Below are positions 1-62,672 of a DNA stretch of 62,672 nt, piece after piece (position 1 is the first letter of the stretch; each line of letters starts with the position of its first letter). The stretch spans positions 1 through 62,672 of the forward strand of contig CAZWBZ010000004.1 in assembly GCA_964632605.1 (NCBI GenBank). The letters run 5' to 3'. The position numbers and the translations under genes were made by a program. Source of the stretch: an uncultured Candidatus Saccharibacteria bacterium (GTDB lineage Bacteria; Patescibacteriota; Minisyncoccia; Phycocordibacterales; UBA9973). The notes below the pieces were generated by a model. That model did no database searches. It saw only the letters and a list, made by a program, of their open reading frames with translations, and had not been told where the DNA came from.

Positions 1-3000
1 GGATCTGGATCTACAACTAATGCTGTTGATCTAGGTACTGCTGAAGTTGCTGGTACTCTAGATATTTCATCAAATACAAATCTTGCCGCTGGACTTGGAC
101 TTGTTCTTTCTGGAGATTCTATTGCTCTTGATGAGTCAGCTGCCTTAACAGGTGACCACACACTGTCTGCTGACACAGAAAAATTCGGAGTATCTGGTTT
201 AATCTTCGAAGGAAGTTCTGCTGATACTATAGAGACATACTTTGCTGTTACAAACCCTACTTCATCTGACAAAACAATTACATTCCCAGACGCAACTATT
301 ACTGTTAACGCTGCTGGAGATATATCAGGAACAACATTGGCATCTAATGTTGTAACATCTTCATTAACAACTGTTGGCGCTCTTAATGCTGGATCTATAA
401 CTTCTGGGTTTGGGGCTATCGATGTTGGAGCTGACTCAATTACAACAACTGGAACTATTGGTACTGCAGCTACTACTACATTTACAGGAGCAGGTGCTAC
501 ATTGTCAGCAGCATTAGCTGCAAATGGGGGAATTACATTTGATGCATCTACTGATACAGTAGGAGCATTTACCGCTGCTGGTACTATTGATATGAATGCT
601 AATATTCTTACAAATATTGGTAACTCTGGTACAGACTTTATCGCTACAACAGGAGCATTAACATTAGCTGGTGTGCTAACTGCAAACGGAGGAATATCTA
701 TTGGTAGTCAGGCATTAACTGGCACAACCGGAAACATCGACTACACAAACTTTGATGTAACAGGTTCAAACGGTAACGTAGATATCGGAGGAACAATTAC
801 AGCTGGTTCAGGAAATGAAATAATTACTCTTTCAACTGGTAAAATCGATGCTGATGCTATTGGTCTAGTTGCTGCAACTAATGGACTAACTGGTACATCT
901 TCTGCTTCTGGTCTTGCTACATATTCAGACACACTATCACTACTACAGGGTTGTACTGATGGTCAAATATTGAAATGGGTAGAATCTACTGACACATGGG
1001 ATTGTAGTGCTGATGCTGTAGGTGGCGGAGGTCTATCTGACGCAGACTACGGAGACATCGTTGTATCAGGATCAGGAACTGTATTTACTATTGATGCTGA
1101 TGTTATTGACTGGGCAGATATGGCAGATGCTACAACACTGGATACATCAACATCTATTGGTTTTGGAGCTTCTACCTTTAATCTTACATTTACAAACAAT
1201 GGATCAGGGGATGAAATACACAATCTTTCTTCTACTGGAGATTTGTTGATACAGGACAACGGTTCTACATTTGCCACATTTAGCGATGGTGGATTCGTTG
1301 GTATCGGAGATGCATCTCCTGCGGCATTGTTTACTGTCGGTAATGGAGATTTATTCCAGGTAGACTCAACCGGTTCTCTTTTAACAACTCTTTCACTTTC
1401 TGGAACAACAGCAGACGAGCTTGGTAAATTTACATTAACTAACGCTACAGCTAGTGGTAATCAATATGGACTAAACGTTATTAACGCAGATTCTACTGGT
1501 GTTACAGAGGCAGGTTTGTTTATTGATAACGCCGACACATCAGCATCATCTCTTACTGATGGAATATTAATTACATCATCAGGGGTTAACGATGGTATCA
1601 CTGACGGTATCGATGTTTCAGCTGCTAATATTACAAATGCTATAAATATTGGTGGTAATGCTATCGCTGGTACAAACTTCTCAGTATCTGCTGCTGGCGC
1701 TGCGTCTGCTTTGACTTATAACGGCCTAGCTATCACTGCTAACGGTACAAATACATTAAGTATCGCTGCTGGAAAGACATTAACTGCATCAAACTCTATA
1801 ACTCTTGCTGGTACTGACTCTACAACAATGACCTTCCCATCAACAAATGCAACTATTGCACGTACTGATGCTGCGCAAACATTCACAGGAGTTCAAACAC
1901 TTTCATCTGCACCAGTTCTAAGTACAGGCACCGTTACTGTATCTGGAAACACAATTACATTCCCATCTGTAGCATCTACTTTGGCTATACTAGGGGCAAA
2001 TACATTTACTGGAGCTCAAACATTTACATCAGCTGCTCCTCAGATTACTCTTGGAGTTAACGCTACAACTCTTGGGTCTATTAAATTATTTGGAAATACA
2101 TCAGGTGACGTAACTCTTCAAGCAACTGCTGCTGCTGGAACTGCAACAACTCAAACATTACCTGCAACAACTGGAACTTTGGTTAACCGAGTTACAACAG
2201 GAAATGGGGTATCAGCATCTAACTCTGATGGTGCGCTATCGTTTACTCTTGGCGCAATTACTCCAACTACAACTAACGGTTTAACTATTACTGCTAACGG
2301 TACAAATACATTAAGTATCGCTGCTGGAAAGACATTAACATCATCAAACACATTAACATTTGCTGGTACTGATGGATCAACACTAAATATTGGAACTGGC
2401 GGTACACTTGGAACTGCAGCGTATACAGCGTCATCTGCATATGAAGTTCCGTTAACATTCTCTACTGGTCTGACACGCAGTGTTAACACTATTACCGTTG
2501 ACCAAGCTACAAACTTCTCTCTAACAGGAAATAATGCGTTTGCTCCATCATCTACAAATGACGTTACATTTACTTTGGATTCTGATTCACTGTTTGCTAT
2601 TAATCAAGCATTCTCTTCAACAACATCTGCTGATTCTTCAACATTAACAATGACTAACGCTTCATCTTCAGGAACACAGCGTGGTCTTAATATTACAAAC
2701 GCAGATTCTACTGGTGTTACAGAAGCAGGTTTGTTTATTAACAATGCCGACACATCAGCATCATCTCTTACTGACGGAATATTGATTACATCATCAGGAG
2801 TTAACGATGGTATTACTGATGCTATTGATGTATCAGACAGCAATATTACAAATGCTATAAACGTAGGAGCAAATACAATATTAGGCACAACCGGAAACAT
2901 CGACTACACAAACTTTGATGTAACAGGTTCAAACGGTAACGTAGATATCGGAGGAACAATTACAGCTGGTTCAGGAAATGAAATAATTACTCTTTCAACT

Positions 3001-4983
3001 GGTAAAATCGATGCTGATGCTATTGGTCTAGTTGCTGCAACTAATGGACTAACTGGTACATCTTCTGCTTCTGGTCTTGCTACATATTCAGACACACTAT
3101 CACTACTACAGGGTTGTACTGATGGTCAAATATTGAAATGGGTAGAATCTACTGACACATGGGATTGTAGTGCTGATGCTGTAGGTGGCGGAGGTCTATC
3201 TGACGCAGACTACGGAGACATCGTTGTATCAGGATCAGGAACTGTATTTACTATTGATGCTGATGTTATTGACTGGGCAGATATGGCAGATGCTACAACA
3301 CTGGATACATCAACATCTATTGGTTTTGGAGCTTCTACCTTTAATCTTACATTTACAAACAATGGATCAGGGGATGAAATACACAATCTTTCTTCTACTG
3401 GAGATTTGTTGATACAGGACAACGGTTCTACATTTGCAAAGTTTGATGACGCTGGACAGTTTATGTTGGGTACTACAACTGCATCTACAGATGCCAATAT
3501 GCTTATTACTGGATCAACTTCAACAAACGGAGCAACTACTGCAATAGCTGGAATTTTTGGAGACTATACTGCAAACCCAAGTGCAGGAGGCGTACAAGTC
3601 GGTAACCGTTTTGTATTAAATAATGCACCAACATCTTCTGCTAATACTGCAGTAAACCAACTAATTCGTATTGTGGATAATACTACTTTGGCAAACACTG
3701 TACGAGGTATAGATATTACTGCGAACGGCGGTACAAATACAGCTGGTACAAATACCGGGCTACGCAGTACTGGCGCAACATTTGGGCTGCAAGGTATTAC
3801 AACAGGTCTTGCTGCTGGCGTATCTGCTCCTGCTGCTATTTATGGAGAAAGCAGTGGTACAACACTGGGTGATGTAATGCGTCTATATTCAACCACATTA
3901 ACATCTGCGCCTTCATTTGCTACTTTCTACCACAACACTTCTACATTTACAGGAACAGGACTTCTTATGGACTTGGCAGAAGGGTCAGGCTCATTTACTG
4001 GTAACTTTATAGATTTACAAAACAATAACGTTTCTAAATTTACTGTTAACGATGACGGTAGTACTGGTATTAACGATGCGACACCTGACTTCCTTCTTGA
4101 TGTTGAAGGTAACGTTGCTTCATCTTACGTTGCTTCATTCTTTAACGATGGAGACAATGCAAACCGTGGAGGTATATTGATTCAATCAGGTCTTGATGAT
4201 AATACCGCTGCAGGGCCTTCTACATTAATTGCATTCCAAGATGGAAATGGTGGAGCTGTTGGGTCTATAACATTTGGATCTTCTGCTACTGCATACAACA
4301 CTACTTCTGACCAAAGACTAAAAGAAAATGTTGTAGATACTGAATTATCTTTAGCTACACTAAATCAAATTAAAATACATGATTATACTTGGATAGCAGA
4401 CACAGAACACAAGATTGCTCATGGTGTACTAGCGCAGGAACTGTATGCAGTTTACCCAGGTGCTGTAACAAAGCCAGTAGACGAAGCAACTGCATTTTGG
4501 ATGGTAGATTATTCTAAGCTAACTCCTTTGATAGTTAAATCTATTCAAGATGTAGATGTAAAGATAAATGATATTGTTACTGAAGATACTTTGGCGGATA
4601 AGTTTAAGACAGCAGTTTCTAGTTGGCTTGGTGACGTAACAAATGGAATAAATTCTATTTATGCCAAAGTTATGAAAAGTGAGACAGTGGAGACAGATAA
4701 GCTGTGTGTCGGTAATACTTGCGTAACCGAGGATCAATTGATACAGTTACTGCAAAATAACGGAGCAGCTTCTGCTGGTTCAGCAGGTGGCAATGGGGGA
4801 GGCAGTCAAGGTGATTCAGGGTCTGACCCAGCGCCAGAGCCATCACCAAGCCCAGACGAAACCCCAGCCCCAGATCCAGAACCTACTCCTGACCCAGCCC
4901 CAGAACCAACCCCTGAAACAGCGCCAGAACCCGCACCAGAGCCAGCTCCAGCCCCTGATCCAGCTCCTAGCCCAGAAGTTTAA
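1..4983 (+). CDS. Giant tail-fibre-like surface protein with its 5' end outside the window. Carries a C-terminal peptidase S74 (intramolecular chaperone auto-processing) domain and a Pro/Glu/Asp-rich tail.
   Basis: Frame 1 is open from base 1; the track's TTG at 337 is only the first start-like codon. Gly/Thr/Ser/Ala-rich fibre repeats. SDQRLKENV...HGVLAQEL...VDYSKLTPLIV (~4306-4560) matches the S74/endosialidase-chaperone signature. PAPEP-type tail at ~4826-4980. TAA stop. Confidence 0.8.
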   Translation, partial: GSGSTTNAVDLGTAEVAGTLDISSNTNLAAGLGLVLSGDSIALDESAALTGDHTLSADTEKFGVSGLIFEGSSADTIETYFAVTNPTSSDKTITFPDATITVNAAGDISGTTLASNVVTSSLTTVGALNAGSITSGFGAIDVGADSITTTGTIGTAATTTFTGAGATLSAALAANGGITFDASTDTVGAFTAAGTIDMNANILTNIGNSGTDFIATTGALTLAGVLTANGGISIGSQALTGTTGNIDYTNFDVTGSNGNVDIGGTITAGSGNEIITLSTGKIDADAIGLVAATNGLTGTSSASGLATYSDTLSLLQGCTDGQILKWVESTDTWDCSADAVGGGGLSDADYGDIVVSGSGTVFTIDADVIDWADMADATTLDTSTSIGFGASTFNLTFTNNGSGDEIHNLSSTGDLLIQDNGSTFATFSDGGFVGIGDASPAALFTVGNGDLFQVDSTGSLLTTLSLSGTTADELGKFTLTNATASGNQYGLNVINADSTGVTEAGLFIDNADTSASSLTDGILITSSGVNDGITDGIDVSAANITNAINIGGNAIAGTNFSVSAAGAASALTYNGLAITANGTNTLSIAAGKTLTASNSITLAGTDSTTMTFPSTNATIARTDAAQTFTGVQTLSSAPVLSTGTVTVSGNTITFPSVASTLAILGANTFTGAQTFTSAAPQITLGVNATTLGSIKLFGNTSGDVTLQATAAAGTATTQTLPATTGTLVNRVTTGNGVSASNSDGALSFTLGAITPTTTNGLTITANGTNTLSIAAGKTLTSSNTLTFAGTDGSTLNIGTGGTLGTAAYTASSAYEVPLTFSTGLTRSVNTITVDQATNFSLTGNNAFAPSSTNDVTFTLDSDSLFAINQAFSSTTSADSSTLTMTNASSSGTQRGLNITNADSTGVTEAGLFINNADTSASSLTDGILITSSGVNDGITDAIDVSDSNITNAINVGANTILGTTGNIDYTNFDVTGSNGNVDIGGTITAGSGNEIITLSTGKIDADAIGLVAATNGLTGTSSASGLATYSDTLSLLQGCTDGQILKWVESTDTWDCSADAVGGGGLSDADYGDIVVSGSGTVFTIDADVIDWADMADATTLDTSTSIGFGASTFNLTFTNNGSGDEIHNLSSTGDLLIQDNGSTFAKFDDAGQFMLGTTTASTDANMLITGSTSTNGATTAIAGIFGDYTANPSAGGVQVGNRFVLNNAPTSSANTAVNQLIRIVDNTTLANTVRGIDITANGGTNTAGTNTGLRSTGATFGLQGITTGLAAGVSAPAAIYGESSGTTLGDVMRLYSTTLTSAPSFATFYHNTSTFTGTGLLMDLAEGSGSFTGNFIDLQNNNVSKFTVNDDGSTGINDATPDFLLDVEGNVASSYVASFFNDGDNANRGGILIQSGLDDNTAAGPSTLIAFQDGNGGAVGSITFGSSATAYNTTSDQRLKENVVDTELSLATLNQIKIHDYTWIADTEHKIAHGVLAQELYAVYPGAVTKPVDEATAFWMVDYSKLTPLIVKSIQDVDVKINDIVTEDTLADKFKTAVSSWLGDVTNGINSIYAKVMKSETVETDKLCVGNTCVTEDQLIQLLQNNGAASAGSAGGNGGGSQGDSGSDPAPEPSPSPDETPAPDPEPTPDPAPEPTPETAPEPAPEPAPAPDPAPSPEV
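721..1274 (+). repeat. Copy 1 of a 554-bp apparently perfect intragenic direct repeat
   Basis: By eye, base-for-base identical to 2884-3437 (offset 2163 bp = 721 codons). The identical antisense and alternate-frame ORFs in the track (741-932 = 2904-3095; 1022-1249 = 3185-3412) confirm it. Confidence 0.9.
1486..1650 (+). repeat. Diverged intragenic repeat, copy 1 (NADSTGVTEAGLFI.NADTSASSLTDGILITSSGVNDGITD module)
   Basis: About nine-tenths identical by eye to 2701-2865. The offset is 1215 bp, different from that of the perfect repeat. Confidence 0.75.
2701..2865 (+). repeat. Diverged intragenic repeat, copy 2
   Basis: Matches 1486-1650 with scattered, mostly synonymous differences. Confidence 0.75.
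2884..3437 (+). repeat. Copy 2 of the 554-bp intragenic direct repeat
   Basis: Identical to 721-1274. Identity breaks at 720/2883 and at 1275/3438. Confidence 0.9.
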
Positions 4984-5007
4984 TTAGTAGTAGTTTAAAT
5001 TAATTTT

Positions 5008-5961
5008 ATGTCCAATCATTCAAACGACATTTTAAATAAAAAGCTAAAAAGATATAAGATTCTTCTTATTACTCTTACAATAGCAACATTTATTATTGGT
5101 GCTGCTGTAAGCTTTTCTTTGCACAAAGACCATGTCCCAGAGTCAAAATACAAGCTTTTAGACCCTATGAGAGAGTTCATGTCTAAAGATTCTTACATTA
5201 TTAACATTCAAAGCTTAAGAACTTATTTACATTCAGTAGAAGAAAAATATCCAGATAATGTTTCAATATATTATGAGACAATTAACTCTGGTGCTAACAT
5301 CTCTGTTGGTAAAGAATTGCGTCTATTCCCAGCATCTCTCTCTAAGCTTGTACAGGCTATTATAATAGTTAAAAAAGTTGAAGATGGTGAACTAGATTGG
5401 GATCAGCAGCTAAAGCCTATAGAAGGAGATACTTCTTCTGATTCTGGAGAACTTTATAAAACTATTGGCAGCAGCAGTATGAGTGTTGAAGATTTGTTAA
5501 AAGAACTTTTGGTAAATTCTGACAACACTGCGCAAAATATTTTCCGTAGACAACTTAATGTTTCGGACTATATATCTTTCCAACAGGAGACTGGTCTTGA
5601 AGATTTATATAATGAAAAAGGTTTTATCTCTGCGAAAGAATATACTCGAATTCTAAGAGTGCTTTATACATCAAGTTATCTAAATCCAGAAAATTCTGAA
5701 AAAATTTTGGAATATATGTCTCAGTCAAAATTTAAAGATTATCTTTCTCAGGGTATACCGGGCGATGTAAAATTTGCCCACAAGTATGGAGAGAATAAAG
5801 AATATAATATTTTTGCTGACTCTGGAATTGTTTATGTAAAAAATCGACCATATCTCTTAACTGTAATTATAAAAGGTAAAGATAATTCTATGGAAACAAG
5901 AAGATGGGCCGTAGGGTTAATGAAAGAAATTTCAGAACAAGCCTACTTCGCTAGCCGTTAA
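5008..5961 (+). CDS. Membrane-anchored serine hydrolase, class A beta-lactamase / PBP-like
   Basis: N-terminal TM helix. SxxK (PASLSKLV), SDN (VNSDNTAQN) and K[ST]G-like (HKYGE) motifs in canonical order. ATG start, TAA stop. Confidence 0.7.
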   Translation: MSNHSNDILNKKLKRYKILLITLTIATFIIGAAVSFSLHKDHVPESKYKLLDPMREFMSKDSYIINIQSLRTYLHSVEEKYPDNVSIYYETINSGANISVGKELRLFPASLSKLVQAIIIVKKVEDGELDWDQQLKPIEGDTSSDSGELYKTIGSSSMSVEDLLKELLVNSDNTAQNIFRRQLNVSDYISFQQETGLEDLYNEKGFISAKEYTRILRVLYTSSYLNPENSEKILEYMSQSKFKDYLSQGIPGDVKFAHKYGENKEYNIFADSGIVYVKNRPYLLTVIIKGKDNSMETRRWAVGLMKEISEQAYFASR

Positions 5962-5964
5962 AAT

Positions 5965-5992
5965 AAAATCACTTGGTTAACCAAGTGATTTT
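5965..5992. terminator. Bidirectional hairpin between convergent genes
   Basis: aaaatcacttgg-ttaa-ccaagtgatttt is a perfect 12-bp stem flanked by A/T runs. It overlaps the last codons of the minus-strand gene. Confidence 0.6.
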
Positions 5993-6765
5993 ATTTTAAC
6001 TATTTTATTTTTTTGCTTGTCTATAATATTTAGTTTGATTGTCAGCATGCCGTCTTTTTCAAAAGCTTCTATTTTTTCAATATCGACTTCGTAAGGTAGG
6101 GGCAATGTCCTGGAAAATGTACCCCATTTTAATTCTGTATTTTTAGAAATAATATTTTCATTTATTTCTTTTTTAACCCGGGTACATTTTATAGTTGCAA
6201 ACTTTGTTGTGATTGATATAAAAACATCATCTATAATTGTTCCGGCAATATCTGCGTTTATTACGAGTTGCTCATTTTTTTTAAAGATATCCACAGGTAT
6301 CATTGAATCAACAGGCAAGGGGGTGTAGGAAGTCTCTTCTTCTCTTTCGTATTGAGCTAGGTGTTTTACATAATTTGTATCGCTGCTTTTCTCATCTTTT
6401 TGGGGTATGTCTATGACATCAAATGCATTTTTAAGCTTAAAATTTTGCAGCCATGCCTGGAATACAGGGGTGTCGGACGGGGAGATGTTGGATACAAGTT
6501 TTAGTATTTTACCCGAGTCCATTACGTCTGTAAGATAGAATTTGCCATCATTAGAGCGCATTTTCAGTTGGTTACAATCTGTAACCAACTCTGGATAACT
6601 ATTTTTTAAACGGTTTTTTAGAACCTTCCAGTAGTTGCGTGGGTCAGAGCTATTTGTAACCAAAGCTATGGTGTCTACCACAGAGAAGTACCATGTGCTG
6701 GAATTTTCATCCCATTGGCGGCGGATACTGCTATTTTCTATGGATTCGATGTCTAACTTCTTCAT
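5977..6765 (-). CDS. Bro-N-like DNA-binding domain fused to an Hsp20/alpha-crystallin domain
   Basis: The N-terminal half (IRRQWDENSSTWYFSVVD...QLKMRSNDGKFYLTDV...ISPSDTPVFQAWL) resembles Bro-N/DinD-type domains. The C-terminal half (PVDIFKKNEQLVINADIAG...WGTFSRTLPLPYEVDIEKIEAFEKDGMLTIKL) has the alpha-crystallin pattern. Confidence 0.65.
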   Translation of the reverse strand: MKKLDIESIENSSIRRQWDENSSTWYFSVVDTIALVTNSSDPRNYWKVLKNRLKNSYPELVTDCNQLKMRSNDGKFYLTDVMDSGKILKLVSNISPSDTPVFQAWLQNFKLKNAFDVIDIPQKDEKSSDTNYVKHLAQYEREEETSYTPLPVDSMIPVDIFKKNEQLVINADIAGTIIDDVFISITTKFATIKCTRVKKEINENIISKNTELKWGTFSRTLPLPYEVDIEKIEAFEKDGMLTIKLNIIDKQKNKIVKIKSLG

Positions 6766-6781
6766 AAGTTTGGTAGCTACA

Positions 6782-6805
6782 TTATATACTATATATAGTA
6801 TATAA
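6782..6805. promoter_or_regulatory. 24-bp perfect palindrome in the divergent promoter region
   Basis: ttatatactatatatagtatataa equals its own reverse complement. It lies 17 bp upstream of the minus-strand start (6765) and contains a TATAAT box reading toward that gene. Confidence 0.4.
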
Positions 6806-6948
6806 ATAACCTCATGCTGGTGGAAATTCTGTTGAGAAGTTTCAATTATGATAAAGATTTTAATCTATAGACAGTAGTAGTTTTGTATTTTATTTTTTGT
6901 TCTTATCTATATAAGTTTATTGCAGTATAAGTTATACTATATGTAGAT

Positions 6949-9900
6949 ATGATTTATTTTTTGAAAGAGTTTGTTATTAATAAGAAAATTGTTACTGTGG
7001 CAAAATTTTCCATTGTTTTTTTAATCTCTGGATTTTTCTTTTTTGGAAATATAAATTCTACTTTTGCAGCCGTTCGAACATGGACTGGTACAACTAGCGG
7101 CTCTTGGTCAGTGGCAAGTAACTGGGGAGGTACCGCACCGGTAACAGGAGACGATCTTGTTTTTCCTGGCGGAGCATCTAATCTCTCTAATACAAATGAC
7201 CTGACTGAAAATACAATTTTTAACTCTATCACTCTTTCTGGTAGCGGTTATACTTTGTCGGGTAATCCAATTATTTTGGGTGCAGGTTTAGCTGGTATTA
7301 CAGACAGCGCATCATCTGGTGGTAATACAATTGCGCTTAATATTCGTCTAGATAACGTTTCTCCTATTTTTCGCAATATCGTCGTTACTAATACTGCTGA
7401 GACTTTGACCATTAGCGGAAAAATTGCTGGTGTAGGAGGTATAGCAAAAGAAGGTACTGGTACACTAGTACTGTCCGGAGGAAATACCTTTGGAGGTATT
7501 TTGAAGATTAATGCGGGTGTTGTTAATGCAAGACATTCAACAGCACTTGGGACTATTGCTACTGGTACAGAAGTTGTTGGCGGCGCAGCTCTTGAATTGC
7601 AAGGGGATATTGATATTAGTTACGAAGCTTTAACTCTTCGCGGCTATGGGGTTGATAGTAATGGGGCGCTTCGTAATATTAGCGGCAGTAATACGTATCG
7701 CGGAGTTATCTCTTTGACATCAGCCGCTGGTACAGAGATATCGTCTGATTCCGGTACTTTAACTATTGCCGGGGGTACATCAGGAAGTGCACCTTTGGTT
7801 TTTGATGGGGCAGGGAATATGGTTTTTTCTACTACGCCGATTACTGGTACTGGAATAATTACAAAAAATGGTTCCGGGACTGTGACTTTTAATTTTCCAA
7901 ATACAAACACGGGGACTTTAACCATAAATGCTGGAACTATTTTATATGGTGTAAATAACGCAATTCTTTCTAGCGCGATTACTGTAACAGGGGGTACTTT
8001 AGATATTGCTAGTTATTCCGATATGGTTGGTACAGTAACACTGGGTACTCTTGACTTAGCAGCGGGTACAATAACTGGTACATCTGGTGTATTAACCAGT
8101 TCTACTTTTACAGTTTACAATGGAACCATCAGTGCTATCATTGCTGGAGACGGAGGAACTTTAACAAAGAGTACTGCTGGTACAGTGGTGTTAACAAGAG
8201 CAAACCAATACACTGGGGCTACAACTGTTAGTTTGGGTATATTGGAAATTCAGGATAGTTATGGTCTAGGAACAATCGACGGTATTACAACTGTTACCGC
8301 TGGGGCAACTTTGCAAATTGATGGGTCAGGTCTTTCTATTCCAGAATATATTACATTTTCTGGTACAGGGCATTTGTATACCGGAGCAATTAGAAATACT
8401 ACAGGAAACAATACGTTAACTGGGCTTCTTACTCTTGGCGCGGCGGCCTTGATTGAATCTGATTCCTCTACAACTTTAACTATTGACAGTAAAGGTATCT
8501 CTGCATCAACTCTTGGTCTTACTATCGGCGGAGCTGGTAATACTACCTTTACTTCATCTGCTCCTATTTATGGAACAAGCGCCACTTTAACAAAAGTTGA
8601 TGCAGGTACTCTTACGCTGCAGGCATTTAATAACTTTACAGGTGCAACAAACTTTACATATGGAGATGTTGTCTTAAGTGGTAGTGGCGCTATGCCATTG
8701 TCTACTGCGATGACTATTAGTGCGGGTGCAAGTTTGACTTTGGACAATACCAGCGCTACTAATATTGTTGACCGTCTTGCGGACGCTTTAGCGATTACGC
8801 TGAACGGGGGAGATTTTACTTTTGTTGGGTCAAACTCTATCGCGGTTGACGAAACTGTCGGCGTCTTAACTGCCGGTATTGCCACGCAGTCGGGGAATAG
8901 CAGGATAACGGTTACCCCCGGGTCTGGTGGGTCGACGACGATGCAGTTTGCATCCCTGACCCGCACTGCCGGAGCCTCTATTTTGTTTAGGGGTACTAAT
9001 TTGGGTTCGGACCCAGGAGCCGGGGTCTCCAATATACTCTTTACAACAGCGCCGACATTAACGGGTGGAACGGGCGCTGCTAATTCTGCAACTATTCCTA
9101 TTATCCAGGGCGCTTTTGGAGATAATTCTCCAACTGGTACCGGGACAGATATGGTTACATATGGTCGTGGAAATTCTAACGGGCTACGTTTACTAAACGG
9201 GGCAGGTTTCTCTGGTGAATATACAACTAACTTTGCTACAACTAACGCAAACATAAAATTAACTACAGCTACGGCGGCAGTTACGTCTTCAATTAACTCA
9301 CTGATTCTAGATGGAACCGCAAGTATTACTAACCCTGGTAGCGCGCAAGTTATCACACTGGCGTCAGGTAATATTTTAAACCTGGTTAGTGGTAATACTG
9401 TTGCTGGCGCTAACACTACTATTGCAGCGGGCGCTGTAGAAATAAATATCTTAGCTCCTGTTGATGTTGATATTTCTGCTTTGATTACAACTACTGGCGG
9501 ACTAACAAAAAGTGGAGCAGGCACATTAACTTTTTCTACTTCAAAAACTTATACAGGTCTTACATCTATTAACGAGGGAACACTTTTAGCAGGAACAAGT
9601 AATTTCGTTTCTTCTGGTAATATTACGGTAAATAACGCAACGCTAGACATCGCCGGTTTTAGTGATACTGTTGGCGCTGTAATATTGCAAACTGGAACTA
9701 TTACTGGGACAACTGGTATCCTTACAGGAACATCTTATTCTTTTAGAGAGGGAACAGTTAGCGCTATTCTTGGCGGCGCTGTTGCGTTAACGCGCGTTGC
9801 TACAAACACCGCCACGGATAGTGTTGTCTTGTTAACAAGAGAAAATACTTATACCGGGGCTACTACTATTACCAGCGGTATTCTAAGAATTGGAGCTGCT

Positions 9901-12900
9901 GGTAACGGTACTAATACACCACTGGGTACTACGGGCGGTATTACCACCGTTGCAAACCAAGGAGCTCTTGATTTAAATGGTTTTACTTTGTCTACGGCTG
10001 AATCTGTTTCTATTGCTAGTATTGGATTTGGACCTGGTACTAGTGTTGCTGCTGGTAACAGTAACATGGGCTCTATTATGAATACATCTGGTACGCCAGT
10101 TAGTTATAGTGGAGCAATTACACTAACTGCAGCTGCTCGTATAAATGCGGATTATGGAGCTCTTACAATAAGTGGCGGAATCTCTGGAGCTTTTGCTTTT
10201 ACCAGTGGAGGTTTTACTAATAGTACTTATACTGGCGTTTTGTCTACTATTACTACTTTGACCAAAGATGGTATCGGTGTTCTTACTTTATCAAACAGTA
10301 ACTCTTTTACTGGGACTACTACTATTAGTGCGGGGACAGTAAAACTTGGAACAGCTGGCGGCGCAACTAATACGCCATTGGGTACTACAGCTGCTGCTAC
10401 TATTGTGTCCGCAGGAGCGAGACTTGATTTAAATGGATTTACGCTGGGTGCTGCGGAGTCATTAACACTAAACGGTGTGGGTTATGGACTGGGGGACTTT
10501 GCAAGTGGAGCATTAATGAATAGCTCTGGATCTTCTGTTACTTATAGTGGGCTAATAACACTCGGTTCATCAGGAACTTTAATCAAGGTAGATTCTGGAA
10601 GTATTAGTTTAACTGCTGCTGGTACAATATCTGGAGCAACATTTGGTTTGATTTTAGGAGGTACTGGTACAGGGTCACTGGCTAGTATTATTGGTACCAC
10701 TACTGGTACTGTTACTAAGATTGGGACAGGGACTTGGACGCTGTCTGGAATTAGTACTTATACTGGAGCAACTGCTGTTAACAACGGAACATTAAAACTG
10801 GGTGCTAACAGTGCTGGCCCTACGAACTCTGTACTTGGTACTACTGGCGGTGCTACTACTGTTTATAGTGGCGGAGCATTGGACTTTAATGGATTTACTT
10901 TGGGTATTGCCGAAGGTGTAACCATAAACGGGCGTGGGGTTAATGACGGCGGAGCATTTATTGGAAGTAGTGGAACTTTCTCTGGAGCAATTACTCAAGC
11001 AACTGATTCTCGTATAGCTAATGCTTCTGGGACATTAACATTGTCTGCGGCAGTTGGCGGAGCATTTTCTTTGTATATTGGCGGCGCAGGGAATATTACA
11101 ACCAGTGCTGTTTTTGCGGCCAGTGCTCTTTCTATTACTAAACAAGGCGCGGGAACACTAACTGTAACAGGAGCAAATCTTTACACTGGTTATACTCGTG
11201 TGGATGCTGGAACTTTTGCTTATGCAGCAACTACTACTCTTGTTGCTACAAACCTTATAATGAACGGAGGTACCTTTAACAGTGGTGCCAACGCCGATGC
11301 TATCGGAACAGTTACTCTTATAGGAGGAACTATTACTAACTCGGCAGCATTAACTGGTACTTCTTATACGTTTGAGAGCGGTACAATTAGCGGAATCTTA
11401 GCCGGCGCAATTGCTGTTACGAAAAACACAAATAACACTGTTACTATGACAGGTGTTAATACTATTAGTAGTACTATTACTATTAATGCCGGAACACTAA
11501 CATTTAGCGGAGCAGGTACTGCTACTGCGGTCACAGGTGTTACTGTAAACTTGGGCGGAACACTAACGCTGGATAACTCTACGACAGCCAGCACCGACCG
11601 TCTTAATGGTACAGCTAACAACGTTACATTGGCGCTAAACGGTGGTAACTTTAACTTTATCGGTAACACTGCAGCAGCGGCTTCTGAAACAATGGGGGCG
11701 ATGACTGCTGCGTCTGGTCACAGCACTGTAACTATTACACCTGGAGCAGGGGGTAGTACTACTATGACATTTGCATCTTTTGCAAGAACTGCGGGGGCTA
11801 CTATTTTATTCCGCGGAACAAGCTTGGGTAGTACTGCTGCTGCCAATGTGTCTACACTTTTGTTTACAGCTGCGCCTACTTTAACTGGAGCTGCGGGTGC
11901 GGCAAACAGCGCAACAATTAGTGTTATCAAGGGTGCGTTTGGAGATAACTCTTTAAGCGGTACTGGAACTGACATGGTTACATATAACGTTGGTAACACT
12001 AACGGTATTAGAAGATTAAATGCTACAGGTTTTACAGGTGAATATTCTGCGGTATTAGCAGCTAACACTAATGTAAAATTAACAGCAGGTACTGCGGCTA
12101 GTACTGTTAGTATTAACTCGCTAATATTGAATGGTTTTGATATTACAAATCCTGGTAGTGCGGCTACTGTTACGATGGCGTCTGCATCTCTCTCTGGAAA
12201 TATTTTGATTAACTCTGCAAACAATATTGCAGGGGCGAATACTACAATTGGTATTACTACATTTGAGCTTGATATCCTGGCAACAGCTAACTCTACTGTT
12301 AGCGCCATAATAGGCACTGCTACTACTGGGTCTGTAGTATTAAGTGGTACGGGTAATGTAACACTGAGCGCTGCAAACTTGTACACTAGTACAACTTTTA
12401 TAAACAGCGCCACTCTTACAGCTGGAGCTAGTAATGTATTATCAAGTGGGGGCGTTACAATAGTAGGGGGTACATATAATCTTAATGGTAATTCTGATAC
12501 TGTTGGCGCTATTTCTATTAACGCTGGTACTATTACAACCGGTGCTGGTACGCTAACTGGTAATGGAACTTTTTCAACTGTTGCTAATAATAACGCGGCT
12601 TCAATAATAACAGGTAACTTGGGTCTTGGTGCTAACGCTACGTTTACTATTAACGACGGGCTAATGGATAATGATGCGCTTATAACTGCGGTCATAAGCG
12701 GCGCGTTTACTTTTGGTAAAGCGGGCGCTGGAGTATTGGAGTTAGCTGGCAGTAATACCTTTTCAGGTGTGACTACTATTAGTGCTGGGATACTAAGACT
12801 TGGGGCTACTGGTGACGCTACTAATACACCTCTTGGTACAGTTGCTGGTAGTACTAACGTTTCTACTGCATCAGCAGCCTTAGACTTAAATGGATTTACA

Positions 12901-15900
12901 TTAGGTACCGCTGAGCCTTTAACTTTAACTGGTAACTTAGCAACAGGAGCATTGCAGAATACATCATCTTCTTCTGTTAACTACAGTGGTCTTATCACTC
13001 TTGGCGCTGCTAGTACTATTATTTCCAACTATGGAGATATAAACATTACTAATACCGGTACTATTTCTGGAGCAACATTTGGTCTTACTATTGGGGGAGC
13101 CGGTAATGGAAGTTTGTCTAGTATACTTGGTACTACTAGTGGGACATTAACTAAAAACGGTTTGGGCGTCTGGACTGCTTCCGGGTTAAGTACTTATACA
13201 GGCGTAACTACTATTAGTGCGGGTACATTTAAATTGGGCGCTGCTGGTAGTGGTACCAATACACCGCTGGGTACAAGTGCGGGGGGTGTATCTATTACAA
13301 GTGGAGCAATTTTTGACCTAAACGGTTTTACATTAGGTACATCAGAAACCGCTACAATTAACGGAACGGGTATTGCATCTATTGGTGCATTTATAAATAG
13401 TTCTAACAATACTATTTCATACAACGGAGCTCTTACAATGGGTGCTGCATCTCGTATTGTAAACTATGGAACCGGAGTTTTGACTTTGACAGGGGCAATT
13501 ACTGGTAACTTTGCTTTAACAACAGTTGCGGTAGGCGGTATTACACAATCTACAGCTAGTGTTTGGTCTGGAACAGGTTCGCTTATAAAAGAAGGTTCGG
13601 GGACTTTAATACTTTCGGGTCAAAACAGTACTACTGGGGCAATGACTGTTTCTACTGGTAAATTACAGCTTGGGGCTAGTGGCGGGGCAGCTAATACACC
13701 GCTTGGTACAAATGCCGGAGGTGTTACTGTTGCTGCTGGAGCTGCGCTTGATTTTTCTACTTTTTCTTTGGGCGGCGCATCTACTTACGAAACATTGAAC
13801 GTCAGTGGTTCTGGTATTAGTAATACTGGGGCTTTAATCTTTGCGGCGTCTACTAACAATAACTTTGGCGCAATGACTGTTGCGGCCAATACCCGAATTA
13901 TAAACTCTGGTAGCGGAACTGTTATATTTGGTGGAGTCATAACTGCTGCTAACGGTATTAACTTGGCTATTAGGGGAACAGGTCCAACAAATATTAATGC
14001 AGCATTTGGCGCTACTGCTACAACTGCTACATTAACAAAATGGGACTCGGGCATACTGTCTATAAATGCGGTAAGCATTACCACGGGGTTAATTCGTGTT
14101 AATGGGGGAACTTTAAAATATGGTATTGCTGACGCACTGGCAACACCGGCTGTTACTGTTGCCGGCGGTACATGGGATTTGAATGGTTTCTCCGAAGGTG
14201 GTACTACTCTTATCGGAGCTGTAACATTAATTGGCGGATCTATTGTGAATACAGGTGGAGCAGCAACAATAACTTCATCAGCAACATATACAGTGGAAAG
14301 TGGAACAATTAGTGCAGTATTAGCAGGAGCTGCTATTGCTATGAACAAAAATACTGGGGGTACTGTAACATTGTCTGCTGCTAATACTTTTGCTGGACTA
14401 ACAACTATTAACGCGGGTACACTGGCTTGGGGGATTAACGATGCTCTTTCTTCCGGGGCTCTTACTGTAACAGGGGGTACTGCTAATTTAGGAACAAGTA
14501 CTGATACAGTCGGCGCTGTTACATTAACAAGCGGATTTATTAGCAGTAGCACTGGAGTATTAACAGGCACAGCTTATACATTTAGTAACAGTGGTACTGT
14601 CAGCGCAATTCTTGCCGGAAGTATAGGTCTAACAAAAACTGGTACAGGTACAGTGTCTTTGCTGGGTAGTAATACATACACCGGTACCACAACTATTACT
14701 GCTGGTGTACTAAGAGCAAATAGTACAACTGCTCTTGGAGATGGTAGTGCTACAAACACACTTGTTTTTAACGGAGGAACGCTAAGAGCTGGAGGAAACA
14801 TTTCTTCACCATCTGGTCGTGCTGTTACGCTAACGTCTACTGGTCTTATTGATACAAATAATTACACCGTAACACTTGCTGGTACAATAGGTTCTGCTTC
14901 TGGTATTACTAAAAATGGTATGGGTACATTAAGTACAACCGGGGCCGTAACATTAGGCGCAGCGTTAACTGTTAACAACGGTACATTTGACCAAGCTAGT
15001 TCTTTAAGTGGTCCAACTGCAGTTACTATTGCAACGTCTGGGGTTTGGTCTAATGTGGGTACAGGGGCGGTTACTCTTGCCGGCGCTGTTGTAAACTCTG
15101 GAGTAATAACTTTGAATTCAAACAATGGAACAACTTGTATCGATGGTCCTAATAGTATATTGGTTAGATCTAGTATTACTAATACACTAAGAGCTTGGTC
15201 TGGGACTGGTATATTTAATATGCAAAACCTGGATGTTGATGATATGACCGGGGCAGGTGTTACTGTATATAATTCTACTTTGTCAGGGGATACTACTTGG
15301 ACTGTAGGGTCTTGCGGAGTTACTGTATCTGGGTCTGCAAACGGTAATAATGCTGCAACTGTAAAACTTGCTATCAACGGTACACTGCAGGGTAGTAGTA
15401 CTACAATTAGTAGTAGTAGTTGGTCTTTGTCTAGTGGTTCAACTGTATCAGCCGGGGACATTATCACTGTTTGGGTGGATGGTGTAGCGGACAACTTGGA
15501 ATCAACCGCTGTCACCAAGTATGCATCAGGTAATATTACTGGAATGGTACTAGATACTAATGTATTAACAATTGGTAGTAACCAAAATACTAGTGTGTCT
15601 ACTACTAACCTTGCTCAATACGAAGCAACTGATGATGAAGATGTAATGCATACTTCTGTATCAGGCGCTCTACTTGTCCAAGGGGGAAGTAATTCTTATA
15701 CAGATGAAACATTATCTATTCTTGCATCTAATACATTAACTGTTAATAGCTCTTCTACTGAATCTATAACAACAGAGAAGATAACTAATGCAGGAACTAT
15801 TACTGCATCGGGGACTCCAACAATTAGTCTTGCTGGAACATCGGGGACACTGTTTACTAATACTGGTACATTTACTGCTGCTTCTAGTACTGTTGATTTA

Positions 15901-18900
15901 ACTGGTAACGGCAGCGCAACAATAGCATCTGGAACACCTACATTTTATAACTTAACTTCTTCAGGAACAGGTACAAAATCTTTGGGTGAAGCCCTAACTG
16001 TAACTAATATTCTTACAGTAGGGAACGGAACTTTGGATACAACAACTGCAAACGATTATACAATCAATGCGGGCAAAATAGACTTTGCTGGAACATCTAG
16101 TTCTGTAATGGGATACAACACTATCGCTGGTTCAAACACCGGAACTTATATTTCTGGTAATATGCTGGCGCAAAGATTTACAGCGTCATCTAGTGGAACA
16201 ATAAGTCAAATCAGTGTTTATCTTGTCGATACAGGACCTAATGTCTTTAAGGTTGCTGTATATTCTGATAATGCTGGTGCGCCAGATACACTGCTGGCAA
16301 CAAGCGCGGGTACAGGTAGCTCTACTACAACTCCGTCTTGGCAAACAGCAGCAATATCTCTTTCTGTCACCAGTGGAGTATCTTACTGGTTTGCTGTGCT
16401 TGGAGCTGGTAATCTAATCATGAATTACGATGTCGTTGGCAGCGGTAATAAAACAGCAGACGACGGTACAAATACTTATCCAACATTTAATGACCCATTT
16501 AATGTTTCTAATTATTACACTGGTACAACTGTTAGTATTTATGCAGATGTTACTGGTTCCAGTGGTGGTACGCTAAAGCTAAATGATTCAACTGTGAATG
16601 TTTCAGGAACAGGTACTGTGTTTGACGCAACAGGGGGGACAATGGACGTTTCTACTGGTACATCTACTATTAAACTAACTGACTCATCAAGTAGTTCTAA
16701 AACTTTTGCTGGAGCGGGTAAGACATATGACAATCTTTGGATTGCCCCAGGTTCTGCTACAGGTTCTTATACTATTTCTGGAGATAATACTTTCCTTGAT
16801 TTTAAAGATGACGGTACGGGGGCGCACGCTATTAACTTTACAGCGGGGTCTACTACTACAATTAGTACACTAACTTTGGATACAAATGCTACGCAGCTTA
16901 TAACACTGCAAAGTACAACTCCAACATCTTATTGGAATTTGGTTGATACTAGTGGTACAAATACTGTTTCTTATGTGTCTATTACAGATAGTTGTGCATC
17001 TGGCGGCGCAACTTGGGATGCTGGTAATGGTACAAATACAAATGGTGGGCATAACTGTGGATGGAGTTTTGTATCGGGTATTACTATTACTGGATCTGCA
17101 AATGGTAACAATACTGCAACTGTAAAGGTTGCTGTAAATGGGACTTTGAATGGTGCTACTACTACAATTGCTAGTAGCGCATGGACATTGTCTGGCGTCT
17201 CTGTAGCAAACAATGACATTATCACTGTTTGGGTGGATAACGTAGCAGACAACTTGGAATCTACTGCTGTAACTAAATACGGGGGATCAGGTAACATCAC
17301 TGGAATGGTCCTAAACACAAACGTATTAACTATTGGTAGTAACCAAAACAATAGCGTATCTACTACTAACCTTGCTCAATACGAAGCAACTGATGATGAA
17401 GATGTAATGCATACTTCTATATCAGGCGCCCTACTTGTACAAGGGGGAAGTAACTCTTACACAGATGAAACATTGTCTGTTCTTGCATCTAACACACTAA
17501 CCGTTAATAGCTCTTCTACTGAATCTATAACAACAGAGAAGATAATTAACGCAGGAACTATAACTGCTTCTGGGACACCATTGATTGAAGTTAATGGTAC
17601 TAGCGGTACTCTTTATACAAACACCGGAACATTTACTCCTGCGTCTTCTACTGTGAACTTTACAGGTAATGGCACCGCTACTTTGAATTCAGGAACTTCA
17701 TCTTTTTATAATCTAAAAGTTTCTGGTTCTGGTACTAAGACATTAGGTGCGGCTGTTACGGCAGCGAACAATCTAGAAGTTCAGACTGGAACATTAGATA
17801 CTAGTTCTGGCAGCAGTTATACTGTTACAGCTGGAAAGATAAATATTACAGGGGGAGCTGGCGGTACATTTGGAGAGACTAGTGTGCTTGGTAGTAGTAA
17901 TACAACAACAAAAATTATTACTACAAGATTCACCGCAACAGCTACTGGTGTTATTAATAAATTAACTGCCAGAGTTTTTGCTAGCAGCGGTACTGTAAAT
18001 ATGCGAGCAGCACTGTATAGCAAGGGAACAATTAACTCGCAAGATGGTCCTGTTAATTTGCTGACTAGTTCTCCTTATAGTGTTTCTTTGAGTATTACTG
18101 ACCAATGGCTGGAGATTCCTTTGAACGATTACACTGTTACAAATGGGGTAGATTATTATTTTGCTATTTGGGGTGATGCTACTTTTGGACTACATTACGA
18201 CTATAATGCAGGTACTTATGCTAATAGAAGCTATGAAGATAACGGTGGAACATTCCCAGCTTGGGTAAACCCAATAACATCTGGAAACGGTACACACTAT
18301 GACACTATTGGATCTTACTATGTAACATATGTTGGTGCTGGAACTTTGGTTGCTAACGGGTCTACTATTAACGTAACAGGTACATCCGGTACGCTGTTTA
18401 CCAAAGATTCATCTGGTACATTTACAGCAGGAACCAGTACTGTAAATCTAACAGGTAATGGTAGTGCTACTATAAATTCAGGAGATCCATCTTTCTATAA
18501 CTTAACTTCTTCAGGAACAGGTACAAAATCTCTTGGTGGCGCATTGACTGCGACAAATACGCTAACTGTGTCTGGCGGCACATTTGAGACAACTGGTAGT
18601 AATCATGCTTTGAACGCCGGTAAAATTGTTTTCAATAGTGGTACATTAAACCTAAACGCTTCAACAGTAAATCTTTCTGGAACTTCTGGCACGCTATTTA
18701 CTAAAACAAACGGTGTGCTTAATGCGGGAACCAGTACTGTAAATCTTAACGGTAACGGCAGCGCTACTGTTGCGTCTGGAGCTCCAAAGTTTTACAACCT
18801 AAATTCTTCAGGAACAGGTACAAAATCTTTAGGAGAGCTACTAGATATCGGAGGAACATTAACTGTGTCTAATGGAACATTTGATACTACGGGTAGTAAC

Positions 18901-20346
18901 TATGGAATAAATGCAGGCAAAATCGCAATGACTGGTACTGCTGGCGTATTGGGTTATCAAACAATAGGTACTGATCCGGGGTCTCCATTTTCTAGAAATT
19001 CGGGTACTTACGATTTCCAAGGAGGTCAATACGTTGCTCCTAATAATGGTACTGTTACTAGTATGAGTGCTTGGGTTAAATCAAATAGTGGATCTTCAAT
19101 GAATTTTAAATTCGGTATTCAGAGATTAGTTGGAACTGATTGGGTAAAGGTTGCTGAATCTAGTAGTGTTAGCGGAGGCGCAGGAGGAAGTCCTTCTTGG
19201 GTAACAGCATCAATATCAGCTTCTCTTATTTCTGGGGAAACCTACTTTATTCAGGTTATTGGAGATGCACCTTTTGGTTTCTATTATGATGGAGGCCTCG
19301 CTGCTTCTTATGTTCAGACAGACGGCGCTTATAGTTCTTTTGCTGTGCCGTCATCACAAACAGATTCTTGGTATTCTAGTAACTGGGGTTGGTATACTAA
19401 TTATGCTAATACTATTTATGCAGATTATGTTTACGGAGGTGGAACTTTGGCTGGTAATTCTTCTGTAATTAATTTAACAGGTACTGGTAATTTGTTTGAC
19501 TATCTTGCCGGTACAGTTTCTCTTTCATCGGCAACGGTTAAGCTTACCGACCAATCTTCTACTGCAAAAACCTTTAATGGTGCTGGTAAGACATTTGGAA
19601 CTCTTTGGATAAATGGATCTGGAACTGGAGAATATACTATCAATGGTTCAAACACATTTACAACATTCAAAGTAGATACTCCTCCTCATACAATTAAATT
19701 TACAGCAGGAACAACAACAACCGTTACAGATTTTGATGTAAATGGTAATGGGGCTGCATCTTTGGTTACACTAAAAAGTACAGTAGATACAAGTAGTTGG
19801 ACTTTGTCTAAAGCTACTGGAACATTGCGTAATTACTATCTTTCAATTAGAGACAGTATTGCCACTGGCGGCGCTACATTCTTGGCGCTAAATAGTACAA
19901 ATGTTTCTGGTAATACTGGATGGCAATTCTTTGAATTCAGTGTTGGCGGCGGCGGTAGCGTGGAATCTAGCGCTAATGTTGGAAGCTGTGCTGATGGTCA
20001 GCAAAACGGTGACGAAACCGGAGTCGACACAGGAGGACGCTGCAGCGGTGGCGGCGGAGCTGGCGGCGATACAACAGGAACTTGCGCTGATGGTATTCAA
20101 AACGGCGATGAGACTGGTACAGACACAGGAGGACGCTGCAGCGGCTATACAGGAACTTGCGCTGATGGTATTCAAAATGGTAACGAGACTGGTACAGACA
20201 CAGGAGGACGCTGCAGCGGCGGCGGCGGAGCTGGCGGCGGAGGAGGAGATCTTGGTTATATAAAAAATAACAGAACTTTTATGATTGCATCTGCCGCGCA
20301 GTTTAACATCTTGAACCTTTTTAAGTATCTATTGGCTTACATTTAG
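6949..20346 (+). CDS. Giant (4465 aa) secreted surface protein made of autotransporter-associated beta-strand (PATR-type) repeats, three beta-sandwich modules and a Cys-repeat C-terminus
   Basis: Single uninterrupted ORF. N-terminal signal-like hydrophobic segment ending TFA-AV. Dozens of G(T/A)GTLxLSGxNTYTGxTTIxxGTL units. No beta-barrel translocator at the C-terminus. TAG stop. Confidence 0.85.
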   Translation: MIYFLKEFVINKKIVTVAKFSIVFLISGFFFFGNINSTFAAVRTWTGTTSGSWSVASNWGGTAPVTGDDLVFPGGASNLSNTNDLTENTIFNSITLSGSGYTLSGNPIILGAGLAGITDSASSGGNTIALNIRLDNVSPIFRNIVVTNTAETLTISGKIAGVGGIAKEGTGTLVLSGGNTFGGILKINAGVVNARHSTALGTIATGTEVVGGAALELQGDIDISYEALTLRGYGVDSNGALRNISGSNTYRGVISLTSAAGTEISSDSGTLTIAGGTSGSAPLVFDGAGNMVFSTTPITGTGIITKNGSGTVTFNFPNTNTGTLTINAGTILYGVNNAILSSAITVTGGTLDIASYSDMVGTVTLGTLDLAAGTITGTSGVLTSSTFTVYNGTISAIIAGDGGTLTKSTAGTVVLTRANQYTGATTVSLGILEIQDSYGLGTIDGITTVTAGATLQIDGSGLSIPEYITFSGTGHLYTGAIRNTTGNNTLTGLLTLGAAALIESDSSTTLTIDSKGISASTLGLTIGGAGNTTFTSSAPIYGTSATLTKVDAGTLTLQAFNNFTGATNFTYGDVVLSGSGAMPLSTAMTISAGASLTLDNTSATNIVDRLADALAITLNGGDFTFVGSNSIAVDETVGVLTAGIATQSGNSRITVTPGSGGSTTMQFASLTRTAGASILFRGTNLGSDPGAGVSNILFTTAPTLTGGTGAANSATIPIIQGAFGDNSPTGTGTDMVTYGRGNSNGLRLLNGAGFSGEYTTNFATTNANIKLTTATAAVTSSINSLILDGTASITNPGSAQVITLASGNILNLVSGNTVAGANTTIAAGAVEINILAPVDVDISALITTTGGLTKSGAGTLTFSTSKTYTGLTSINEGTLLAGTSNFVSSGNITVNNATLDIAGFSDTVGAVILQTGTITGTTGILTGTSYSFREGTVSAILGGAVALTRVATNTATDSVVLLTRENTYTGATTITSGILRIGAAGNGTNTPLGTTGGITTVANQGALDLNGFTLSTAESVSIASIGFGPGTSVAAGNSNMGSIMNTSGTPVSYSGAITLTAAARINADYGALTISGGISGAFAFTSGGFTNSTYTGVLSTITTLTKDGIGVLTLSNSNSFTGTTTISAGTVKLGTAGGATNTPLGTTAAATIVSAGARLDLNGFTLGAAESLTLNGVGYGLGDFASGALMNSSGSSVTYSGLITLGSSGTLIKVDSGSISLTAAGTISGATFGLILGGTGTGSLASIIGTTTGTVTKIGTGTWTLSGISTYTGATAVNNGTLKLGANSAGPTNSVLGTTGGATTVYSGGALDFNGFTLGIAEGVTINGRGVNDGGAFIGSSGTFSGAITQATDSRIANASGTLTLSAAVGGAFSLYIGGAGNITTSAVFAASALSITKQGAGTLTVTGANLYTGYTRVDAGTFAYAATTTLVATNLIMNGGTFNSGANADAIGTVTLIGGTITNSAALTGTSYTFESGTISGILAGAIAVTKNTNNTVTMTGVNTISSTITINAGTLTFSGAGTATAVTGVTVNLGGTLTLDNSTTASTDRLNGTANNVTLALNGGNFNFIGNTAAAASETMGAMTAASGHSTVTITPGAGGSTTMTFASFARTAGATILFRGTSLGSTAAANVSTLLFTAAPTLTGAAGAANSATISVIKGAFGDNSLSGTGTDMVTYNVGNTNGIRRLNATGFTGEYSAVLAANTNVKLTAGTAASTVSINSLILNGFDITNPGSAATVTMASASLSGNILINSANNIAGANTTIGITTFELDILATANSTVSAIIGTATTGSVVLSGTGNVTLSAANLYTSTTFINSATLTAGASNVLSSGGVTIVGGTYNLNGNSDTVGAISINAGTITTGAGTLTGNGTFSTVANNNAASIITGNLGLGANATFTINDGLMDNDALITAVISGAFTFGKAGAGVLELAGSNTFSGVTTISAGILRLGATGDATNTPLGTVAGSTNVSTASAALDLNGFTLGTAEPLTLTGNLATGALQNTSSSSVNYSGLITLGAASTIISNYGDINITNTGTISGATFGLTIGGAGNGSLSSILGTTSGTLTKNGLGVWTASGLSTYTGVTTISAGTFKLGAAGSGTNTPLGTSAGGVSITSGAIFDLNGFTLGTSETATINGTGIASIGAFINSSNNTISYNGALTMGAASRIVNYGTGVLTLTGAITGNFALTTVAVGGITQSTASVWSGTGSLIKEGSGTLILSGQNSTTGAMTVSTGKLQLGASGGAANTPLGTNAGGVTVAAGAALDFSTFSLGGASTYETLNVSGSGISNTGALIFAASTNNNFGAMTVAANTRIINSGSGTVIFGGVITAANGINLAIRGTGPTNINAAFGATATTATLTKWDSGILSINAVSITTGLIRVNGGTLKYGIADALATPAVTVAGGTWDLNGFSEGGTTLIGAVTLIGGSIVNTGGAATITSSATYTVESGTISAVLAGAAIAMNKNTGGTVTLSAANTFAGLTTINAGTLAWGINDALSSGALTVTGGTANLGTSTDTVGAVTLTSGFISSSTGVLTGTAYTFSNSGTVSAILAGSIGLTKTGTGTVSLLGSNTYTGTTTITAGVLRANSTTALGDGSATNTLVFNGGTLRAGGNISSPSGRAVTLTSTGLIDTNNYTVTLAGTIGSASGITKNGMGTLSTTGAVTLGAALTVNNGTFDQASSLSGPTAVTIATSGVWSNVGTGAVTLAGAVVNSGVITLNSNNGTTCIDGPNSILVRSSITNTLRAWSGTGIFNMQNLDVDDMTGAGVTVYNSTLSGDTTWTVGSCGVTVSGSANGNNAATVKLAINGTLQGSSTTISSSSWSLSSGSTVSAGDIITVWVDGVADNLESTAVTKYASGNITGMVLDTNVLTIGSNQNTSVSTTNLAQYEATDDEDVMHTSVSGALLVQGGSNSYTDETLSILASNTLTVNSSSTESITTEKITNAGTITASGTPTISLAGTSGTLFTNTGTFTAASSTVDLTGNGSATIASGTPTFYNLTSSGTGTKSLGEALTVTNILTVGNGTLDTTTANDYTINAGKIDFAGTSSSVMGYNTIAGSNTGTYISGNMLAQRFTASSSGTISQISVYLVDTGPNVFKVAVYSDNAGAPDTLLATSAGTGSSTTTPSWQTAAISLSVTSGVSYWFAVLGAGNLIMNYDVVGSGNKTADDGTNTYPTFNDPFNVSNYYTGTTVSIYADVTGSSGGTLKLNDSTVNVSGTGTVFDATGGTMDVSTGTSTIKLTDSSSSSKTFAGAGKTYDNLWIAPGSATGSYTISGDNTFLDFKDDGTGAHAINFTAGSTTTISTLTLDTNATQLITLQSTTPTSYWNLVDTSGTNTVSYVSITDSCASGGATWDAGNGTNTNGGHNCGWSFVSGITITGSANGNNTATVKVAVNGTLNGATTTIASSAWTLSGVSVANNDIITVWVDNVADNLESTAVTKYGGSGNITGMVLNTNVLTIGSNQNNSVSTTNLAQYEATDDEDVMHTSISGALLVQGGSNSYTDETLSVLASNTLTVNSSSTESITTEKIINAGTITASGTPLIEVNGTSGTLYTNTGTFTPASSTVNFTGNGTATLNSGTSSFYNLKVSGSGTKTLGAAVTAANNLEVQTGTLDTSSGSSYTVTAGKINITGGAGGTFGETSVLGSSNTTTKIITTRFTATATGVINKLTARVFASSGTVNMRAALYSKGTINSQDGPVNLLTSSPYSVSLSITDQWLEIPLNDYTVTNGVDYYFAIWGDATFGLHYDYNAGTYANRSYEDNGGTFPAWVNPITSGNGTHYDTIGSYYVTYVGAGTLVANGSTINVTGTSGTLFTKDSSGTFTAGTSTVNLTGNGSATINSGDPSFYNLTSSGTGTKSLGGALTATNTLTVSGGTFETTGSNHALNAGKIVFNSGTLNLNASTVNLSGTSGTLFTKTNGVLNAGTSTVNLNGNGSATVASGAPKFYNLNSSGTGTKSLGELLDIGGTLTVSNGTFDTTGSNYGINAGKIAMTGTAGVLGYQTIGTDPGSPFSRNSGTYDFQGGQYVAPNNGTVTSMSAWVKSNSGSSMNFKFGIQRLVGTDWVKVAESSSVSGGAGGSPSWVTASISASLISGETYFIQVIGDAPFGFYYDGGLAASYVQTDGAYSSFAVPSSQTDSWYSSNWGWYTNYANTIYADYVYGGGTLAGNSSVINLTGTGNLFDYLAGTVSLSSATVKLTDQSSTAKTFNGAGKTFGTLWINGSGTGEYTINGSNTFTTFKVDTPPHTIKFTAGTTTTVTDFDVNGNGAASLVTLKSTVDTSSWTLSKATGTLRNYYLSIRDSIATGGATFLALNSTNVSGNTGWQFFEFSVGGGGSVESSANVGSCADGQQNGDETGVDTGGRCSGGGGAGGDTTGTCADGIQNGDETGTDTGGRCSGYTGTCADGIQNGNETGTDTGGRCSGGGGAGGGGGDLGYIKNNRTFMIASAAQFNILNLFKYLLAYI
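19987..20214 (+). repeat. Three 57-nt Cys-bracketed coding repeats (C-A-D-G-x-Q-N-G-x-E-T-G-x-D-T-G-G-R-C) with Gly-rich spacers
   Basis: Units at 19987-20043, 20083-20139 and 20158-20214; the last two are nearly identical in DNA. This is a locally GC-rich patch, which also opens the spurious overlapping ORFs at 19888-20263. Confidence 0.8.
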
Positions 20347-20367
20347 AATAAAGAACATTTTTTATTC

Positions 20368-20397
20368 TTGTCAATGGATTTTTGGGCAAAATATAAT
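20368..20397 (+). promoter_or_regulatory. Candidate sigma70-type promoter
   Basis: TTGTCA (20368-20373), 18-nt spacer, TATAAT (20392-20397), downstream of the giant gene's stop. Confidence 0.35.
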
Positions 20398-20473
20398 TGA
20401 TATTAAGGCTTATCTTATATATAATTAACAGACAAGAGTTAGGAGCTCTAGTTTTATAAGATATATATTTATT

Positions 20474-20878
20474 ATGGAAGAAACAAACGCACCAAAAAAG
20501 GGAATGAGTTCTAAGATTGCAATCGTTATAGCTGTATTGGCTATAGCTGCAGCAGGGTATTTTTACTACCAGCTTTACAAAATGAAGCAAGACCCTAATG
20601 CTCAGGCAAGAAAAGAAGTTGCAGAATTAGTAACAAAAGTTTCAAAACTAGCAGTTTTGCCAGAAGGTGAAACACCAACTGTAGCTACAGTATCTGATAC
20701 TGAAGCTTTGAAAGAACAAGCTTTCTTTAAAAATGCAAAACAAGGCGATAAGGTTTTGATTTATGCAGAAGCTAAAAAAGCTTTTCTTTACAGTGTAGAA
20801 CTAAACAAAATTCTTGAAGTAGCACCATTAAATATTGGTTCTCAAAATAGTACAACTACTACAACAAAAACTAACTAG
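20474..20878 (+). CDS. Small N-terminally membrane-anchored protein, function unknown
   Basis: ATG start, one TM helix (IAIVIAVLAIAAAGYFYY), Thr-rich tail, TAG stop. Confidence 0.5.
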   Translation: MEETNAPKKGMSSKIAIVIAVLAIAAAGYFYYQLYKMKQDPNAQARKEVAELVTKVSKLAVLPEGETPTVATVSDTEALKEQAFFKNAKQGDKVLIYAEAKKAFLYSVELNKILEVAPLNIGSQNSTTTTTKTN

Positions 20879-20910
20879 TACGTTAGCGTAAGCACGCACT
20901 TAATCCCATT

Positions 20911-22266
20911 ATGAGAAGATTTGCAAAAAGTATTTTAAGTATTTCAGCATCTCTAATTGTGATGGGGTTTTTGTTTTCTTATGCTTATGCTCAGTACACT
21001 ACTAGTACAAATTTCCAAATAGAAAATCCTATTGTTGGAACAATGGAAGGAGGTATTTCTACTTCATCTAGCTTTCAATATGTTTCTAGCTCCGGACAGC
21101 TTGAAAGTGGTCAGTCTAGTTCTAGCTCTTTTATGAAGAATGCTGGATTTCTTTATTTTCCAATTGCGACAACTCCAGTAGTTGCAACCACTGCTGGTAA
21201 TGGGGCAGTGCTTGTATCATGGTCTGCATCAGTTGGAACGCTGGGTAACGTAACTAGCTATGAAGTAGGCGTCGGGACTAACGCTTTAGGACCATTTACA
21301 TATACTAATGTTAGTAACGTATTATCAAGCAATGTTACATCTTTGACTAACGGGACAACTTACTACTTCAAAGTACGTTCTTATGTTTCAGGATTAATTG
21401 TTAGTGAATCTGCAGCTGTTAGTGGTACACCTACGGCTGGTACTGGTACTACTACTGGCGGCGGCGGAGGTGGTGGAGGAGGCGGAGGCGTAACTGCTGG
21501 CGCTGTAACTGGAACAACTACAAGTGGAGATACAGGAACCGGAGACGGGCGTATAACTTTTTCTGGTAGAGCTTATCCTAATTCCAAAGTTTCTATTTTA
21601 AAAGATGGTGTTTTAGTTGTAAGTACTATTGCTGACCCCAAGGCTGATTTCTCTGTCAGTATTGGAACTCTTGCTAGCGGTAACTATAATTTCTCTGTTT
21701 ATGGACAAGACAGTAATGAAAGAAAGTCCAACTCATTTTCTTTCCCGGTATTTATATCTCAAGGTTCTACTATAAATATCGGAGGAATATTTCTTTCTCC
21801 TACAATTGATGTAGATAAGAGCGAAGTTAAACAAGGAGAAAACGTTGTTATTTTTGGCCAAAGTGTACCAAGTAGTGATATTACTATTTCTGTTCATTCA
21901 GAAAAAGAAATTTTTAATAAAGTAAAAACAGATAGTTCTGGTGTTTATTTATTAAACTTTGATACAGCTCAGCTTGAGATTGGATCCCACCTTGCAAAGT
22001 CTAAATCTGCCGTAGAGACAGAAGTTAGTCCTTTTGGTAACACTGTTGCTTTCAAGGTAGGTAATGAATCCAAAAAGAAAGAGGTAAATACTTGTTCGTC
22101 TCTTCGTGGAGACCTTAACTGTGACAAGAAAGTAAACCTGGTAGACTTTTCTATAATGGCTTATTGGTATAAGAAAAATAATCCTCCATCAAATGTGGAT
22201 TTAAATAAAGATGGAATTATTAGTTTGGTAGACTTTTCTATAATGGCATTTAATTGGACTGGATAA
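20911..22266 (+). CDS. Secreted protein with an FN3 domain, poly-Gly linker, Ig-like region and a C-terminal dockerin-type repeat pair
   Basis: Signal peptide. FN3-like SWSA...YEV...YYFKVRS. An 11-Gly run at ~21463-21495. The C-terminus GDLNCDKKVNLVDFSIMAYW...DLNKDGIISLVDFSIMAFNW is a duplicated dockerin Ca-binding motif. Confidence 0.7.
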   Translation: MRRFAKSILSISASLIVMGFLFSYAYAQYTTSTNFQIENPIVGTMEGGISTSSSFQYVSSSGQLESGQSSSSSFMKNAGFLYFPIATTPVVATTAGNGAVLVSWSASVGTLGNVTSYEVGVGTNALGPFTYTNVSNVLSSNVTSLTNGTTYYFKVRSYVSGLIVSESAAVSGTPTAGTGTTTGGGGGGGGGGGVTAGAVTGTTTSGDTGTGDGRITFSGRAYPNSKVSILKDGVLVVSTIADPKADFSVSIGTLASGNYNFSVYGQDSNERKSNSFSFPVFISQGSTINIGGIFLSPTIDVDKSEVKQGENVVIFGQSVPSSDITISVHSEKEIFNKVKTDSSGVYLLNFDTAQLEIGSHLAKSKSAVETEVSPFGNTVAFKVGNESKKKEVNTCSSLRGDLNCDKKVNLVDFSIMAYWYKKNNPPSNVDLNKDGIISLVDFSIMAFNWTG

Positions 22267-22269
22267 TAT

Positions 22270-23145
22270 ATGTATAAAAAAATAATCATAACTACAATTT
22301 TCTTTATTGCTTTTGCATTTAATGCTAATGCTTCAGAAATAAAGATATATCCAAGCAATACTAGCCCTGCTATTAACCAGGAATTTTTTGTTGATCTGGT
22401 TTTAGATACTGCAGGGGAAAGTATTAATGGTATCGAGGGTAATATTTCTTTTGACCCTAAAACACTTGTGTTTGTTAGATCAGAGAATTCTAAATCATTT
22501 ATAACCCATTGGATCGTTAGCCCAAGCGTCTCTTCTTCGGGATTAATAAAATTTTCCGGGATTGTGCCTAATGGGTTTATTGGGTTTTTTAATAGTGGTA
22601 CCGATGATACCAGTAAGGGTAATATAATGCGTCTTGTTTTTAAGCCTATTAAATCAGGTAATGCTATTATTTCTGTTTCAGATAGTTTTACTACTTTAAA
22701 TAATGGGGAAGGTACTGTGTCTACTAATATAGTTGTTAGTAGTTTAATAAATATTAGCTCTGATATAAAAGAAGAATCATATAATACTTTTGATGTTATC
22801 TCTCCACAGCTAAATGCCGAGATTGTGTCAGACCCAAATTTATATGACAATAAAAAAACTTTAGTCTTTAATGCTGTAGACAAAGAATCTGGCATCGAGG
22901 GGGTTTATTTGAAAAAAAATAAAGAATGGGTTTTTATTTCTAATCCATTTTTGTTGGAAGAGAGTGAATTGCAAGGTATACTAACTATAAAGGCTGTAGA
23001 CTTTGCAGGTAATAGCACTGTAAAAAGATTTTTGATACCAGGATATAGTAAGAATTTTCTTTATGGCTTAATTTTGGTACTAATAATTTTAACTGCTTTG
23101 TCTATCAGGTTTTTGTATAAGGTATATGCAAAAAATAAAATTTAA
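22270..23145 (+). CDS. Cohesin-like domain protein with signal peptide and C-terminal TM anchor
   Basis: IKIYPSNTSPAINQEFFVDLVLDTAGESINGIEGNISFDPKTLVFV resembles the cohesin-domain proteins annotated in CPR genomes. TM helix FLYGLILVLIILTALSI lies near the C-terminus. Confidence 0.6.
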   Translation: MYKKIIITTIFFIAFAFNANASEIKIYPSNTSPAINQEFFVDLVLDTAGESINGIEGNISFDPKTLVFVRSENSKSFITHWIVSPSVSSSGLIKFSGIVPNGFIGFFNSGTDDTSKGNIMRLVFKPIKSGNAIISVSDSFTTLNNGEGTVSTNIVVSSLINISSDIKEESYNTFDVISPQLNAEIVSDPNLYDNKKTLVFNAVDKESGIEGVYLKKNKEWVFISNPFLLEESELQGILTIKAVDFAGNSTVKRFLIPGYSKNFLYGLILVLIILTALSIRFLYKVYAKNKI

Positions 23146-24022
23146 AAAAATATTAATTTTTATTTGCGCGCTTATATTTATTTTAAGCAGTTCTTTTTCT
23201 GTTGTTAATGCTTCGACTTTAAGAATTTCGCCAGAAGCCGGTAGTTACAGTGTAGGCGATACTATTTATGTAAAGGTAATGGTGTCTAGCCCTAATGAGT
23301 CTATCAACGCTGTCTCTTCTAGGTTAAATTTTTCTCAAGAGAATCTTTCTTTAATATCTATCTCTAAATCTGGGTCTATTATTAGTATTTGGGCTCAGGA
23401 GCCTACATTTTCTAATGCTGCGGGTAGTGCGTCTTTTGAGGGGGTTACACTGGGCGGCTATACTGGCAGTGGCGCTACCGTTGTATCTTTATCTTTTAGA
23501 GCAAGAGCAGAAGGAAGAGCTTCTATCAATTTTACGTCAGGAGCTGTCTTAGCGAACGACGGAGAGGGCACTAATACTTTGACTGGTCAAAATGAGGCTA
23601 CATTTATTATTGGCCCTGCTCCTGTTACGGCTAACACAGAACCTACCAATACAGAGCCTAAAAATACTGTTCAGGAAATAAAAGAAAAAATAAAAGAAGT
23701 TGTTCAGACCAAGCCAGAAAATAAGCCAGGTGAAGTAATAAAGGAAATCCATACAATAGAATACCGTATGGTTAGGTTAGACCCAATGTATGTTTACATG
23801 ATTATTGCTTGGGTAGCGCTGCTTTTCGTTGTTCTTTATCTTTATATTAGATACAAAATCAAAGTTAAAAAAAGAATAAAAGACGTCGAGGGGATTATAG
23901 AGGAAAGCTTTGAAATTTTTAAAGAAGACGAAAAAGAAAAAAGCATAAAGACGCTAGATAGAGACTTTGATGACGCAGAAAAGGTTATAATAGATAAAAT
24001 GAAAGATATCGAAAAAATGTAA
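23126..24022 (+). CDS. Cohesin-like domain protein with signal peptide, C-terminal TM anchor and a charged cytoplasmic tail
   Basis: LRISPEAGSYSVGDTIYVKVMVSS...INAVSSRLNFSQENLSLISISKSGSIISIWAQEPTFSN. TM helix MYVYMIIAWVALLFVVLYLYI. Overlaps the upstream gene by 20 nt. Confidence 0.7.
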   Translation: MQKIKFKKILIFICALIFILSSSFSVVNASTLRISPEAGSYSVGDTIYVKVMVSSPNESINAVSSRLNFSQENLSLISISKSGSIISIWAQEPTFSNAAGSASFEGVTLGGYTGSGATVVSLSFRARAEGRASINFTSGAVLANDGEGTNTLTGQNEATFIIGPAPVTANTEPTNTEPKNTVQEIKEKIKEVVQTKPENKPGEVIKEIHTIEYRMVRLDPMYVYMIIAWVALLFVVLYLYIRYKIKVKKRIKDVEGIIEESFEIFKEDEKEKSIKTLDRDFDDAEKVIIDKMKDIEKM

Positions 24023-25308
24023 TGAATAAAAAAATATTTAAAATTTTCTCTATATTTTTTGCCTTAGTTCTAGCTACGGCGCCTTTGGCTATTTTAGCTG
24101 AAAGCTCTATAAATTTAGATGCTAAAAATCTTTTACCCAAAGTAGATATTTTTATTACACCAAGAAGTAGTACTTTTTTAGTAGGGTCTACTTTTCAGGC
24201 ACCTATTTATATTGATACAAAAGGTAACAATATAAATGCTATTAATCTTAAAATAAATTTTGACCCCAAAAAATTATCCATTGTAAATCCTTCTGGAGGG
24301 AAGTCTATTTTTGGTATTTGGGTTGAATCTCCTCAATACGATAATACTCATGGTACAGCTAGTCTTGCTGGTGTTGTCCCTGGTGGTATTGTTACTAGTT
24401 CTGGTCTTGTAATTACAATGACCTTTAAAGTTCTTTCTTCTGGCAGTACCAGAGTTACGATTAGTGATTCTTCTACCGTAAATGCTAATGATGGTCTGGG
24501 TTCAGAAATTTTAATGAATAAATCTGGGGCTACTTATACGTTGCAAAACAGAGCCCCTAACGGCGCACTTATATATTCTGATACTCATCCTTCTCAGGAT
24601 GATTGGTATAACAACAATAGTCCTTTGCTTGAATGGGGTAGCGACAATGCTAATTTGGGTTATAGTGTTCTTTTTGATAACACTGCTGGGTCTATTCCAG
24701 AGAATAAGATAACAAATAAAGAAGCTTCCCAGTTTTATGAAAATGTAAAAGACGGTATTTGGTATTTCCATGTAAAAACTTTGGCTAAGAATGTATGGGG
24801 CGCAACCAGTCATTTCAAAGTACGTATAGATACTGTGATGCCGGCAGAATTTTCTCCTACGGTAGATTCATTTAAAGATGAGCAGGGTAATAAGAAATAT
24901 ATGATATCGTTCTTTACTACAGATACGATGTCTGGTATTGACCATTACGAAGTTGGTTTAATTAATAAGAAAACCTTGGATACTGCTTCTCCTGTTTTTG
25001 TTGAAGCTCAATCTCCTTATGTTGCGCCGCAAGTTTCTGGTGATACACTGCGCGTAATTATTAGAGCTTACGATGGTGCGGGGAATGTAAGAGAATCTCA
25101 TGTTGATTTGTATCCAGGATTTACACTTGTTCAGGCTCTTAAAAAGACAGGGATATATCTTCTAATATTACTTGTAATAATCTTACTGCTTGAATTATTG
25201 CTGCATTATTTATTTGGACACCATATACTAGACCACCTAAAGAAGGCATACCAAACTTTCAAGACTGTTTCTAAAGACGAGTCAGGAGAAAATATACCAA
25301 GACCTTAA
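24022..25308 (+). CDS. Cohesin-like domain protein with an extra beta-rich domain and a C-terminal TM anchor
   Basis: FLVGSTFQAPIYIDTKGNNINAINLKINFDPKKLSIVNPSGGKSIFGIWVESPQYDN. TM helix IYLLILLVIILLLELLL. Its start overlaps the previous stop by 1 nt. Confidence 0.7.
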   Translation: MNKKIFKIFSIFFALVLATAPLAILAESSINLDAKNLLPKVDIFITPRSSTFLVGSTFQAPIYIDTKGNNINAINLKINFDPKKLSIVNPSGGKSIFGIWVESPQYDNTHGTASLAGVVPGGIVTSSGLVITMTFKVLSSGSTRVTISDSSTVNANDGLGSEILMNKSGATYTLQNRAPNGALIYSDTHPSQDDWYNNNSPLLEWGSDNANLGYSVLFDNTAGSIPENKITNKEASQFYENVKDGIWYFHVKTLAKNVWGATSHFKVRIDTVMPAEFSPTVDSFKDEQGNKKYMISFFTTDTMSGIDHYEVGLINKKTLDTASPVFVEAQSPYVAPQVSGDTLRVIIRAYDGAGNVRESHVDLYPGFTLVQALKKTGIYLLILLVIILLLELLLHYLFGHHILDHLKKAYQTFKTVSKDESGENIPRP

Positions 25309-25312
25309 TCTA

Positions 25313-25321
25313 TGGTATATT
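25313..25321 (+). promoter_or_regulatory. Extended -10 box (tggtatatt) ending 6 nt before the ATG: leaderless-type promoter
   Basis: TGn+TATATT at 25313-25321; ATG at 25328. Confidence 0.45.
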
Positions 25322-25327
25322 TGCCAT

Positions 25328-27061
25328 ATGCAAATACTTTGGCAATACTTAAAACAATATAAATGGTCAATAGCGCTGGCTTTATTTTTGGCCGCAGTTA
25401 ACCAAGTTTTTTCTTTACTTGATCCTTGGATCTTTCAAAAAGTCATAGATAATTACGCTACAAAACCAAGCCTGTATACAACAGAGCAATTTGTTCGTGG
25501 GGTGGGGGTTTTACTGCTTGCTGCTGTTGGGGTGGCTTTTGTTTCAAGAGTTGCTAAAAACTTTCAAGATTATTTTGTAAATAGAATAACTCAAAAAGTT
25601 GGAACAGAAATGTATACCGATGGTATTAAGGAAACTTTGACCATGCCGTATGAAATGTTCGAAGACGAGCAATCAGGGTCGACTTTGTCTAAAATACAAA
25701 AAGTTCGAACTGACGTAGAAAAATTAATTTCTCTTATAATTAATACTTTGTTTGTTAGCCTGGTTGGCTTTATCTTTGTATTTGTTTACGCTGTTAATAT
25801 TTACTGGGTTATTGCGCCTATTTATTTAGCAGCTGTACCTGTAATTGGAGGTGTTAGTTTTCTCTTATCTAAAAAGATTAAAAAAGTCCAAAAAGATATT
25901 ACAGTAGAAAGTAACGCTTTGGCTGGTAACACCACAGAAACACTTCGCAATATTGAACTTGTAAAAGCTCTTGGGCTAGGCGAGAGAGAAGTAGAAAGAC
26001 TAAAAGCCAACTCTGCTGAAATTCTTAAGCTAGAGCTTAAAAAAGTTAAGTACCTAAGAAGTTTATCTTTTGTCCAAGGCAGTATTGTTAACCTGGTTAG
26101 AACACTGCTTTTAGGTAGCATGCTGTATTTTATATTTACAGGAAAAATTTCCTTTGGAGAATTCTTCTCACTTTGGATTTATTCTTTCTTTCTTTTTGCA
26201 CCTTTGCAAAGTATTGGCGATGTTATTACAAGCTGGAGAGAAGCTCAAGTTTCTCTTGAGAACTTTGCAGAAATTAAAAATAAACCTAAAGAATTTTCCC
26301 CAGAGAGCCCTATTATTGTTAGTACTATAAATGGTATAGAAGCAAAAGACGTTTCTTTTAAGCATCGCCATGCGGAACTAGAAGCCATAAAAGGAATTAG
26401 CTTTTCTGCAAATGCTGGGCAAACTATAGCTTTTGTTGGTCCATCTGGGTCAGGTAAATCTACGCTAATAAAGCTCTTAGTAGGTCTTTATAATTCTCAG
26501 GCAGGGTCTATATCTTATAATGGCAATGATATAAATAAATTTAACAAAGATAATTTACGTAGCCGTATTGGTATTGTGACTCAGGATACTCAATTGTTCT
26601 CCGGGACTCTTTTTGAGAACATTTCTTTTGCTAATAAAGACGCAACCAAAGAGGATTGTATTAATGTTTTAGTAGAAGCTGCTGGTCAAAATATTTTAGA
26701 CAGATCTAGTGATGGTATTGATACTAAAATTGGAGAAAACGGTATAAAGCTTTCTGGCGGGGAGAAGCAGCGTATAGCAATAGCTCGTGCTTTGATACGT
26801 AATCCTGATGTTTTGATATTTGACGAAGCAACCAGTGCTCTGGACTCAATTACCGAAGAGTCTATCAGTAGTACTATTAAATCTTTAGGGGGCGGAAGTA
26901 GAATTACTTTTCTTGTTGCTCATAGACTGGGCACTGTTATGCATGCAGATGTGATTTATGTGCTTAAAGATGGAAAAATTTTCGAGCAAGGTGGTCACGA
27001 AAATCTAATAAAAAATAACAGCCTCTACGCTGCATTATGGAAAGAGCAAAGCGGGGAATAG
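25328..27061 (+). CDS. ABC exporter, fused permease + ATPase (MsbA/MdlB-like half transporter)
   Basis: Six-TM N-terminal half. Walker A GPSGSGKST, signature LSGGEKQR, Walker B VLIFDEATS. TAG stop. Confidence 0.9.
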   Translation: MQILWQYLKQYKWSIALALFLAAVNQVFSLLDPWIFQKVIDNYATKPSLYTTEQFVRGVGVLLLAAVGVAFVSRVAKNFQDYFVNRITQKVGTEMYTDGIKETLTMPYEMFEDEQSGSTLSKIQKVRTDVEKLISLIINTLFVSLVGFIFVFVYAVNIYWVIAPIYLAAVPVIGGVSFLLSKKIKKVQKDITVESNALAGNTTETLRNIELVKALGLGEREVERLKANSAEILKLELKKVKYLRSLSFVQGSIVNLVRTLLLGSMLYFIFTGKISFGEFFSLWIYSFFLFAPLQSIGDVITSWREAQVSLENFAEIKNKPKEFSPESPIIVSTINGIEAKDVSFKHRHAELEAIKGISFSANAGQTIAFVGPSGSGKSTLIKLLVGLYNSQAGSISYNGNDINKFNKDNLRSRIGIVTQDTQLFSGTLFENISFANKDATKEDCINVLVEAAGQNILDRSSDGIDTKIGENGIKLSGGEKQRIAIARALIRNPDVLIFDEATSALDSITEESISSTIKSLGGGSRITFLVAHRLGTVMHADVIYVLKDGKIFEQGGHENLIKNNSLYAALWKEQSGE

Positions 27062-27067
27062 TTTTTC

Positions 27068-27096
27068 TTGACATATGTGCTCTTGGTAAGTAGGAT
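27068..27096 (+). promoter_or_regulatory. Candidate sigma70-type promoter
   Basis: TTGACA (27068-27073), 17-nt spacer, TAGGAT (27091-27096). About 75 nt upstream of the ATG at 27171. Confidence 0.35.
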
Positions 27097-27170
27097 AGGG
27101 TTTATAAATTGCTTTTATTAAGATTGCTCGTAACAGTCTAAAAGCATTGTTTTTATTAATTCGTTTCATT

Positions 27171-30100
27171 ATGCAAAAAATCACAAAGATATTCGGATCT
27201 CTTTTGGTGTTAGGAGCTCTTGTTTTAAATACTGTAGCTGTAGTTTCTGCTGCTTCTAGTATCTCTATTAGTAATCCTGGTTTTGAATCTAATCCTGCTT
27301 TTGTTGGCTGGAATGCTGGTTCAAACTGGACAGCGGACTCTAGTGCTAAGCACGGTGGCAGTAAAGCTGCCCGCGTAAAAGGCTCTACTAATTCTAGCAG
27401 TATCTTGAAACAGTCTCCACTATCAACTGCCGGGTATAATAATATCAAAGTTTCTTTTTGGTATTATGCAGGTGAAAGTTTAGAATCAAGTGATTTCGTA
27501 AAAGCGGAATATACAACAGATGGAACAACTTGGAGTACTTTTTATACTATTAACGATGATAATGATTATTCTGGCGGTAGTCATGACGACGATGATGATG
27601 AAGACGATCACCACAACAATAACAATTCAAATAGCGGCTGGTACCAAGCGGTTTCATCTACTTTGCCTGGTGTAGCAAATGATAATCCTAATTTCGGTAT
27701 TCGTTTTGTTGCTAATTTGGATTCTTCTAGTAGAGATTACGTAAACATTGATGACGTTAGTGTTACAGGAGACCAAATACAGTACAAGGTTCTTTCTGTT
27801 AGTGTTGTTGGAGATGGATCTGTTTCTTCAAGTCCAGCTGGTATTAGCTGCGGCGCTGACTGTAGTGAATCTTACGTAAAAGATACTGTTGTTTCTTTAA
27901 CAGCTACCCCAGCTACTGGTTTTGAATTTACTGGATGGTCTGGCGCATGTAGCGGTACTGCTGCTTGTTCTGTAACTATGAGCAATGCTAAAACAGTTAC
28001 AGCAAATTTTGACGCAATAAAGACAACAATTAGTGCAACAAAAATTGTTTGTAATAACGAATCTGATTTGCCTAATTGGGGTTCTGGGGCAGCGGATATA
28101 ACTGCAACTACTGCTAATGATTATGTAGCTTCTCATGCTAATTGTCATTTAGAAAAAGACTGGAATTTTGAATGGGCGCTATATAGTGCTGGAAACCCAG
28201 GAGACAATTCTTTGTCTGGTGGTTCTTCATGGAATGTTTTTGGTCCAACAAATAATTCAGGTATTGCTACTACTGTAGTAGCAGGGCAAGAGCCTTTGTG
28301 GGTTCGTGAACAAATGAAACCAGGATATGTTACTTTTTCTGGAGCAACTAGTGACCTAGATAGTGAAGTTTCTAAAAAATCAGCAGAAATTTACTGTCAA
28401 AGTGACGTTCTAAATTACGATAACTTTGACTATATTAACCAACCTGCTTCTTCAAGTACTGTTTACTGTGTTGCTTTTAATGCACTAGAAAAGCCTGTAG
28501 AAATTGTTAAGCCTGTTATTTCTTTCCTTGGCTTCCGTGATCAAGCTGATGGTTCTTATAATCCTGAAATGCCAATAAATTCTTGCGGCGCTGTTAATAC
28601 AACAGGTGCTATTGCATGGGAATGGAAATTAGATTCTGGAACAGCTCCTATGAGTTATAAATACACTATTACTAGTGGTCCAACAGCTATCGGGTATACA
28701 GCTACAATACCTAATACTTACTACAACGGAACAATTCCAATGGAAGGTACTTATGTTGTAGAAGTAGTCGGCACAGATGCTAATAGTGTAGAAAGTGCGC
28801 CTATTTCTTGCGCTGTTACTTACACAAAGACTCCTGCTACTGTCGACCAATGTCCAAACATAGAAGGAACTCAAGAATCTGTTCCAGAGGGCAAGCACAA
28901 AGATAACGAAGGTAATTGTGTACAAAACGAAGTAGTTCCAGTTTGCAGCGAAAAAACAATGGATGTAGTTTCTGGAACAGATGATCTTTCTGGAAGTTTG
29001 CCTGCTGTTTTGCAAAGCTATATTCATGGCGCTTGGAATACATCTCTTGGTGGTAACTGGATTTGGAATGTTTTAGGCGTGACAAGCCCTACTACTGATG
29101 AAGAAGCAACATTTGCAAAATCTTTTACAATACCGGGTACTCCTTTGTCTGCAACTCTTGATGTTTTGGCTGACAATTCATATTCTGGTTTTGTTAATAG
29201 CTTTACAAGTATCCTAGGTGCTGATGCTGAAAACTTTGGTTCTCCAGATAGTTATAATATTCCAGTAGAAAATCTAGTAAATGGATCAAATAATATTTCA
29301 TTTACTGTTAAAAACTGGGCTCAAGAAGAGGGCAGTGCAGAATCTAACCCAGCTGGTCTAAACTATAAACTACATGTTATTTATAAAGAATGTACTACTC
29401 CTGAAGTTCCAGTTAATACTGCTCCTGTGATAACTCTTAATACTGACACAGATGTTTTGTATGTAGGGGGCGCTTATACAGAAGCCGGTGCAGTAGTTAA
29501 TGATACAGAAGATAATCTTGTTAATTTCCCAGTAACTAGTATTTCAGGGACTGTGGATACAAGTATTGCTGGTAACTACACAATAACTTATACATATACT
29601 GATACTGGCGGTCTTACTGCAACTATAACTAGAACAGTTACTGTAAACCCAGCAGTAGTTATAATTGATGAAGACCCTAAAACTCAGTGTAATGATGGTA
29701 TCGATAATGACGGCGACAACAAAATAGACTTTACTGGCGAAAACGCTGACAGCGGATGCAGTAGCTCTGAAGATAATGATGAAACTAATCCAGTAGTAGT
29801 TGTACCAGAAAATCCTGGTAACCCTGGCGGAGTAGTACCTACAGCATTCTTAGGAGGAGCTCCAGCACCTCAAGGTAGAGTACTGGGCGCTAGTACAACT
29901 TGCGGAATTTATCTAGAAAAATATTTACGTAAGGGTTATAAAAATGATGAAGAATCAGTAAAGAAGGTTCAAAATTTCTTAAATGATTATTTTAAACTAA
30001 ATATCCCCGTAACTGGATTCTTTGGTCCACAAACAGATTCTGGTGTTAAAAAATTCCAAACAAAATTTGCAGATGAAATCTTGAAACCATGGAAATTGAA

Positions 30101-30227
30101 TTCTCCAACAGGAATTGTTTACCTAACTACAACAACAAAGATAAACAAAATAATGTGTCCAGAGCTTGATTTACAAACTCCGACTTTGATCCCAATCGAT
30201 CAAAATCCAGAAGCTCCAAAACTTTAA
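27171..30227 (+). CDS. Large secreted multidomain protein with a C-terminal peptidoglycan-binding (PG_binding_1-like) domain
   Basis: The ATG at 27171 gives a clean signal peptide (MQKITKIFGSLLVLGALVLNTVAVVSA). Contains an acidic/His tract HDDDDDEDDHHNNNN, an InlB-B-repeat-like segment (GWSGACSG...C), an Ig-like DUF5011-type segment and a CNDGIDNDGDNKID motif. The C-terminus VKKVQNFLN...GFFGPQTDSGVKKFQ is PG-binding-like. Confidence 0.75.
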   Translation: MQKITKIFGSLLVLGALVLNTVAVVSAASSISISNPGFESNPAFVGWNAGSNWTADSSAKHGGSKAARVKGSTNSSSILKQSPLSTAGYNNIKVSFWYYAGESLESSDFVKAEYTTDGTTWSTFYTINDDNDYSGGSHDDDDDEDDHHNNNNSNSGWYQAVSSTLPGVANDNPNFGIRFVANLDSSSRDYVNIDDVSVTGDQIQYKVLSVSVVGDGSVSSSPAGISCGADCSESYVKDTVVSLTATPATGFEFTGWSGACSGTAACSVTMSNAKTVTANFDAIKTTISATKIVCNNESDLPNWGSGAADITATTANDYVASHANCHLEKDWNFEWALYSAGNPGDNSLSGGSSWNVFGPTNNSGIATTVVAGQEPLWVREQMKPGYVTFSGATSDLDSEVSKKSAEIYCQSDVLNYDNFDYINQPASSSTVYCVAFNALEKPVEIVKPVISFLGFRDQADGSYNPEMPINSCGAVNTTGAIAWEWKLDSGTAPMSYKYTITSGPTAIGYTATIPNTYYNGTIPMEGTYVVEVVGTDANSVESAPISCAVTYTKTPATVDQCPNIEGTQESVPEGKHKDNEGNCVQNEVVPVCSEKTMDVVSGTDDLSGSLPAVLQSYIHGAWNTSLGGNWIWNVLGVTSPTTDEEATFAKSFTIPGTPLSATLDVLADNSYSGFVNSFTSILGADAENFGSPDSYNIPVENLVNGSNNISFTVKNWAQEEGSAESNPAGLNYKLHVIYKECTTPEVPVNTAPVITLNTDTDVLYVGGAYTEAGAVVNDTEDNLVNFPVTSISGTVDTSIAGNYTITYTYTDTGGLTATITRTVTVNPAVVIIDEDPKTQCNDGIDNDGDNKIDFTGENADSGCSSSEDNDETNPVVVVPENPGNPGGVVPTAFLGGAPAPQGRVLGASTTCGIYLEKYLRKGYKNDEESVKKVQNFLNDYFKLNIPVTGFFGPQTDSGVKKFQTKFADEILKPWKLNSPTGIVYLTTTTKINKIMCPELDLQTPTLIPIDQNPEAPKL

Positions 30228-30240
30228 TTAGTTTTCTAAA

Positions 30241-30273
30241 AAGAGCCCCTTGCCAGACAGGCAGGGGGCTCTT
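30241..30273 (+). terminator. GC-rich 14-bp hairpin after the 27171-30227 gene
   Basis: aagagccccttgcc-agaca-ggcagggggctctt. It lacks a strong downstream T-run, so confidence is moderate. Confidence 0.5.
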
Positions 30274-30292
30274 GCTGTATGTAAATATTATG

Positions 30293-30301
30293 TGTTATAA
30301 T
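30293..30301 (+). promoter_or_regulatory. Extended -10 box (tgttataat) ending 6 nt before an in-frame GTG
   Basis: TGn+TATAAT at 30293-30301; GTG at 30308. The track's TTG (30272) lies inside the terminator hairpin, and the ATG (30290) lies immediately upstream of and abutting this -10 element. Confidence 0.4.
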
Positions 30302-30307
30302 ATTTTT

Positions 30308-31339
30308 GTGAAAAAAATCGCTAATTTCTTTAAACACGTTTTTGTTCCACATGAGGGTAATGACTATACTCCTCATTTTTTACGTGAAGGCTCTATAGTT
30401 TTCCTATGTATTTTAGCGTTGGTGGTGTTTTCTTTTTCTGCTTCAACCAAGTTTTATATAAAAAAGACTAATATGACTGGCGCTGTCTTGCCGGCGGTGT
30501 TAGTTGATCTTACTAACAGCGACAGAGCAAGTAGTGGGCTTAGCGGCCTAACTAGAAATAGTGTCCTAGACGAGGCTGCAAGGCTAAAGGCTGAAGATAT
30601 GGCACAGAATCAATACTTTGCTCACAATAGTCCAAATGGTCTAACACCGTGGCATTTTATGGACAAAGCTGGGTATTCTTTTGCTTATGCTGGAGAGAAT
30701 TTGGCTGTGGATTTTACTGAATCTAATGATGTTGAGAATGCATGGCTTCTTTCTCCAAAGCACCGCGCAAATATTATGGACGCTAGATTTACAGAAATAG
30801 GTATTGCTACAGTAGACGCAGTTTTTGAAGGTAAAAATACTACTTTTGTTGTACAAATGTTTGGTAAGCCTATGGTTAAGAATGATTCTTTGGCTGAAAA
30901 TAAAACTAAAGATCTTGAAGCTAAAAAGGATACTAAAACTGTAGAGCCAGTAAAAATTGCCTTAGCTCCTGAAGTTAAAGGTGAGTCTATTGCAGTAGAG
31001 ACAAAAGTTGAAAAAGTTATAGAAAATAAAGAATTTGCTATGGTTAAAAATGTTGAAGCCATCGAAGAAATTCCTGTTTCTGTTGCTGACGCATCTAGCA
31101 CACCAGTAGAGCAAAACTCTTCTTTTTTCGAGAGATTAATTTTTCGTAGCCCTTATATAACTGATATGGTCTACAGAGTTCTAATTTTAGTTGTTTTAAT
31201 TTCTTTAATTTTAATGGTGTTTATTGAGATTAAAAAACAAAAACCTAAAAACATAGCTTATGGAATAATAGTGCTTTTCTTAATAGTTGGTTTGTCTTAT
31301 ATAAACAAAGCTATTTTTATGAGTACTTTGCTTTTTTAG
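30308..31339 (+). CDS. Membrane-anchored CAP/SCP (cysteine-rich secretory protein family) domain protein
   Basis: CAP-like core LDEAARLKAEDMAQNQYFAHNSPNG...YAGENLA...WLLSPKHRANIMD..FTEIGIA. TM helices near both ends. The start is uncertain (30272 TTG, 30290 ATG or 30308 GTG). Confidence 0.65.
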   Translation: MKKIANFFKHVFVPHEGNDYTPHFLREGSIVFLCILALVVFSFSASTKFYIKKTNMTGAVLPAVLVDLTNSDRASSGLSGLTRNSVLDEAARLKAEDMAQNQYFAHNSPNGLTPWHFMDKAGYSFAYAGENLAVDFTESNDVENAWLLSPKHRANIMDARFTEIGIATVDAVFEGKNTTFVVQMFGKPMVKNDSLAENKTKDLEAKKDTKTVEPVKIALAPEVKGESIAVETKVEKVIENKEFAMVKNVEAIEEIPVSVADASSTPVEQNSSFFERLIFRSPYITDMVYRVLILVVLISLILMVFIEIKKQKPKNIAYGIIVLFLIVGLSYINKAIFMSTLLF

Positions 31340-31353
31340 ATAAAAAATAATTG

Positions 31354-31362
31354 TGCTAGAAT
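31354..31362 (+). promoter_or_regulatory. Extended -10 box (tgctagaat) ending 9 nt before the ATG
   Basis: TGn+TAGAAT at 31354-31362; ATG at 31372. Confidence 0.4.
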
Positions 31363-31371
31363 GCGCTATAC

Positions 31372-33036
31372 ATGACCCAGTCTGACGCATTAACTATTTT
31401 AAAAACAGGAGCAAATGTATTTTTGACTGGAGAGCCAGGCAGTGGCAAAACTCATACCTTGAGAGAATATATTAAATACTTGAAAGAATATGGTGTAGAC
31501 CCAGTGGTTACGGCTTCTACTGGTATTGCCGCTACTCATATTGGCGGCGTAACTATACATTCTTGGAGCGGCATTGGCGCCAAAGAATATATTAGCGAAT
31601 ACGAAATAGACAGAATAGCTAGTACCGAACATGTTGCAAAAAGAATCACTAAAGCCAAGGTCTTAATAATAGACGAAGTCTCGATGCTTTCAGGGCGCAC
31701 AATCTATGCAATAGATAATATTATTAAATCTATAAAGGGTAGTAACGAGCCATTTGGTGGCTTACAGGTTGTTTTCGTCGGGGACTTTTTTCAGTTACCA
31801 CCAATAAAAAGAAACGGAGAAGAAGATGACTTTGCTTTTTCTTCACGCTCCTGGAGAGACGCAAAAGTTGTAGTTTGCTATCTTAGCGAACAACATCGTA
31901 ACCAAAATTCTGAGCTTTTCGAAATACTTTCTGCTGCTAGAAATAATAATTTGAAAGATGTTCATTTTGAAATGTTAAGCTCTAGAATAACAAAGTTAGA
32001 TAATCTAAAAAATGAAACTAAATTATTTACACACAATAAAGATGTAGATATTTTAAATAAAGAAAAACTAGAAGCTTTGCCTGGTAAGAAGCATGTCTTT
32101 AATATGATCCACAAAGGCAACCCCACGATGGCGGCTAGTCTTGCACGGGGATGTCTTTCTCCTGAAATTTTGGATTTAAAAATTGGAGCGCGTGTTATGT
32201 GTACCAAAAACAATGTTGCCAGAGGTTTTGTTAATGGGACTCTTGGAACTATTGTTTCTTTTGGGGCTAGCGGCGGCTACCCAATAATTAAGACATTAGA
32301 TGGCAATGAAATTTTAGTCGAGCCTATGACTTGGCAAGTAGAAGTAGATGGCAAGGTAAAAGCGGAAATATTTCAGGTACCGCTGCGTTTAGCGTGGGCT
32401 ATAACAGTGCATAAAAGCCAGGGTATGACTTTGTCTGGCGCAGCTATTGATTTGTCTCATTCTTTTGAGTATGGCCAAGGTTATGTTGCTTTGTCGCGAC
32501 TAACATCATTATCTGGACTTGAACTAATTGGAATAAATAATAATTCTTTAAAGGTCCACCCAACAGTGCTAGACATGGACGACTATTTCCAAACAGAAAG
32601 TTCTAAAAGTGAAGCATTTTTGTTTTCTTCTTCTAAAGCAGAGCTGGATAAATTAGCAGAGCAATTTGTTATTTTTTGCGATGGAAGTTTAAAAAAAGAA
32701 AAAAAACCTCTTGAGAAAAAAACAACAACTCACGAGGCTACAATGAATTTATTAAAACAAGGTTTAGACGTAGATGCTATTTGTAGGGAAAGAAATTTGA
32801 AGCCAGATACTGTTATAGACCATTTATATGTACTACATGAAAGAGGTGACATTACTAACGGTGAATTAATTTCTGTAGTACCTCCTTTTTTAGCTAAAAA
32901 TTTGAATAAAATTTATAAAGCCTTTGATTCTTGCGGGGAAGAGAAGCTTTCTCCTGTTTTTGAGTACCTAAAGGGCGAGTACCCGTATACAGATTTAAAG
33001 CTTTGCCGTATTTTATACAACGCACTATACAAATAG
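31372..33036 (+). CDS. PIF1/RecD-family SF1 helicase with a C-terminal helix-turn-helix region
   Basis: Walker A GEPGSGKTH, Walker B IIDEVSM, VGDFFQLPPI, and the late motif ITVHKSQGMT...YVALSR. Confidence 0.8.
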   Translation: MTQSDALTILKTGANVFLTGEPGSGKTHTLREYIKYLKEYGVDPVVTASTGIAATHIGGVTIHSWSGIGAKEYISEYEIDRIASTEHVAKRITKAKVLIIDEVSMLSGRTIYAIDNIIKSIKGSNEPFGGLQVVFVGDFFQLPPIKRNGEEDDFAFSSRSWRDAKVVVCYLSEQHRNQNSELFEILSAARNNNLKDVHFEMLSSRITKLDNLKNETKLFTHNKDVDILNKEKLEALPGKKHVFNMIHKGNPTMAASLARGCLSPEILDLKIGARVMCTKNNVARGFVNGTLGTIVSFGASGGYPIIKTLDGNEILVEPMTWQVEVDGKVKAEIFQVPLRLAWAITVHKSQGMTLSGAAIDLSHSFEYGQGYVALSRLTSLSGLELIGINNNSLKVHPTVLDMDDYFQTESSKSEAFLFSSSKAELDKLAEQFVIFCDGSLKKEKKPLEKKTTTHEATMNLLKQGLDVDAICRERNLKPDTVIDHLYVLHERGDITNGELISVVPPFLAKNLNKIYKAFDSCGEEKLSPVFEYLKGEYPYTDLKLCRILYNALYK

Positions 33037-33062
33037 TAAAGTTAGGAATATCTCAAGGACTG

Positions 33063-33071
33063 TGTTATAGT
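33063..33071 (+). promoter_or_regulatory. Extended -10-like box (tgttatagt) ~100 nt upstream of the RRM gene
   Basis: TGn+TATAGT. This would give a long 5' UTR, unlike most neighbouring genes. Confidence 0.3.
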
Positions 33072-33172
33072 AATTTTGTAAAAGTTCCAATTCTTCGCTT
33101 TCTTTGCATTAAGCTTTAGGTACGAGGCATCGGGTGTTTACACATTATCAGGAAATATACATTTCCAATTAT

Positions 33173-33424
33173 ATGGCTACAAAGCTTTTTGTTGGCTCTC
33201 TAGCGTGGGCAACCCGCGATGAGACTCTTATGGATCATTTCGCAGCTATCGGCCCAGTTGCCTCAGCTCGCGTTGTAATGGATAAGATGACTGGTCGCTC
33301 TAAGGGATTCGGTTTCGTAGAATACGATAACGATTCTGACGCGCAGACTGCTGTCGATAAACTAAATGGTAGTGAGCTCGATGGACGTAAAATTACTGTT
33401 CAAGAATCTCGCCCACGCGAATAA
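33173..33424 (+). CDS. RRM-type (RNP-1/RNP-2) RNA-binding protein
   Basis: RNP-2 KLFVGSL and RNP-1 KGFGFVEY. The ATG at 33173 is preferred over the track's GTG at 33134. Codons are visibly richer in G/C third positions than in neighbouring genes. Confidence 0.85.
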   Translation: MATKLFVGSLAWATRDETLMDHFAAIGPVASARVVMDKMTGRSKGFGFVEYDNDSDAQTAVDKLNGSELDGRKITVQESRPRE

Positions 33425-33437
33425 TATCGCATAAAAC

Positions 33438-33466
33438 AAAACCCCACATTTGTGGGGTTTTGTTTT
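33438..33466 (+). terminator. Intrinsic terminator
   Basis: aaaaccccaca-tt-tgtggggtttt followed by a T-run. Confidence 0.75.
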
Positions 33467-33467
33467 A

Positions 33468-33476
33468 TGTTAGAAT
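33468..33476 (+). promoter_or_regulatory. Extended -10 box (tgttagaat) ending 6 nt before the ATG: leaderless-type promoter
   Basis: TGn+TAGAAT at 33468-33476; ATG at 33483. It directly abuts the upstream terminator. Confidence 0.45.
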
Positions 33477-33482
33477 GTCATC

Positions 33483-34673
33483 ATGAATACAGAAGAACTA
33501 AACCAGAAAGCTGTTGAATACCACAAAGAGCATGGCGGTAAAATCGGTACAGAATTATTGGCCCCACTAAAAGATAAGACAGATTTATCTTTGGCTTATA
33601 GTCCCGGTGTTGGGGCTGTGACTATGGCTATATCTAAAGATTTATCTTTGGCGCATTCTTTAACTTTAAAAGGTCATACTGTTGCTATAATTAGTGATGG
33701 CTCTGCAATACTTGGTTTGGGTAACTTAGGTGCAGAACCTGCGATACCAGTAATGGAAGGCAAAGCCGCACTACTAAAGCATTTTGCTGGTGTTGATGCT
33801 TTTCCTATTTGTTTAACTACTCAGGATCCTGATGAAATTATCGAAACAGTAATGAGAATTGCGCCGGTTTTTGGCGCAATAAATTTGGAAGATATTTCCG
33901 CTCCAAGATGTTTTTATGTAGAAGAAGAGTTGAGAAAAAGATTAAATATTCCCGTAATGCATGATGACCAATGGGGTACAGCAACTGTTGTTTTGGCGGG
34001 GTTAATTAATTCTTTGAAATTAACTAATAAAAAAATAGATGAAATTAAAATAGTTATATCTGGGATTGGGGCAGCAGGTGTTGCTGTATCTCGGCTTCTT
34101 TTTACAGCTGGAGTAAAAAATATTTTGTTTATTGATTCCAAGGGTATCATTACAAAAGACCGCAATGATTTAACAAAAGAAAAAATAGAGCTACTTAACA
34201 AAAGTTCCATGGATTCAAAACCTGGAGAACTAAAGGATGCCCTGGTTTCTGCGGATGTTTTTATTGGGCTTTCTAAGCCAGGAGTTTTAACTATAGAGAT
34301 GGTTAAATCTATGTCAGAAAAGCCTGTAATTTTTGCTTTAGCTAATCCTGTTCCTGAAATAATGCCAAATGATGCGAAAGATGCCGGGGCTTATATTGTG
34401 GCTACTGGTAGATCTGATTTTGCTAACCAAGTAAACAATGCTCTTGTTTTTCCGGGTGTACTAAAAGCAGCACTGGAATTCCCAGGGGCACAGTTTGAAA
34501 ACGAGGTATTTTTAGGCGCAGCAAATGCGTTGGCTGATTTAGTGACTGATTTAAACACTGAAAATATTATTCCAAGCCCATTTGATGATGGTGTTGTGCC
34601 CGCAATTTATAGTGCAACTAAAAAAGTTTTTGAAAAACAGGTTGCAACAAGAGATATAAAAACAGTACAATAG
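33483..34673 (+). CDS. NAD(P)-dependent malic enzyme (short form)
   Basis: LSLAYSPGVG, NLEDISAPRCF, Rossmann motif SGIGAAGVA, and FPGV near the C-terminus. About 396 aa. Confidence 0.85.
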   Translation: MNTEELNQKAVEYHKEHGGKIGTELLAPLKDKTDLSLAYSPGVGAVTMAISKDLSLAHSLTLKGHTVAIISDGSAILGLGNLGAEPAIPVMEGKAALLKHFAGVDAFPICLTTQDPDEIIETVMRIAPVFGAINLEDISAPRCFYVEEELRKRLNIPVMHDDQWGTATVVLAGLINSLKLTNKKIDEIKIVISGIGAAGVAVSRLLFTAGVKNILFIDSKGIITKDRNDLTKEKIELLNKSSMDSKPGELKDALVSADVFIGLSKPGVLTIEMVKSMSEKPVIFALANPVPEIMPNDAKDAGAYIVATGRSDFANQVNNALVFPGVLKAALEFPGAQFENEVFLGAANALADLVTDLNTENIIPSPFDDGVVPAIYSATKKVFEKQVATRDIKTVQ

Positions 34674-34697
34674 TAATATCAGTTTTTATAAACAAAT

Positions 34698-35171
34698 ATG
34701 GATAACCAAAAAACAACATTAATTAATTTTTCAACTGAAGAACATACTCACTACAATAGAAGTAACGACTTTTATTGGGGATTAGGTATTGGGACTTTGG
34801 TTGCAGTTGTTTTAGCTTTTATTTTTAAAGATGGGCTTTTTGGGGTTTTGATTTTGATTGGGTCTGTTATGTATGGATATTCTTCTTGGAAGAAACCAGC
34901 TATCATAAATGTTTCTATTAGTGATAAAGATATTATTATTGGGGATGATTTATATTTAATCTCAAACATAGAATCTTTCCATGTATTGGACTTAAAGGGG
35001 GAGAAAGAATTAGTTCTTTCTATTCGCAGAAGTTACCAGCCGATTGTTTCAGTGTGTGTACCCGAAGAAAGCGCTTTTACTGTTAAAGATGTTCTTTCTT
35101 CTATGTTAATAGAAGACGATAAGTTAATGCCTCATATTGGTAGACGCTTTATGGCGCGCTATAAAATATAA
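34698..35171 (+). CDS. Two-TM membrane protein, function unknown
   Basis: ATG to TAA ORF with a hydrophobic hairpin (GLGIGTLVAVVLAFIF / GVLILIGSVMYGY). No recognisable motif. Confidence 0.45.
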   Translation: MDNQKTTLINFSTEEHTHYNRSNDFYWGLGIGTLVAVVLAFIFKDGLFGVLILIGSVMYGYSSWKKPAIINVSISDKDIIIGDDLYLISNIESFHVLDLKGEKELVLSIRRSYQPIVSVCVPEESAFTVKDVLSSMLIEDDKLMPHIGRRFMARYKI

Positions 35172-35210
35172 CTTGAAATAATCAGGTTTTTGTGTTACCG
35201 TAATTCTATT

Positions 35211-35282
35211 GCTCTCATCGTTCAATGGATAGGACATGGGTTTGCGGTACCTAAAATGTAGGTTCGATTCCTACTGAGAGCA
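35211..35282 (+). tRNA. tRNA-Arg, anticodon GCG (manual fold); CCA not encoded
   Basis: Perfect 7-bp acceptor stem (GCTCTCA/TGAGAGC). D arm GTTC/GGAC. Anticodon stem TGGGT/ACCTA with loop TT-GCG-GT. T arm GTAGG-TTCGATT-CCTAC. Discriminator A. Confidence 0.8.
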
Positions 35283-35288
35283 CAATAA

Positions 35289-35312
35289 ATACCCTTAAAG
35301 GGTATTTTTTTT
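35289..35312 (+). terminator. Hairpin + T8 run after the tRNA
   Basis: atacccttaaagggtat followed by tttttttt. Confidence 0.6.
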
Positions 35313-35432
35313 GTGCTCGAAAGCAAACACCTATGTGTTTGCGTGTAGGAATCGAAAGGCTTTTCGATGTGGATGAGAAATTTTATTTCGAATACACCGA
35401 AAAGGCATACTGTTCCTGTAAGGAAAGATTCC
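35313..35432 (+). other. tRNA-derived remnant or possible small structured RNA between two copies of the terminator
   Basis: Contains an anticodon-loop-like gtttgcg, and GTAGG...GATTCCTAC resembling the tRNA T arm split by ~73 nt. A 9-bp long-range helix pairs gtaggaatc (35345-35353) with gattcctac (35427-35435). Local hairpins include gcaaacac-ctat-gtgtttgc. Confidence 0.35.
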
Positions 35433-35455
35433 TACCCTTAAGGGGTATTTTTTTT
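35433..35455 (+). terminator. Second copy of the hairpin + T-run
   Basis: tacccttaaggggta followed by tttttttt. With the flanking gtgct it forms a ~26-nt direct repeat of 35291-35317. Confidence 0.5.
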
Positions 35456-35456
35456 G

Positions 35457-35465
35457 TGCTATAAT
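35457..35465 (+). promoter_or_regulatory. Extended -10 box (tgctataat) ending 7 nt before the ATG: leaderless-type promoter
   Basis: TGn+TATAAT at 35457-35465; ATG at 35473. Confidence 0.5.
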
Positions 35466-35472
35466 TATCTTA

Positions 35473-38400
35473 ATGAAATTAAACAGCAGGGTTAAATTTG
35501 CATTTAAATTAGCGTCTCTGGCGTTTTGTTTTTTGTTTATAATTTTTTACAAAATAATACCTGCTTTTAGTTCGTCTCCTTATATTGCATCTGACGTTAT
35601 TGGCCAAGGGGCTTTTAATCAAAATTTATCAGACAATTTAAACCCTAATCCAAATGGATTCAGTTCTCCTTACGGGGTTGTTTTGGATAATGTTAATCAT
35701 CGTCTTTGGGCTATAGATAAAAGTAATAGCCGTGTATTAGGCTTTAATTTAAATTCGGACAATACTCCACTAGATGATACTGCTGACTATGTCTTCGGGC
35801 AAGGTGGTAATTTAAATACAGGATACAGTAATAACCCTAATACTGGGGACGCTTCTGCTGATACTTTTAGTCAACCAGAAGGCATAACGATGGATGTAGA
35901 CAATCATCGTCTTTGGGTTTCGGATACAAACAATAGCCGTGTCTTGGGGTTTAATTTAAATTCAGACGGTACTCCTGCTGATACAACTGCTGACTATGTC
36001 TTTGGGCAAGCTGGTCTTTTTGATACAGCTTCAGCTTCTATCTCTGCTTCTGGTTTAGCAAATCCTTCTGGATTGGTTTTAGATAGAATTAACCATCGTC
36101 TTTGGGTTTCTGATAATGGTAACGAAAGAATAATTTATTTTAATCTTGATTCCAGCGGGGTACCACTAGATGATACTGCTGACTATGTTTTAGGTCAGGC
36201 TGGAAGTTTTGTGACTCAGGCGGGATGTCCTCCTTTTAATGCAACTAAAGTTTGTCAGTCTCGTGAACTTGCAATTGATTATACTAACCACCGTCTCTTT
36301 GTCTCGAATAGTTATTTAGATAGAGTTATCGCTTTTGATTTAGACAGTAGTAATGTGCCGCTGGATGACACTGCTGATTATGTATTTGGGCAATCGGGCA
36401 TATTTACTACATTTGGATGTCATTCTCCAGCAACGGCGGACAAGCTATGTTTTGCTAATGGTTTGGCTGTAGATGAAATCAATAATCGTCTTTTTGTTTC
36501 TGATACTAATAATAACCGTGTATTAATTTTTAATCTTGGTGTAGGCGGAGCTCCTACTGACACAACTGCTGACTATGTCTTTGGGCAAGGCGGTCTTTTT
36601 ACAGAAGAAGGGTGGACTGGATCAACTAACGAAACGCTAGGTGGCCCTCAGGGTATGGCGCTAGACCCAGTGAATCATTATTTGTATGTTGCCGAACAAA
36701 GCTCTAATAGATTAATAGGTTTTAGTTTAAATAGTTCTAATTTGCCGGACGATACAGTTGGAGATTTTGTCTTTGGTCAAAATTCTGATTTTAATTTAAG
36801 TAACCAAAACAGTAGATCTAGTCCTAATGCTTTTGGATTTAATGGACCCAACGCTAATTTATTAGACAGTGTTAATCATAAGATGTTTGTTGTTGATACT
36901 AACAATAATCGCGTCTTAATTTTTAACTTGGATAGTAATAATAATTTTGTCGATAAGACTGCTGACTATGTAATTGGTCAAGATGATTTTGATTACAATG
37001 ATTTTTGTGGAACTATTTCCGAGTCTTATTTGTGTGAACCTTCTGATTTAGCATTAGATAGTACAAACAACCGTCTTTGGGTTGTTGACCAGGGATACAG
37101 TAGAATACTGCAGTATAATTTAGACAGCTCTAACGCTCCATTGGATTCCATCGCTGACGCTGTTCTGGGTCAAGGAGACGAAGGGGATGTTTTGGACTTT
37201 ATTAGTGCTAATGCTGGACAAGGGAATCATCAACTTAATAACGTATCTAATATTGCGCTAGACTATTTAAACCATCGATTATTTGTTTCGGATACTGGTA
37301 ACAATAGAGTTGTCTTTTTTAACTTAGACAGCACTAATAATATAGTAGACAATGTTATTGATGGGGTTATTGGTCAACCTGATTTAGATGGTCTTAATAC
37401 AAATTGTAATTTAGGTGCATCTACTGACATAAACACATTGTGTACCCCAAAAGGCCTAGCTATAGACCAGATTAATTCAAGATTATTCGTTTCAGATAAT
37501 GATAACAATCGCGTGCTTGTTTTTAATATAAATCCAGATACTTTTACAAATGGAGAAGATGCTAGCTACATTTTAGGTCAACTTGATCAATTTGAGGGCG
37601 GAGGAAACCAAGGGTCTGGATCAATTATTGTTCAAAGTTCACTAAGAGAGCCTAGGGGTTTATCGTATAATCCTAATACAGGTAGACTTTATATCGTAGA
37701 TGAGAGAAACGGTAGAGTTGTTGTTTATAATGTAAATAGTTCTATTATTGCAACAGGTATGAATGCTGAAGCAGTACTTGGAACAGAAGATTTTTCTTCT
37801 TCTAACGAACGTACCAGTAACTATGAATTCGATACACCTTATGGTGTTAGTATTGATACTACTTCAAACAAAGTATATGTTGCTGATAGAAGTAATAACC
37901 GCATAATGCAATTTAATTTAGTAAATATTACTAAAGAAAGTTTGGCTAATGGAACGCAAGGTTCTTCTTACGGTGATACTGTGACTTCTTCTGGATCTCA
38001 AGGGACTGTATCCTACAGTATTATTTCTGGTTCTTTACCTGGTGGTCTAAATATTAATTCTGCTTCGGGGGCAATTTCTGGAACACCTAGTTCTTCCGGA
38101 AGTTATACTTTTGCAGTTGCAGCTGCTGATGATAATGGGGCTGTTGGTAGCTTCGTTGATTATAAGTCTTACACAATAAATATTGCATCTTCTGGTGGCG
38201 GAGGTTCAGTACCTGTCTCTATTTTGCAGTCAATGAGTAATGCTCTTCAAAATAAAATAGAGACCCCAGATACTAAAACAGACAAATCCCCAGAAGAAAT
38301 AAAAAATGTAGACCCAAAAATAGAAAACATACCAACTACTAAGAAATTCTCCGAGTTTTTAAGAATTTCTAATAACAAAACAGACGTAAAAGATTTACAA

Positions 38401-38622
38401 ATATTTTTAAATTCTCAAGGATACTTTGTCTCTAGATCTGGTCCTGGGTCTCCTGGAAATGAAACAAGCTTTTTTGGTAAAAAAACAAAAGCTGCCCTGG
38501 CTTTGTACCAAGAATTATATAGAGATGATATCTTAAAGCCATTAAATCTTAAAAAGGGTACAGGTTTCTTTGGGCCCTATACAATGCGTTTTGTTAATGC
38601 TATCTTAGAGAAGCAAAACTAA
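35473..38622 (+). CDS. Secreted NHL-repeat (double six-bladed propeller) protein with an Ig-like domain and a C-terminal peptidoglycan-binding domain
   Basis: About 12 units of ADYV.GQ...NHRLWVSDxxNxRVLxFNL, visible in DNA as a ~195-bp periodicity. LPGGLNINSASGAISGTPS is a putative-Ig motif. The C-terminus VKDLQIFLNSQGY...FFGKKTKAALALYQ is PG-binding-like. Confidence 0.8.
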   Translation: MKLNSRVKFAFKLASLAFCFLFIIFYKIIPAFSSSPYIASDVIGQGAFNQNLSDNLNPNPNGFSSPYGVVLDNVNHRLWAIDKSNSRVLGFNLNSDNTPLDDTADYVFGQGGNLNTGYSNNPNTGDASADTFSQPEGITMDVDNHRLWVSDTNNSRVLGFNLNSDGTPADTTADYVFGQAGLFDTASASISASGLANPSGLVLDRINHRLWVSDNGNERIIYFNLDSSGVPLDDTADYVLGQAGSFVTQAGCPPFNATKVCQSRELAIDYTNHRLFVSNSYLDRVIAFDLDSSNVPLDDTADYVFGQSGIFTTFGCHSPATADKLCFANGLAVDEINNRLFVSDTNNNRVLIFNLGVGGAPTDTTADYVFGQGGLFTEEGWTGSTNETLGGPQGMALDPVNHYLYVAEQSSNRLIGFSLNSSNLPDDTVGDFVFGQNSDFNLSNQNSRSSPNAFGFNGPNANLLDSVNHKMFVVDTNNNRVLIFNLDSNNNFVDKTADYVIGQDDFDYNDFCGTISESYLCEPSDLALDSTNNRLWVVDQGYSRILQYNLDSSNAPLDSIADAVLGQGDEGDVLDFISANAGQGNHQLNNVSNIALDYLNHRLFVSDTGNNRVVFFNLDSTNNIVDNVIDGVIGQPDLDGLNTNCNLGASTDINTLCTPKGLAIDQINSRLFVSDNDNNRVLVFNINPDTFTNGEDASYILGQLDQFEGGGNQGSGSIIVQSSLREPRGLSYNPNTGRLYIVDERNGRVVVYNVNSSIIATGMNAEAVLGTEDFSSSNERTSNYEFDTPYGVSIDTTSNKVYVADRSNNRIMQFNLVNITKESLANGTQGSSYGDTVTSSGSQGTVSYSIISGSLPGGLNINSASGAISGTPSSSGSYTFAVAAADDNGAVGSFVDYKSYTINIASSGGGGSVPVSILQSMSNALQNKIETPDTKTDKSPEEIKNVDPKIENIPTTKKFSEFLRISNNKTDVKDLQIFLNSQGYFVSRSGPGSPGNETSFFGKKTKAALALYQELYRDDILKPLNLKKGTGFFGPYTMRFVNAILEKQN

Positions 38623-39009
38623 ATGATATATCTAGGAATTGATTATGGTAAAAAATACATTGGACTGGCCTGTTCAGATGAAGGCGGGGTAATGGCTTTT
38701 CCTATGCACGTCTTAAAAAATAACAAAACAGTCATAAATATTATCGAAAAAATCTGCAGAGACAAAAATATTACAGGTATTGTTATAGGAGACTCTGTAG
38801 ACCAAAATGGTGTTAAGAATGACATAGCTCAAGATGCGGAAAAGTTCGGCCGAGATATAAAAGATAAATTAAATTTAGAAATTTATTACGAAAAAGAGCA
38901 GTTCACATCTGCCCATGCCCGCCACGGAGGCAGCGAGCAAAAAGGTAGAATAGACGCATCAGCAGCTGCACTAATATTACAAAGATTTTTAGAAAGAAAT
39001 AATAAATAA
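38623..39009 (+). CDS. ruvX: Holliday-junction resolvase-like nuclease RuvX/YqgF
   Basis: N-terminal LGIDYGKKYIGLA, VIGDS, and C-terminal IDASAAALILQRFL, all typical of YqgF. Confidence 0.8.
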   Translation: MIYLGIDYGKKYIGLACSDEGGVMAFPMHVLKNNKTVINIIEKICRDKNITGIVIGDSVDQNGVKNDIAQDAEKFGRDIKDKLNLEIYYEKEQFTSAHARHGGSEQKGRIDASAAALILQRFLERNNK

Positions 39010-39014
39010 TTTTT

Positions 39015-39341
39015 ATGATAAATATAGATACATTTAAGCAAACAGAAATTCGTATTGGTAAAATTTTATCTGCTGAAAAAGTAGAAGGATTAGACAAGAT
39101 TTTAAAATTGCGAGTAGACTTTGGCGAAACAGGAGAGCGCCAGATACTTTCTGGTATTGCTATGACTTTTACTGACCCAAATGTTTTGGTTGGTAAACTT
39201 TGTCCTTTTGTAACTAATTTAGAACCGCGCACAATTAAAGATTTAGAATCTCAGGGTATGATACTGGCACTAAAAGATGAAAATGGAATTGTTTTGCTTT
39301 CACCTGATCGTGATATTGCTCCGGGTTCTCTTGTAGGTTAA
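39015..39341 (+). CDS. tRNA-binding domain protein (CsaA/Trbp111/EMAP-like)
   Basis: IRIGKILSAEKVEG.DKILKLRVDFGE..RQILSGI...LESQGMILA pattern. Confidence 0.75.
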   Translation: MINIDTFKQTEIRIGKILSAEKVEGLDKILKLRVDFGETGERQILSGIAMTFTDPNVLVGKLCPFVTNLEPRTIKDLESQGMILALKDENGIVLLSPDRDIAPGSLVG

Positions 39342-39351
39342 AACTTTTAGA

Positions 39352-39360
39352 TGGTATACT
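39352..39360 (+). promoter_or_regulatory. Extended -10 box (tggtatact) ending 10 nt before the pilM ATG
   Basis: TGn+TATACT at 39352-39360; ATG at 39371. Confidence 0.4.
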
Positions 39361-39370
39361 AATATCATCT

Positions 39371-40453
39371 ATGGCACGTTCCAAATTATTTCAATTTTTC
39401 CCAATACCTCGGTATATTGTGATGCCATCTTTTGGTCTTGAAATATCAGAGAGAACCGTAAAATATGTCGAAATGCGTGAGACAGGAAATGGTCTTGTTG
39501 TTGGAGATTACGGTCTAGAGCATATTCCTGTTGGAGTAGTTGAAAAAGGTATTGTCGTTGACCCAGAAAAACTAATACCAGTTCTTGAATTAATTCGTAA
39601 AACAAAAAAAATAGAATCTGTGCGTATTTCTATACCAGAAGAACAGGTTTATACTTTCCAGACCGAAGTCGAAATGGTTCCTGGTATCGATTTACGAGAC
39701 ACCATTATGCTTGGTCTCGAAGGTTTTATTCCCGTACCTGCTGATACTGTTGAATTTGATTATGACGTAATAGAGCAAGTTGGCAATAAAGCCAAAGTCC
39801 AAGTATCTGCATCAGAGCAAAAGGTAATCGACGGGTATGTCGATGCTTGCAGCGCTGCTGGAATGGAAGTTGTGTCTTGTGAATACGAATCCCAGGCTTT
39901 AGCACGCGCTATAACTAAACCAAATGAACCCAGTGTTATCTTTGTGGTTGATATCGGGCACGCTTCTACTACAGCTTCTGTTGTTCAGGATGGGATGGTT
40001 GTTTCTTCTAGTACAATAGAGCGAGGCGGGGAAGAAGTCACTACGGCTTTAGCTGCTGTTTTGAATTTAGATAATAAAAAAGCCGAAGAAGTAAAACATA
40101 AGATTGGTATGAACGGCAGCGGCGAATATGCCGAAATGCCAGGCCTACTAAAGACAGCTTATATACCATTGTTTGATGAAATTATAAAACAGTATAATTC
40201 GTGGCTTTTGTATATCAGAGAGAGATCTAGTATGTATCGCCCAATTGATTATATTCAAATAGTTGGGACGGAAGCTTTGACCCCAGGATTCCTTGATCTA
40301 TTCCAAGCATCTTTTCATAAACCTGTATCTCTGGCTGACGTTTGGACAAGAATAGAAGCGGTTAGTGTTAGCGTGCCTAAAATTCATTTCGATGATTCTG
40401 TTATTTATGGTACGGCTATAGGGTTAGCGTTAGGAGCATTTGAAGTATGATAA
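39371..40453 (+). CDS. pilM: Type IV pilus assembly ATPase-like protein PilM; the end is extended by one codon under code 25
   Basis: Actin-like PilM pattern (GLEISERTVKYVEM, VDIGHASTT). The track ends at TGA 40448-40450, which is followed in frame by TAA 40451-40453. Confidence 0.8.
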
Positions 40454-41001
40454 ATTTATTACCTTATAATAAAAGAGCTCTTCTTAAATCTTCTTATAAA
40501 AAAAGATTAACTGTTGTTACTTTTGTTAGTGTTTCTATTGCCTTGATGCCATTAGTTTTGGTCTTACTGCTTTTATCTTACCTGCAAAGAATGGACTATT
40601 CAATTTTAAACACCGAATTTGATAATTTGAAATTGAATAACCAAGATTCAGAAGTAGATAAACTAACTAGCGACATTAAAAATTTTAATGCGGAGATATC
40701 AAATTTCCAGAACAGTTTAAACAAAACCAAAAATATTTCTCAGGATATAGTCTCCGCTGTAAATGTACGTCCGTCAGACGTTATTGTTAATAATTTTTCT
40801 TTTTCTAAGCAAGCAGATAAAACTGTCCTGGTTATAATGGGGGTTTCTGGAACTCGTGATTCTATAATTAAATATGGTTCTTCTTTGGATAAAAAGAATA
40901 ATGGTATTTGTTCTGACGTGTCACTGCCTGTTACTACCTATGCCAAAAAAGTCGATGTGCCATTTAGTATAACTTGTAGTATAAGCAATGAAAACAAATA
41001 A
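40447..41001 (+). CDS. pilN: PilN-like pilus assembly protein
   Basis: Canonical N-terminus MINLLP, a single TM helix, and ATGA-type overlap with pilM. Confidence 0.6.
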   Translation: MINLLPYNKRALLKSSYKKRLTVVTFVSVSIALMPLVLVLLLLSYLQRMDYSILNTEFDNLKLNNQDSEVDKLTSDIKNFNAEISNFQNSLNKTKNISQDIVSAVNVRPSDVIVNNFSFSKQADKTVLVIMGVSGTRDSIIKYGSSLDKKNNGICSDVSLPVTTYAKKVDVPFSITCSISNENK

Positions 41002-41662
41002 TTTTACATCAAGACTTTTAATTGCTGTAGCTATTTTTTTAGCGACTGTTTTTGCTATAGTTGTGGGGTTTTTACTTCTTCGTAGGTACTATTCAAGAGC
41101 TTTTGTGCTAAATGCCTCTATAAAAAATTTAAAAGAAGAAAGACTTAATTCTTCTCGGTCTAAAGAAGTATTCTTACAAAATGAAAAATCTATAGAAGTT
41201 CTTAAGTCTCATGAGGTTAAAAATAGAGATGAGATACCGCTTCTTGTAGAAGCTTTGGAATCCTATGCATTAGATTTGGAAATATCTTTAGACGTAAAAA
41301 CTATTAATTTAGACGAAACAAAAAAAGTTGCAAAAGTACTGCAGCCTACTGATTCACTACCTGATTCAAAAACTGCTCCTGCTGAAGCCGCTAAAAAAGA
41401 GTCAGGTAAAAATTTAACTATTGAAATTTCTTCTGATGGTGATTTTGATAAGCTTTTAAAACTGCTGCAGCTTTTTGAAAACGGGGATTATGTTTTAGCG
41501 ATGGATTCTTATTCTTTGAGACAGGTAGTAGTACTGGAATCTACTCGTCCTGGTGGAGAGCCTATTTATAGAGACGTCCGTAGCAATGACGATACTGATG
41601 CTGATGCTATAAAAACTTGGGCGCTTGATGCAAAATTAATTGTTCCAACTAATATAAAATAA
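40988..41662 (+). CDS. PilO-like bitopic membrane protein
   Basis: Position after pilMN, N-terminal TM helix followed by a coiled region. Assigned by context, not by a strong motif. Confidence 0.4.
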   Translation: MKTNNFTSRLLIAVAIFLATVFAIVVGFLLLRRYYSRAFVLNASIKNLKEERLNSSRSKEVFLQNEKSIEVLKSHEVKNRDEIPLLVEALESYALDLEISLDVKTINLDETKKVAKVLQPTDSLPDSKTAPAEAAKKESGKNLTIEISSDGDFDKLLKLLQLFENGDYVLAMDSYSLRQVVVLESTRPGGEPIYRDVRSNDDTDADAIKTWALDAKLIVPTNIK

Positions 41663-41663
41663 T

Positions 41664-42050
41664 ATGAAATTGTCAGAACTTTTTAAAAAAGATAAAAAAA
41701 AGACGGTAGTACCTCTAAGAAAATCAGTGGAGATTAATCCATTATTTTATTGGAAGAATATTTTAATTCTCATGGGAAGCATTTTAGTAGTAGCAGCTAT
41801 TTTATCTTTTGTTGTTTACTATATGGCAGAGAGGGGGATGATGGTAGATTCTAAAAGTAGAAATGAAGTCCAGGCTTTAGTTCTTACTAATTTTAATGAT
41901 TCTGGTCTTGCTAAAATAATATCTTCTTTTGAAGATAGGGCTACAAAAAGAAAAGAAATAATTAATTCCAAGGTTGAATTTTCAGACCCAAGCAAAAAAC
42001 CAGTTGTAAAATCTGGGGTTTTGCCAGTAGTGCAAAATCCAGCTCGTTAG
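41664..42050 (+). CDS. Bitopic membrane protein at the distal end of the pil operon, function unknown
   Basis: ATG to TAG ORF with one TM helix, tightly coupled to the upstream gene. Confidence 0.4.
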   Translation: MKLSELFKKDKKKTVVPLRKSVEINPLFYWKNILILMGSILVVAAILSFVVYYMAERGMMVDSKSRNEVQALVLTNFNDSGLAKIISSFEDRATKRKEIINSKVEFSDPSKKPVVKSGVLPVVQNPAR

Positions 42051-42067
42051 TGTATAAATATAGCTAT

Positions 42068-42397
42068 ATGGTAGACCTAAAAGAGCTTCAAAAGGAAGTA
42101 ATGCGTAATAAGCTAGAAAAAGGTTTCAATACAACAGATGTTGCTTTGGAATTTTGCCGTGCTCACGAAGAACTATCTGAAGCTTTTTCTAAATTTAATA
42201 AAAACCAAGATGGTGTAGCTGAAGAATTCGCCGATGTGGCAATATTCCTTTTAGGGATGTGCGAAATATTGGGGTATGACTTAGAGTCTGAACTTGTACA
42301 AAAAATCGAAAAAAACAAAAATAGAAAATATACCAAATCTAAATCTCCTGATGGTAAAGATATTTTTATAAGAGAAAAATCAGACATTGATCCGTAA
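42068..42397 (+). CDS. MazG-like (all-alpha) nucleoside triphosphate pyrophosphohydrolase
   Basis: EELSEA...EEFADVAIFLLGMCE...KIEKNKNRKY pattern. The ATG at 42068 is preferred over the track's GTG at 42050. Confidence 0.7.
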   Translation: MVDLKELQKEVMRNKLEKGFNTTDVALEFCRAHEELSEAFSKFNKNQDGVAEEFADVAIFLLGMCEILGYDLESELVQKIEKNKNRKYTKSKSPDGKDIFIREKSDIDP

Positions 42398-42401
42398 AAT
42401 T

Positions 42402-42887
42402 ATGGAAGACGTACATAAGAGACCTACATGGGATGAATATTTTATGACCTTGGCTGACATGGTTGGCACTCGTGGTACTTGTGACCGTGGACGTGCTGGA
42501 TGTGTTATTGCTATAGACAAGAGAATTGTAACTACAGGCTATGTTGGATCCCCAGCGGGTCTTCCTCATTGTGATGAGGTTGGGCATGAAATGCATACTG
42601 TTACTCAAGAAGATGGTACTCAGTCTAGGCACTGTATTAGAACTGCTCATGCTGAACAAAATGCTATAAATAATGCTGCACGTGACGGTGTTTCTGTAAA
42701 AGGAGGAACAATGTATTGCAAAATGCTTCCTTGTTACAAATGCGGTCAGAGTATAATTAATGCAGGAATAGTTCGAGTGGTTGCAATGAAAGATTACCAC
42801 GGCGCTAATCGTACCAAAGAAATTTTTAAAGAAGCAAATATAAATTTTGAAGTCTTGGGTGAAATGGAGACTTATAAAGATATGTAA
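42402..42887 (+). CDS. dCMP deaminase
   Basis: Zinc motifs HAEQNAI and PCYKCGQSI, and N-terminal RPTWDEYFM. The ATG at 42402 is preferred over the TTG at 42387. Confidence 0.85.
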   Translation: MEDVHKRPTWDEYFMTLADMVGTRGTCDRGRAGCVIAIDKRIVTTGYVGSPAGLPHCDEVGHEMHTVTQEDGTQSRHCIRTAHAEQNAINNAARDGVSVKGGTMYCKMLPCYKCGQSIINAGIVRVVAMKDYHGANRTKEIFKEANINFEVLGEMETYKDM

Positions 42888-42890
42888 AAT

Positions 42891-42925
42891 AAAAAGCGTT
42901 TAAGTTTTTAACTTAAACGCTTTTT
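42891..42925. terminator. Bidirectional terminator between convergent genes
   Basis: aaaaagcgtttaagtt-ttt-aacttaaacgcttttt is a perfect 16-bp stem with A/T runs on both sides. Confidence 0.75.
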
Positions 42926-42928
42926 ATT

Positions 42929-43870
42929 TTAGACTGCAATAGGTGCTTTAATACTATCGTGCGGGTTATAGTCTACTAATTCGAAATCATCTATTGTAAA
43001 ATCTTCTATATTCTTAATCTCTTGGTTTATTTTCATTGTCGGCATTGGACGCAAATCATTACGTCTGGATAGCTGAATATCAGCTTGTTCTAGGTGGTTA
43101 TTGTATAGGTGGGTATCACCGCCGGTCCACACAAATTCTCCGGGCTCTAGACCTGTGACCTGGGCTATCATCATAACTAGCAAAGAATAGCTAGCAATAT
43201 TAAAAGGTACCCCTAAAAATGTATCACAACTTCTTTGGTATAGCTGGCAAGATAATTTACCGTTAGCTACATAGAACTGGAATAGACAGTGACATGGTGG
43301 CAATCCTGCTTTTGCCATTTCATCAATATCGGCAACATTCCAAGCTGAAACTATCATTCTACGGTCGTTTGGATTTTTCTTTAGCTGCTCGATAACATTT
43401 TTAAGTTGGTCAATATGTCCGCCATTTGGGGTTGGCCAATTACGCCATTGGTAACCATATATTGGACCAAGATTTCCATAGTCTTTCGCAAAAGTTTCGT
43501 CTGACTTTATTTTTTCAATGAATTCTTTTATACCAGTATTCCATTCTTCATTACCAGTTGCTGGTACAGGTATATTATTTCTTATTAGGTAAGCTTTGTA
43601 TGGCCATTCATCCCAAATATGTACATTATTATCTGCTAAATATTTTAAATTTGAATCTCCTCGAACAAACCAAATTAGTTCGTGGATAATTGCTTTTATG
43701 GGAACTTTTTTTGTAGTTAATAATGGAAAACCTTTTGATAAATCAAATCTCATTTGGTGTCCAAATATTGAGATTGTACCTGTGCCTGTACGGTCGCCCT
43801 TTTGAGAGCCTTCTTCTTTGATTCTTTCGACTAAATCAAGATATATATTATCTACGTGGTATTTATCCAT
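42929..43870 (-). CDS. thyA: Thymidylate synthase ThyA (long form with ~50-aa insertion)
   Basis: DRTGTGT, LPPCH catalytic Cys, [13 protein letters not shown]. The insertion is of the type seen in Lactobacillus casei-type enzymes. Confidence 0.92.
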
Positions 43871-43879
43871 AGCTTTTTA

Positions 43880-44386
43880 TTATTTCTTATAAATTACGAA
43901 ATCAAAATCAAATTCGTGGTCATCATCTTTAGAATTGTGTGTTCGAGAAATTTCCTTAAAAATATTTTTGTCCCATTCTGGAAAGAATGTATCAGCATAA
44001 GGGAAGACTCCGTTAACTTCGGTAATATAAAGCGTGTCTAAATAGGGAAGAGCTTGGCGATAAACTTCGCCGCCGCCTATTACAAAAACTTCGTCTTTGT
44101 AGTCAGAATTTTCTTTTTGGAATTCTGTAGCTTTTTCAATTGCGTCTTCTATATTTTTCGCAACAATTACGTTTTCATATACCCAGTCGTCTTGGCTGGT
44201 TATAACTATAGATTTACGTTTCGGCAAGGGTTTGCCGATAGATTCAAAAGTCTTACGCCCCATTATCATAATAGAGCCAGTTGTGTGGTCTTTAAAATAG
44301 TTAAAATCCTTAGGCAGGTGCCATAGCAATTGACCGGCTTTCCCAAGTTCTCGGTTTTGGCCAATAGCGGCAATAAGTGAAATCAT
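43880..44386 (-). CDS. folA: Dihydrofolate reductase
   Basis: MISLIAAIGQNRELGKAGQLLWHLP..D...F...T.G..IIMGRKTFESIG. The ATG at 44386 is preferred over the track's TTG at 44404. Confidence 0.85.
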   Translation of the reverse strand: MISLIAAIGQNRELGKAGQLLWHLPKDFNYFKDHTTGSIMIMGRKTFESIGKPLPKRKSIVITSQDDWVYENVIVAKNIEDAIEKATEFQKENSDYKDEVFVIGGGEVYRQALPYLDTLYITEVNGVFPYADTFFPEWDKNIFKEISRTHNSKDDDHEFDFDFVIYKK

Positions 44387-44392
44387 GAGCTG

Positions 44393-44398
44393 ATTATA
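44393..44398 (-). promoter_or_regulatory. TATAAT box ending 6 nt before the folA ATG (minus strand): leaderless-type promoter
   Basis: The minus strand reads gcgaTATAATcagctcATG. Confidence 0.4.
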
Positions 44399-44443
44399 TC
44401 GCAAAATAGGGTTATTTTTCTACTATTCTATAAGATTGGTCCA

Positions 44444-44452
44444 TGTTATAAT
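44444..44452 (+). promoter_or_regulatory. Extended -10 box (tgttataat) upstream of glyA
   Basis: TGn+TATAAT about 81 nt before the ATG at 44534, in the divergent folA/glyA intergenic region. Confidence 0.35.
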
Positions 44453-44533
44453 AAGCCTATTAATATAAGGCTAATAATACTATGATTTAACTTTCGTCTT
44501 TTGCCCCTTTATTTAACAGGATAAAAAATACTT

Positions 44534-45733
44534 ATGATAGACAAACAAATAGAAAAGCTTATTCTAGCTGAAGACAAAAGACAAAAGAGCGTTATTAATC
44601 TTATAGCATCTGAGAACATTGTTTCTAAAGATGTACTAGATGCATTAGGGTCAACACTGCAAAATAAATATGCCGAAGGCTACCCGGGCCGTCGCTACTA
44701 CGGTGGAAATGAAATTATCGACCAAATAGAAAACCTATGTATCGAAAGAGCATTAAAACTTTTTGGATTAAAAGAAAAAGATTGGCATGTAAATGTACAA
44801 GGTCTTTCAGGGTCTCCTGCAAACTTTGCAATTTATTCTGCACTGATTCCTCCAGAATTTGGTAGTGACGGTAAGCCCACAAAAAAAATAATGGGAATGA
44901 AGCTAACCAGTGGCGGCCATCTTACACATGGGCACCCTCTTTCTATGACTGGTAAATTATGGAAGCCTATTCAATTTGAGCTGGATCCAAAAACAAAAAT
45001 GATAGATTACAAAGCCTTGGAAGCAATAGCGATAAAAGAAAAACCGGACATAATAGTAGCGGGCTTTACTGCTTATCCAAGATTTGTAGACTTTAAAAAG
45101 TTTCGTCAAATTGCTAATAAATGCGGAGCACTTTTGCATGTAGACATGTCTCATTTTGCAGGTCTTGTAGCTGGCGGGGTTTACCCATCACCATTTCAAT
45201 ATGCTGACAGCGTTATGACTACTACACACAAATCTTTGCGCGGGCCACGTCATGCATTAATGTTTGTAAGAAAAGACAAAAGAGAGCTTGATAAAAAGTT
45301 AGACAAGACAGTAATCCCAGGACTATTTGGCGGACCACATGAAAACACTATTGCAGCGGTTGCTGTAGCATTAAAAGAAGCTGATACACCAAAATTTAAA
45401 ACTTATTCAAAACAAGTTGTAAAAAATGCAGCAGCTCTTTCAAAAGAATTGGGAAATCTTGGCTGGGGTATTATTTCTGGAGGGACTGATTCTCATCTTA
45501 TACTTGTAGACACATGGCTTAATGGTGCGGGCGTATCTGGATCTGACGCTAGTAAAAAATTAGAAAAAGCTGGAATCATCGTAAACATGAACACAATTCC
45601 AGGGGACACTCGTAGCGTTATGGACCCATCTGGAATTCGTCTTGGTACATGCGCAGAAACTACTCGCGGCAAAAAAGAAAAAGATATGATTGCTATTGCT
45701 CGCAAAATCGACAAAGTTCTAAGATCTAAATAA
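44534..45733 (+). CDS. glyA: Serine hydroxymethyltransferase
   Basis: LIASEN, YAEGYPGRRYYGG, and the PLP site TTTHKSLRGPR. Confidence 0.92.
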   Translation: MIDKQIEKLILAEDKRQKSVINLIASENIVSKDVLDALGSTLQNKYAEGYPGRRYYGGNEIIDQIENLCIERALKLFGLKEKDWHVNVQGLSGSPANFAIYSALIPPEFGSDGKPTKKIMGMKLTSGGHLTHGHPLSMTGKLWKPIQFELDPKTKMIDYKALEAIAIKEKPDIIVAGFTAYPRFVDFKKFRQIANKCGALLHVDMSHFAGLVAGGVYPSPFQYADSVMTTTHKSLRGPRHALMFVRKDKRELDKKLDKTVIPGLFGGPHENTIAAVAVALKEADTPKFKTYSKQVVKNAAALSKELGNLGWGIISGGTDSHLILVDTWLNGAGVSGSDASKKLEKAGIIVNMNTIPGDTRSVMDPSGIRLGTCAETTRGKKEKDMIAIARKIDKVLRSK

Positions 45734-45750
45734 CTATATCTAATACGGCT

Positions 45751-45778
45751 AAAGGCGCATCTAGAATGATGCGCCTTT
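45751..45778 (+). terminator. Intrinsic terminator after glyA
   Basis: aaaggcgcatc-tagaat-gatgcgccttt. Confidence 0.7.
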
Positions 45779-45922
45779 CGTAATTAGCCTGTCGAAAAAT
45801 TATGCGTACCTGTGGGTACACTTATTAATACGCAAGATTTTTAATATTATTACAATATAGACACCTATATATCAGGGTATGGTATACTATAACCATATTC
45901 GTTATTAATAATATACAGTACA

Positions 45923-46366
45923 ATGTCACAAAATTTAGCAATCTTTGTTATACCTTTTATTGGTGCAGTTCTTGCAACTGTTATCCAAAGTATTTGGTAT
46001 GGTCCACTATTTAGTAAAGCTTTCATGAAAGCAATGGGTGTTGACCCAATGATCCCTCCAACAGAAGAAATGAAGAAATCAATGATGATTTCAATAGTTC
46101 TTGAACTAATCATGAACTTTATACTATTCTTCGGATTCTTCACACTATTAGGTATTGCAGGTGCAGTTACATACATATCTGCTGCAATATTTGCTGCGAT
46201 CTTCTGGTTCTTTATGGTTATGCCACTAAAAGCTAGTAGTGCTATTTGGGCAGGTAAGGGTACAAAATCTAATTGGGTTTTGTTTGCTCTTGGTGCAGGT
46301 GTGTCACTAATTTCATTTGTAATAGTTGCTCCAGTATTTATCTGGCTAGTTAACTTTATAAAATAG
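45923..46366 (+). CDS. DUF1761-like small membrane protein
   Basis: WYGPLFSKAFMKAMG near the N-terminus and four hydrophobic segments. Confidence 0.55.
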   Translation: MSQNLAIFVIPFIGAVLATVIQSIWYGPLFSKAFMKAMGVDPMIPPTEEMKKSMMISIVLELIMNFILFFGFFTLLGIAGAVTYISAAIFAAIFWFFMVMPLKASSAIWAGKGTKSNWVLFALGAGVSLISFVIVAPVFIWLVNFIK

Positions 46367-46373
46367 TTTATCT

Positions 46374-46757
46374 ATGAAGCGTTATATCTCAGAATTCAAA
46401 TCATTTGCTTTGAAGGGCAACGTAATGGACCTGGCTGTTGGGGTAATCATCGGAGCAGCTTTTGGTAAAATTATTGATTCATTAGTTAAAGATGTTGTTA
46501 CTCCAATACTTGGAATATTCATTGGAGGAGTAGATTTTACAAAATTATCTTTTGGTATCGATAGTACTCAGGTGATGTATGGTAATTTCTTGCAAGCAAT
46601 ATTCAATCTGCTTGTTGTAGCTGCGGCTTTGTTTGTTTTGATTAAAGCATTAAATAGAATGCGTAGAGAAAAAAAGACAGAAAAAGATCCCGACCCTGCA
46701 CAAACTCCAGAAGACATTGCGCTTCTTACAGAAATCAGAGATCTTCTGAAAAAATAA
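46374..46757 (+). CDS. mscL: Large-conductance mechanosensitive channel
   Basis: FKSFALKGNVMDLAVGVIIGAAFGKIIDSLVKDVVTP is the canonical MscL N-terminus. Confidence 0.9.
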   Translation: MKRYISEFKSFALKGNVMDLAVGVIIGAAFGKIIDSLVKDVVTPILGIFIGGVDFTKLSFGIDSTQVMYGNFLQAIFNLLVVAAALFVLIKALNRMRREKKTEKDPDPAQTPEDIALLTEIRDLLKK

Positions 46758-46771
46758 AAAATGTATTTGTT

Positions 46772-46811
46772 AATAAAGACGCTACTATTACACGTAGCGT
46801 CTTTATTTTTG
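46772..46811 (+). terminator. Intrinsic terminator after mscL
   Basis: aataaagacgctac-tattacac-gtagcgtctttatt plus a T-run. Confidence 0.75.
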
Positions 46812-46818
46812 CTATAAT
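46810..46818 (+). promoter_or_regulatory. Extended -10 box (tgctataat) ending 8 nt before the ATG
   Basis: TGn+TATAAT at 46810-46818; ATG at 46827. It abuts the terminator T-run. Confidence 0.45.
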
Positions 46819-46826
46819 ACAAATAT

Positions 46827-48140
46827 ATGAAAAACATACTTCGCACAATGGACAGCAAGGTTGCCACCTTGTTTATTATTGGAATTACAGCTTTTCTCTT
46901 GGCTATGGCACCAATGATTTATGGGCCAATTGTAAGATCTTTTGCCATGCTGGATCAAAACACTTTGTTTGATATTTTTGTACTGGTTGGTGTTCTTGGT
47001 TTAGTTTTTTATGTTGCAATTGAAGCTAAAAAGCATTTACATATTCCATATGCTGTAACATCTATCATATTTGGTATTGCGGGTTATGTTCTTTGGAATA
47101 CTCTGTTTACAATAGATTCTAATTTGTATTTAGTCGTGGGTACTGCAGCTACTGCTTTTGCTGTGTTCCGTCGCGGACTAATGGTAGATAATAACGCCCC
47201 TAGAAAAATATTTTGGAAAAATATATTTTCCGGGATAGTAATAGCTATCGTTTTGTTTGTTGTTACAAACTTTTGCTTAAAAATGTTTTTCCCAGATTTA
47301 TCTGTGGCTATGAATTATTCAGCCAGTGCGATACTTCTACTTTTGGGTGCACATGTCCCTGGAAAATTACTTTCTAATATGGGCACAGTTCGTTTCTCTT
47401 ACGACATGACTTTGCTTGTTATTATTTATAACTTCCTACTATTTAGTTCTCGTGTTTTGCCAGACAGTATTTTAAATATCTCAGCAAACTTGGCTATATA
47501 TAGCTCAGCTATCACTAGTAGTGTGTATGGAGTTTTAGTCGGTCTTCTTGGTGCTTATCTTTTACATAGACATCATAATATGTGGGTAGCAGCTGGGCAG
47601 TCTAATAAAGAAAACCTCTATACTTTGACTTTGCTTTCTATAATCTTAGCCATTTCTTTAATGGTTGGGGCAAATCCATTTATTGCTGCAGGTATCATGG
47701 GTCTACTTGTTACAATTCGTGACTCAAAACAAAACCCAGAAGAACATGTTCTTGCAAAAGCTGAATCTATTTTTGTTATGGTAGCCTTTTTGATTATTGG
47801 GGCAAGTATTCCATTTAGCGCCCTTGTAGCATTACTTCCATTTGGTGGAGTAGTTACTCTTTTTGTAACAATTATTGCAATGGTTTCTATTGCTATGCTT
47901 TTTACTCTTTTTGGGAAAATTGGTTTTCTTCCTCATGCACACATAAGATCTTATATATTGGAAGTTTATAATCGTCACGATAGTGCCATTATGGTGGGGT
48001 CTTTGGCTTTGTTTGCGGCGGCTTATCTAAGAATGGAGTATATTTTAATAATTACTTTAGTAATAGTTTTCTCTATTGCAGTAGAATATCTTTTCCCTTG
48101 GGTTATTAGACTTGTTAAAAGTGATTCTGTACAAGAATAA
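46827..48140 (+). CDS. Polytopic (~12 TM) membrane protein, possibly cation/proton-antiporter-like
   Basis: Long hydrophobic ORF. The family assignment is not secure from sequence inspection alone. Confidence 0.45.
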   Translation: MKNILRTMDSKVATLFIIGITAFLLAMAPMIYGPIVRSFAMLDQNTLFDIFVLVGVLGLVFYVAIEAKKHLHIPYAVTSIIFGIAGYVLWNTLFTIDSNLYLVVGTAATAFAVFRRGLMVDNNAPRKIFWKNIFSGIVIAIVLFVVTNFCLKMFFPDLSVAMNYSASAILLLLGAHVPGKLLSNMGTVRFSYDMTLLVIIYNFLLFSSRVLPDSILNISANLAIYSSAITSSVYGVLVGLLGAYLLHRHHNMWVAAGQSNKENLYTLTLLSIILAISLMVGANPFIAAGIMGLLVTIRDSKQNPEEHVLAKAESIFVMVAFLIIGASIPFSALVALLPFGGVVTLFVTIIAMVSIAMLFTLFGKIGFLPHAHIRSYILEVYNRHDSAIMVGSLALFAAAYLRMEYILIITLVIVFSIAVEYLFPWVIRLVKSDSVQE

Positions 48141-48162
48141 TTTTTTTAGATAATATTTATAT

Positions 48163-48711
48163 ATGCAAACTAAAAAAGACGCACACACTATCATTGGGAT
48201 AATTATTGTATTAATAGTAGTCATTCTTTCTATTATTGGATATAAAAAATTTGGTAAAACAGTTCCTGCTCCTCAGGTAGAAAACGGAATTGTTACAGAA
48301 ACAGATGTAAATGCTGTTCCTACTGGTTCTGAATTATTAGGCAAAAAAGATGTAAATAAAGTGGAAGCAAAACAAGTTATTAAAAAAGACAGTGGTCTTG
48401 TTATCGAAATACAAAAAGAGGGAACAGGCGTTGCTGTAAAATCAGGAGATACTGTAAGCGTTGATTACCGTGGTATGTTCACTAACGGTACAGTCTTTGA
48501 TGAATCATACAAGCGCGGGCAGCAATTCTCTTTTACTGTTGATGGCGGGATGGTTATAAAAGGATGGGACGAGGGCCTGCTGGGTATGAAAGTAGGCGAA
48601 AAAAGACGTCTTACCGTACCATCCAGTCTTGGTTACGGACCGAACGATTATGGCCCAATTCCAGGCGGATCTACCCTTATATTTGATATAGAATTACACA
48701 AAATTAACTAA
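48163..48711 (+). CDS. Membrane-anchored FKBP-type peptidyl-prolyl isomerase
   Basis: [16 protein letters not shown]...F.....[27 protein letters not shown]. Confidence 0.85.
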
Positions 48712-48722
48712 AAATTTGCTAA

Positions 48723-48753
48723 AAATCCCTCTCCTGAATTAGGAGAGGGATTT
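48723..48753 (+). terminator. Intrinsic terminator
   Basis: aaatccctctcct-gaatt-aggagagggattt. Confidence 0.75.
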
Positions 48754-48756
48754 CTC

Positions 48757-48785
48757 TTGCTATTTATGGCTTCTTATGTTACTTT
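48757..48785 (+). promoter_or_regulatory. Candidate promoter of the rpsL-rpsG-fusA operon
   Basis: TTGCTA (48757-48762), 17-nt spacer ending in TG, TACTTT (48780-48785). Confidence 0.3.
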
Positions 48786-48793
48786 GTATTCAC

Positions 48794-48813
48794 AAGCGCG
48801 CATTGCGCGTTTT
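48794..48813 (+). promoter_or_regulatory. GC-rich hairpin + T-run in the rpsL leader (possible attenuator or protein-binding site)
   Basis: aagcgcgc-att-gcgcgttt is an unusually GC-rich element in an AT-rich leader. Confidence 0.3.
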
Positions 48814-48867
48814 AATAGTAGTGTACGGTTATTCGAATATCTGGCGGGTAAAAGTACTTAAGAATAA

Positions 48868-49308
48868 ATGCCAACAGTAAATCAACTAGTTCGAAAAGGT
48901 AGAGTGAAGGTTTCGAGAAAATCGAAAGCCGTGGCTTTAGCGCGCGGATTTAACCAACTTCATAATCGACCTGTATTATACCCATCTCCATTTAAGCGTG
49001 GGGTATGTACAAAAGTTACTACTACAACTCCAAAAAAGCCTAACTCTGCTGTACGTAAGATCGCTCGTGTGCGTCTAACAAACGGTATGGAAGTTACAGC
49101 TTACATTCCTGGTATGGGACACAATTTGCAAGAACACTCTGTGGTTATGATCCGCGGTGGTCGTGTAAAGGACCTTATCGGAGTACGTTACCACATCGTT
49201 CGTGGTCGTCTTGACGCGTCAGGAGTCGACAAGCGTCGCAAAGAGCGTAGTAAATACGGTGCAAAGCGTCCTAAAGCAGGAGCTGACACTGGCGCTAAAA
49301 AGAAATAA
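48868..49308 (+). CDS. rpsL: 30S ribosomal protein S12
   Basis: [12 protein letters not shown]...[32 protein letters not shown]. Confidence 0.95.
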
Positions 49309-49324
49309 TATTTAGATTGAAATT

Positions 49325-49795
49325 ATGCGACGAAAAGTAACAAACAGAAATATAGTCGGTCCAGACCGTAACTATAACTCAGAAAAACTATCTAAATTCA
49401 TAAACGTTATCATGCTTGATGGTAAGAAAAATACTGCAAACACTATCGTTTACGGAGCTTTTGATATAATTAAAGAAAAAACAGGAAACCCAAACCCGTT
49501 GGAAGTTTTTGATCTTGCTATTAAAAATTCTTCACCACTTATCGAAGTTCGTTCTCGCCGTATCGGTGGAGCTAACTACCAAGTTCCTCGTGAAGTAAGA
49601 AAAGAACGTCAGCAAGCTCTTGCTATCCGTTGGATCATCACATCAGCTCGCGCTGTAAAAGGTAAACCAATGGCAGAACGTCTAGCAGACGAACTAATCT
49701 TGGCTTCTAAGAACGAAGGTAACGCTGTAAAGAAACGCAGTGATACACACAAAATGGCTGAATCTAACAAAGCCTTTGCTCACTTTGCTTGGTAA
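49325..49795 (+). CDS. rpsG: 30S ribosomal protein S7
   Basis: Canonical S7 sequence (IEVRSRRIGGANYQVP...AFAHFAW). Confidence 0.95.
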   Translation: MRRKVTNRNIVGPDRNYNSEKLSKFINVIMLDGKKNTANTIVYGAFDIIKEKTGNPNPLEVFDLAIKNSSPLIEVRSRRIGGANYQVPREVRKERQQALAIRWIITSARAVKGKPMAERLADELILASKNEGNAVKKRSDTHKMAESNKAFAHFAW

Positions 49796-49828
49796 TTTTA
49801 TAAAAATAAAACAAAAAGATAATTATAT

Positions 49829-51970
49829 ATGGAGAGAGATTATCCACTAGAAAAGGTTCGTAATTTCGGGATTATTGCACACATTGATGCTGGTAAAACT
49901 ACTACATCAGAACGTGTTCTTTACTATACCGGAGTATCACACAAGATCGGTGAAGTTCACAATGGTGAAACTACAACTGACTGGATGGAACAAGAAAAAG
50001 AACGCGGTATTACAATTACTTCTGCGGCTGTTACTTGTTTCTGGCAACCAACATACGCACCAGGAGACAAAAACAAAAAAGTACGTTTCAACATTATTGA
50101 CACACCTGGGCACATCGACTTCACTGTAGAAGTAAAACGTTCTCTTCGTGTACTCGACGGTGCTGTTGTTGTATTTGATGGTGTAGCAGGAGTAGAACCT
50201 CAAAGTGAGACTAACTGGCGTTACGCTGATGAAGCTAATGTTCCTCGTATTTGTTTCATTAACAAATTAGACCGTACAGGTGCATCATTCGAAAAATCTT
50301 TTGCATCTATTCTTGATCGTCTTTCAAAGAAAGCAGTGCGTGCACAGCTTCCAATTGGACTTGAAGAAAACCATGAAGGAGTAGTAGATCTTTTAACTAA
50401 GACTGCTTACAAATTCGAAGGAGAAATGGGAAACAAAGTTATTGCAACTGAAATCCCAGCTGACATGACTTCCGACGTGGAACTATACCGCGCAGAACTT
50501 ATCGAAAAAATTGCACTTAATGATGAAGCAATGATGAATGATTACCTAGAAGGTAAGGAAATTCCAGTTGATAAATTAAAGACAGTTTTGCGTAAGGCTG
50601 TTATTGCTAACGAAATCTTTCCAGTATTTGCTGGTAGTGCTCTTAAGAACAAAGGTGTCCAACTAGTGCTAGATGCTGTTGTGGACTACCTTCCATCACC
50701 ACTTGATATTCCTCCAATCCCAGGTATTAACCCAGCAGATGATACTCCAATGGTACGTCATGCAGATGACAAAGAACCTTTTGCTGCTCTTGCTTTCAAG
50801 CTAGCTTCTGACCCATACGTTGGACAATTGGTATTCTTCCGTGTTTACTCTGGTTCTTTGGAATCAGGTTCATACGTTTATAATCCACGTACAAGAAACA
50901 AAGAACGTGTTGGCCGAATCTTGCGTATGCATGCTAACGATCGTGAAGAAGTTAAAAAAGTTTTCGCTGGAGAAATCGCAGCTGCTGTAGGTCTTAAAGA
51001 TACTATTACATCTGATACTATTTGTTCTGAATCAAATCCAATCGAACTTGATCGTATCGTATTCCCAGAACCAGTTGTGTCACTTCGTATTGAACCAAAG
51101 ACAAAAGCTGACCAAGAAAAAATGGGTATGGCATTGTCACGTTTGGCTCAAGAAGATCCAACATTCAAGGTTTCTACTGACCAAGAAACAAACGAAACAA
51201 TCATTGCAGGTATGGGAGAACTTCACCTTGAAATCATTGTTGACCGTATGAAGAGAGAATTCGCTGTAGAAGCAAACGTTGGTAAACCAATGGTGGCATA
51301 CAGAGAAACTATCACTAACCCTGCAGAAGCAGAAGGTAAATACATCAAACAATCTGGTGGACGTGGTAACTATGGACACACTCGTATCCGTATTAAACCA
51401 ATGGACATGTCTGTTGATAAAGATGATCTGCCAAAAAATACAAAGCGTGATGATCACTTTGAATTCATCAACACAATCAAATGAGGTGCTATTCCGAATG
51501 AATACATCCCAGCTTGTGAGAAAGGATTTAAAGAAGGTTTGGATCGTGGTGTTGTTGCAGGATTTAAAATGGTTAACGTTTCAGTCGAGCTATATGATGG
51601 TTCTTACCACGATGTTGACTCTAACGAAATGGCTTTCAAAATCGCAGCTTCAATGGCTATCCAAGATGCATGTAAACTGGCTCGTCCTGTAATCCTAGAA
51701 CCTATGATGAAAGTAGAAGTTGTTACTCCTGAGAAATTCATGGGAGACGTAACAGGAAACCTTTCTTCAAAACGTGGACTAGTAGAAGGTATGGAAGATC
51801 GCGGTATGAACAAAGTTGTTCGCGCAATCGTTCCATTGTCTGAAATGTTTGGATACATTAACTCTCTTCGTTCTATGACCGAAGGACGCGCATCATTCAC
51901 TATGGAATTTGCTCGTTATGATATTGTTCCACCAAACGTAGAAAAAGATATTGTTGCAGCTCGCAAATAA
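49829..51970 (+). CDS. fusA: Elongation factor G, continuous only if TGA 51482-51484 is decoded as Gly
   Basis: G1 AHIDAGKTT and DTPGH motifs. The two track ORFs (49829-51484 and 51539-51970) share a frame. Read-through gives FINTIK-[TGA]-GAIPNEYIP, which aligns with the conserved [16 protein letters not shown]. Confidence 0.9.
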
Positions 51971-51980
51971 TATAACTACT

Positions 51981-52020
51981 ATATAGTAAAAACCCGCTGA
52001 AAAGCGGGTTTTTACTATAT
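51981..52020 (+). terminator. Intrinsic terminator after fusA
   Basis: atatagtaaaaacccgct-gaaa-agcgggtttttactatat is a perfect 18-bp stem. Confidence 0.8.
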
Positions 52021-52030
52021 TACCTAAATG

Positions 52031-52039
52031 TGGTAATAT
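52031..52039 (+). promoter_or_regulatory. Extended -10 box (tggtaatat) ending 8 nt before the ATG
   Basis: TGn+TAATAT at 52031-52039; ATG at 52048. Confidence 0.45.
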
Positions 52040-52047
52040 AACAGGGT

Positions 52048-53610
52048 ATGAAAGATAAATTAATCTCTTTTTTTGCCCCTAAACTGGACTTTTTGAAGAA
52101 AAAATGGAAAATGGTAGCTTTAATTGCAGTTGTTCTGCTTATTGTAATCTCTAAAATTATTCCTGATGGTTTTGACCCAAAGACAGAAATTGTTGAAGAA
52201 GTTAAAGTTCAAAATTTACAAAAAACTGTAAAAGCAACAGGGGATGTTACTTCTGTAGTTAACCTGGAATTGTCGTTTAATAATCCTGGACGTGTGCAAA
52301 GTGTTAATGCAACACTTGGTCAAAAAGTTTCAAAAGGTCAAATACTGGCTAGCTTAAATGCTGGTTCAGAACTTGGGCAACTTAATCAAGCTTATGGAGC
52401 ATTAAAATCAGCACAGGCAGCACTAGCAAGAACAATAGAGGGTTCAACATCTGAAGAAGTTAAAGTTGCAGAAGTATCTCTTGAAAATGCAAAACGTTCT
52501 TATACTAATACTGAAAAACTGCAAAATACTTTGGTTAAAAATGCTAAAGCAAATTTGTATTCTAGTGGTCTTACTGCTGTGTCTAGTCTGACAAATTCTA
52601 GTACAACTGCACCTACTATTAGTGGTACTTATTCTGGTGCAAACGAAGATGAATATACTGTGAATACTTATCCAACAGGAGCTGGTAGCTACGCTTCTTA
52701 TACTTCAACATCAGGAGATAGTGGTTCTTTCTCTATTAGTACAAATGGTCCAATTGCTTTAGGTAGCCAGGGCTTGTATATACAATTTGCTACATCTACT
52801 TCAGGCTCTAATGAAACATGGAAAGTAAAAATTCCAAACACTGCAAGCGTATCTTACAGTGCAAACCTAAGTATTTTAAATTCTGCAATGGAAACAAAGT
52901 CTTTAGCGTTAGAGACAGCTCAAGCCGCAGTAGATAGTGCCGAGGCAAACCTGGGTCTTAAGAAAGCAGCAGCTCGTCCGTCTGATATTGCAGCACGTGA
53001 AGCTGATGTTTTAATAGCGCAAGGCCGCGTACAAGCAGCCCAAGGTATTTACGAAGATAAAATAATCCGCGCTCCAATGTCTGGTTATATTACAAAGCTT
53101 GATATTAGTGCTGGAGAGAATGTAGAGTCTAAAAAAATAGCTATCGTTCTTCAAGATAAAGGCAGTCTATTTCTAGAAGCTGACATAAACGAAGCAGATA
53201 TCGGTCTTATTAATATTGGCCAAGTTGTAACATTTACAGTGGATACTTTGGGTTCAAGTGATATCTTTACAGCAGAGGTAACTCATATTGATGGGTCTCC
53301 TACAAAAGACGGCAATATTGTAAACTACAAAATCAAAGCAAAAATCGTAACAGGAATGGATAAGATTAAAAATGGTTCTACTGCAAATCTTTCTATCTTG
53401 ATTCAAGAAAAAGCAAATGTAGTTGTTGTTCCAAATAGAACTGTTTATTCAAACGAAGATGGTTCTCGCTATGTTATGCTTGTAACTAATGAAAAATCAG
53501 CAAAGACTTCAAATACTCCTGTTACTGTTGGTTTCCAAGGGGACGGCGCTTTGACTGAAATTTTAAACGGCCTAACAGGTAGTGAAAAAGTTTTGTTTAA
53601 GACAAAATAA
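52048..53610 (+). CDS. HlyD/MacA-family membrane-fusion (periplasmic adaptor) protein with a Ser/Thr-rich insertion
   Basis: N-terminal TM helix. Lipoyl-like halves (GRVQSVNATLGQKVSKGQILASLN / GYITKLDISAGENV). A coiled-coil region is interrupted by a ~100-aa S/T/G-rich segment. Confidence 0.75.
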   Translation: MKDKLISFFAPKLDFLKKKWKMVALIAVVLLIVISKIIPDGFDPKTEIVEEVKVQNLQKTVKATGDVTSVVNLELSFNNPGRVQSVNATLGQKVSKGQILASLNAGSELGQLNQAYGALKSAQAALARTIEGSTSEEVKVAEVSLENAKRSYTNTEKLQNTLVKNAKANLYSSGLTAVSSLTNSSTTAPTISGTYSGANEDEYTVNTYPTGAGSYASYTSTSGDSGSFSISTNGPIALGSQGLYIQFATSTSGSNETWKVKIPNTASVSYSANLSILNSAMETKSLALETAQAAVDSAEANLGLKKAAARPSDIAAREADVLIAQGRVQAAQGIYEDKIIRAPMSGYITKLDISAGENVESKKIAIVLQDKGSLFLEADINEADIGLINIGQVVTFTVDTLGSSDIFTAEVTHIDGSPTKDGNIVNYKIKAKIVTGMDKIKNGSTANLSILIQEKANVVVVPNRTVYSNEDGSRYVMLVTNEKSAKTSNTPVTVGFQGDGALTEILNGLTGSEKVLFKTK

Positions 53611-53617
53611 AAACTAA

Positions 53618-54895
53618 ATGGATAAAACACAAAAATCTTATTTCATAAAAAACGATATGCGCGTCGGTTGGTTTTTGGCCAAGCGTGATGTTAAGCGTGC
53701 AAACAAATGGACTACAGTGCTTATCGTTTTTGTGATGATTTTTACTTTTCTTAACTTGGTCGTTGTGTCTGGTATTTTGGTTGGTCTTATCCAAGGCTCT
53801 GTAGATGCTAACAAAAAAAGAAACACCGGAGATATCTTCATTAGTTCTTTTATTAACCGAGACTATATTGACCAAAGTATCGAAGTAGAAAAAGTTGTAC
53901 AAAATACTCCGGGGCTCAAAGAATACAGCGCGAGAGTTACTGGGTCAGGTAGAGTTACCGCAGAATTTAGAAAGACTTTACTCAAAGATGAATTACCTAA
54001 CGCTGTTGGCGCGGGACTTGTTGGTATAATTCCAGAACAAGAAGACAAGGTTACAAAACTTTCTACTGCTATTACAAAAGGTACATATTTGTCTTCAAAT
54101 GATCCAGAGGGTGTATTGATAGGTGAAAGTTTACTTTATAACGAAGAAACTCCTATTGAATTTCCTGGGTTTACTGCAATCAAGCGTCTTAAAATTGGAG
54201 ACACCGTTGCTATTAAAGTTGGTGATAGTGAAAAAGAATTTATTGTACGCGGATTCCTAAAGTCCAAAGTTAACGAAGTAGACGCACGTGTATTCATGAA
54301 CCAGTCTGAGCTACGTAAAATGATTGGCTCGTCTCTTCTTACTTATAATGAAATTGCTATTACTTTAAACGACGGAGTAGGGGAAGATTTAGCCAAAAAT
54401 GCCCTAATGTCTTCTGGTATTGGTGAATACGCTCGCATTCAAACTTCTATAGAAGCGCAGCCAAAATTCCTTAAAGATATTCAGCAGACTTTTGCAATAT
54501 TGGGTAATGCTATTTCTTCTATTGGTCTTATCGTGGCATCGATTACAATATTTATTGTTATCTTTGTTAATGCTATTACACGCAGACGTTTTATTGGTAT
54601 CCTAAAAGGTATTGGTGTTACTCGACGCGCTATTATTTTTTCTTATATGTACCAGTCTGTGTTCTATGCAGCACTAGGGTCTCTTGTTGGAGTAATACTT
54701 GTATTTGGTTTTATAAAACCAGGTTTTGCTGCAAACCCGATAGATTTCCCATTCTCTGATGGAATACTTGTGGCTACGGTTCCAGGTACAATGAAACGCG
54801 TACTACTGCTGATGATAACTACAATTATTGCAGGCTATATTCCAGCGCGTATTGTAGCGAAACAAAATACATTAGGAGCAATTCTAGGAAGATAA
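53618..54895 (+). CDS. ABC transporter permease, FtsX/MacB type
   Basis: One TM helix, a large extracytoplasmic domain, then three C-terminal TM helices containing the FtsX-like RRRFIGILKGIGVTR segment. Confidence 0.8.
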   Translation: MDKTQKSYFIKNDMRVGWFLAKRDVKRANKWTTVLIVFVMIFTFLNLVVVSGILVGLIQGSVDANKKRNTGDIFISSFINRDYIDQSIEVEKVVQNTPGLKEYSARVTGSGRVTAEFRKTLLKDELPNAVGAGLVGIIPEQEDKVTKLSTAITKGTYLSSNDPEGVLIGESLLYNEETPIEFPGFTAIKRLKIGDTVAIKVGDSEKEFIVRGFLKSKVNEVDARVFMNQSELRKMIGSSLLTYNEIAITLNDGVGEDLAKNALMSSGIGEYARIQTSIEAQPKFLKDIQQTFAILGNAISSIGLIVASITIFIVIFVNAITRRRFIGILKGIGVTRRAIIFSYMYQSVFYAALGSLVGVILVFGFIKPGFAANPIDFPFSDGILVATVPGTMKRVLLLMITTIIAGYIPARIVAKQNTLGAILGR

Positions 54896-54896
54896 T

Positions 54897-55577
54897 ATGA
54901 TAGAAATAAAAAACTTATATAAAATATTTGAAAATGGGGATTCACCAATAACAGCCCTAAAGGATGTTTCTTTTAGTATTCCCGAAGGTCAGTTTTTAAC
55001 TATTTCTGGTAAATCTGGTTCTGGTAAATCTACACTGCTATACCAACTTGGACTTCTGGATGACCCAACCAAAGGTGAGATAATAATAAACGGTGTTGAC
55101 TCTCATACGTTAAATGAAAAAGAAAAAGGCAACATGCGTCTTAAGACTTTGGGTTATATTTTCCAAGACTATGCAATATTGCCATCTCTTTCTGCTCTTG
55201 AGAATGTAATGGTACCTCTTTTAATGCTCGGCTATGATTATAAAATAGCAACAGAAAAGGCAATGGAAGCTTTAAAGAAAGTTGGGTTAGTAGACAGAAT
55301 GCATAACTTACCATCACAGCTCTCTGGTGGTCAGCAGCAGCGCGTCTCTATTGCTCGGGCTATTGCTCATACTCCAAGCGTACTTTTTGCTGACGAACCG
55401 ACAGCTAACTTGGACTCTGAAACATCTGACCAAATAATAAAAGTATTTTTGGATTTAAATAAAGAAGGTCAAACTATTGTTATGGTTACTCACGAGCCAG
55501 AATACGCAAAATTGGCTGATCGGACCATTTTCTTGACGGATGGGAAGATCTCTTCTGATATAAATAACCACGCTTAG
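54897..55577 (+). CDS. ABC transporter ATP-binding protein (MacB/LolD type)
   Basis: GKSGSGKST, LSGGQQQRV, LFADEPT and H-loop VTHE. Confidence 0.9.
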   Translation: MIEIKNLYKIFENGDSPITALKDVSFSIPEGQFLTISGKSGSGKSTLLYQLGLLDDPTKGEIIINGVDSHTLNEKEKGNMRLKTLGYIFQDYAILPSLSALENVMVPLLMLGYDYKIATEKAMEALKKVGLVDRMHNLPSQLSGGQQQRVSIARAIAHTPSVLFADEPTANLDSETSDQIIKVFLDLNKEGQTIVMVTHEPEYAKLADRTIFLTDGKISSDINNHA

Positions 55578-55582
55578 GCCTG

Positions 55583-55591
55583 TGTTATAAT
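55583..55591 (+). promoter_or_regulatory. Extended -10 box (tgttataat)
   Basis: TGn+TATAAT about 31 nt before the ATG at 55623. Confidence 0.35.
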
Positions 55592-55622
55592 ACAAACATA
55601 CAAGGTAATTATTCAGAAAAGT

Positions 55623-56408
55623 ATGTTTAATATGTTCGAAAATAAAAAAATAAGCCAAGGCTTGGTCATTGTGACTATTGTGTCTCTATGTCTATTCTTT
55701 TTGGCTGGTGCAAAAAATTGGTCTAACGGTTCATCTAAAGATAAAATGCCAGCAACTATTACAGTGTCTGGAACAGGGGAATTTTTTGCCGTACCTGATA
55801 CTGCAACATTTTCTTTCTCTGTAGAAAAAGAAGGTAAGACTCAAAAAGAGGCATCTGATGCTGGAGCTACAGTTATAAATACAATAATCGACGCTCTAAA
55901 GAAAGATTACGGTATGAGTGATACAAAAGATTTAAAAACTACAAATCTTTCTATCTCACCTAAATACGAATACTCAGCTCCATGTTACGGATATAAATGT
56001 CCTGTTTCAAATCCAAAAATCTCTGGATACACATTTAGTCAAAGTGTAACTGTAAAAGTTAAAGATCTTGATAAGGCTGGAGAAATCACTGCAAAATTAG
56101 CAGAATGGGGTGCTAGTAATGTATACGGTCCAGACTTTACACTAGCTGACGAAGACGCAGCAAACGGCAAAGCTCGCCAAGATGCTATCGTAGATGCAAA
56201 GGTAAAAGCTGCAACACTAGCAAAACAACTAGGTGTAAAACTTGGCAGTATCCAAAGCTTTTCTGAAAACGGAGGAGGAGCATATCCTATGGCTTACCGT
56301 GCTGATGCTATGATGGCTAGTGGTATGGAGAAATCTATTGCACCTCAAATGCCAACAGGAGAGAACAAATACCAATCTAACGTAACTATCGTTTACGAAA
56401 TCCGCTAA
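55623..56408 (+). CDS. SIMPL/DUF541-domain secreted protein
   Basis: ITVSGTGE..AVPD.A.FSFSV............A.....VI..L and the terminal YQSNVTIVYEI pattern. Confidence 0.7.
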   Translation: MFNMFENKKISQGLVIVTIVSLCLFFLAGAKNWSNGSSKDKMPATITVSGTGEFFAVPDTATFSFSVEKEGKTQKEASDAGATVINTIIDALKKDYGMSDTKDLKTTNLSISPKYEYSAPCYGYKCPVSNPKISGYTFSQSVTVKVKDLDKAGEITAKLAEWGASNVYGPDFTLADEDAANGKARQDAIVDAKVKAATLAKQLGVKLGSIQSFSENGGGAYPMAYRADAMMASGMEKSIAPQMPTGENKYQSNVTIVYEIR

Positions 56409-56428
56409 TAAATATAAAGTTTTTTTCT

Positions 56429-56453
56429 AAAACCCCCTGATTTAGGGGGTTTT
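56429..56453 (+). terminator. Intrinsic terminator
   Basis: aaaaccccct-gattt-agggggtttt. Confidence 0.8.
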
Positions 56454-56460
56454 AGTTTGT

Positions 56461-56489
56461 TTGACTTTTGGGGTTATTTAGGGTAGTAT
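56461..56489 (+). promoter_or_regulatory. Candidate sigma70 promoter of secE-nusG-rplK
   Basis: TTGACT (56461-56466), 17-nt spacer, TAGTAT (56484-56489). Confidence 0.4.
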
Positions 56490-56545
56490 ATTCACATAAG
56501 GCCCTAGCGGGCTTTTAAAATTGCCCGTTAATTTTTTATACACTT

Positions 56546-56731
56546 ATGCAGAAAATAACCAATTATCTAAAGGAAACTAAAGTCGAACTACAAAATGTTG
56601 TTTGGCCAAAGTGGCCATTGACCTTTACTCACACCGCAATTGTTGTAGTTGTGGCTATTCTTGTTGGGTATCTATCTGGCGTGTTTGATTCTCTTTTTAA
56701 ATTTGGACTTGCTCGCGCTCTAGGCATTTAA
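56546..56731 (+). CDS. secE: Preprotein translocase subunit SecE
   Basis: 61 aa with ETKVELQNVVWP followed by one TM helix. Located immediately upstream of nusG. Confidence 0.75.
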   Translation: MQKITNYLKETKVELQNVVWPKWPLTFTHTAIVVVVAILVGYLSGVFDSLFKFGLARALGI

Positions 56732-56753
56732 TAGTTTTAATTACACTTAATAT

Positions 56754-57299
56754 ATGGCAAAACAAGGTGAAGGAAATCGTAACTGGTATGCAGTACATAC
56801 ATACGCAGGATACGAAAATGCAGTTCTTCGTAATTTAAAACAACGTATTGATTCACTAGGAATGCAGGAAAAGATATTTAACGTTGTTGTTCCTACAGAA
56901 AAGAAGATTAAAATCAAAGGAAGTAAACGTGTCGAAGTAGAAGAAAAAACTTACCCAGGATATGTTCTAGTAGACATGATCGTAACAGATGATTCTTGGT
57001 ACGTAGTTCGAAACACTCCACGAGTTACAGGTTTCGTAGGGGCAGGGGTTAACCCAGTTCCGCTAAGACAAGACGAAGTAGATGTACTATTTAAAACTAT
57101 AAATAAAGACACTGTTGCTGAATATACTTCAATGTACAGCGTAGACGAACCGGTTCGTATTACAGACGGTCCATTTAAAGATTTAGAAGGTATCGTTTCC
57201 GAAGTTGATACAGTTCACGGTAAAGTAAAAGTCTTAGTATCACTGTTCGGTCGCGAGACTCCAGTAGAGCTTGATTTCTTACAAATAAAGAAGATATAG
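56754..57299 (+). CDS. nusG: Transcription termination/antitermination factor NusG
   Basis: NGN domain WYAVHTYAGYEN. KOW domain ITDGPFKDLEGIVSEVD...KVKVLVSLFGRETPVEL. Confidence 0.92.
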   Translation: MAKQGEGNRNWYAVHTYAGYENAVLRNLKQRIDSLGMQEKIFNVVVPTEKKIKIKGSKRVEVEEKTYPGYVLVDMIVTDDSWYVVRNTPRVTGFVGAGVNPVPLRQDEVDVLFKTINKDTVAEYTSMYSVDEPVRITDGPFKDLEGIVSEVDTVHGKVKVLVSLFGRETPVELDFLQIKKI

Positions 57300-57313
57300 T
57301 TACATTAACAGAT

Positions 57314-57366
57314 TCGTTTCCGGGGCTCGAAATATATGTCGCGAGCACGCTTCTCCCGGGGCGACA
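57314..57366 (+). promoter_or_regulatory. GC-rich two-helix element in the nusG-rplK spacer (candidate ribosomal-protein leader)
   Basis: Inner helix ggctcg/cgagc (57325-57329 with 57342-57346). Outer helix ccggg/cccgg (57320-57324 with 57355-57359). Stands out against the AT-rich surroundings. Confidence 0.3.
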
Positions 57367-57385
57367 AAAATAATTAATAAATTTT

Positions 57386-57820
57386 ATGGCAGCACAAGGA
57401 AAAAAAATAATAAAGAATGTAAAATTCTTAGCTCCAGCAGGTAAAGCTACACCTGCGCCTCCACTTGGTCCAGTTCTTGGTCAAGCTGGTGTAAACATCG
57501 CTGAATTTTGTCAAAAATTCAACGCAGCATCTACAGAATACGCAGGAGAAACAGTTGGTGTAAAACTAACAGTTTACGAAGATCGTACTTACGAATTCGT
57601 AATCAAGACTCCTCCTACAACTGGTATGATCCTAAAAGCAGCCGGCCTTGAAAAAGGTGCTGGTAAAACAGGAACAAGTAAAGCAGGTAAAATAACTCGC
57701 GCACAAGCAGAAGAAATTGCAAAGAGAAAAATGCAAGATCTAAACGCTAAAGATCTAGAAGGTGCAGTTAAAATCATTGCTGGTTCAGCTCGCTCTATGG
57801 GAATCCAAATCGTTGACTAA
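57386..57820 (+). CDS. rplK: 50S ribosomal protein L11
   Basis: PAGKATPAPPLGPVLGQAGVNI..FC..FN. Confidence 0.95.
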   Translation: MAAQGKKIIKNVKFLAPAGKATPAPPLGPVLGQAGVNIAEFCQKFNAASTEYAGETVGVKLTVYEDRTYEFVIKTPPTTGMILKAAGLEKGAGKTGTSKAGKITRAQAEEIAKRKMQDLNAKDLEGAVKIIAGSARSMGIQIVD

Positions 57821-57825
57821 CATAT

Positions 57826-57848
57826 AAAACCCTCTTATCGAGGGTTTT
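57826..57848 (+). terminator. Intrinsic terminator after rplK
   Basis: aaaaccctc-ttatc-gagggtttt followed by a T-rich run. Confidence 0.75.
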
Positions 57849-57865
57849 ATTGTTTTTTATTAGCA

Positions 57866-57874
57866 TGGTATAAT
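57866..57874 (+). promoter_or_regulatory. Extended -10 box (tggtataat) ending 7 nt before the ATG
   Basis: TGn+TATAAT at 57866-57874; ATG at 57882. Confidence 0.45.
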
Positions 57875-57881
57875 TGTGTAT

Positions 57882-58664
57882 ATGGAAAATAAAGTAGTTT
57901 TAAATATCAAAGAGATTTTCTCTTATTCTTTTGAAAAGGCAAAGAAGAACTTTCTTCCTTTTGCTGCATCAATTTTTGCTTTTATGGTTGTTGCAATGAT
58001 CGAGCCTAATGAAAAGACTCATTCGTTTAGAACCCTAAGAAGTCTTATTAGCCTCTTTGGGTCTGTTTATCTTTCAATGGCAATGTATAATGCTGTGTTT
58101 AAGATTATAAAAGAAGAAGCTATAACTGTTAAAGATTTCTTTACTTGGCCTGTTAATGGATTTAAAACACTTTGGGCTGAAATTGTTTCAAAGCTAATAA
58201 TAGCACCTGTATTTTTTGCAATGATTATTATTGCGATGACTATTGGTTTTACAGGACTTTCTGGAATAGCTAAAGCCATAGTTGCTGCTGTCTTTATAGG
58301 AGCTTTGTTTGCAGTAATGCTGCATTTAACTTTGCGCCTAATGTTTGCAAAGTATTTTGCTTTAGAAAAAGGTTATGGAGTTAAAGAAAGTATCAAAGCT
58401 TCTTGGTCATCCACAAAAGGGAATACAGGCCGAATTTTATGGGTCTCTATTGTTGGGATGGGTATTGTTATCTTGGGAATATTAGCCCTTTTGGTTGGTC
58501 TTTTCTTGGCTATTCCAATAGTTGTTATCTCTCAAATGGTTATGTATAAAAAGCTAACTAATAGTAGTTTGGTATCTTCAGAAATAGCTGGGGGTTCTAT
58601 TTTACCAGAAGTTCAGCCACTTGAATTAGAAGCTAATCCGTCAGTAATTGACGCACAAAATTAA
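57882..58664 (+). CDS. Polytopic membrane protein, function unknown
   Basis: ORF with ~5 hydrophobic helices. The ATG at 57882 is preferred over the track's GTG at 57876, which sits just downstream of the -10 box in the gap before the ATG. Confidence 0.5.
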   Translation: MENKVVLNIKEIFSYSFEKAKKNFLPFAASIFAFMVVAMIEPNEKTHSFRTLRSLISLFGSVYLSMAMYNAVFKIIKEEAITVKDFFTWPVNGFKTLWAEIVSKLIIAPVFFAMIIIAMTIGFTGLSGIAKAIVAAVFIGALFAVMLHLTLRLMFAKYFALEKGYGVKESIKASWSSTKGNTGRILWVSIVGMGIVILGILALLVGLFLAIPIVVISQMVMYKKLTNSSLVSSEIAGGSILPEVQPLELEANPSVIDAQN

Positions 58665-58665
58665 T

Positions 58666-58821
58666 ATGTTTTTCTCAAAAGTTCTATTTACAATCCAAAG
58701 TATCGGTTATATATACTTTTTGCTTATTATCGTTGCTGATATCATTCTTTGGAAGATTCATCCTGTTCTTGGTGTACTAGGGGTTTTGTTTACATTTGCT
58801 TTTCTTTTGGGCTGGTTCTAA
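58666..58821 (+). CDS. Possible 51-aa two-TM peptide (below the track's length cut-off)
   Basis: The ATG lies 1 nt after the upstream stop. Sequence MFFSKVLFTIQSIGYIYFLLIIVADIILWKIHPVLGVLGVLFTFAFLLGWF. Followed by the terminator at 58862. Confidence 0.3.
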   Translation: MFFSKVLFTIQSIGYIYFLLIIVADIILWKIHPVLGVLGVLFTFAFLLGWF

Positions 58822-58861
58822 ACTTTGTTTCAGTTTTTTGGAAAAAAATAAAAAAATCTCT

Positions 58862-58891
58862 CTAAAATGCTTTCCTTGGAAAGCATTTTAG
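58862..58891 (+). terminator. Intrinsic terminator
   Basis: ctaaaatgctttcc-tt-ggaaagcattttag is a 14-bp stem. Confidence 0.65.
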
Positions 58892-59045
58892 CTTGGTGTA
58901 TTGACGCGTTTAATCTATGGTTTTAGAAACTAAAAATGTGCCAAAATCTTGGTTATCCACTGTTCTTTTTGGGTTCGAATTTTGTTATTATGATAGTCCA
59001 AGCGGACAAGTCCGTATTAGTCGTTAACATAATTTATCAAGCCCC

Positions 59046-61583
59046 ATGTCGATCAATATAACCCATCGTGACGGCACAAAAGAGCCGTTCAATGCCGACC
59101 ATATTAACCGCTCTATAGAAAGAGCAGCTAGTGGTCTTACTGATGTTACTGCAAAAGTAATGCAAATTGCTTCTGAGACTCAACTTACGCTATACGATGG
59201 TATCACGACGGATGAGCTAGATATTGCTACGATTAACGCATCTCTTCAAAATGCTCAAGAAGATATCGAATTTGATAAAATCGCAACACGTCTTCTTTTA
59301 AAGGTTATTTATAAAAGAGTTCTTGGTACTTACGACGAAGAACGCTTTATGGATTTACACCAAGAAGGATTTTCAAAATTCATTCATGACGGCGTAGAAG
59401 CTGGAATGCTCCACGCTGATCTTGGATCTAAATTTGATTTAGAACGTCTTTCAAAAGTTTTGGATACATCTCGCGATGAGCTGTACTACTATTCTGGACT
59501 TTCTTCTATGCAAAACCGTTATCTTACAAAAGGTAAAGATGGTCACGCTGTAGAGACTCCTCAATATTTCTGGATGCGTATTGCTATGGCTATGGCTGTA
59601 GTGGAAAAAGATCCAAACACTTGGGCTGAAAAGTTTTATGAAAAGATGTCAAAACTTGAATATCTTTCTGCTGGTTCTACAAACATTGGAGCTGGTACAA
59701 ATAAATCTAGTTTGTCTAACTGTTATCTAATGGAAGTCCATGATGACATGGAACATATCGGAAAGACTGTTTCTGATGTATTACTACTTTCTAAGGCAAC
59801 CGGAGGTATTGGTCTTTCTGTTACAAAACTTCGCGCCGAAGGTAGTATGCTTTCATCTAATAACACAGCATCCAGTGGTCCAATTCCATTTTTGCATATT
59901 ATCGACTCTGCTGTACGCGCTGTACAACGTGGTGGTAAGAAAAAAGGAGCTTTGTGTTTCTATATGGAAAACTGGCATCTTAATTTCCAAGACTTCTTGG
60001 ACTTGAAGCAAAATGCAGGGGATGACTATAGACGCGCTCGTACTGCTAATACTGCCGTATTTATCTCTGATGAATTTATGCGCCGTGTTAATGCAGGGCT
60101 AGACTGGTATCTTTTCGACCCTAAAGATGTTAAAGATCTTAACGAACTTTATGGAGATGCTTTTGCAAAAAGATATAATGAATACTGCGAAATGGCAGAA
60201 CGTGGCGAGATAAAGCTATGGCAAAAAATGCCAGCATCTCAACAATACAAAAACATTATTGTAATGCTTGAGACTACATCACACCCATGGCTAACATGGA
60301 AAGATACTATTAACGCTCGCGCGCTTAATAACAACACTGGTACAATCCACTGTTCTAATCTTTGTACAGAAATTACTTTGCCTACTGACCGCGACAACGT
60401 TGCAGTTTGTAACTTGATCTCTATTAACCTTTCGAAGCATTTAACTGGCAAAGAAATAAACTGGCCACTACTAGAAGAATCTACTCGCTTGGCTTTGCGT
60501 CAACTAGATAATCTTATCGATGTAAACAAACCACCAATCGAAGAAGCAAAACGTGCTGACAGTGAAAACCGCGCTATCGGTCTTGGTCTTATGGGCTTTA
60601 CTGACACAATAGAACAAATGGGATTTTCTTACGAAGACCAAGAAGCTTACGATGTTGCAGATAAAGTATTTGAATTTATCTCATACTGCGCAATAGATGA
60701 ATCTGCTAACTTGGCACAAGAACGCGGAGCTTATAAAAATTTCCCTGGATCTGGTTGGTCACGAGGTATGGTACCAGTAGATACACTAGCTGTTCTTGAA
60801 TACGAACGCGGCGAAGAACTAACTGTTCCAAAGGTTGCGGCACTTGTTAATCCAATTGTTGATTGGGATAACTTGCGCACTAAAGTAAAAAATGGTGTTC
60901 GTAACGCTACAGTTATGGCTATAGCACCAAATGCAAACATTGGTCTTGTTGCTGGAACTTCTCCTGGTATCGACCCACGTTTTGCTCAAATGTTTTCTCG
61001 TAATAAAATTTCTGGAAAATATTTAGAAGTAAACCCCAACCTTGTACACGATCTTAAGAAGGAAAATCTTTGGGATAAAGTATGCTCGAAAATCTTAGCA
61101 AACCAAGGGGACATTAGTGAAATCCCTGAAATTCCTGACCACATCAAGCACATTTATAAAACATCTTTTTCTGTCTCTCCTTATGCATTCATCGAAGTAG
61201 CTGCTCGCGCTCAAAAATGGGTAGACCAAGCTATCTCTCGAAACATGTATCTTGAGACTCGCGATATTGATGAAGTTACAAAGATTTATAATGTAGCTTG
61301 GCAAAAAGGTCTTAAGACTACTTATTACTTGCACATGAAGCCTCGTCACACAGCAGAACAAAGTACTGTTTCCGTAAACAAATCTCAAAGTATGGGTAAG
61401 ATTGGATTCGGCGCTCTAAAGATGAAAACACTTCCTGCTCAAAATATAGAATCTGTTGATCCACTTGTTGCTACTGATTCTCAATCTGATGTAGTAATTC
61501 CAGCTCATAATGATCAGCCTGTCGTAAAAGTACACGCTCCGGTAGACCCGCAAGATGCTCTTCTTTGTGAAGGATGCCAATAA
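59046..61583 (+). CDS. nrdA: Class I ribonucleotide reductase large subunit with an N-terminal ATP-cone
   Basis: ATP-cone (ITHRDGTKEPFNADHINRSI), active-site region SNLCTEI and C-terminal redox pair CEGC. Confidence 0.92.
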   Translation: MSINITHRDGTKEPFNADHINRSIERAASGLTDVTAKVMQIASETQLTLYDGITTDELDIATINASLQNAQEDIEFDKIATRLLLKVIYKRVLGTYDEERFMDLHQEGFSKFIHDGVEAGMLHADLGSKFDLERLSKVLDTSRDELYYYSGLSSMQNRYLTKGKDGHAVETPQYFWMRIAMAMAVVEKDPNTWAEKFYEKMSKLEYLSAGSTNIGAGTNKSSLSNCYLMEVHDDMEHIGKTVSDVLLLSKATGGIGLSVTKLRAEGSMLSSNNTASSGPIPFLHIIDSAVRAVQRGGKKKGALCFYMENWHLNFQDFLDLKQNAGDDYRRARTANTAVFISDEFMRRVNAGLDWYLFDPKDVKDLNELYGDAFAKRYNEYCEMAERGEIKLWQKMPASQQYKNIIVMLETTSHPWLTWKDTINARALNNNTGTIHCSNLCTEITLPTDRDNVAVCNLISINLSKHLTGKEINWPLLEESTRLALRQLDNLIDVNKPPIEEAKRADSENRAIGLGLMGFTDTIEQMGFSYEDQEAYDVADKVFEFISYCAIDESANLAQERGAYKNFPGSGWSRGMVPVDTLAVLEYERGEELTVPKVAALVNPIVDWDNLRTKVKNGVRNATVMAIAPNANIGLVAGTSPGIDPRFAQMFSRNKISGKYLEVNPNLVHDLKKENLWDKVCSKILANQGDISEIPEIPDHIKHIYKTSFSVSPYAFIEVAARAQKWVDQAISRNMYLETRDIDEVTKIYNVAWQKGLKTTYYLHMKPRHTAEQSTVSVNKSQSMGKIGFGALKMKTLPAQNIESVDPLVATDSQSDVVIPAHNDQPVVKVHAPVDPQDALLCEGCQ

Positions 61584-61601
61584 TATAAATTATTAATATA
61601 C

Positions 61602-61618
61602 TTCACGGACTCCGTGAA
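61602..61618 (+). other. Small intercistronic hairpin between nrdA and nrdB
   Basis: ttcacgga-c-tccgtgaa inverted repeat. Confidence 0.3.
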
Positions 61619-61628
61619 TAAATAAAAT

Positions 61629-62627
61629 ATGCTTTTAGGAAAACCAGCTCCAGCAGATACAACCTTGCACCCAATGCAACACAAATGGGCATATGATTTG
61701 TATCAACAAGCAGTTCGTAATACTTGGTTCCCACATGAAATTGCTCTAGGTGAAGATTTAGCCGATTGGAAAAAAATGACTGATGACGAAAAACACGCAT
61801 TGTCATTTCTTATGGCTTTCTTTAACCCAGCAGAGCTTATTGTAAACCGCTCTTTGGCACTGGGAGTTTATCCTTATGTTAAAGCTCCTTCTGCTCACCT
61901 ATATTTAGCAAAACAAATGTGGGAAGAAGCAAACCACTGCGTAGCTTTTGAATACGTTCTAGAAACATTTCCACTAGACCGCGAAGAAGTATACAAAGTT
62001 CACCTAGAGACTGAAAGTATGAAAGCAAAAGAAGCTTTCATTGAAAAGTATCTAGTTCGCATGACTGAAACAAATCTAGATATAGAAACAGTTGCTGGTA
62101 AAAAAGATTTTATCCGTAACCTTGTAGCTACAAACATAGTTATGGAAGGTGTATGGTTTTACACTGGGTTTATGGTTGCTCTTTCTTTCCGTCAGCGTAA
62201 CTTGCTTCGTAACCTTGGATCTATGATTAACTGGGTTGTACGTGATGAATCTCTTCATTTAAAATTCGGTATTGGTTTAATAATGAATTCACTGGAAGAA
62301 AACCCAGAATTATTAACTGAAGAATTCGCAGAAGAAATTCGCGCTATTGTTATCGAAGGTGTAGATTTGGAGTGTAATTACAACAAAGATTTATTCCCAC
62401 GTGGAATACTTGGACTAAATGCTGATTACGTAAACCAATATGTTCAATTTATTGCAGACCGTCGCCTAGAAGAGTTAGGCTTGCCAGCACACTACAACGT
62501 GTCTAACCCTGCAAAATGGATGTCTACAGCAAATGATGTTTACGAGCTAGTTAATTTCTTTGAAGCTCAAAATACTTCATATGAAGTTGATGCTTCAGGG
62601 CACAATAATACTAAAAAAGAAGAATAA
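61629..62627 (+). CDS. nrdB: Class I ribonucleotide reductase small subunit, with class Ic-like ligand and radical-site substitutions
   Basis: Metal-ligand motifs NPAEL, EEANH, MEGV and RDESLH. Phe occupies the position of the radical Tyr (HCVAF). A C-terminal Tyr is present (SYEVD). Confidence 0.9.
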   Translation: MLLGKPAPADTTLHPMQHKWAYDLYQQAVRNTWFPHEIALGEDLADWKKMTDDEKHALSFLMAFFNPAELIVNRSLALGVYPYVKAPSAHLYLAKQMWEEANHCVAFEYVLETFPLDREEVYKVHLETESMKAKEAFIEKYLVRMTETNLDIETVAGKKDFIRNLVATNIVMEGVWFYTGFMVALSFRQRNLLRNLGSMINWVVRDESLHLKFGIGLIMNSLEENPELLTEEFAEEIRAIVIEGVDLECNYNKDLFPRGILGLNADYVNQYVQFIADRRLEELGLPAHYNVSNPAKWMSTANDVYELVNFFEAQNTSYEVDASGHNNTKKEE

Positions 62628-62647
62628 TATTCTTTATTTAACAAAAC

Positions 62648-62671
62648 AAAACCCCAAATATTTGGGGTTTT
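62648..62671 (+). terminator. Intrinsic terminator after nrdB
   Basis: aaaaccccaaat/atttggggtttt palindrome at the window edge. Confidence 0.7.
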
Positions 62672-62672
62672 G

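Follow-up and report, generated by a model that had tools for sequence, protein, structure and literature searches.

The window analysed here, the whole 62,672-nucleotide (62.7-kb) stretch of DNA, opens inside a giant gene. Frame 1 carries a single ORF on the forward strand (1..4983, +) that is open at base 1, runs for 1,660 codons and ends in a TAA stop at 4981-4983; this is the 3′ part of a fibre gene whose 5′ end lies beyond the window, and the ORF list starts it at an internal TTG at position 337. In line with the first-pass annotation, which had described an open-ended, Gly/Thr/Ser-rich protein of at least 1,660 aa, the first 1,430 residues consist of 17% T, 13% G, 12% A and 11% S. The window protein contains six cysteines, all of which occur as three close pairs.

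A gene for a Beta-lactamase2/PBP-like serine hydrolase with an N-terminal TM helix (5008..5961, +; Pfam) starts 24 nt past the fibre stop and, because a terminator scan found no terminator in this gap, the two genes are probably co-transcribed. Their adjacency is kept at loci L034, L040, L164 (73% identity), L166 and L167 (69% identity). A 20-bp perfect hairpin terminator (5957..6000, +) lies between the beta-lactamase-like gene and a convergent gene for an Hsp20 family protein with a long N-terminal extension (5977..6765, −; Pfam and PHROG), which is syntenic in L164, L166 and L167. It is followed by a PATR-repeat giant of 4,465 aa (6949-20346; Pfam). The earlier description of a PBP-like hydrolase and then another giant surface protein (5008-5961 and 6949-20346) was thus borne out, and the antisense Hsp20 gene between them is an addition to it. 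Further downstream (20474..25308, +; Pfam) lie ORF134, which has an N-terminal TM segment, a Big_6/fn3/dockerin protein and three cohesin-type paralogues; such genes are also found next to giant fibre genes at L034, L040, L163, L178 and L179, and the neighbourhood formed by the fibre, beta-lactamase-like, Hsp20, ORF134, dockerin and cohesin genes is conserved in eight other CPR (Patescibacteria) loci. Other surface proteins of the window carry PG_binding_1 domains, and its housekeeping content includes RuvX, PilM, ThyA, SHMT, malic enzyme, EF-G, RNR and a tRNA-Arg. As had been claimed from the sequence, the fibre gene has no phage neighbours here: the scanned ORFs of the 62.7-kb window, which included all the large ones, matched no capsid, terminase, baseplate, sheath or integrase family.

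The shaft is built from repeated modules. One of these, a 554-nt in-frame segment (721..1274, +), recurs with 100% identity as a direct repeat at 2884..3437 (+), the first copy bearing Cys318/Cys335 in the motif 'QGCTDGQILKW...WDC' and the second Cys1039/Cys1056; in a homologue coverage map, the module at 721..1274 is the one most widely common to other CPR giants. A more diverged repeat (1394..1675, +) has its second copy, 77% identical, at 2609-2890, and a further 99-nt pair lies at 1719-1817 and 2274-2372 (+; 89%). All of these repeats are defined at the DNA level, as a protein self-BLAST gave no rows. The exact repeat represents either a very recent internal duplication or an assembly point needing verification. 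Comparison with homologues then delimits a conserved module of ~205 aa (aa 1150-1355; 3448..4065, +). Its matches (53-66% identity) are internal stretches of CPR giants without S74, and a profile search of the PDB found no solved homologue for it. The last segment before the predicted cleavage site (aa 1356-1435; 4066..4305, +) aligns with S74-bearing relatives and is rich in beta-strands in the first AF2 model. If cleavage occurred, the mature fibre would end in this segment (...GSSATAYNTT), in which we recognised no receptor-binding fold.

After at least 1,435 aa of shaft, the Pfam family PF13884 (Peptidase_S74) matches aa 1436-1489 over profile positions 1-57 of 58, with an E-value of 9.1e-11 and a score of 42.3 bits (gathering cut-off, 22 bits). 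The profile search proposed in the first-pass annotation therefore gave a significant match above the curated threshold, and the S74 signature that it had read from the sequence holds. The catalytic motif S1436-D-Q-R-L-K1441 (4306..4323, +) supplies the predicted scissile/nucleophile Ser and the general-base Lys; the corresponding alignment positions S66, D67, R69, L70 and K71 of SDxRLK are invariant in alignments A1 and A2 (15 and 17 sequences), SDxxxK being the motif that defines S74 (PMC10769870). The full S74 intramolecular chaperone (S74/ICA) domain (4306..4584, +) comprises the Pfam core (aa 1436-1489), a DYSKLTPL segment and a first long helix (aa 1504-1527). Because a single-sequence search of the C-terminus against the PDB was uninformative, yielding low-complexity Pro-rich matches or noise only, a family profile was needed, and this matched the solved structures 6F45 (E 7.9e-11), 8JOV and MyRF 7DC3. 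Foldseek searches with an AF2 model (mean pLDDT 81.3, core >90; both AF2 models are monomers) gave MyRF 7DC3 (probability 1.0), endoNF 3GW6 and GA-1 3GUD as the best matches, together with 326 viral S74 proteins. Thus, both the monomer model and the profile matches display the ICA fold, in which a long helix comes after a small beta/alpha core. PHROG tail-fibre families match the same region, and NCBIfam has no family for the fibre. We conclude that a bona fide S74/ICA domain, its Ser1436/Lys1441 dyad intact, lies close to the C-terminal end of the modular shaft. The domain would be expected to cleave itself at Ser1436, beyond which lie 225 aa. The fibre is likely to be a trimer by analogy, S74 being a trimerisation chaperone (PMC10769870), and three relatives with the same C-terminal cassette (L008, L010 and L012) have collagen-like G-X-Y runs, which we count in favour of this state.

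About 130 further residues, a cassette and a tail, extend beyond the chaperone. The first-pass annotation had called the ~140 aa past the S74 core unusual, and had pointed to a Cys pair and a ~50-aa PAPEP tail within them. The length is right, with 144 aa after ...IVKSIQD (aa 1516), and both Cys1569/Cys1574 and a 52-aa DPAPEP... tail are present. However, some 30-50 of these residues belong to the helices that the chaperone normally has, and the rest is unusual only in comparison with phage and Bacteroidota versions, since it is a family-wide cassette. This cassette (aa 1529-1589; 4585..4767, +) was delimited by an HMM match, is modelled with a pLDDT of 82-94, and consists of a helix, a 'WLGD-x-NGI-x-IYAK' segment, a loop, a beta-hairpin (aa 1567-1576) and a short helix (aa 1577-1588). 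The hairpin, "ELCVGxTCVTExQL", bears Cys1569 and Cys1574 within LCVGNTCVTEDQL, and C159 and C164 are nearly invariant in alignment A4. An exhaustive search of cluster representatives found the cassette in at least 395 protein clusters; it was confirmed in 147 of 150 matches checked, and S74 lies directly upstream of it in 85 of 98 long matches. Among S74-bearing ORFs, it occurs in CPR genomes only (10 ORFs) and in none of ~78 non-CPR ones, nor was it found in any of 80 viral loci, the phage and viral matches ending at the S74 core and its helices before the cassette begins. As judged from these searches, the post-S74 cassette is a conserved, previously unnamed CPR element. It is followed by a Gly/Ser/Ala-rich linker, evident from the translation (aa 1590-1608; 4768..4824, +), and by an acidic, Pro-rich (PEP-type) low-complexity tail (aa 1609-1660; 4825..4980, +; 52 aa, DPAPEP..., 44% Pro), after which there is no sortase (LPXTG) or other anchor motif. 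In relatives, the cassette is likewise followed by tails, rich in T, P, S, A, D and E, with a median length of 75 aa. The hairpin is probably stapled by a Cys1569-Cys1574 disulfide outside the cell. More speculatively, the cassette and the disordered tail might help the three C-termini to meet, and to stay soluble or wall-associated, while the fibre assembles on the outside of a cell without a periplasm.

The relatives give an indication of what the missing N-terminus may look like. In searches for the missing 5′ end, a neighbour-gene look-up gave a 2.6-kb Logan contig (run SRR12404947) that matches 3408-5986, an exact 71-nt query had no match among metagenome contigs, and a protein-level metagenome scan yielded relatives only. 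A signal peptide opens every complete relative, and in most of them a conserved head of ~130 aa comes next (L081/P0033, L163, L165, L013, L014 and P0276). This type-A head is also present in seven non-CPR S74 ORFs, mostly from Bacteroidota/FCB, and in a search with the head there was no Bdellovibrio protein among the named matches listed. PF26696, seen on a few head-domain matches, was not reproduced in Pfam, which gave a weak Big_1-like signal only. The signal peptide, head domain and true length of the window protein, whose N-terminus lies beyond the window, would accordingly follow these relatives only by homology. Complete relatives with the same C-terminus measure 1,100-3,721 aa and lie on contigs of up to 840 kb. 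Family members occur in the Saccharibacteria MAGs L002 and L005, and L002 has tandem paralogues. At NCBI, members of the family go under the name 'tail fiber domain-containing protein'.

Comparison between relatives also suggests that the parts of these fibres are exchanged. The shaft is a mosaic of modules common to other CPR giants, and at the syntenic locus made up of the fibre, the beta-lactamase-like gene and the antisense Hsp20 gene, L164 and L167 have a non-S74 tip: they share the shaft to aa ~1357 and then continue into a non-S74 'FSWTALAVKDAK' cap, which is found in 24 of 105 shaft relatives. On sequence evidence, the tip has been swapped at a syntenic locus, and shaft modules and tips have been shuffled among paralogues and orthologous loci. 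A Peptidase_G2 chaperone was considered for the non-S74 tips of L164 and L167, where Pfam finds nothing; P0004 is the sole protein with a partial PF11962 match, and we treat the homology of the L164 tip to that segment (34% over 171 aa) as a lead only.

The closest known system is the S74 subgroup of the mosaic adhesive trimer (MAT) fibres of Bdellovibrio bacteriovorus, such as Bd3182 (Caulton et al. 2024, PMC10769870); these proteins are surface-located, 13 of them end in S74, and self-cleavage of Bd3182, at S782, has been demonstrated by experiment. Both systems have chromosomal rather than phage-borne genes, long modular shafts, a C-terminal S74 with SDxxxK, and S74 and non-S74 tips on related shafts with tip swapping; both also have a signal peptide and a ~130-aa head, which on the CPR side are seen in relatives and without demonstrated homology between the heads, and both belong to organisms that live on other bacteria, which for the CPR is assumed from CPR biology. 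Furthermore, the nearest non-CPR relatives of the fibre's S74 module come from Bdellovibrionales MAGs (L004 and L006, 47-54% identity). Two motifs of the fibre, at aa 433 (VGIGDASPAALF) and aa 1355 (TGINDATPDFLL), resemble the MAT capping loop V-G-G/N-pi-x-x-P-x-x-x-L, and weak matches were seen to the Bd3182 beta-helix (Foldseek with a monomer model, E about 2) and to 8OL4 (profile, E 0.09). The CPR fibre differs in being 1.5 to >3 times longer and in having ~90 extra residues past the chaperone, Bd3182 having 141 aa after its Ser. CPR bacteria are, moreover, monoderm-like and without a periplasm, in which Bdellovibrio differs. CPR are absent from the MAT-bearing lineages in Table S3 of PMC10769870.

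More distant parallels exist. The phage ICA domains of endoNF (3GW6) and the GA-1 neck appendage (3GUD) share the profile, predicted fold, Ser/Lys spacing and C-terminal place on a fibre or spike; unlike them, the CPR gene is not viral and has relatives with an export signal, and none of the viral loci and structures examined has its Cys-hairpin cassette and tail. Eukaryotic MyRF (7DC3), the best structural match (Foldseek probability 1.00, target-normalised TM 0.53-0.59), is another non-viral S74, but with only ~20% identity and no fibre-adhesin context; its cleavage frees a transcription factor from the ER membrane. The 'tail fiber domain-containing' S74 proteins of Bacteroidota (FCB group) combine a signal peptide, type-A head, fibre and S74, often as tandem paralogues, yet end 116-137 aa past the Ser in a plain coiled coil without the Cys-hairpin cassette. 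Trimeric autotransporter adhesins are likewise long trimeric surface fibres of repetitive modules. JGI applies this label to one family member, but it is unsupported: in the fibre studied here, Pfam and NCBIfam find no YadA-type anchor domain, trimerisation would depend on S74, and the C-terminus consists of S74, cassette and disordered tail.

Taken together, these data lead us to favour, with a probability of about 0.7, the view that the ORF encodes the C-terminal 1,660 aa of a chromosomal, secreted, probably trimeric giant CPR surface fibre built like the Bdellovibrio MATs. The signal peptides of complete relatives suggest export by Sec. Three chains would then join via the C-terminal S74, which would template folding of the trimeric shaft, and Ser1436 would attack its own peptide bond, freeing the chaperone, Cys-hairpin cassette and Pro-rich tail as one C-terminal fragment of 225 aa and exposing the mature tip ...AYNTT. 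In this scheme the post-S74 cassette would take the place that a simple coiled coil has in the relatives from Bacteroidota, the N-terminal head would keep the mature fibre on the cell, and the fibre would recognise or hold the host cell of a presumably episymbiotic bacterium. The first-pass annotation had suggested a trimeric adhesin for a predatory or episymbiotic life, which has an experimental precedent in the Bdellovibrio MAT fibres (PMC10769870), and by the same analogy we regard the fibre as a candidate host-recognition device.

A different fate for the C-terminus has to be weighed against this. S74 might trimerise the fibre and stay attached, or the fibre might be a component of the envelope or coat (a surface layer, sheath or matrix fibre), with the Pro-rich tail as a permanent wall-spanning or wall-binding segment. 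Low-complexity tails of a like kind also follow non-S74 caps, from which S74 could not remove them, suggesting a role for the tail in the mature protein; the PG_binding_1 surface proteins and the nearby cohesin and dockerin genes suggest that the envelope has an ordered scaffold, and we identified no receptor-binding fold. However, neither the catalytic Ser nor the catalytic Lys varies in the family alignment, which speaks for a protease that is still active, and no LPXTG or other anchor motif follows the tail. In addition, module shuffling together with a syntenic tip swap is typical of diversifying selection for partner recognition and not of a uniform coat. We therefore consider such a permanently attached or structural fibre unlikely.

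Part of the ORF could also be an artefact of assembly, if the exact 554-nt repeat were a misjoin or artificial duplication that makes the shaft look longer than it is. Identity of 100% over 554 nt stands out amid otherwise diverged repeats, giant genes full of repeats are a common cause of broken or scrambled assemblies, many of the homologues are incomplete or sit at the ends of contigs, and L081 has frameshifts. Against this, both copies are codon-aligned, no stop interrupts the 1,660 codons of the frame, and there are complete relatives with the same C-terminus (1,100-3,721 aa, on contigs of up to 840 kb). We hold a misassembly to be distinctly improbable. We note that it would touch the length only, leaving a shaft 721 aa shorter, and not the conclusion on S74.

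That the gene is the tail fibre or spike of a prophage or its remnant, with the structural module just upstream of the window, appears very improbable. Phage tail spikes are the best-known bearers of S74, related S74 modules occur in 152 phage genomes and >550 viral contigs, NCBI applies the 'tail fiber' name, and the upstream flank of the gene lies beyond the window. However, no phage gene family was found in the 62.7 kb, and the viral matches reach no more than 49% identity and end before the cassette, which none of the 80 viral loci has. Five relatives lie in chromosomal contexts, with housekeeping genes on both sides or, as is the case for L081, directly upstream; their settings include positions after rpsL-rpsG-fusA, after a Mur ligase, UvrD helicase and pheS-pheT, beside gyrB and thrS, and beside CTP synthase, and no phage structural families were found around the relatives examined. 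The complete relatives carry Sec signal peptides, for which virion proteins assembled in the cytoplasm have no need, and the conserved gene neighbourhood is one of cellular surface proteins. These comparisons support a cellular origin of the 62.7-kb window and of the fibre locus, the absence of an upstream prophage being judged from the relatives only, and agree with the host-encoded reading given in the first-pass annotation. Scarcely any weight is due to a fibre of a tailocin or extracellular contractile injection system (eCIS) encoded elsewhere in the genome: although S74-bearing fibres are reported to occur in eCIS loci (PMC8213781), neither the window nor the relatives' examined loci contain sheath, tube or baseplate genes, the relatives' signal peptides argue for Sec export of the fibre alone, and sizes of 1,100 to 3,700 aa with tandem paralogues (L002) better fit a repertoire of surface adhesins.

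The MAT-like surface fibre thus remains our preferred reading, and one extension of it goes considerably further. The cassette and tail might form a CPR-specific assembly and tethering device at the envelope, in which S74 cleavage would release the distal tip of a fibre until then anchored at either end, leaving that tip free for host recognition; CPR would then own a large, unrecognised, MAT-like repertoire of swappable tips that sets which hosts they can attach to. We regard this full extension as doubtful. Were it true, the stapled hairpin and the wall-interacting Pro-rich, acidic tail would keep the three C-termini together while the shaft folds, and the 225-aa fragment would be more than a throw-away chaperone.

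How the ultra-small CPR/Patescibacteria episymbionts find and hold their hosts is largely unknown according to PMC12206443, and work so far on CPR host attachment has centred on type IV pili. MAT-like S74 fibres are of a known kind, already described in Bdellovibrio; their occurrence in CPR and the post-S74 cassette appear to be new. Our literature search found no report pairing Peptidase_S74 with Patescibacteria and nothing relevant on CPR together with 'tail fiber' or 'chaperone of endosialidase', and the giant-gene preprint makes no mention of S74 or tail fibres. Our analysis suggests that CPR genomes encode giant, modular fibres, exported by Sec and forming a large family, which employ the self-cleaving S74 chaperone of phages. 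The unnamed cassette, with at least 395 clusters, could enter domain databases and so improve annotations that now read 'tail fiber domain-containing protein' or 'hypothetical protein'; S74 or 'tail fiber' matches in CPR MAGs should not, in turn, be taken as prophage signals. Finally, the apparent exchange of tips at syntenic loci is the design that Bdellovibrio uses for prey recognition, and these fibres may thus serve as testable candidates for determinants of CPR host range.

The fibre gene on the forward strand runs in frame 1 from the first base of the window to base 4980 without a stop, closing with a TAA at 4981-4983, and encodes 1,660 residues, with a shaft rich in Thr (17%), Gly (13%), Ala (12%) and Ser (11%); the first-pass annotation had noted the open frame and a Gly/Thr/Ser-rich composition. 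The proposed Peptidase_S74 signature was borne out by profile searches: PF13884 matched residues 1436-1489 with 42.3 bits (E 9.1e-11), against a Pfam gathering cut-off of 22 bits, and PHROG families, one of them a long-tail-fibre family, matched the S74 region as well. A PDB search with the single window sequence was uninformative; a profile built from the 17 closest relatives matched 6F45, a phage fibre that bears S74 (E 7.9e-11), as well as 8JOV, a tail fibre, and 7DC3, the ICA domain of human MyRF. Two AF2 monomer models were built, the second on a 38-sequence alignment (mean pLDDT 81.3, S74 core >90), and for both the top Foldseek matches were MyRF ICA 7DC3 (probability 1.00) and the intramolecular chaperones of endoNF (3GW6) and GA-1 (3GUD), with 326 viral S74 proteins matching as well. 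All five defined residues of the SDxRLK motif (SDQRLK in the window protein, starting at residue 1436) are invariant in the family alignments, and SDxxxK is the catalytic motif that defines S74 (PMC10769870). Because of these profile and fold matches and the invariant motif, the domain looks catalytically competent.

Beyond the S74 Ser, the window protein continues for 225 residues; complete Bacteroidota relatives have 116-137, ending in a plain coiled coil, and Bd3182, an S74-type fibre of Bdellovibrio, has 141 (PMC10769870). The extra length consists of a conserved cassette (residues 1529-1589), which contains the expected Cys pair (Cys1569/Cys1574), and then a low-complexity tail of 52 acidic, Pro-rich residues (1609-1660). 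The better AF2 model gives the cassette a helix and a loop, then a beta-hairpin whose facing strands each carry one of the two Cys, and finally a short helix (pLDDT 82-94); neither Pfam nor NCBIfam has a model for it. Residues 1521-1592 were searched exhaustively with phmmer (E <= 0.001) against 1.84 billion cluster representatives, which identified 395 proteins. Among the best 150 of these, an independent HMM confirmed the cassette in 147, S74 lies directly upstream in 85 of the 98 proteins of at least 400 residues (median gap 11 residues), and a T/P/S/A/D/E-rich tail follows (median 75 residues). Among the S74-bearing ORFs examined, the cassette occurs in CPR (Patescibacteria) genomes only (10 ORFs), and it was found neither in ~78 non-CPR S74 ORFs nor in any of 80 viral loci. 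The extension initially singled out as unusual is therefore real, yet shared across the family rather than peculiar to this protein.

No phage, tailocin or contractile-injection families were found among the ORFs scanned, all large ones included, in the window, which begins inside the fibre gene. Its genes include those for RuvX, a tRNA-binding protein, PilM-type pilus components, ThyA, SHMT, malic enzyme, PIF1 helicase, ABC transporters, FKBP, EF-G, ribonucleotide reductase and tRNA-Arg. In relatives, fibre genes lie immediately 3' of rpsL-rpsG-fusA (locus L081), as a tandem S74 pair downstream of Mur ligase, UvrD helicase and pheS-pheT (L002), flanked by LemA/M48 peptidase genes and by a stretch including uvrD, gyrB and thrS (L082), and downstream of genes for CTP synthase and ABC transporters (L163). 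Phage and viral relatives reach at most 49% identity, in alignments limited to the S74 core and its helices. The closest relatives, 41-61% identical across the entire C-terminal module, come from CPR MAGs (Saccharibacteria, Paceibacterota, Moraniibacteriota and Uhrbacteria, plus one Nomurabacteria protein), and the nearest outside CPR from two Bdellovibrionales MAGs. Taken together, these lines of evidence make the reading of a cellular rather than viral gene, as first proposed, well supported.

Large genes in the window (1-62672) lie nearly all on the forward strand and the cumulative GC skew climbs almost unbroken, which fits a single leading-strand replichore segment. EF-G (49829-51970, forward strand) is divided into two ORFs, one of 551 residues that runs from the G domain into the beginning of domain IV and one of 144 residues that covers what is left of domains IV-V; the break is due to a sequencing error, a frameshift or a stop. 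In L081 the fibre gene downstream of fusA (14795-18555) is spread over three reading frames by apparent frameshifts, as either a pseudogene or a product of long-read sequencing errors. Both tandem paralogues of L002, from a Saccharibacteria MAG (7272-14671), carry the Cys-hairpin cassette; three to four tandem S74 ORFs are found at many loci outside CPR, most of them from Bacteroidota (e.g. L019, L020, L028, L032, L076).

The fibre stop codon is separated by 24 nt, with no terminator in between, from the ATG of a gene (5008-5961) for a TM-anchored beta-lactamase/PBP-like protein, the hydrolase noted in the first-pass annotation. A hairpin at 5957-6000 (perfect 20-bp stem and T-run) follows between this bla-like gene and a convergent, antisense hsp20 gene (5977-6765, reverse strand) and is probably a bidirectional terminator. 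The Hsp20 protein carries a ~130-aa N-terminal extension matching phrog_15286 (E 4e-28), a PHROG family of unassigned function. L164 and L167 have the fibre/bla-like/Hsp20 trio too, with bla-like proteins that share 73% (L164) and 69% (L167) identity with that of the window, and the antisense arrangement is kept in L164, L166 and L167. The L164 and L167 fibres are ~54% identical to the window protein over residues ~940-1357, beyond which they bear a non-S74 tip ending "...FSWTALAVKDAK" and then a Pro/Glu-rich tail. These alignments provide clear evidence for tip exchange between fibres at a syntenic locus.

The L164 and L167 tips share a ~170-aa domain with P0004 (residues 141-250; 34% identity, E 3e-14), for which a partial PF11962 (Peptidase_G2 IMC)/Phage_cement_2 match was obtained in P0004 only; within the fibres it may be a second chaperone-like module of phage origin.

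Further fibre-gene neighbours, namely ORF134 (N-terminal TM), a Big_6/fn3/dockerin protein and three cohesin-type paralogues (20474-25308, forward strand), are found again beside giant fibre genes of other CPR genomes, at five loci or more (L034, L040, L163, L178, L179), and may constitute a fibre-linked cohesin-dockerin system for surface assembly. In the window this neighbourhood is split in two by hsp20 and the other giant surface protein anticipated downstream, a 13.4-kb gene (6949-20346, forward strand; 4,465 aa) with 13 PATR/autotransporter-associated beta-strand repeats (PF12951, TIGR02601); relative to L034 and L040, the two genes are an insertion between the bla-like gene and ORF134. 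The region around 27147-38622 is rich in envelope and surface genes, among them forward-strand genes for proteins of 1,026 aa (27147-30227; Flg_new_2, Ig-like domain, PG_binding_1) and 1,049 aa (35473-38622; NHL repeats, He_PIG, PG_binding_1), and a CAP-domain protein (30272-31339).

Short shaft modules are 53-92% identical to parts of dozens of CPR proteins of 800-2,500 aa, most without any Pfam domain. Within older, diverged repeats of the fibre gene, bases 721-1274 recur exactly as an in-frame direct repeat at 2884-3437 (554 nt, 100% identity), either a very recent internal duplication or an assembly spot needing verification. In complete relatives a Sec-type signal peptide comes first, followed by one of three heads: type A (~130 aa, beta-rich, ...ATGVP..INFQGRL..D..GN...), a Cys-containing head (PG.TLDP.C.P.D.NC type) or a collagen-like head of G-X-Y runs. 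In P0033, the L081 fibre, which has a type-A head, the region around residue ~1,660 resembles window residues ~40-150, and P0276, of 3,721 aa and from a contig of 840 kb, has a type-A head, S74 and the cassette together; judging from these relatives, the window protein probably exceeds 3,000 aa and begins with a signal peptide and a type-A head. This head also opens S74 proteins of non-CPR genomes, mostly of the FCB group. The fibres of L008, L010 and L012 pair G-X-Y runs (N-terminal ~200 aa) with the S74-plus-cassette C-terminus, which lends independent support to a trimeric state in the family.

Bdellovibrio encodes 21 chromosomal mosaic adhesive trimer (MAT) fibres (Caulton et al. 2024, PMC10769870), each of which has a trimeric shaft behind a signal peptide and a conserved head of ~130 aa; tips are of the S74 type in 13 and of other kinds in 8, the proteins are located on the predator surface, and Bd3182 self-cleaves at S782, which an S782A mutation abolishes (PMC10769870). 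MATs are also listed in Oligoflexia, PVC, Alphaproteobacteria, Myxococcota, the FCB group and OP3, with CPR absent (Table S3, PMC10769870), and no link between S74 and CPR was found in the literature searched. The window protein, whose own head lies outside the window, resembles S74-type MATs in its S74 tip and in tip swapping on a related shaft. A search with the type-A head of its relatives gave no named Bdellovibrio protein among the hits listed, and we file the window protein as an S74 family member that appears MAT-like rather than a proven MAT.

Building on the established domain identity, intact dyad, cellular locus, modular and swapped architecture and conserved cassette, we propose that the fibre would be exported via Sec, that S74 would nucleate trimerisation, and that autocleavage before Ser1436 would free a 225-aa fragment and expose an ...AYNTT tip. 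The N-terminal head would keep the fibre on the cell for use in host recognition; more speculatively, cassette and tail might help extracellular assembly or serve as a transient tether. Since a tail of the same kind also follows non-S74 caps, it may have a role independent of the chaperone.

The finding is thus real and the first-pass reading essentially correct. The fibre is a CPR-specific variant of the cell-encoded S74 fibre, a principle already established in Bdellovibrio, rather than a new kind of system; it has a conserved, previously undescribed C-terminal cassette and shows clear evidence of tip exchange. S74 fibres of this kind are concrete candidates for a role in host recognition by CPR bacteria.

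Follow-up and report, generated by a model that had tools for sequence, protein, structure and literature searches.

Results

Throughout, the window is the whole 62,672-nt stretch of DNA that was analyzed. One gene in it, a single open reading frame (ORF) at positions 6949..20346 of the plus strand, starts with ATG and encodes a giant surface protein of 4,465 aa, followed by a stop codon; as the earlier note had stated, it runs without interruption. The genes around it are conserved in related loci. Upstream are genes for a 1,548-aa fibre protein, which combines a Peptidase_S74 (endosialidase chaperone) domain with a Pro/Glu-rich tail (337..4983, plus strand), and for a membrane-anchored Beta-lactamase2/Peptidase_S11-like protein (5008..5961, plus strand), and between these two and the giant gene lies a conserved minus-strand gene for an HSP20-domain protein with a long N-terminal extension (5977..6765). 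Directly downstream, a conserved plus-strand gene (20474..20878) encodes a 134-aa protein with one N-terminal membrane helix; this product showed 45 to 68% identity across about 14 loci (L002, L004, L006-L008, L010-L012, L014, L015, L022, L023, L025, L030, and L047), and a Pfam scan of it gave no significant family. On the same strand follow a gene for a secreted protein with fn3, Big_6, and Dockerin_1 domains (20911..22266), syntenic in many loci, and a block of three cohesin or cohesin-like genes (22270..25308; individually 22270-23145, 23126-24022, and 24022-25308). The products of the latter each carry a signal peptide and a C-terminal membrane helix, and the genes are mutually paralogous and syntenic across loci. 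The share of extracellular protein in the first 38 kb, previously put at more than 40%, comes to 62% for the four genes named in that estimate.

An exact look-up of the 4,465-aa product gave no existing record. A profile search of contigs with an N-terminal alignment (A3) found relatives of the giant gene in 28 CPR species, and 18 orthologues were collinear with it over the ~2,700-aa stalk, each in a single HSP with 59 to 72% identity. Complete ORFs among the relatives ranged from 3,001 aa upward, and incomplete ones reached more than 4,493 aa. The 28 related loci are labeled Patescibacteria, Paceibacterota, Minisyncoccia, or Nomurabacteria, with some labeled "Gammaproteobacteria"; the Patescibacteria-type labels support the CPR origin proposed previously. 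The name [quoted passage not shown] has already been given to CPR orthologues by PGAP. No relative was found when the last 476 aa were used as a single query against genome contigs, and PDB sequence searches with both halves of the protein and with a beta-sandwich profile returned no matches. Judged by these comparisons, the giant gene is genuine and conserved.

The N terminus reads as a signal peptide (aa 1-40; 6949..7068, plus strand) with a K-rich n-region, a hydrophobic core, and a cleavage-type site, TFA↓A. Residues 8 to 35 form the most hydrophobic segment of the whole protein (Kyte-Doolittle value of 2.2) and are followed by TFA↓AVRTW; a model of the N terminus places a helix at residues 16 to 31. 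The N-terminal signal-like helix described in the earlier note is thus best regarded as a signal peptide of the cleavable type. Signals for Sec and signal peptidase I (SPase I) are tripartite, with n-, h-, and c-regions, and have small residues at positions -3 and -1 (the AxA rule). This pattern is seen in TFA↓A here and in AxA↓A across the class A/B orthologues, in which cleavage is likewise predicted, and the longer site AxA↓A[TVI][RK]TW is kept in the class A/B orthologues examined. The predicted export route is a conserved Sec/SPase I-type signal peptide and, because this site is conserved in the orthologues examined, Sec alone should suffice. Export and anchoring had both been called unexplained; with the conserved Sec signal this no longer applies to export, and it stands for anchoring, for which there is now a candidate in the C-terminal cassette described below. 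Class C orthologues have ~800 aa extra, with Pro/Glu-rich, linker-like stretches, right behind the N-terminal hydrophobic segment. The idea that these orthologues are N-terminally anchored, as a complement to the tail, was weakened by a TEA↓E site that the hydrophobic segment precedes; since this site comes after it, the class C signal segment may also be cleaved.

An N-cap (RTWTG..W..NW) and a stalk of PATR beta-strand repeats occupy aa 41-2720 (7069..15108, plus strand). Profile searches detected PF12951 (E = 4e-40, 135.9 bits against a cut-off of 27) and TIGR02601 (E = 1e-50, 168.5 bits against a cut-off of 19.85), each in 13 stretches, in agreement with the PATR assignment made earlier from the letters of the sequence. 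A hidden Markov model (HMM) trained on the protein itself found 31 units at i-E <= 0.01, of which ~20, between aa 165 and 2680, are strong. TIGR02601 repeats recur every ~60 to 100 or more residues inside a longer beta-helical unit, and the ~20 strong units here are spaced 90 to 145 aa apart. The repeats claimed previously are thus present, and the number given for them ("dozens") was generous: ~20 are canonical, all within the N-terminal 60% of the protein. Within the stalk, aa 514-1400 and 1444-2216 are ~60% identical and go back to an old duplication. AlphaFold modeled aa 1-900 with a pLDDT of 85 and a pTM of 0.75, entirely as short strands. A Foldseek search of the PDB with this model gave neighbors that were all right-handed beta-helices, autotransporter passengers first, every one at E >= 0.26; neither this model nor that of aa 3990-4465 gave a PDB match at E <= 1e-3. 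The stalk is most likely a right-handed beta-helix, the short strands being modeled confidently and the fold class coming from nonsignificant neighbors. A small Cys-bounded domain (C2730...C2789; 15136..15318, plus strand) closes the stalk, and a similar Cys-containing cap segment was recognized behind the stalk in orthologues L007 and L011 when C termini were compared by eye.

The absence of a translocator barrel, claimed previously, held up: PF03797 was absent from the whole protein (E < 0.01) and from C-terminal segments (E <= 1), the PATR families aside, no other Pfam or NCBIfam family matched, and the last 130 aa were modeled as disordered. The view that a barrel-less PATR protein is an anomaly was not borne out. 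When the N-terminal 900 aa were compared with their 120 best homologues (many of them partial and all shorter than 1,600 aa), PF03797 occurred in 1 of these and PEP-CTERM (PF07589) in 5; the source labels were Verrucomicrobiota, Planctomycetaceae, Gemmatimonadales, Actinobacteria/Actinomycetota, and CPR. By this comparison, lack of a barrel is normal for the PATR repeat family, and the barrel-less architecture is already known. CPR cells are monoderm according to published cryo-EM. An outer-membrane barrel would be unneeded, because the organism is of a type that lacks an outer membrane and the repeat family is mostly used without a barrel. Other known routes left no trace in the places searched. 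The giant protein contains no TPS domain (PF05860), no LP.[TSA]G motif anywhere, no PEP motif, and no match to PF07589 or to an NCBIfam sorting domain; it also lacks dockerin (PF00404) and cohesin (PF00963) domains, although the genes just downstream contain both. The window ORFs that were scanned yielded no Omp85/TpsB/BamA-type domain, no ShlB/POTRA-type protein, and no Pfam match to the sortase family.

Beyond the stalk, the interspersed modules of the earlier note proved to be ~1,600 aa of duplicated supermodules that lack Pfam matches (none at E <= 1 in a scan of the C-terminal 1,750 aa). Supermodule 1 (aa 2791-3374; 15319..17070, plus strand) consists of an Ig-like segment, PATR-like strand repeats, a first beta-sandwich (nt 16108-16551, plus strand), and a cap ending in ..GGHNCGWSF. 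Supermodule 2 (aa 3378-4328; 17080..19932, plus strand) is a copy of supermodule 1, with a second beta-sandwich (nt 17869-18333, plus strand), to which are added two ~100-aa repeats, a third beta-sandwich behind them (nt 18949-19431, plus strand), and a cap ending in ..GNTGWQF. The two copies are 82% identical over 200 aa (aa 2801-3000 versus 3388-3587). In the AlphaFold model of aa 3990-4465, the sandwich had a pLDDT of 70 to 79 and the cap one of 87 to 96; fold matches of the sandwich/cap model were weak, of a jelly-roll/CBM-like kind, and all above E = 1e-3. Unlike the collinear stalk, the C termini of the orthologues are variable and mosaic, and the species-variable supermodules may bind ligands. 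An arrangement of supermodule, cap, Cys repeats, and tail was found independently in P0001, P0002, and P0159. A polymorphic toxin with an immunity gene was considered and rejected, since the downstream 134-aa gene is conserved despite the varying C termini and the C-terminal modules are structural repeats.

The protein ends, on the plus strand, with three Cys-pair repeats of the form C-A-D-G-x-Q-N-G-x-E-T-G-x-D-T-G-G-R-C (aa 4345-4422; 19981..20214), which correspond to the Cys-repeat tail noted earlier, a polyGly run, SGGGGAGGGGG (aa 4423-4433; 20215..20247), and a 32-aa C-terminal tail, DLGYIKNNRTFMIASAAQFNILNLFKYLLAYI (aa 4434-4465; 20248..20343), a candidate retention or sorting peptide. 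A polyGly C-terminal end was present in 14 of the 17 complete orthologues. The tail motif was found in 9 orthologues, where it is kept despite differing preceding repeats, and polyG-D[ILV]G[FY] is common to L004, L006, L007, L010, L014, L015, L023, L030, P0002, P0159, and L046. L046 is a fibre of the 1,548-aa Peptidase_S74 type. P0159, encoded in a close relative, is a protein of 3,668 aa without PATR that has only its last ~320 aa in common with the giant protein; it nevertheless sits in the same syntenic slot, with flanks 60 to 84% identical. The motif was found on one protein per locus only. Since 5 orthologues have no tail, stopping 2 to 4 residues from the polyGly run, and 3 have a quite different end domain, the tail is not a universal anchor. 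It is too weakly hydrophobic for a membrane helix (Kyte-Doolittle maximum of 1.23), and over all tails the maximum in 18-residue windows was <=1.14. When six tails, the GGSGY repeats, and the Cys repeats were scanned against NCBIfam at E <= 10, nothing relevant and no described sorting signal came up. A profile built from 11 aligned tails retrieved a single meaningless match, presumably because the candidate list was crowded with polyGly words. The tail was rejected as a dockerin half-site, as it showed no Dockerin_1 signal at E <= 1. The Cys-pair repeat belongs to a family with 1,099 cluster representatives at E <= 1e-3, many of which look like T9SS cargo when their C-terminal sequences are judged by eye. 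That the repeat travels with the tail was rejected: among the 150 best Cys-repeat proteins, P0159 alone has the tail.

Discussion

From sequence and structural models, we consider it probable that the product of the gene is a giant fibre on the surface of a Patescibacteria (Paceibacteria/Minisyncoccia-type) cell, that it most probably serves as an adhesin, and that it is exported by Sec and probably held by its C-terminal cassette. The unfolded chain would leave through Sec, and the 40-aa signal peptide would be cut at TFA↓A, as the conserved motif suggests. Outside the cell, residues 41 to 2720 would fold into a long stalk of ~20 PATR-type units. The last 1,750 aa would supply the species-variable supermodules, each with an Ig-like segment, strand repeats, a jelly-roll-like beta-sandwich, and a cap, and these would plausibly bind ligands. 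At the very end, the cap is followed by Cys-pair spacers, polyGly, and a short tail that is both cationic and aromatic; of all parts of the protein, this cassette is the likeliest to retain it in the envelope, possibly via a product of the conserved neighboring genes, either the 134-aa membrane protein or the cohesin-like proteins with their membrane anchors. Awkwardly, this proposed anchor adjoins the variable region, whereas variable ends are usually distal and ligand binding.

Two other placements of the protein use the same observations. It might be released, either to act as an exoprotein that is soluble or loosely associated, or to form part of a sheath or S-layer-like matrix; the tail would then be no more than a flexible end or something left over from folding or processing. 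The character of the tail, which does not resemble a membrane helix, carries no known sorting motif, falls within the disordered last 130 aa of the AlphaFold model, and is wholly missing from 5 orthologues, is in keeping with release. However, polyG-D[ILV]G[FY] is retained across orthologues with different preceding repeats, the tail motif is also found on two unrelated giant or fibre proteins, and the cassette stays when the entire gene body is swapped at the same locus; we regard release as rather unlikely. The alternative in which an uncleaved signal-anchor holds the N terminus, the conserved stalk is cell proximal, and the variable C-terminal modules form a distal host-binding tip places those modules at the far end, as in the usual logic of adhesins. 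The sole strongly hydrophobic segment is N terminal, and class C orthologues carry their extra ~800 aa of Pro/Glu-rich, linker-like sequence behind it, both of which fit such an anchor. The AxA↓A that abuts the conserved N-cap in all class A/B orthologues is, however, a classical signal peptidase I pattern, and N-terminal anchoring leaves the conservation of the cassette under body swap unexplained, so that we think it improbable.

Part of the ORF might also be an assembly artefact, with a chimeric or collapsed repeat number or stalk/supermodule junction. The supermodules are 82% identical in protein and up to 90% identical over 300 nt, contig ends or runs of N interrupt many related genes, the exact protein has no record elsewhere, and fusA in the same window looks interrupted. 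Against this, the gene contains no exact long repeats; collapse or chimerism is not obvious, because no intragenic DNA repeat exceeds 90% identity over 300 nt. The collinearity of L004 and L005 with it extends to aa ~3030 and so crosses the stalk/supermodule junction, P0001, P0002, and P0159 show its C-terminal arrangement independently, and ORFs of >4,235 and >4,493 aa occur in two other assemblies. An artefact thus seems very unlikely. Still harder to credit is a genuine type V passenger, either a classical autotransporter or a two-partner-secretion (TPS) exoprotein, with its translocator elsewhere and an organism that has an outer membrane. PATR gives the strongest family matches, the fold neighbors are autotransporter passengers and a TPS adhesin (none significant), and some related loci bear the "Gammaproteobacteria" label. 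Yet the protein has neither the PF03797 barrel nor the PF05860 TPS domain, the window ORFs scanned include no Omp85/TpsB-type domain, the relatives and flanking genes are those of Patescibacteria, and CPR cells are generally known to be monoderm. The "Gammaproteobacteria" labels are automated third-party records, and the loci that carry them are 59 to 63% identical to the CPR gene.

The type Va passengers Ag43, EspP, Hbp, IcsA, and TibA, which were the top structural neighbors (E >= 0.26), share with the giant protein a Sec signal and a short-strand PATR architecture consistent with a long right-handed beta-helix, but they end in a C-terminal 12-stranded barrel; the giant protein has none and would have no outer membrane to cross. 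Gram-positive bacteria have fibrillar adhesins that are anchored by LPXTG and have a wall-spanning region followed by the C-terminal anchor. These are similar in their monoderm setting, Sec export, a long repetitive stalk, and a low-complexity, Gly-rich spacer near the C terminus; the giant protein differs from them in having no LPXTG and no hydrophobic helix with a basic tail, and its stalk is apparently a beta-helix, whereas theirs consists of tandem Ig-like domains. PATR proteins of Verrucomicrobiota, Planctomycetota, and other phyla belong to the same repeat family, with non-CPR matches 31 to 50% identical over hundreds of residues. The alignment consensus opens with the N-cap pattern of the giant protein, TW.G....W....NW; these proteins align through its non-PATR segment (aa ~560-830) and, like it, have a signal peptide and mostly no barrel. 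A PEP-CTERM end is frequent among them (VPEP...RR closes the consensus of alignment A2), whereas the giant protein lacks PEP and closes with Cys-pair repeats, a polyGly run, and a D-L-G-Y tail; it is also 3 to 4 times the length of the listed matches and has 1,600 aa of modules that are absent from them. In Omnitrophota, very long PATR-rich giants with up to 38 copies of PF12951 have been described (bioRxiv 10.64898/2026.06.07.730766); they are dominated by this family, as is the giant protein, but come from a different phylum. Within Patescibacteria, FhaB-domain proteins of 4,939 and 6,025 aa are known, whose architectural homologues have a downstream autotransporter beta-domain, and these giants have been proposed to be adhesins with rapid domain shuffling (PMC11809585). 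The giant FhaB (COG3210) proteins of Patescibacterium danicum and others likewise exceed 4,000 aa, are encoded in CPR genomes, and have large-adhesion-exoprotein domains; full-length homologues of them were not found across Patescibacteria (PMC11809585), whereas the PATR giant has 28 species-level relatives and a collinear stalk. The existence of giant exoproteins without a barrel in Patescibacteria is thus already published.

CPR/Patescibacteria live attached to other cells, and knowledge of how they recognize and hold their hosts comes largely from a few cultivated Saccharibacteria. Here, a fibre, a PBP-like enzyme, the giant protein, a small membrane protein, a dockerin protein, and membrane-anchored cohesin-like proteins are encoded in one conserved locus, found again in 28 species-level genomes, and the constant stalk with its mosaic, swappable remainder has the look of an organelle for host contact that is diversifying. 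The locus acts like a hot spot in which the body of the giant gene is exchanged and the cassette and flanks are retained; the synteny of the neighbors may merely mirror genome relatedness. A literature search on cohesin and dockerin in Parcubacteria returned no papers. A cultivated Patescibacterium cannot grow epibiotically without envelope proteins that contain dockerin, fn3, and lectin-like domains (PMC10633639). Metaproteomics, cryo-ET and, given cultures, genetics gain concrete targets from the locus.

Of all the elements described, the polyGly tail alone might point to a new kind of anchoring on a monoderm envelope. We tentatively raise the possibility that the C-terminal cassette as a whole, running from the cap over spacer repeats and polyGly to D[ILV]G[FY][ILV]x-basic and a tail of ~25 aa, is a new retention or sorting signal of Patescibacteria, recognized by conserved neighbors and defining a plug-in slot for recombined giant fibre bodies. 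Candidate partners are the 134-aa membrane protein and, more speculatively, the membrane-bound PBP/beta-lactamase-like enzyme, which might couple the giant protein to peptidoglycan with a C-terminal Gly-Gly as a mimic of D-Ala-D-Ala. If such a signal exists, the orthologues that end just past the polyGly run would resemble the processed form.

A single conserved gene encodes a giant PATR protein

The giant gene (window 6949-20346, + strand) is a single ATG-started ORF of 4,465 codons. Its product abounds in Thr, Gly, Ser, Ala, and Asn; cysteines number only ten, every one past residue 2730. PATR (PF12951) was the sole Pfam family recovered (13 stretches; E = 4e-40; score, 135.9 bits; cut-off, 27 bits), and TIGR02601 was the sole NCBIfam family (13 stretches; E = 1e-50), which bears out the single ORF and the family assignment of the earlier note. 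That note had also counted dozens of units; repeats are indeed present, but an HMM built from the protein's own units put the number nearer twenty, with ~20 strong units spaced 90 to 145 residues apart between residues 165 and 2680 (31 units at an i-E value of ≤0.01). The C-terminal 1,750 residues gave no Pfam match up to an E value of ≤1 and no match in a PDB sequence search.

When one genome of each GTDB species was scanned with an N-terminal alignment as the seed, 28 CPR loci proved to carry a relative of the giant gene (59 to 89% identity). Complete orthologue ORFs encode 3,001 to 3,896 aa, and two incomplete ORFs exceed 4,235 and 4,493 aa. So long an ORF could in principle be a chimera created by assembly. 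DNA repeats within it are at most 90% identical over 300 nt, and a single collinear HSP to the giant protein covers the first ~2,700 residues of 18 orthologues (59 to 72% identity). The stalk, including its internal duplication (residues 514 to 1400 versus 1444 to 2216; ~60% identity), is therefore old and conserved, and an assembly chimera is very unlikely. At two loci (L004 and L005), collinearity runs to residue ~3030, past the junction of stalk and supermodule.

The stalk spans aa 41 to ~2720 (window nucleotides follow from nt = 6949 + 3[aa − 1]). Its strands were modeled with confidence: AlphaFold, given a 62-sequence alignment, predicted unbroken short strands for aa 1 to 900 (mean pLDDT, 85; pTM, 0.75). 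When this model was compared with the PDB by Foldseek, all neighbors were right-handed beta-helices, the top ones being autotransporter passengers (Ag43, EspC, EspP, Hbp, TibA, and IcsA); because none was significant (E ≥ 0.26), the model is consistent with a beta-helix but does not prove one.

Export and the lack of a barrel

The predicted signal peptide (aa 1 to 40) ends TFA↓AVRTW and contains the strongest hydrophobic segment of the giant protein (Kyte-Doolittle value, 2.2); residues 16 to 31 are helical in the AlphaFold model. All class A/B orthologues share a hydrophobic core behind a basic n-region, with AxA↓A[TVI][RK]TW abutting a conserved N-cap. Such an n-region, core, and AxA↓A site make up the classical Sec/signal peptidase I pattern, and in a monoderm cell an unfolded chain gets outside without further machinery. 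With a Sec-type signal and a monoderm cell, export is therefore no puzzle, and the earlier statement that it was unexplained does not hold.

The giant protein has no translocator barrel, as had been noted, and the window ORFs scanned gave no match to Omp85/TpsB-type or sortase families. What did not stand is the reading of this absence as an anomaly: PF03797 occurred in only 1 of the best 120 homologues of aa 1 to 900 and PEP-CTERM in 5, although C-terminal domains are under-counted in this set because many of its members are partial and all are <1,600 aa. The consensus of the 62-sequence alignment terminates VPEP...RR, and source labels among the best 120 homologues include Verrucomicrobiota, Planctomycetaceae, Gemmatimonadales, and Actinobacteria/Actinomycetota. 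A PATR protein without a barrel is thus not unusual, and the PGAP name of the family is already assigned to CPR orthologues. Giant proteins have been described previously: 149 Patescibacteria proteins of >4,000 aa have been counted, and FhaB-domain proteins of 6,025 and 4,939 aa were reported there together with architectural homologues that have a downstream autotransporter beta-domain (PMC11809585). Omnitrophota giants carry up to 38 PATR copies (2026 preprint, bioRxiv 10.64898/2026.06.07.730766).

A mosaic C terminus with a conserved terminal cassette

Past the stalk, a small Cys-bounded domain (aa 2730 to 2790) is followed by two supermodules (aa 2791 to 3374 and 3378 to 4328), each made up of an Ig-like segment, PATR-like strand repeats, a ~150-aa beta-sandwich, and a cap that ends in ..GGN.GW.F. 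The supermodules are 82% identical across 200 residues, and the sandwich occurs in three copies with ~30% mutual identity. In the AlphaFold model of aa 3990 to 4465, the sandwich had a pLDDT of 70 to 79 and the cap 87 to 96, and everything past residue 4333 was disordered. The sandwich fold matched jelly-roll, CBM6, PHR, and phage-fiber domains over ~100 residues at an rmsd of 3 to 4 Å, none at an E value of ≤1e-3. The end consists of three Cys-pair repeats (aa 4345 to 4422; window 19981-20214), the polyGly run SGGGGAGGGGG (aa 4423 to 4433), and the tail DLGYIKNNRTFMIASAAQFNILNLFKYLLAYI (aa 4434 to 4465).

The post-stalk regions of the orthologues form a divergent mosaic. Cys-pair repeats are found there in the window protein and in L004, and eight loci, including L007, L010, and L014, have "NGGSGY...P.V.F" repeats. 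By eye, two orthologues (L011:8329-18216 and L012:9950-19837) carry a putative Hint/intein-like domain (CFIAGT...VHN) followed by ~25 residues and the polyGly end. A divergent subgroup (L018 [6498-21324], L020, and L026) has ~800 additional N-terminal residues with Pro/Glu-rich linkers, lacks the polyGly tail, and ends in a different, 158-aa domain. A 357-aa secreted protein whose gene lies immediately downstream has a matching C-terminal domain (52.5% identity). Adjoining this secreted protein is one with a sub-threshold WxLIP_PGBD match (E = 0.0055), an arrangement that recalls the WxL cell-wall-binding clusters of Firmicutes.

The giant protein lacks LPXTG and PEP motifs, dockerin and cohesin modules, and a membrane helix at its C terminus (where the Kyte-Doolittle maximum is 1.23). 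Nine orthologues share an ending of polyGly, D[IL]G[FY][ILV][YF], a basic stretch, and 20 to 35 weakly amphipathic, net-cationic residues, and five others stop 2 to 4 residues past the polyGly run; the tail motif matched no NCBIfam model. Different spacer repeats precede this ending from orthologue to orthologue. A DNA-pattern scan of metagenomes also found it on a 1,271-aa protein (L046; contig OFRE01002124.1, 1-4212) that terminates GGGGGGGGDLGFLY-IKRN... This protein is a fiber of the type encoded at window 337-4983, with which it has only a 74-aa segment in common (61% identity), and it shows no similarity to the giant protein. In a close relative, the syntenic slot of the giant gene (L047:7518-18524; JGI 3300050206, Ga0502761_0001967) encodes P0159, a 3,668-aa protein without PATR or any other Pfam family. 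By BLAST, P0159 resembles the giant protein only in its last ~320 residues (cap, Cys repeats, polyGly, and tail; 53% identity). Its flanks encode counterparts of the window's 134-aa protein (68% identity), dockerin protein (68%), cohesin protein (60%), and ABC exporter (84%), a synteny that is confounded by relatedness of the genomes. With a different body, a matching end, and the same neighbors, the gene body at this slot has therefore been swapped while cassette and flanks were retained. The varied spacers, the tail on L046, and P0159 in the same slot argue, indirectly, that the polyGly-tail ending is a functional, portable cassette. The tail was found on one protein per locus. A further reading, in which the tail serves as a new signal for retention or sorting and defines a plug-in slot for giant fiber genes, strikes us as rather doubtful.

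The Cys-pair repeat (C.DGIQNG.ETG.DCGG.C) is not specific to this system. It is widespread as an extracellular repeat (1,099 cluster representatives at an E value of ≤1e-3), and many of its carriers look, when their C-terminal sequences are judged by eye, like T9SS cargo. Single proteins hold many tandem copies (22 matched stretches in P0146, one of the carriers P0146 to P0295). The window copies lack the inner cysteine (DTGGRC in place of DCGG.C) and matched no Pfam or NCBIfam model.

We propose that the giant protein would be exported by Sec and its signal cleaved, that the long extracellular beta-helix stalk would fold by itself, and that the sandwich and cap modules would bind ligand. The C-terminal cassette would retain the protein, and the 134-aa membrane protein or the cohesin-like proteins may take part in this. 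The giant protein probably acts as an adhesin, given its architecture and the finding that envelope proteins with dockerin, fn3, and lectin domains are essential for epibiotic growth in a cultivated Patescibacterium (PMC10633639).

Genomic setting of the giant gene

The window is chromosomal; its genes include thyA, folA, glyA, rpsL, fusA, nusG, rplK, ribonucleotide reductase, and a PilM-type pilus gene. The nearest proteins and loci are labeled Patescibacteria group, Candidatus Paceibacterota, Minisyncoccia (phylum Minisyncoccota per NCBI), and Nomurabacteria. At window 49829-51970, fusA (EF-G) is just 551 aa, with domain IV truncated, and is followed by overlapping ORFs (51279-51692 and 51539-51970); this may reflect a frameshift or local assembly error and bears on the quality of the window sequence.

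Upstream of the giant gene lie genes for a 1,548-aa fiber with a Peptidase_S74 domain (337-4983), a membrane-anchored Beta-lactamase2/S11-like protein, and, just upstream on the − strand, a 262-aa HSP20-domain protein (5977-6765) whose HSP20 domain occupies the C-terminal 100 aa after a long N-terminal part without assignment. The HSP20 gene keeps this position and opposite orientation in ~15 species. Downstream are genes for the 134-aa single-pass membrane protein, a secreted fn3+Big_6+dockerin protein, three proteins with a signal peptide, a cohesin(-like) domain, and a C-terminal helix, and an ABC exporter. The order of the flanking genes is kept in ~20 loci.

At 20911-25308, the gene for the secreted dockerin protein precedes those for the three cohesin(-like) proteins, which are paralogous and membrane anchored. 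This segment keeps its synteny with the giant gene in many species and looks like a small scaffold of the cohesin-dockerin kind, here in a CPR genome; a literature search found no paper on cohesin plus dockerin in Parcubacteria. Farther along, three more secreted proteins are encoded: one that combines an InlB B-repeat with an Ig-like domain and PG_binding_1 (27147-30227), a CAP/SCP-domain membrane protein (30272-31339), and an NHL-repeat propeller protein of 1,049 aa that also has He_PIG and PG_binding_1 (35473-38622). At 39371-42050, ~19 kb past the giant gene on its downstream side, the PilM-type gene precedes small ORFs that have no Pfam match and may be PilN/PilO-like. This arrangement points to a cluster for type IV pilus assembly.

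Follow-up and report, generated by a model that had tools for sequence, protein, structure and literature searches.

A non-cellulosomal cohesin-dockerin gene set of Patescibacteria and its putative role as an envelope connector module

What might a dockerin protein and the cohesin-like proteins encoded next to it do in a CPR bacterium, at a locus devoid of glycoside hydrolases? The question is raised by a 62.7-kb stretch of DNA, here called the window, in which a sequence-only reading had placed five genes between positions 20911 and 27061, namely one for a dockerin protein (P2), three for membrane-anchored cohesin-like proteins (P3, P4, and P5) and one for an MsbA-like ABC exporter. All five ORFs were found at these coordinates on the + strand. 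The stop codon of P2 (22264-22266) and the ATG of P3 (22270) are separated by a gap of 3 nt, the ORFs of P3 and P4 overlap by 20 nt and those of P4 and P5 by 1 nt (TAATG). The coupling suggested for the genes starting at 22270, 23126, and 24022 is thus borne out, and P2 to P5 show operon-like coupling. The window reads in the standard code, a 4465-aa ORF being open under table 11, and a profile search over its full length found no glycoside hydrolases, in agreement with the sequence-only reading. That the host belongs to the CPR, as this reading held, is supported by the named homologs, which all stem from CPR/Patescibacteria lineages.

The dockerin is located at the C-terminus of P2 (20911-22266, + strand, 451 aa), where it occupies residues 397-451 (22099-22263, + strand). 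It is of a type I-like kind and consists of two Ca-loop-plus-helix repeats, DLNCDKKVNLVD-FSIMAYW and DLNKDGIISLVD-FSIMAFNW, so that both strings previously quoted as a duplicated dockerin motif are indeed present. Pfam Dockerin_1 (PF00404) matches residues 400-445 with 25.5 bits (cut-off 22.9), and comparison with the PDB dockerin 2y3n_B yielded an E value of 3e-3. In the AF2 model, helices are predicted at residues 410-418 and 439-447 with a pLDDT of about 90. The cores of the two repeats have 12 of 18 residues in common, i.e., the module is internally symmetric, and among 115 homologs D401, N403, D405, N409, D412, N432, D434, and D441 show no or almost no variation. No further dockerin is present in the whole window.

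Among the cohesin anchors, P5 (24022-25308, + strand, 428 aa; long or "L" type) comprises a signal peptide, a cohesin (residues 40-175), a beta-domain (183-269), an Ig-like domain (280-363) and a TM helix beginning at residue 367 (hydrophobic core 380-398), together with a conserved juxtamembrane HYLxGHH motif. Its cohesin was recognized by Pfam (PF00963, 39.3 bits, cut-off 24.1) and by comparison with the PDB cohesin 4uyp_A (E 7e-5). Foldseek searches with the AF2 model of P5 (pLDDT 92.4) returned 2w1n as best structural match (E 1e-10) and solved type I cohesins with TM-scores of 0.64-0.79 and an rmsd of 2.4-3.4 Å, some of the matched cohesins having been crystallized with their own dockerins. 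P3 (22270-23145, + strand, 291 aa; short or "S" type) consists of a signal peptide, a divergent cohesin (residues ~23-153), an Ig-like domain (~176-255) and a TM helix (264-282). P4 (23126-24022, + strand, 298 aa; "N" type, without extra domains) contains a signal peptide, a cohesin (~31-162), a Thr/Pro/Glu/Lys-rich linker, a TM helix (223-241) and a charged cytoplasmic tail of ~55 aa. Each of the three thus carries a signal-type hydrophobic segment at the N-terminus, one cohesin-like module and a single C-terminal TM segment, just as had been read from the sequence.

The Pfam thresholds were passed by the dockerin and by the cohesin of P5, whereas the Pfam cohesin model did not match P3 or P4 at E<=1 and recognized only one of ten P3 orthologs. 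The affiliation of these two proteins follows from other comparisons. Pairwise BLASTP among the N-terminal domains of P3, P4, and P5 gave E values of 5e-15, 3e-21 (P4 vs. P5), and 3e-12, a family-specific cohesin HMM matched P3 (E 1e-18), P4 (E 3e-29), and P5 (E 2e-66), and hhalign aligned P3 to the P5 family with a probability of 99.85% (E 6.5e-31) over cohesin, Ig-like domain and TM. These similarities identify both P3 and P4 as divergent P5 paralogs. At least 682 homologs were found for P5, but only ten are detectable for P3, which is the fastest-evolving member of the module (38-45% identity to its nearest relatives). Taken together, the cohesin and dockerin assignments are confirmed at the level of profiles, of sequence-to-PDB comparison and of predicted fold.

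From N- to C-terminus, P2 is composed of a signal peptide (N-terminal hydrophobic helix at residues 4-22), an N-terminal motif, an FN3 domain, a Gly11 linker, two Ig-like domains and the dockerin. The AF2 model has a pLDDT of 81.7, with every globular domain above 90. The part between motif and dockerin (21169-22068, + strand) contains the FN3 domain (87-176), the linker of exactly 11 Gly residues (183-193) and the Ig-like domains (212-296 and 297-386). Pfam fn3 scored 23.1 bits at residues 91-170, slightly below its gathering score of 25, and Big_6 reached 30.9 bits at 216-279. This domain content agrees with the sequence-only reading, which had regarded the protein as an FN3/Ig adhesin. Such an emphasis appears wrong, as the domains are optional: among the P2 homologs (at least 1716, 44-90% identity) their number varies from zero to four, forms without spacer measuring 160-190 aa, and the Foldseek matches of the P2 spacer are generic FN3/Ig tandems only.

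What had been overlooked is the Ser/Phe-rich motif at the N-terminus (20989-21168, + strand; residues 27-86), whose consensus S..F....P...GG...S..F...S....G.S.S..F....GFLYFP covers ~55 residues and which, despite its strong conservation, is unfolded in the AF2 model (pLDDT <50). In an exhaustive search, the motif was always N-terminal and nearly always accompanied by a C-terminal dockerin in the same protein. Sequence comparison shows a two-ended architecture of P2, with the N-terminal motif and the C-terminal dockerin as the invariant parts of the family and the FN3/Ig domains as a dispensable spacer of variable size. Minimal connectors of 161-179 aa consist of the motif, a linker of ~20 residues and the dockerin, and their operons also hold the small TM protein described below as well as S- and L-type cohesin anchors. 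With a linker this short, a partner of the N-terminal motif would have to lie within a few nanometers of the cohesin, which argues against a role as long-reach adhesin.

At least 514 Patescibacteria genomes, each representing a species, contain a relative of the dockerin protein. In 77/77 loci whose sequence extends downstream of the dockerin gene, cohesin genes come directly after it, with starts between -45 and +600 nt, and this gene order is very strongly conserved across hundreds of CPR species. The comparison groups proposed in the sequence-only reading, Gracilibacteria and Absconditabacteria, proved unsuitable, because the window reads in the standard code and the relatives lie elsewhere, mostly in Paceibacteria and ABY1-type lineages; named homologs belong to Paceibacteria/Parcubacteria lineages, Magasanik-, Uhr-, Nomura-, Taylor-, Vogelbacteria and similar groups. 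Per locus, exactly one dockerin gene is followed by 2-4 cohesin genes. Compared with the usual stoichiometry, the ratio of one dockerin to 2-5 different cohesins is inverted.

A further, unannotated gene not considered in the sequence-only reading (20474-20878, + strand, 134 aa) encodes a small type II membrane protein with a predicted TM helix at residues 12-30 and a C-terminal ectodomain of ~95 aa, for which no significant Pfam or PDB match and no known family was found. Of all sigma-70-like sites in the region, the best two (11/12 matches) lie just 5′ of it, at 20368-20425. Homologs are located upstream on the same strand in 57/77 related loci (adjacent in 45) and also beside minimal connectors (E ~1e-43). 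With 77-78% identity to its nearest relatives, above every other member, it is, next to P2, one of the two best-conserved components, and it belongs to the module.

How, then, does this gene set relate to known systems? Type I pairs of cellulosomes, for which A. cellulolyticus ScaC cohesin-ScaB dockerin (4UYP), C. thermocellum OlpC-Doc435 (4DH2), and C. cellulolyticum 2VN5 were compared, share with it both module families by Pfam, the predicted cohesin fold (TM 0.64-0.78, rmsd ~3 Å), a Ca-loop dockerin that is duplicated and internally symmetric like those with a dual binding mode, and the arrangement of a cell-bound cohesin protein and a secreted dockerin protein. A polysaccharide-degrading complex of the cellulosome kind, to which this type I-like sequence and fold might point, is nevertheless extremely unlikely: P2 to P5 lack catalytic and carbohydrate-binding modules, the 62.7 kb contain only one dockerin, facing several anchors with one cohesin each instead of a multi-cohesin scaffoldin, and anchoring relies on a C-terminal TM helix and not on sortase or SLH domains. 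The dockerin protein further differs from the cellulosomal ones in its second conserved end of binding type, and the host in being a CPR bacterium. Non-cellulosomal systems have been described for C. perfringens GH84C/toxin complexes, Archaeoglobus fulgidus, ANME archaea, and Omnitrophota, where they connect enzymes, toxins, substrate-binding proteins or S-layer proteins (Peer et al. 2009 via PMC9012536; 10.1101/2023.11.21.568195). The present locus resembles them in using cohesin and dockerin outside cellulose degradation, with single cohesins and no large scaffoldin, and differs in that its dockerin carrier has no functional domain beyond the N-terminal strand motif and in being a tightly conserved operon of hundreds of species with TM-anchored cohesins. 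The best structural match of P5, C. perfringens 2W1N, is likewise a double module of a cohesin followed by an FN3-like domain. The Pam pilus of Ca. Mycosynbacter amalyticus, with its tip pilin PamT, membrane-anchored chaperones PamC/D and anchor PamR, is CPR-specific as well and built from Sec-secreted beta-sandwich proteins, chaperones and anchor bearing C-terminal TM helices (10.64898/2026.03.03.709456). P2 might accordingly be a PamT relative located at a filament's tip or base, with P3-P5 assembling or holding the fiber by strand complementation in the manner of PamC, PamD, and PamR, and classical cohesin-dockerin docking not being the main interaction. In favor of this, the N-terminal motif is matched by the NCBIfam PamT model both in P2 (25.3 bits) and, at 15-31 bits, in many relatives, some of which match over FN3 as well; in protein P0274 (N-terminal motif, FN3, dockerin) the match covers HMM positions 12-197 of 241, and a conserved motif unfolded on its own is what is expected of a partner-requiring strand. 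We still consider this variant unlikely, as these scores are weak and ten-fold under the 240 bits required for the family, none of the other Pam models hit any of eight scanned proteins at E<=1, PamA/B-type pilins and PapD-like chaperones are absent from the locus, and the N-terminal domain of P5 specifically resembles cohesins, not PapD-like chaperones. Moreover, the dockerin is as conserved as the N-terminal motif, from which we infer that it must have a partner. The taxonomic center of Pam lies in Saccharimonadia and Microgenomatia, that of the cohesin-dockerin module in Paceibacteria and ABY1, and the Pam preprint (10.64898/2026.03.03.709456) does not mention cohesin or dockerin.

Two further explanations start from the neighboring genes. 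Directly upstream, a giant repeat-rich secreted protein is encoded (6949-20346, + strand, 4465 aa), and the module could serve to hold this variable surface protein on the cell, with rapidly evolving P3 or else the P2 N-terminal motif as adaptor tracking variable cargo. Giant-type ORFs (>=900 aa, ending <=2.5 kb upstream, same strand) occur in 40 of the 57 related loci whose upstream sequence spans at least 4.5 kb, and also beside minimal connectors; the giants are variable, with sequence conserved among close relatives only, while the module is conserved and P3 evolves much faster than its neighbors. However, the giants have no common terminal module and neither a dockerin nor another recognizable attachment module, no such gene is found there in 17 of the 57 loci, and large surface-protein genes are common throughout the window, so that the adjacency may be coincidental. 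We therefore regard this anchoring role as rather improbable and the giant protein, tied to the module by its position, as a putative member only. Downstream, the sequence-only reading had counted the ABC exporter among the parts of a possible surface scaffold system; in such a system it would secrete or energize the cohesin-dockerin proteins. The gene (25328-27061, + strand, 577 aa) is present and encodes ABC_membrane and ABC_tran domains, MsbA being the best NCBIfam match at 348 bits, below the equivalog cut-off of 602. Between P5 and this co-oriented gene lie 19 nt, in which no terminator-like site was found. The separate leaderless-type promoter proposed for it could not be upheld, given the 19-nt gap and promoter-like sites no more common in the region than in shuffled sequences (25 vs. 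23.4). Homologs occur within 10 kb in 6/80 related loci and are adjacent in none, the closest relatives (P2 72-73% identical) lack the gene at the equivalent position, other genes such as gyrB or pyrG follow P5 elsewhere, and all module proteins carry Sec-type signal peptides. For want of conserved linkage, ABC-coupled secretion is for practical purposes refuted and very improbable; the exporter is a local neighbor outside the conserved module.

The explanation we favor, and hold to be moderately probable, sees in this locus the genes for an envelope module conserved in Patescibacteria, at whose core is a non-cellulosomal cohesin-dockerin pair of type I-like character. P3, P4, and P5 would each expose one cohesin at the cytoplasmic membrane, facing outward, and secreted P2 would dock onto one or more of them, pictured in the sequence-only reading as three alternative anchors, via its C-terminal Ca-loop dockerin. 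The N-terminal motif may bind another partner through strand addition or oligomerization. The best candidates for this partner are the small TM protein, conserved along with the module, and the giant surface protein with its variable sequence, and the FN3/Ig domains would be a mere spacer of lineage-specific length. Partial Mantel r values between the dockerin and the three cohesin classes (0.32, 0.19, and 0.17; 0.19, 0.15, and 0.03 for the N-motif control) suggest a slight co-evolution signal barely above controls; the binding of the dockerin to the adjacent cohesins, the choice among them, the partner of the motif and the cellular role are what we infer. Hundreds of ultrasmall CPR species have in common a real non-cellulosomal cohesin-dockerin gene set, in which a two-ended P2 probably plugs into membrane-anchored receptors and which may serve to assemble or tether a structure at the surface of cells that have a wall but no outer membrane.

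The five genes that the sequence-only reading had delimited were all recovered on the forward strand with unchanged boundaries: the dockerin protein P2 (20911-22266, 451 aa), the three cohesin anchors P3 (22270-23145), P4 (23126-24022) and P5 (24022-25308), and an MsbA-like ABC exporter (25328-27061). P2 and P3 are separated by a gap of 3 nt, P3 and P4 overlap by 20 nt, and P4 and P5 by 1 nt (TAATG). Full-length homologs of P2 and P5 number in the hundreds to thousands (44-90% identity), with named sources including Nomura-, Uhr-, Taylor-, Magasanik- and Vogelbacteria, Paceibacterota, Minisyncoccia and the 'Patescibacteria group', and a relative of P2 is present in at least 514 genomes when one genome per GTDB species is counted. 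Gene order was surveyed in 80 related loci, 77 of which include downstream sequence. Exactly one dockerin gene is found in each of the 80, and in all 77 it is followed by two to four cohesin genes, the first of which starts at -45 to +600 nt relative to the dockerin stop. Synteny is therefore conserved in 77/77 loci, which removes one of the grounds on which the sequence-only reading had been prepared to abandon its proposal. The anchors are most commonly ordered as short (S), optional plain (N) and long (L), and P3, P4 and P5 represent the complete S-N-L set. Some homologs are labeled 'cohesin domain-containing' or 'dockerin type I domain-containing' at NCBI, genes of the operon also appear as 'hypothetical', and these scattered labels on P2 and P5 homologs, each naming a single part, mean that such loci are indeed annotated piecemeal in CPR genomes, as had been supposed.

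A further member of the module, left out by the sequence-only reading, is a small TM protein encoded on the forward strand at 20474-20878. A homolog is located upstream on the same strand in 57/77 loci and directly adjoins the module in 45/77. It is the best-conserved member, with an identity to nearest relatives of 77-78%, followed by P2 (72-73%), P5 (62-65%), P4 (51-54%) and P3 (38-45%); across orders, the core module proteins are 45-75% identical. No significant relative of the small TM protein was found in Pfam or the PDB, and its best matches, SpoIIIAH (E 0.04) and FliL (E 0.008), were both rejected as lying far below the cut-offs.

Upstream of the small TM gene, the window encodes a giant protein of 4465 aa (6949-20346). 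Among the 57 loci with enough upstream sequence, 40 have an ORF of at least 900 aa that ends no more than 2.5 kb upstream on the same strand. The giant proteins contain no dockerin and their association with the module is positional only. Their candidacy as conserved cargo was rejected, as the sequence is kept in close relatives only and a shared terminal module was not found. Within the window, the giant ORF contains two long near-identical inner segments ('...SANGNNAATVKLAINGTL...NLAQYEATDDEDVMHTS...TEKITNAGTITASGTP' plus a second copy) and ends with three Cys-flanked acidic repeats (CADGIQNGDETGTDTGGRC) and a hydrophobic C-terminus. An acidic double-disulfide repeat resembling these (NCBIfam NF033662, weak) is present in a protein of 1026 aa (27147-30227). 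This protein and one of 1049 aa (35473-38622), both large and secreted, end in a PG_binding_1 peptidoglycan-binding domain, which is a different, wall-based anchoring strategy within the same 62-kb stretch. The 1548-aa product of 337-4983 contains a Peptidase_S74 (endosialidase intramolecular chaperone) domain at residues 1324-1377 and is therefore a tail-fibre-like protein; such a protein is reported to be a conserved neighbor of pam operons (preprint 10.64898/2026.03.03.709456). The remainder of the window comprises ordinary chromosomal genes, namely the rpsL, rpsG, fusA, thyA, folA, glyA, nusG, ribonucleotide reductase and pilM genes as well as several large secreted proteins. The EF-G gene (49829-51970) is apparently broken, with an ORF of 551 aa spanning the GTPase domain to the start of domain IV before a stop, followed by overlapping ORFs in other frames (51279-51692 and 51539-51970). 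A frameshift or an assembly error could account for this, as could another cause.

The dockerin that had been proposed for P2 is borne out by several lines of evidence. Pfam PF00404 (Dockerin_1) matches residues 400-445 with 25.5 bits (gathering score 22.9; E 1.6e-5), and in a PDB sequence comparison the solved dockerin 2y3n_B matches the dockerin region (E 3e-3). This region consists of two tandem repeats of ~22 residues, each comprising a canonical 12-residue Ca-binding loop (D1, N3, D5, D/N/S9, D12) and a subsequent helix. Loop 1 reads D401-L-N403-C-D405-K-K-V-N409-L-V-D412 and loop 2 D430-L-N432-K-D434-G-I-I-S438-L-V-D441, the cores of the two repeats being identical in 12/18 residues. Across 115 homologs, all Ca-loop residues except D430 are invariant or conserved to at least 90%. 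An AlphaFold2 model computed from an alignment of 115 homologs (pLDDT 81.7) contains an FN3 domain (85-175), a disordered Gly11 linker, two Ig-like domains (212-385) and a two-helix dockerin (helices 410-418 and 439-447, pLDDT about 90), with all globular domains at pLDDT >90. Pfam also assigned Big_6 (30.9 bits) and, slightly below the cut-off of 25, fn3 (23.1 bits). Foldseek with the full model returned generic FN3/Ig tandems only, and no catalytic domain was found in P2 with Pfam or NCBIfam. The NCBI gene call for P2 has 434 aa and begins 17 codons past the ATG at 20911 (window 20911-20961), which cuts the signal peptide; in a Logan assembly of identical sequence P2 is called at its full 451 aa.

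Next to its signal peptide, P2 carries a strongly conserved Ser/Phe-rich motif of ~55 residues (S..F....P...GG...S..F...S....G.S.S..F....GFLYFP), referred to here as the N-motif, which is left unfolded by AlphaFold2 (pLDDT <50). Searching 1.84 billion representative proteins exhaustively for this motif yielded 159 matches, in all of which it is N-terminal. Their architectures include nterm-FN3-Ig-Ig-dockerin (30) and nterm-FN3-dockerin (18), plus others; in 30 of the matches (160-330 aa) the N-motif and the dockerin are joined by a Gly/Pro linker alone, and a few proteins terminate in other domains or directly in a C-terminal TM helix, not in a dockerin. Two minimal connectors of 161 and 179 aa lie in operons of the same kind, with the gene order giant protein, small TM protein (E ~1e-43 to that of the window), connector, short and then long cohesin anchor. 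Given these architectures and the minimal connectors, P2 can be regarded as a two-ended connector. The FN3/Ig part, which the sequence-only reading had seen as an adhesin, is a spacer and not the functional end: relatives of 160-330 aa keep both the N-motif and the dockerin without it. In the case of minimal connectors, the partner of the N-motif must be situated within a few nanometres of the cohesin. A rearranged form of the module was observed in one Nomurabacteria genome (locus L001, 8227-12037), where a dockerin protein of only 300 aa has no N-motif, the long anchor (678 aa) contains two cohesin modules in tandem, and these genes are preceded by several extra ones encoding products of 330-375 aa.

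Three cohesin-like proteins had been proposed downstream of P2, and for P5 this is directly confirmed by Pfam (PF00963, 39.3 bits; cut-off 24.1), by a sequence match to the solved cohesin 4uyp_A, and by its predicted fold. The AlphaFold2 model of P5 (pLDDT 92.4) contains a beta-sandwich (40-175), two further beta-domains (183-269 and 280-363) and a long helix from residue 367 that includes the TM segment. Its best Foldseek match is the cohesin-FN3 double module 2w1n of C. perfringens (E 1e-10), and the list continues with type I cohesins crystallized with their dockerins. Together, the matches 2w1n, 4uyp, 4dh2, 6kgf, 2vn5, 1g1k and 2vo8 have TM-scores (target) of 0.64-0.79 and rmsd values of 2.4-3.4 Å over ~150 columns, so that in the model of P5, and of P5 only, the cohesin jelly-roll is superposable on solved cohesins. 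P3 and P4 have no PF00963 match at E<=1, and of ten P3 orthologs one matches Pfam cohesin (E 0.0015); for these two the assignment rests on kinship. BLASTP relates the three cohesin domains to each other (P3-P5 E 5e-15, P4-P5 E 3e-21, P3-P4 E 3e-12), an HMM built from P5 orthologs recovers P3 (E 1e-18) and P4 (E 3e-29), and hhalign aligns the P3 and P5 families at 99.85% probability across the cohesin, the membrane-proximal Ig-like domain and the TM helix. Judged by these comparisons, P3 and P4 are clear paralogs of P5. In layout, P3 is in effect P5 minus the middle domain, and P4 consists of the cohesin, a low-complexity linker, the TM helix and a charged cytoplasmic tail; all three proteins have one C-terminal TM segment apiece.

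At the cytoplasmic end of its TM helix, P5 carries the motif HYLxGHH (window 25204-25224, residues 395-401), of which H395, Y396, G399 and H400 are at least 90% conserved in 110 homologs; this may point to a metal site or to a partner in the cytoplasm. P3 has 10 detectable homologs, where P5 has at least 682 and P2 at least 1716, and on shared contigs it is 49-59% identical where P2 is 75-89% identical, evolving far faster than its operon partners. In lineages with minimal connectors (loci L087, 7117-9132, and L089, 3898-5925) the long cohesin anchor has about 670 aa, with an additional extracellular domain, an additional TM helix and a coiled-coil-like tail in the cytoplasm. Cohesin anchors can therefore be either bitopic or polytopic and have a substantial portion in the cytoplasm.

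The ABC exporter, whose gene starts 19 nt after P5 and which had been counted among the components of the system, does not belong to the module. A homolog is found within 10 kb in 6/80 loci and adjacent in none, the nearest relatives (P2 72-73% identical) lack it at the locus, and in other lineages the long anchor is followed by gyrB, pyrG or other genes. The same figures leave an exporter-dependent, type I-like secretion without the conserved exporter-substrate linkage, and the putative substrates P2-P5 have signal peptides of the Sec type. Upstream of the small TM gene, at 20368-20425, are the region's two best sigma-70-like sites; in a promoter and terminator scan of the region, site counts were at chance level, promoter-like sites being no commoner than in shuffled sequence. 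Regarding a cellulosome, P2 carries the only dockerin in the 62.7 kb of the window and has no catalytic domain, each cohesin protein in the window has one cohesin, and Pfam found neither CBM nor SLH in the window proteins. In contrast to a cellulosome, the locus thus lacks dockerin-bearing carbohydrate-active enzymes, a CBM-containing scaffoldin with more than one cohesin, and anchoring through SLH or sortase, the place of which is taken by a C-terminal TM helix. Outside cellulosomes, cohesin-dockerin modules have been described in C. perfringens, A. fulgidus and ANME archaea (Peer et al., 2009 and others, cited in PMC9012536) and in giant proteins of Omnitrophota (10.1101/2023.11.21.568195). 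A literature search did not retrieve a description of this CPR operon. The only statement retrieved that comes near it is on an unrelated dockerin-domain protein reported to be essential in a Saccharibacterium (PMC10633639); this protein, Southlakia SEML1_0315 (Cell 2023), was rejected as a P2 ortholog given its 927 aa and different gene context. While the modules as such are known, the TM-anchored single cohesins, the single enzyme-less two-ended connector, the co-conserved small TM protein and the conservation of one operon across hundreds of species are new.

A link to the recently described CPR pilus of the Pam type is provided by its proposed tip pilin PamT (preprint 10.64898/2026.03.03.709456). 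The PamT model NF058579 reaches 25.3 bits with P2 (cut-off 240), confined to residues 13-81 and far from an equivalog-level match, and 15-31 bits with P2 relatives, once across HMM positions 12-197 of 241. No other Pam model of NCBIfam matched the eight proteins encoded at 20474-31339 at E<=1, and the operon contains neither PamA/B-type pilins nor PapD-like membrane-anchored chaperones; unlike such chaperones, P5 has cohesins as its structural matches when its model is compared. The Pam preprint, in turn, does not mention cohesin or dockerin. The likeness between the N-motif and PamT is thus best read as distant homology of one module and not as Pam membership, and through this shared N-terminal motif the module is linked to the Pam pilus.

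With domain identities, topology, paralogy, gene coupling and conservation of the connector module established, the reading with the strongest support is that P3-P5 would display their cohesins at the outer surface of the membrane, that the P2 dockerin would plug into one or more of them, and that the N-motif may engage a second partner, for which the small TM protein, the giant protein and further copies of P2 are candidates. We infer the binding of the dockerin to the P3-P5 cohesins from their invariant adjacency and from weak partial Mantel correlations: in a mirror-tree analysis, r was 0.17-0.32 for dockerin and cohesin compared with 0.03-0.19 for N-motif controls, positive and weak values which do not discriminate between the cohesins. 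A more far-reaching reading, which we regard as rather improbable, is a Patescibacteria-wide, sortase-independent surface appendage, in which the PamT-like N-motif would nucleate or cap a fibre or oligomer (possibly the giant variable adhesin or a connector trimer), held on the cell purely non-covalently by the cohesin-dockerin plug in two to five specialised membrane sockets, with the co-conserved small TM protein as a previously unrecognised assembly factor.

CPR bacteria account for a large part of bacterial diversity and presumably spend their lives attached to other cells, and to our knowledge almost nothing is known on how their envelope structures are built. The conservation of the module is unusual for surface proteins and, because it extends over at least 514 species-representative genomes with 45-75% identity across orders, points to a basic envelope function rather than to a niche adhesin. 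The dockerin, the three cohesins, the N-motif and the ectodomain of the small TM protein provide testable constructs. Cohesin-dockerin pairs are among the strongest known non-covalent protein interactions. If the proposed contact is real, such a pair would provide the anchorage to the membrane in a cell that has a wall but no outer membrane, with domain insertion tuning the length of the connector. Should even the appendage reading be true, the module would be an envelope machine of a new class, and host attachment in the largest uncultivated bacterial radiation would probably depend on it in part.
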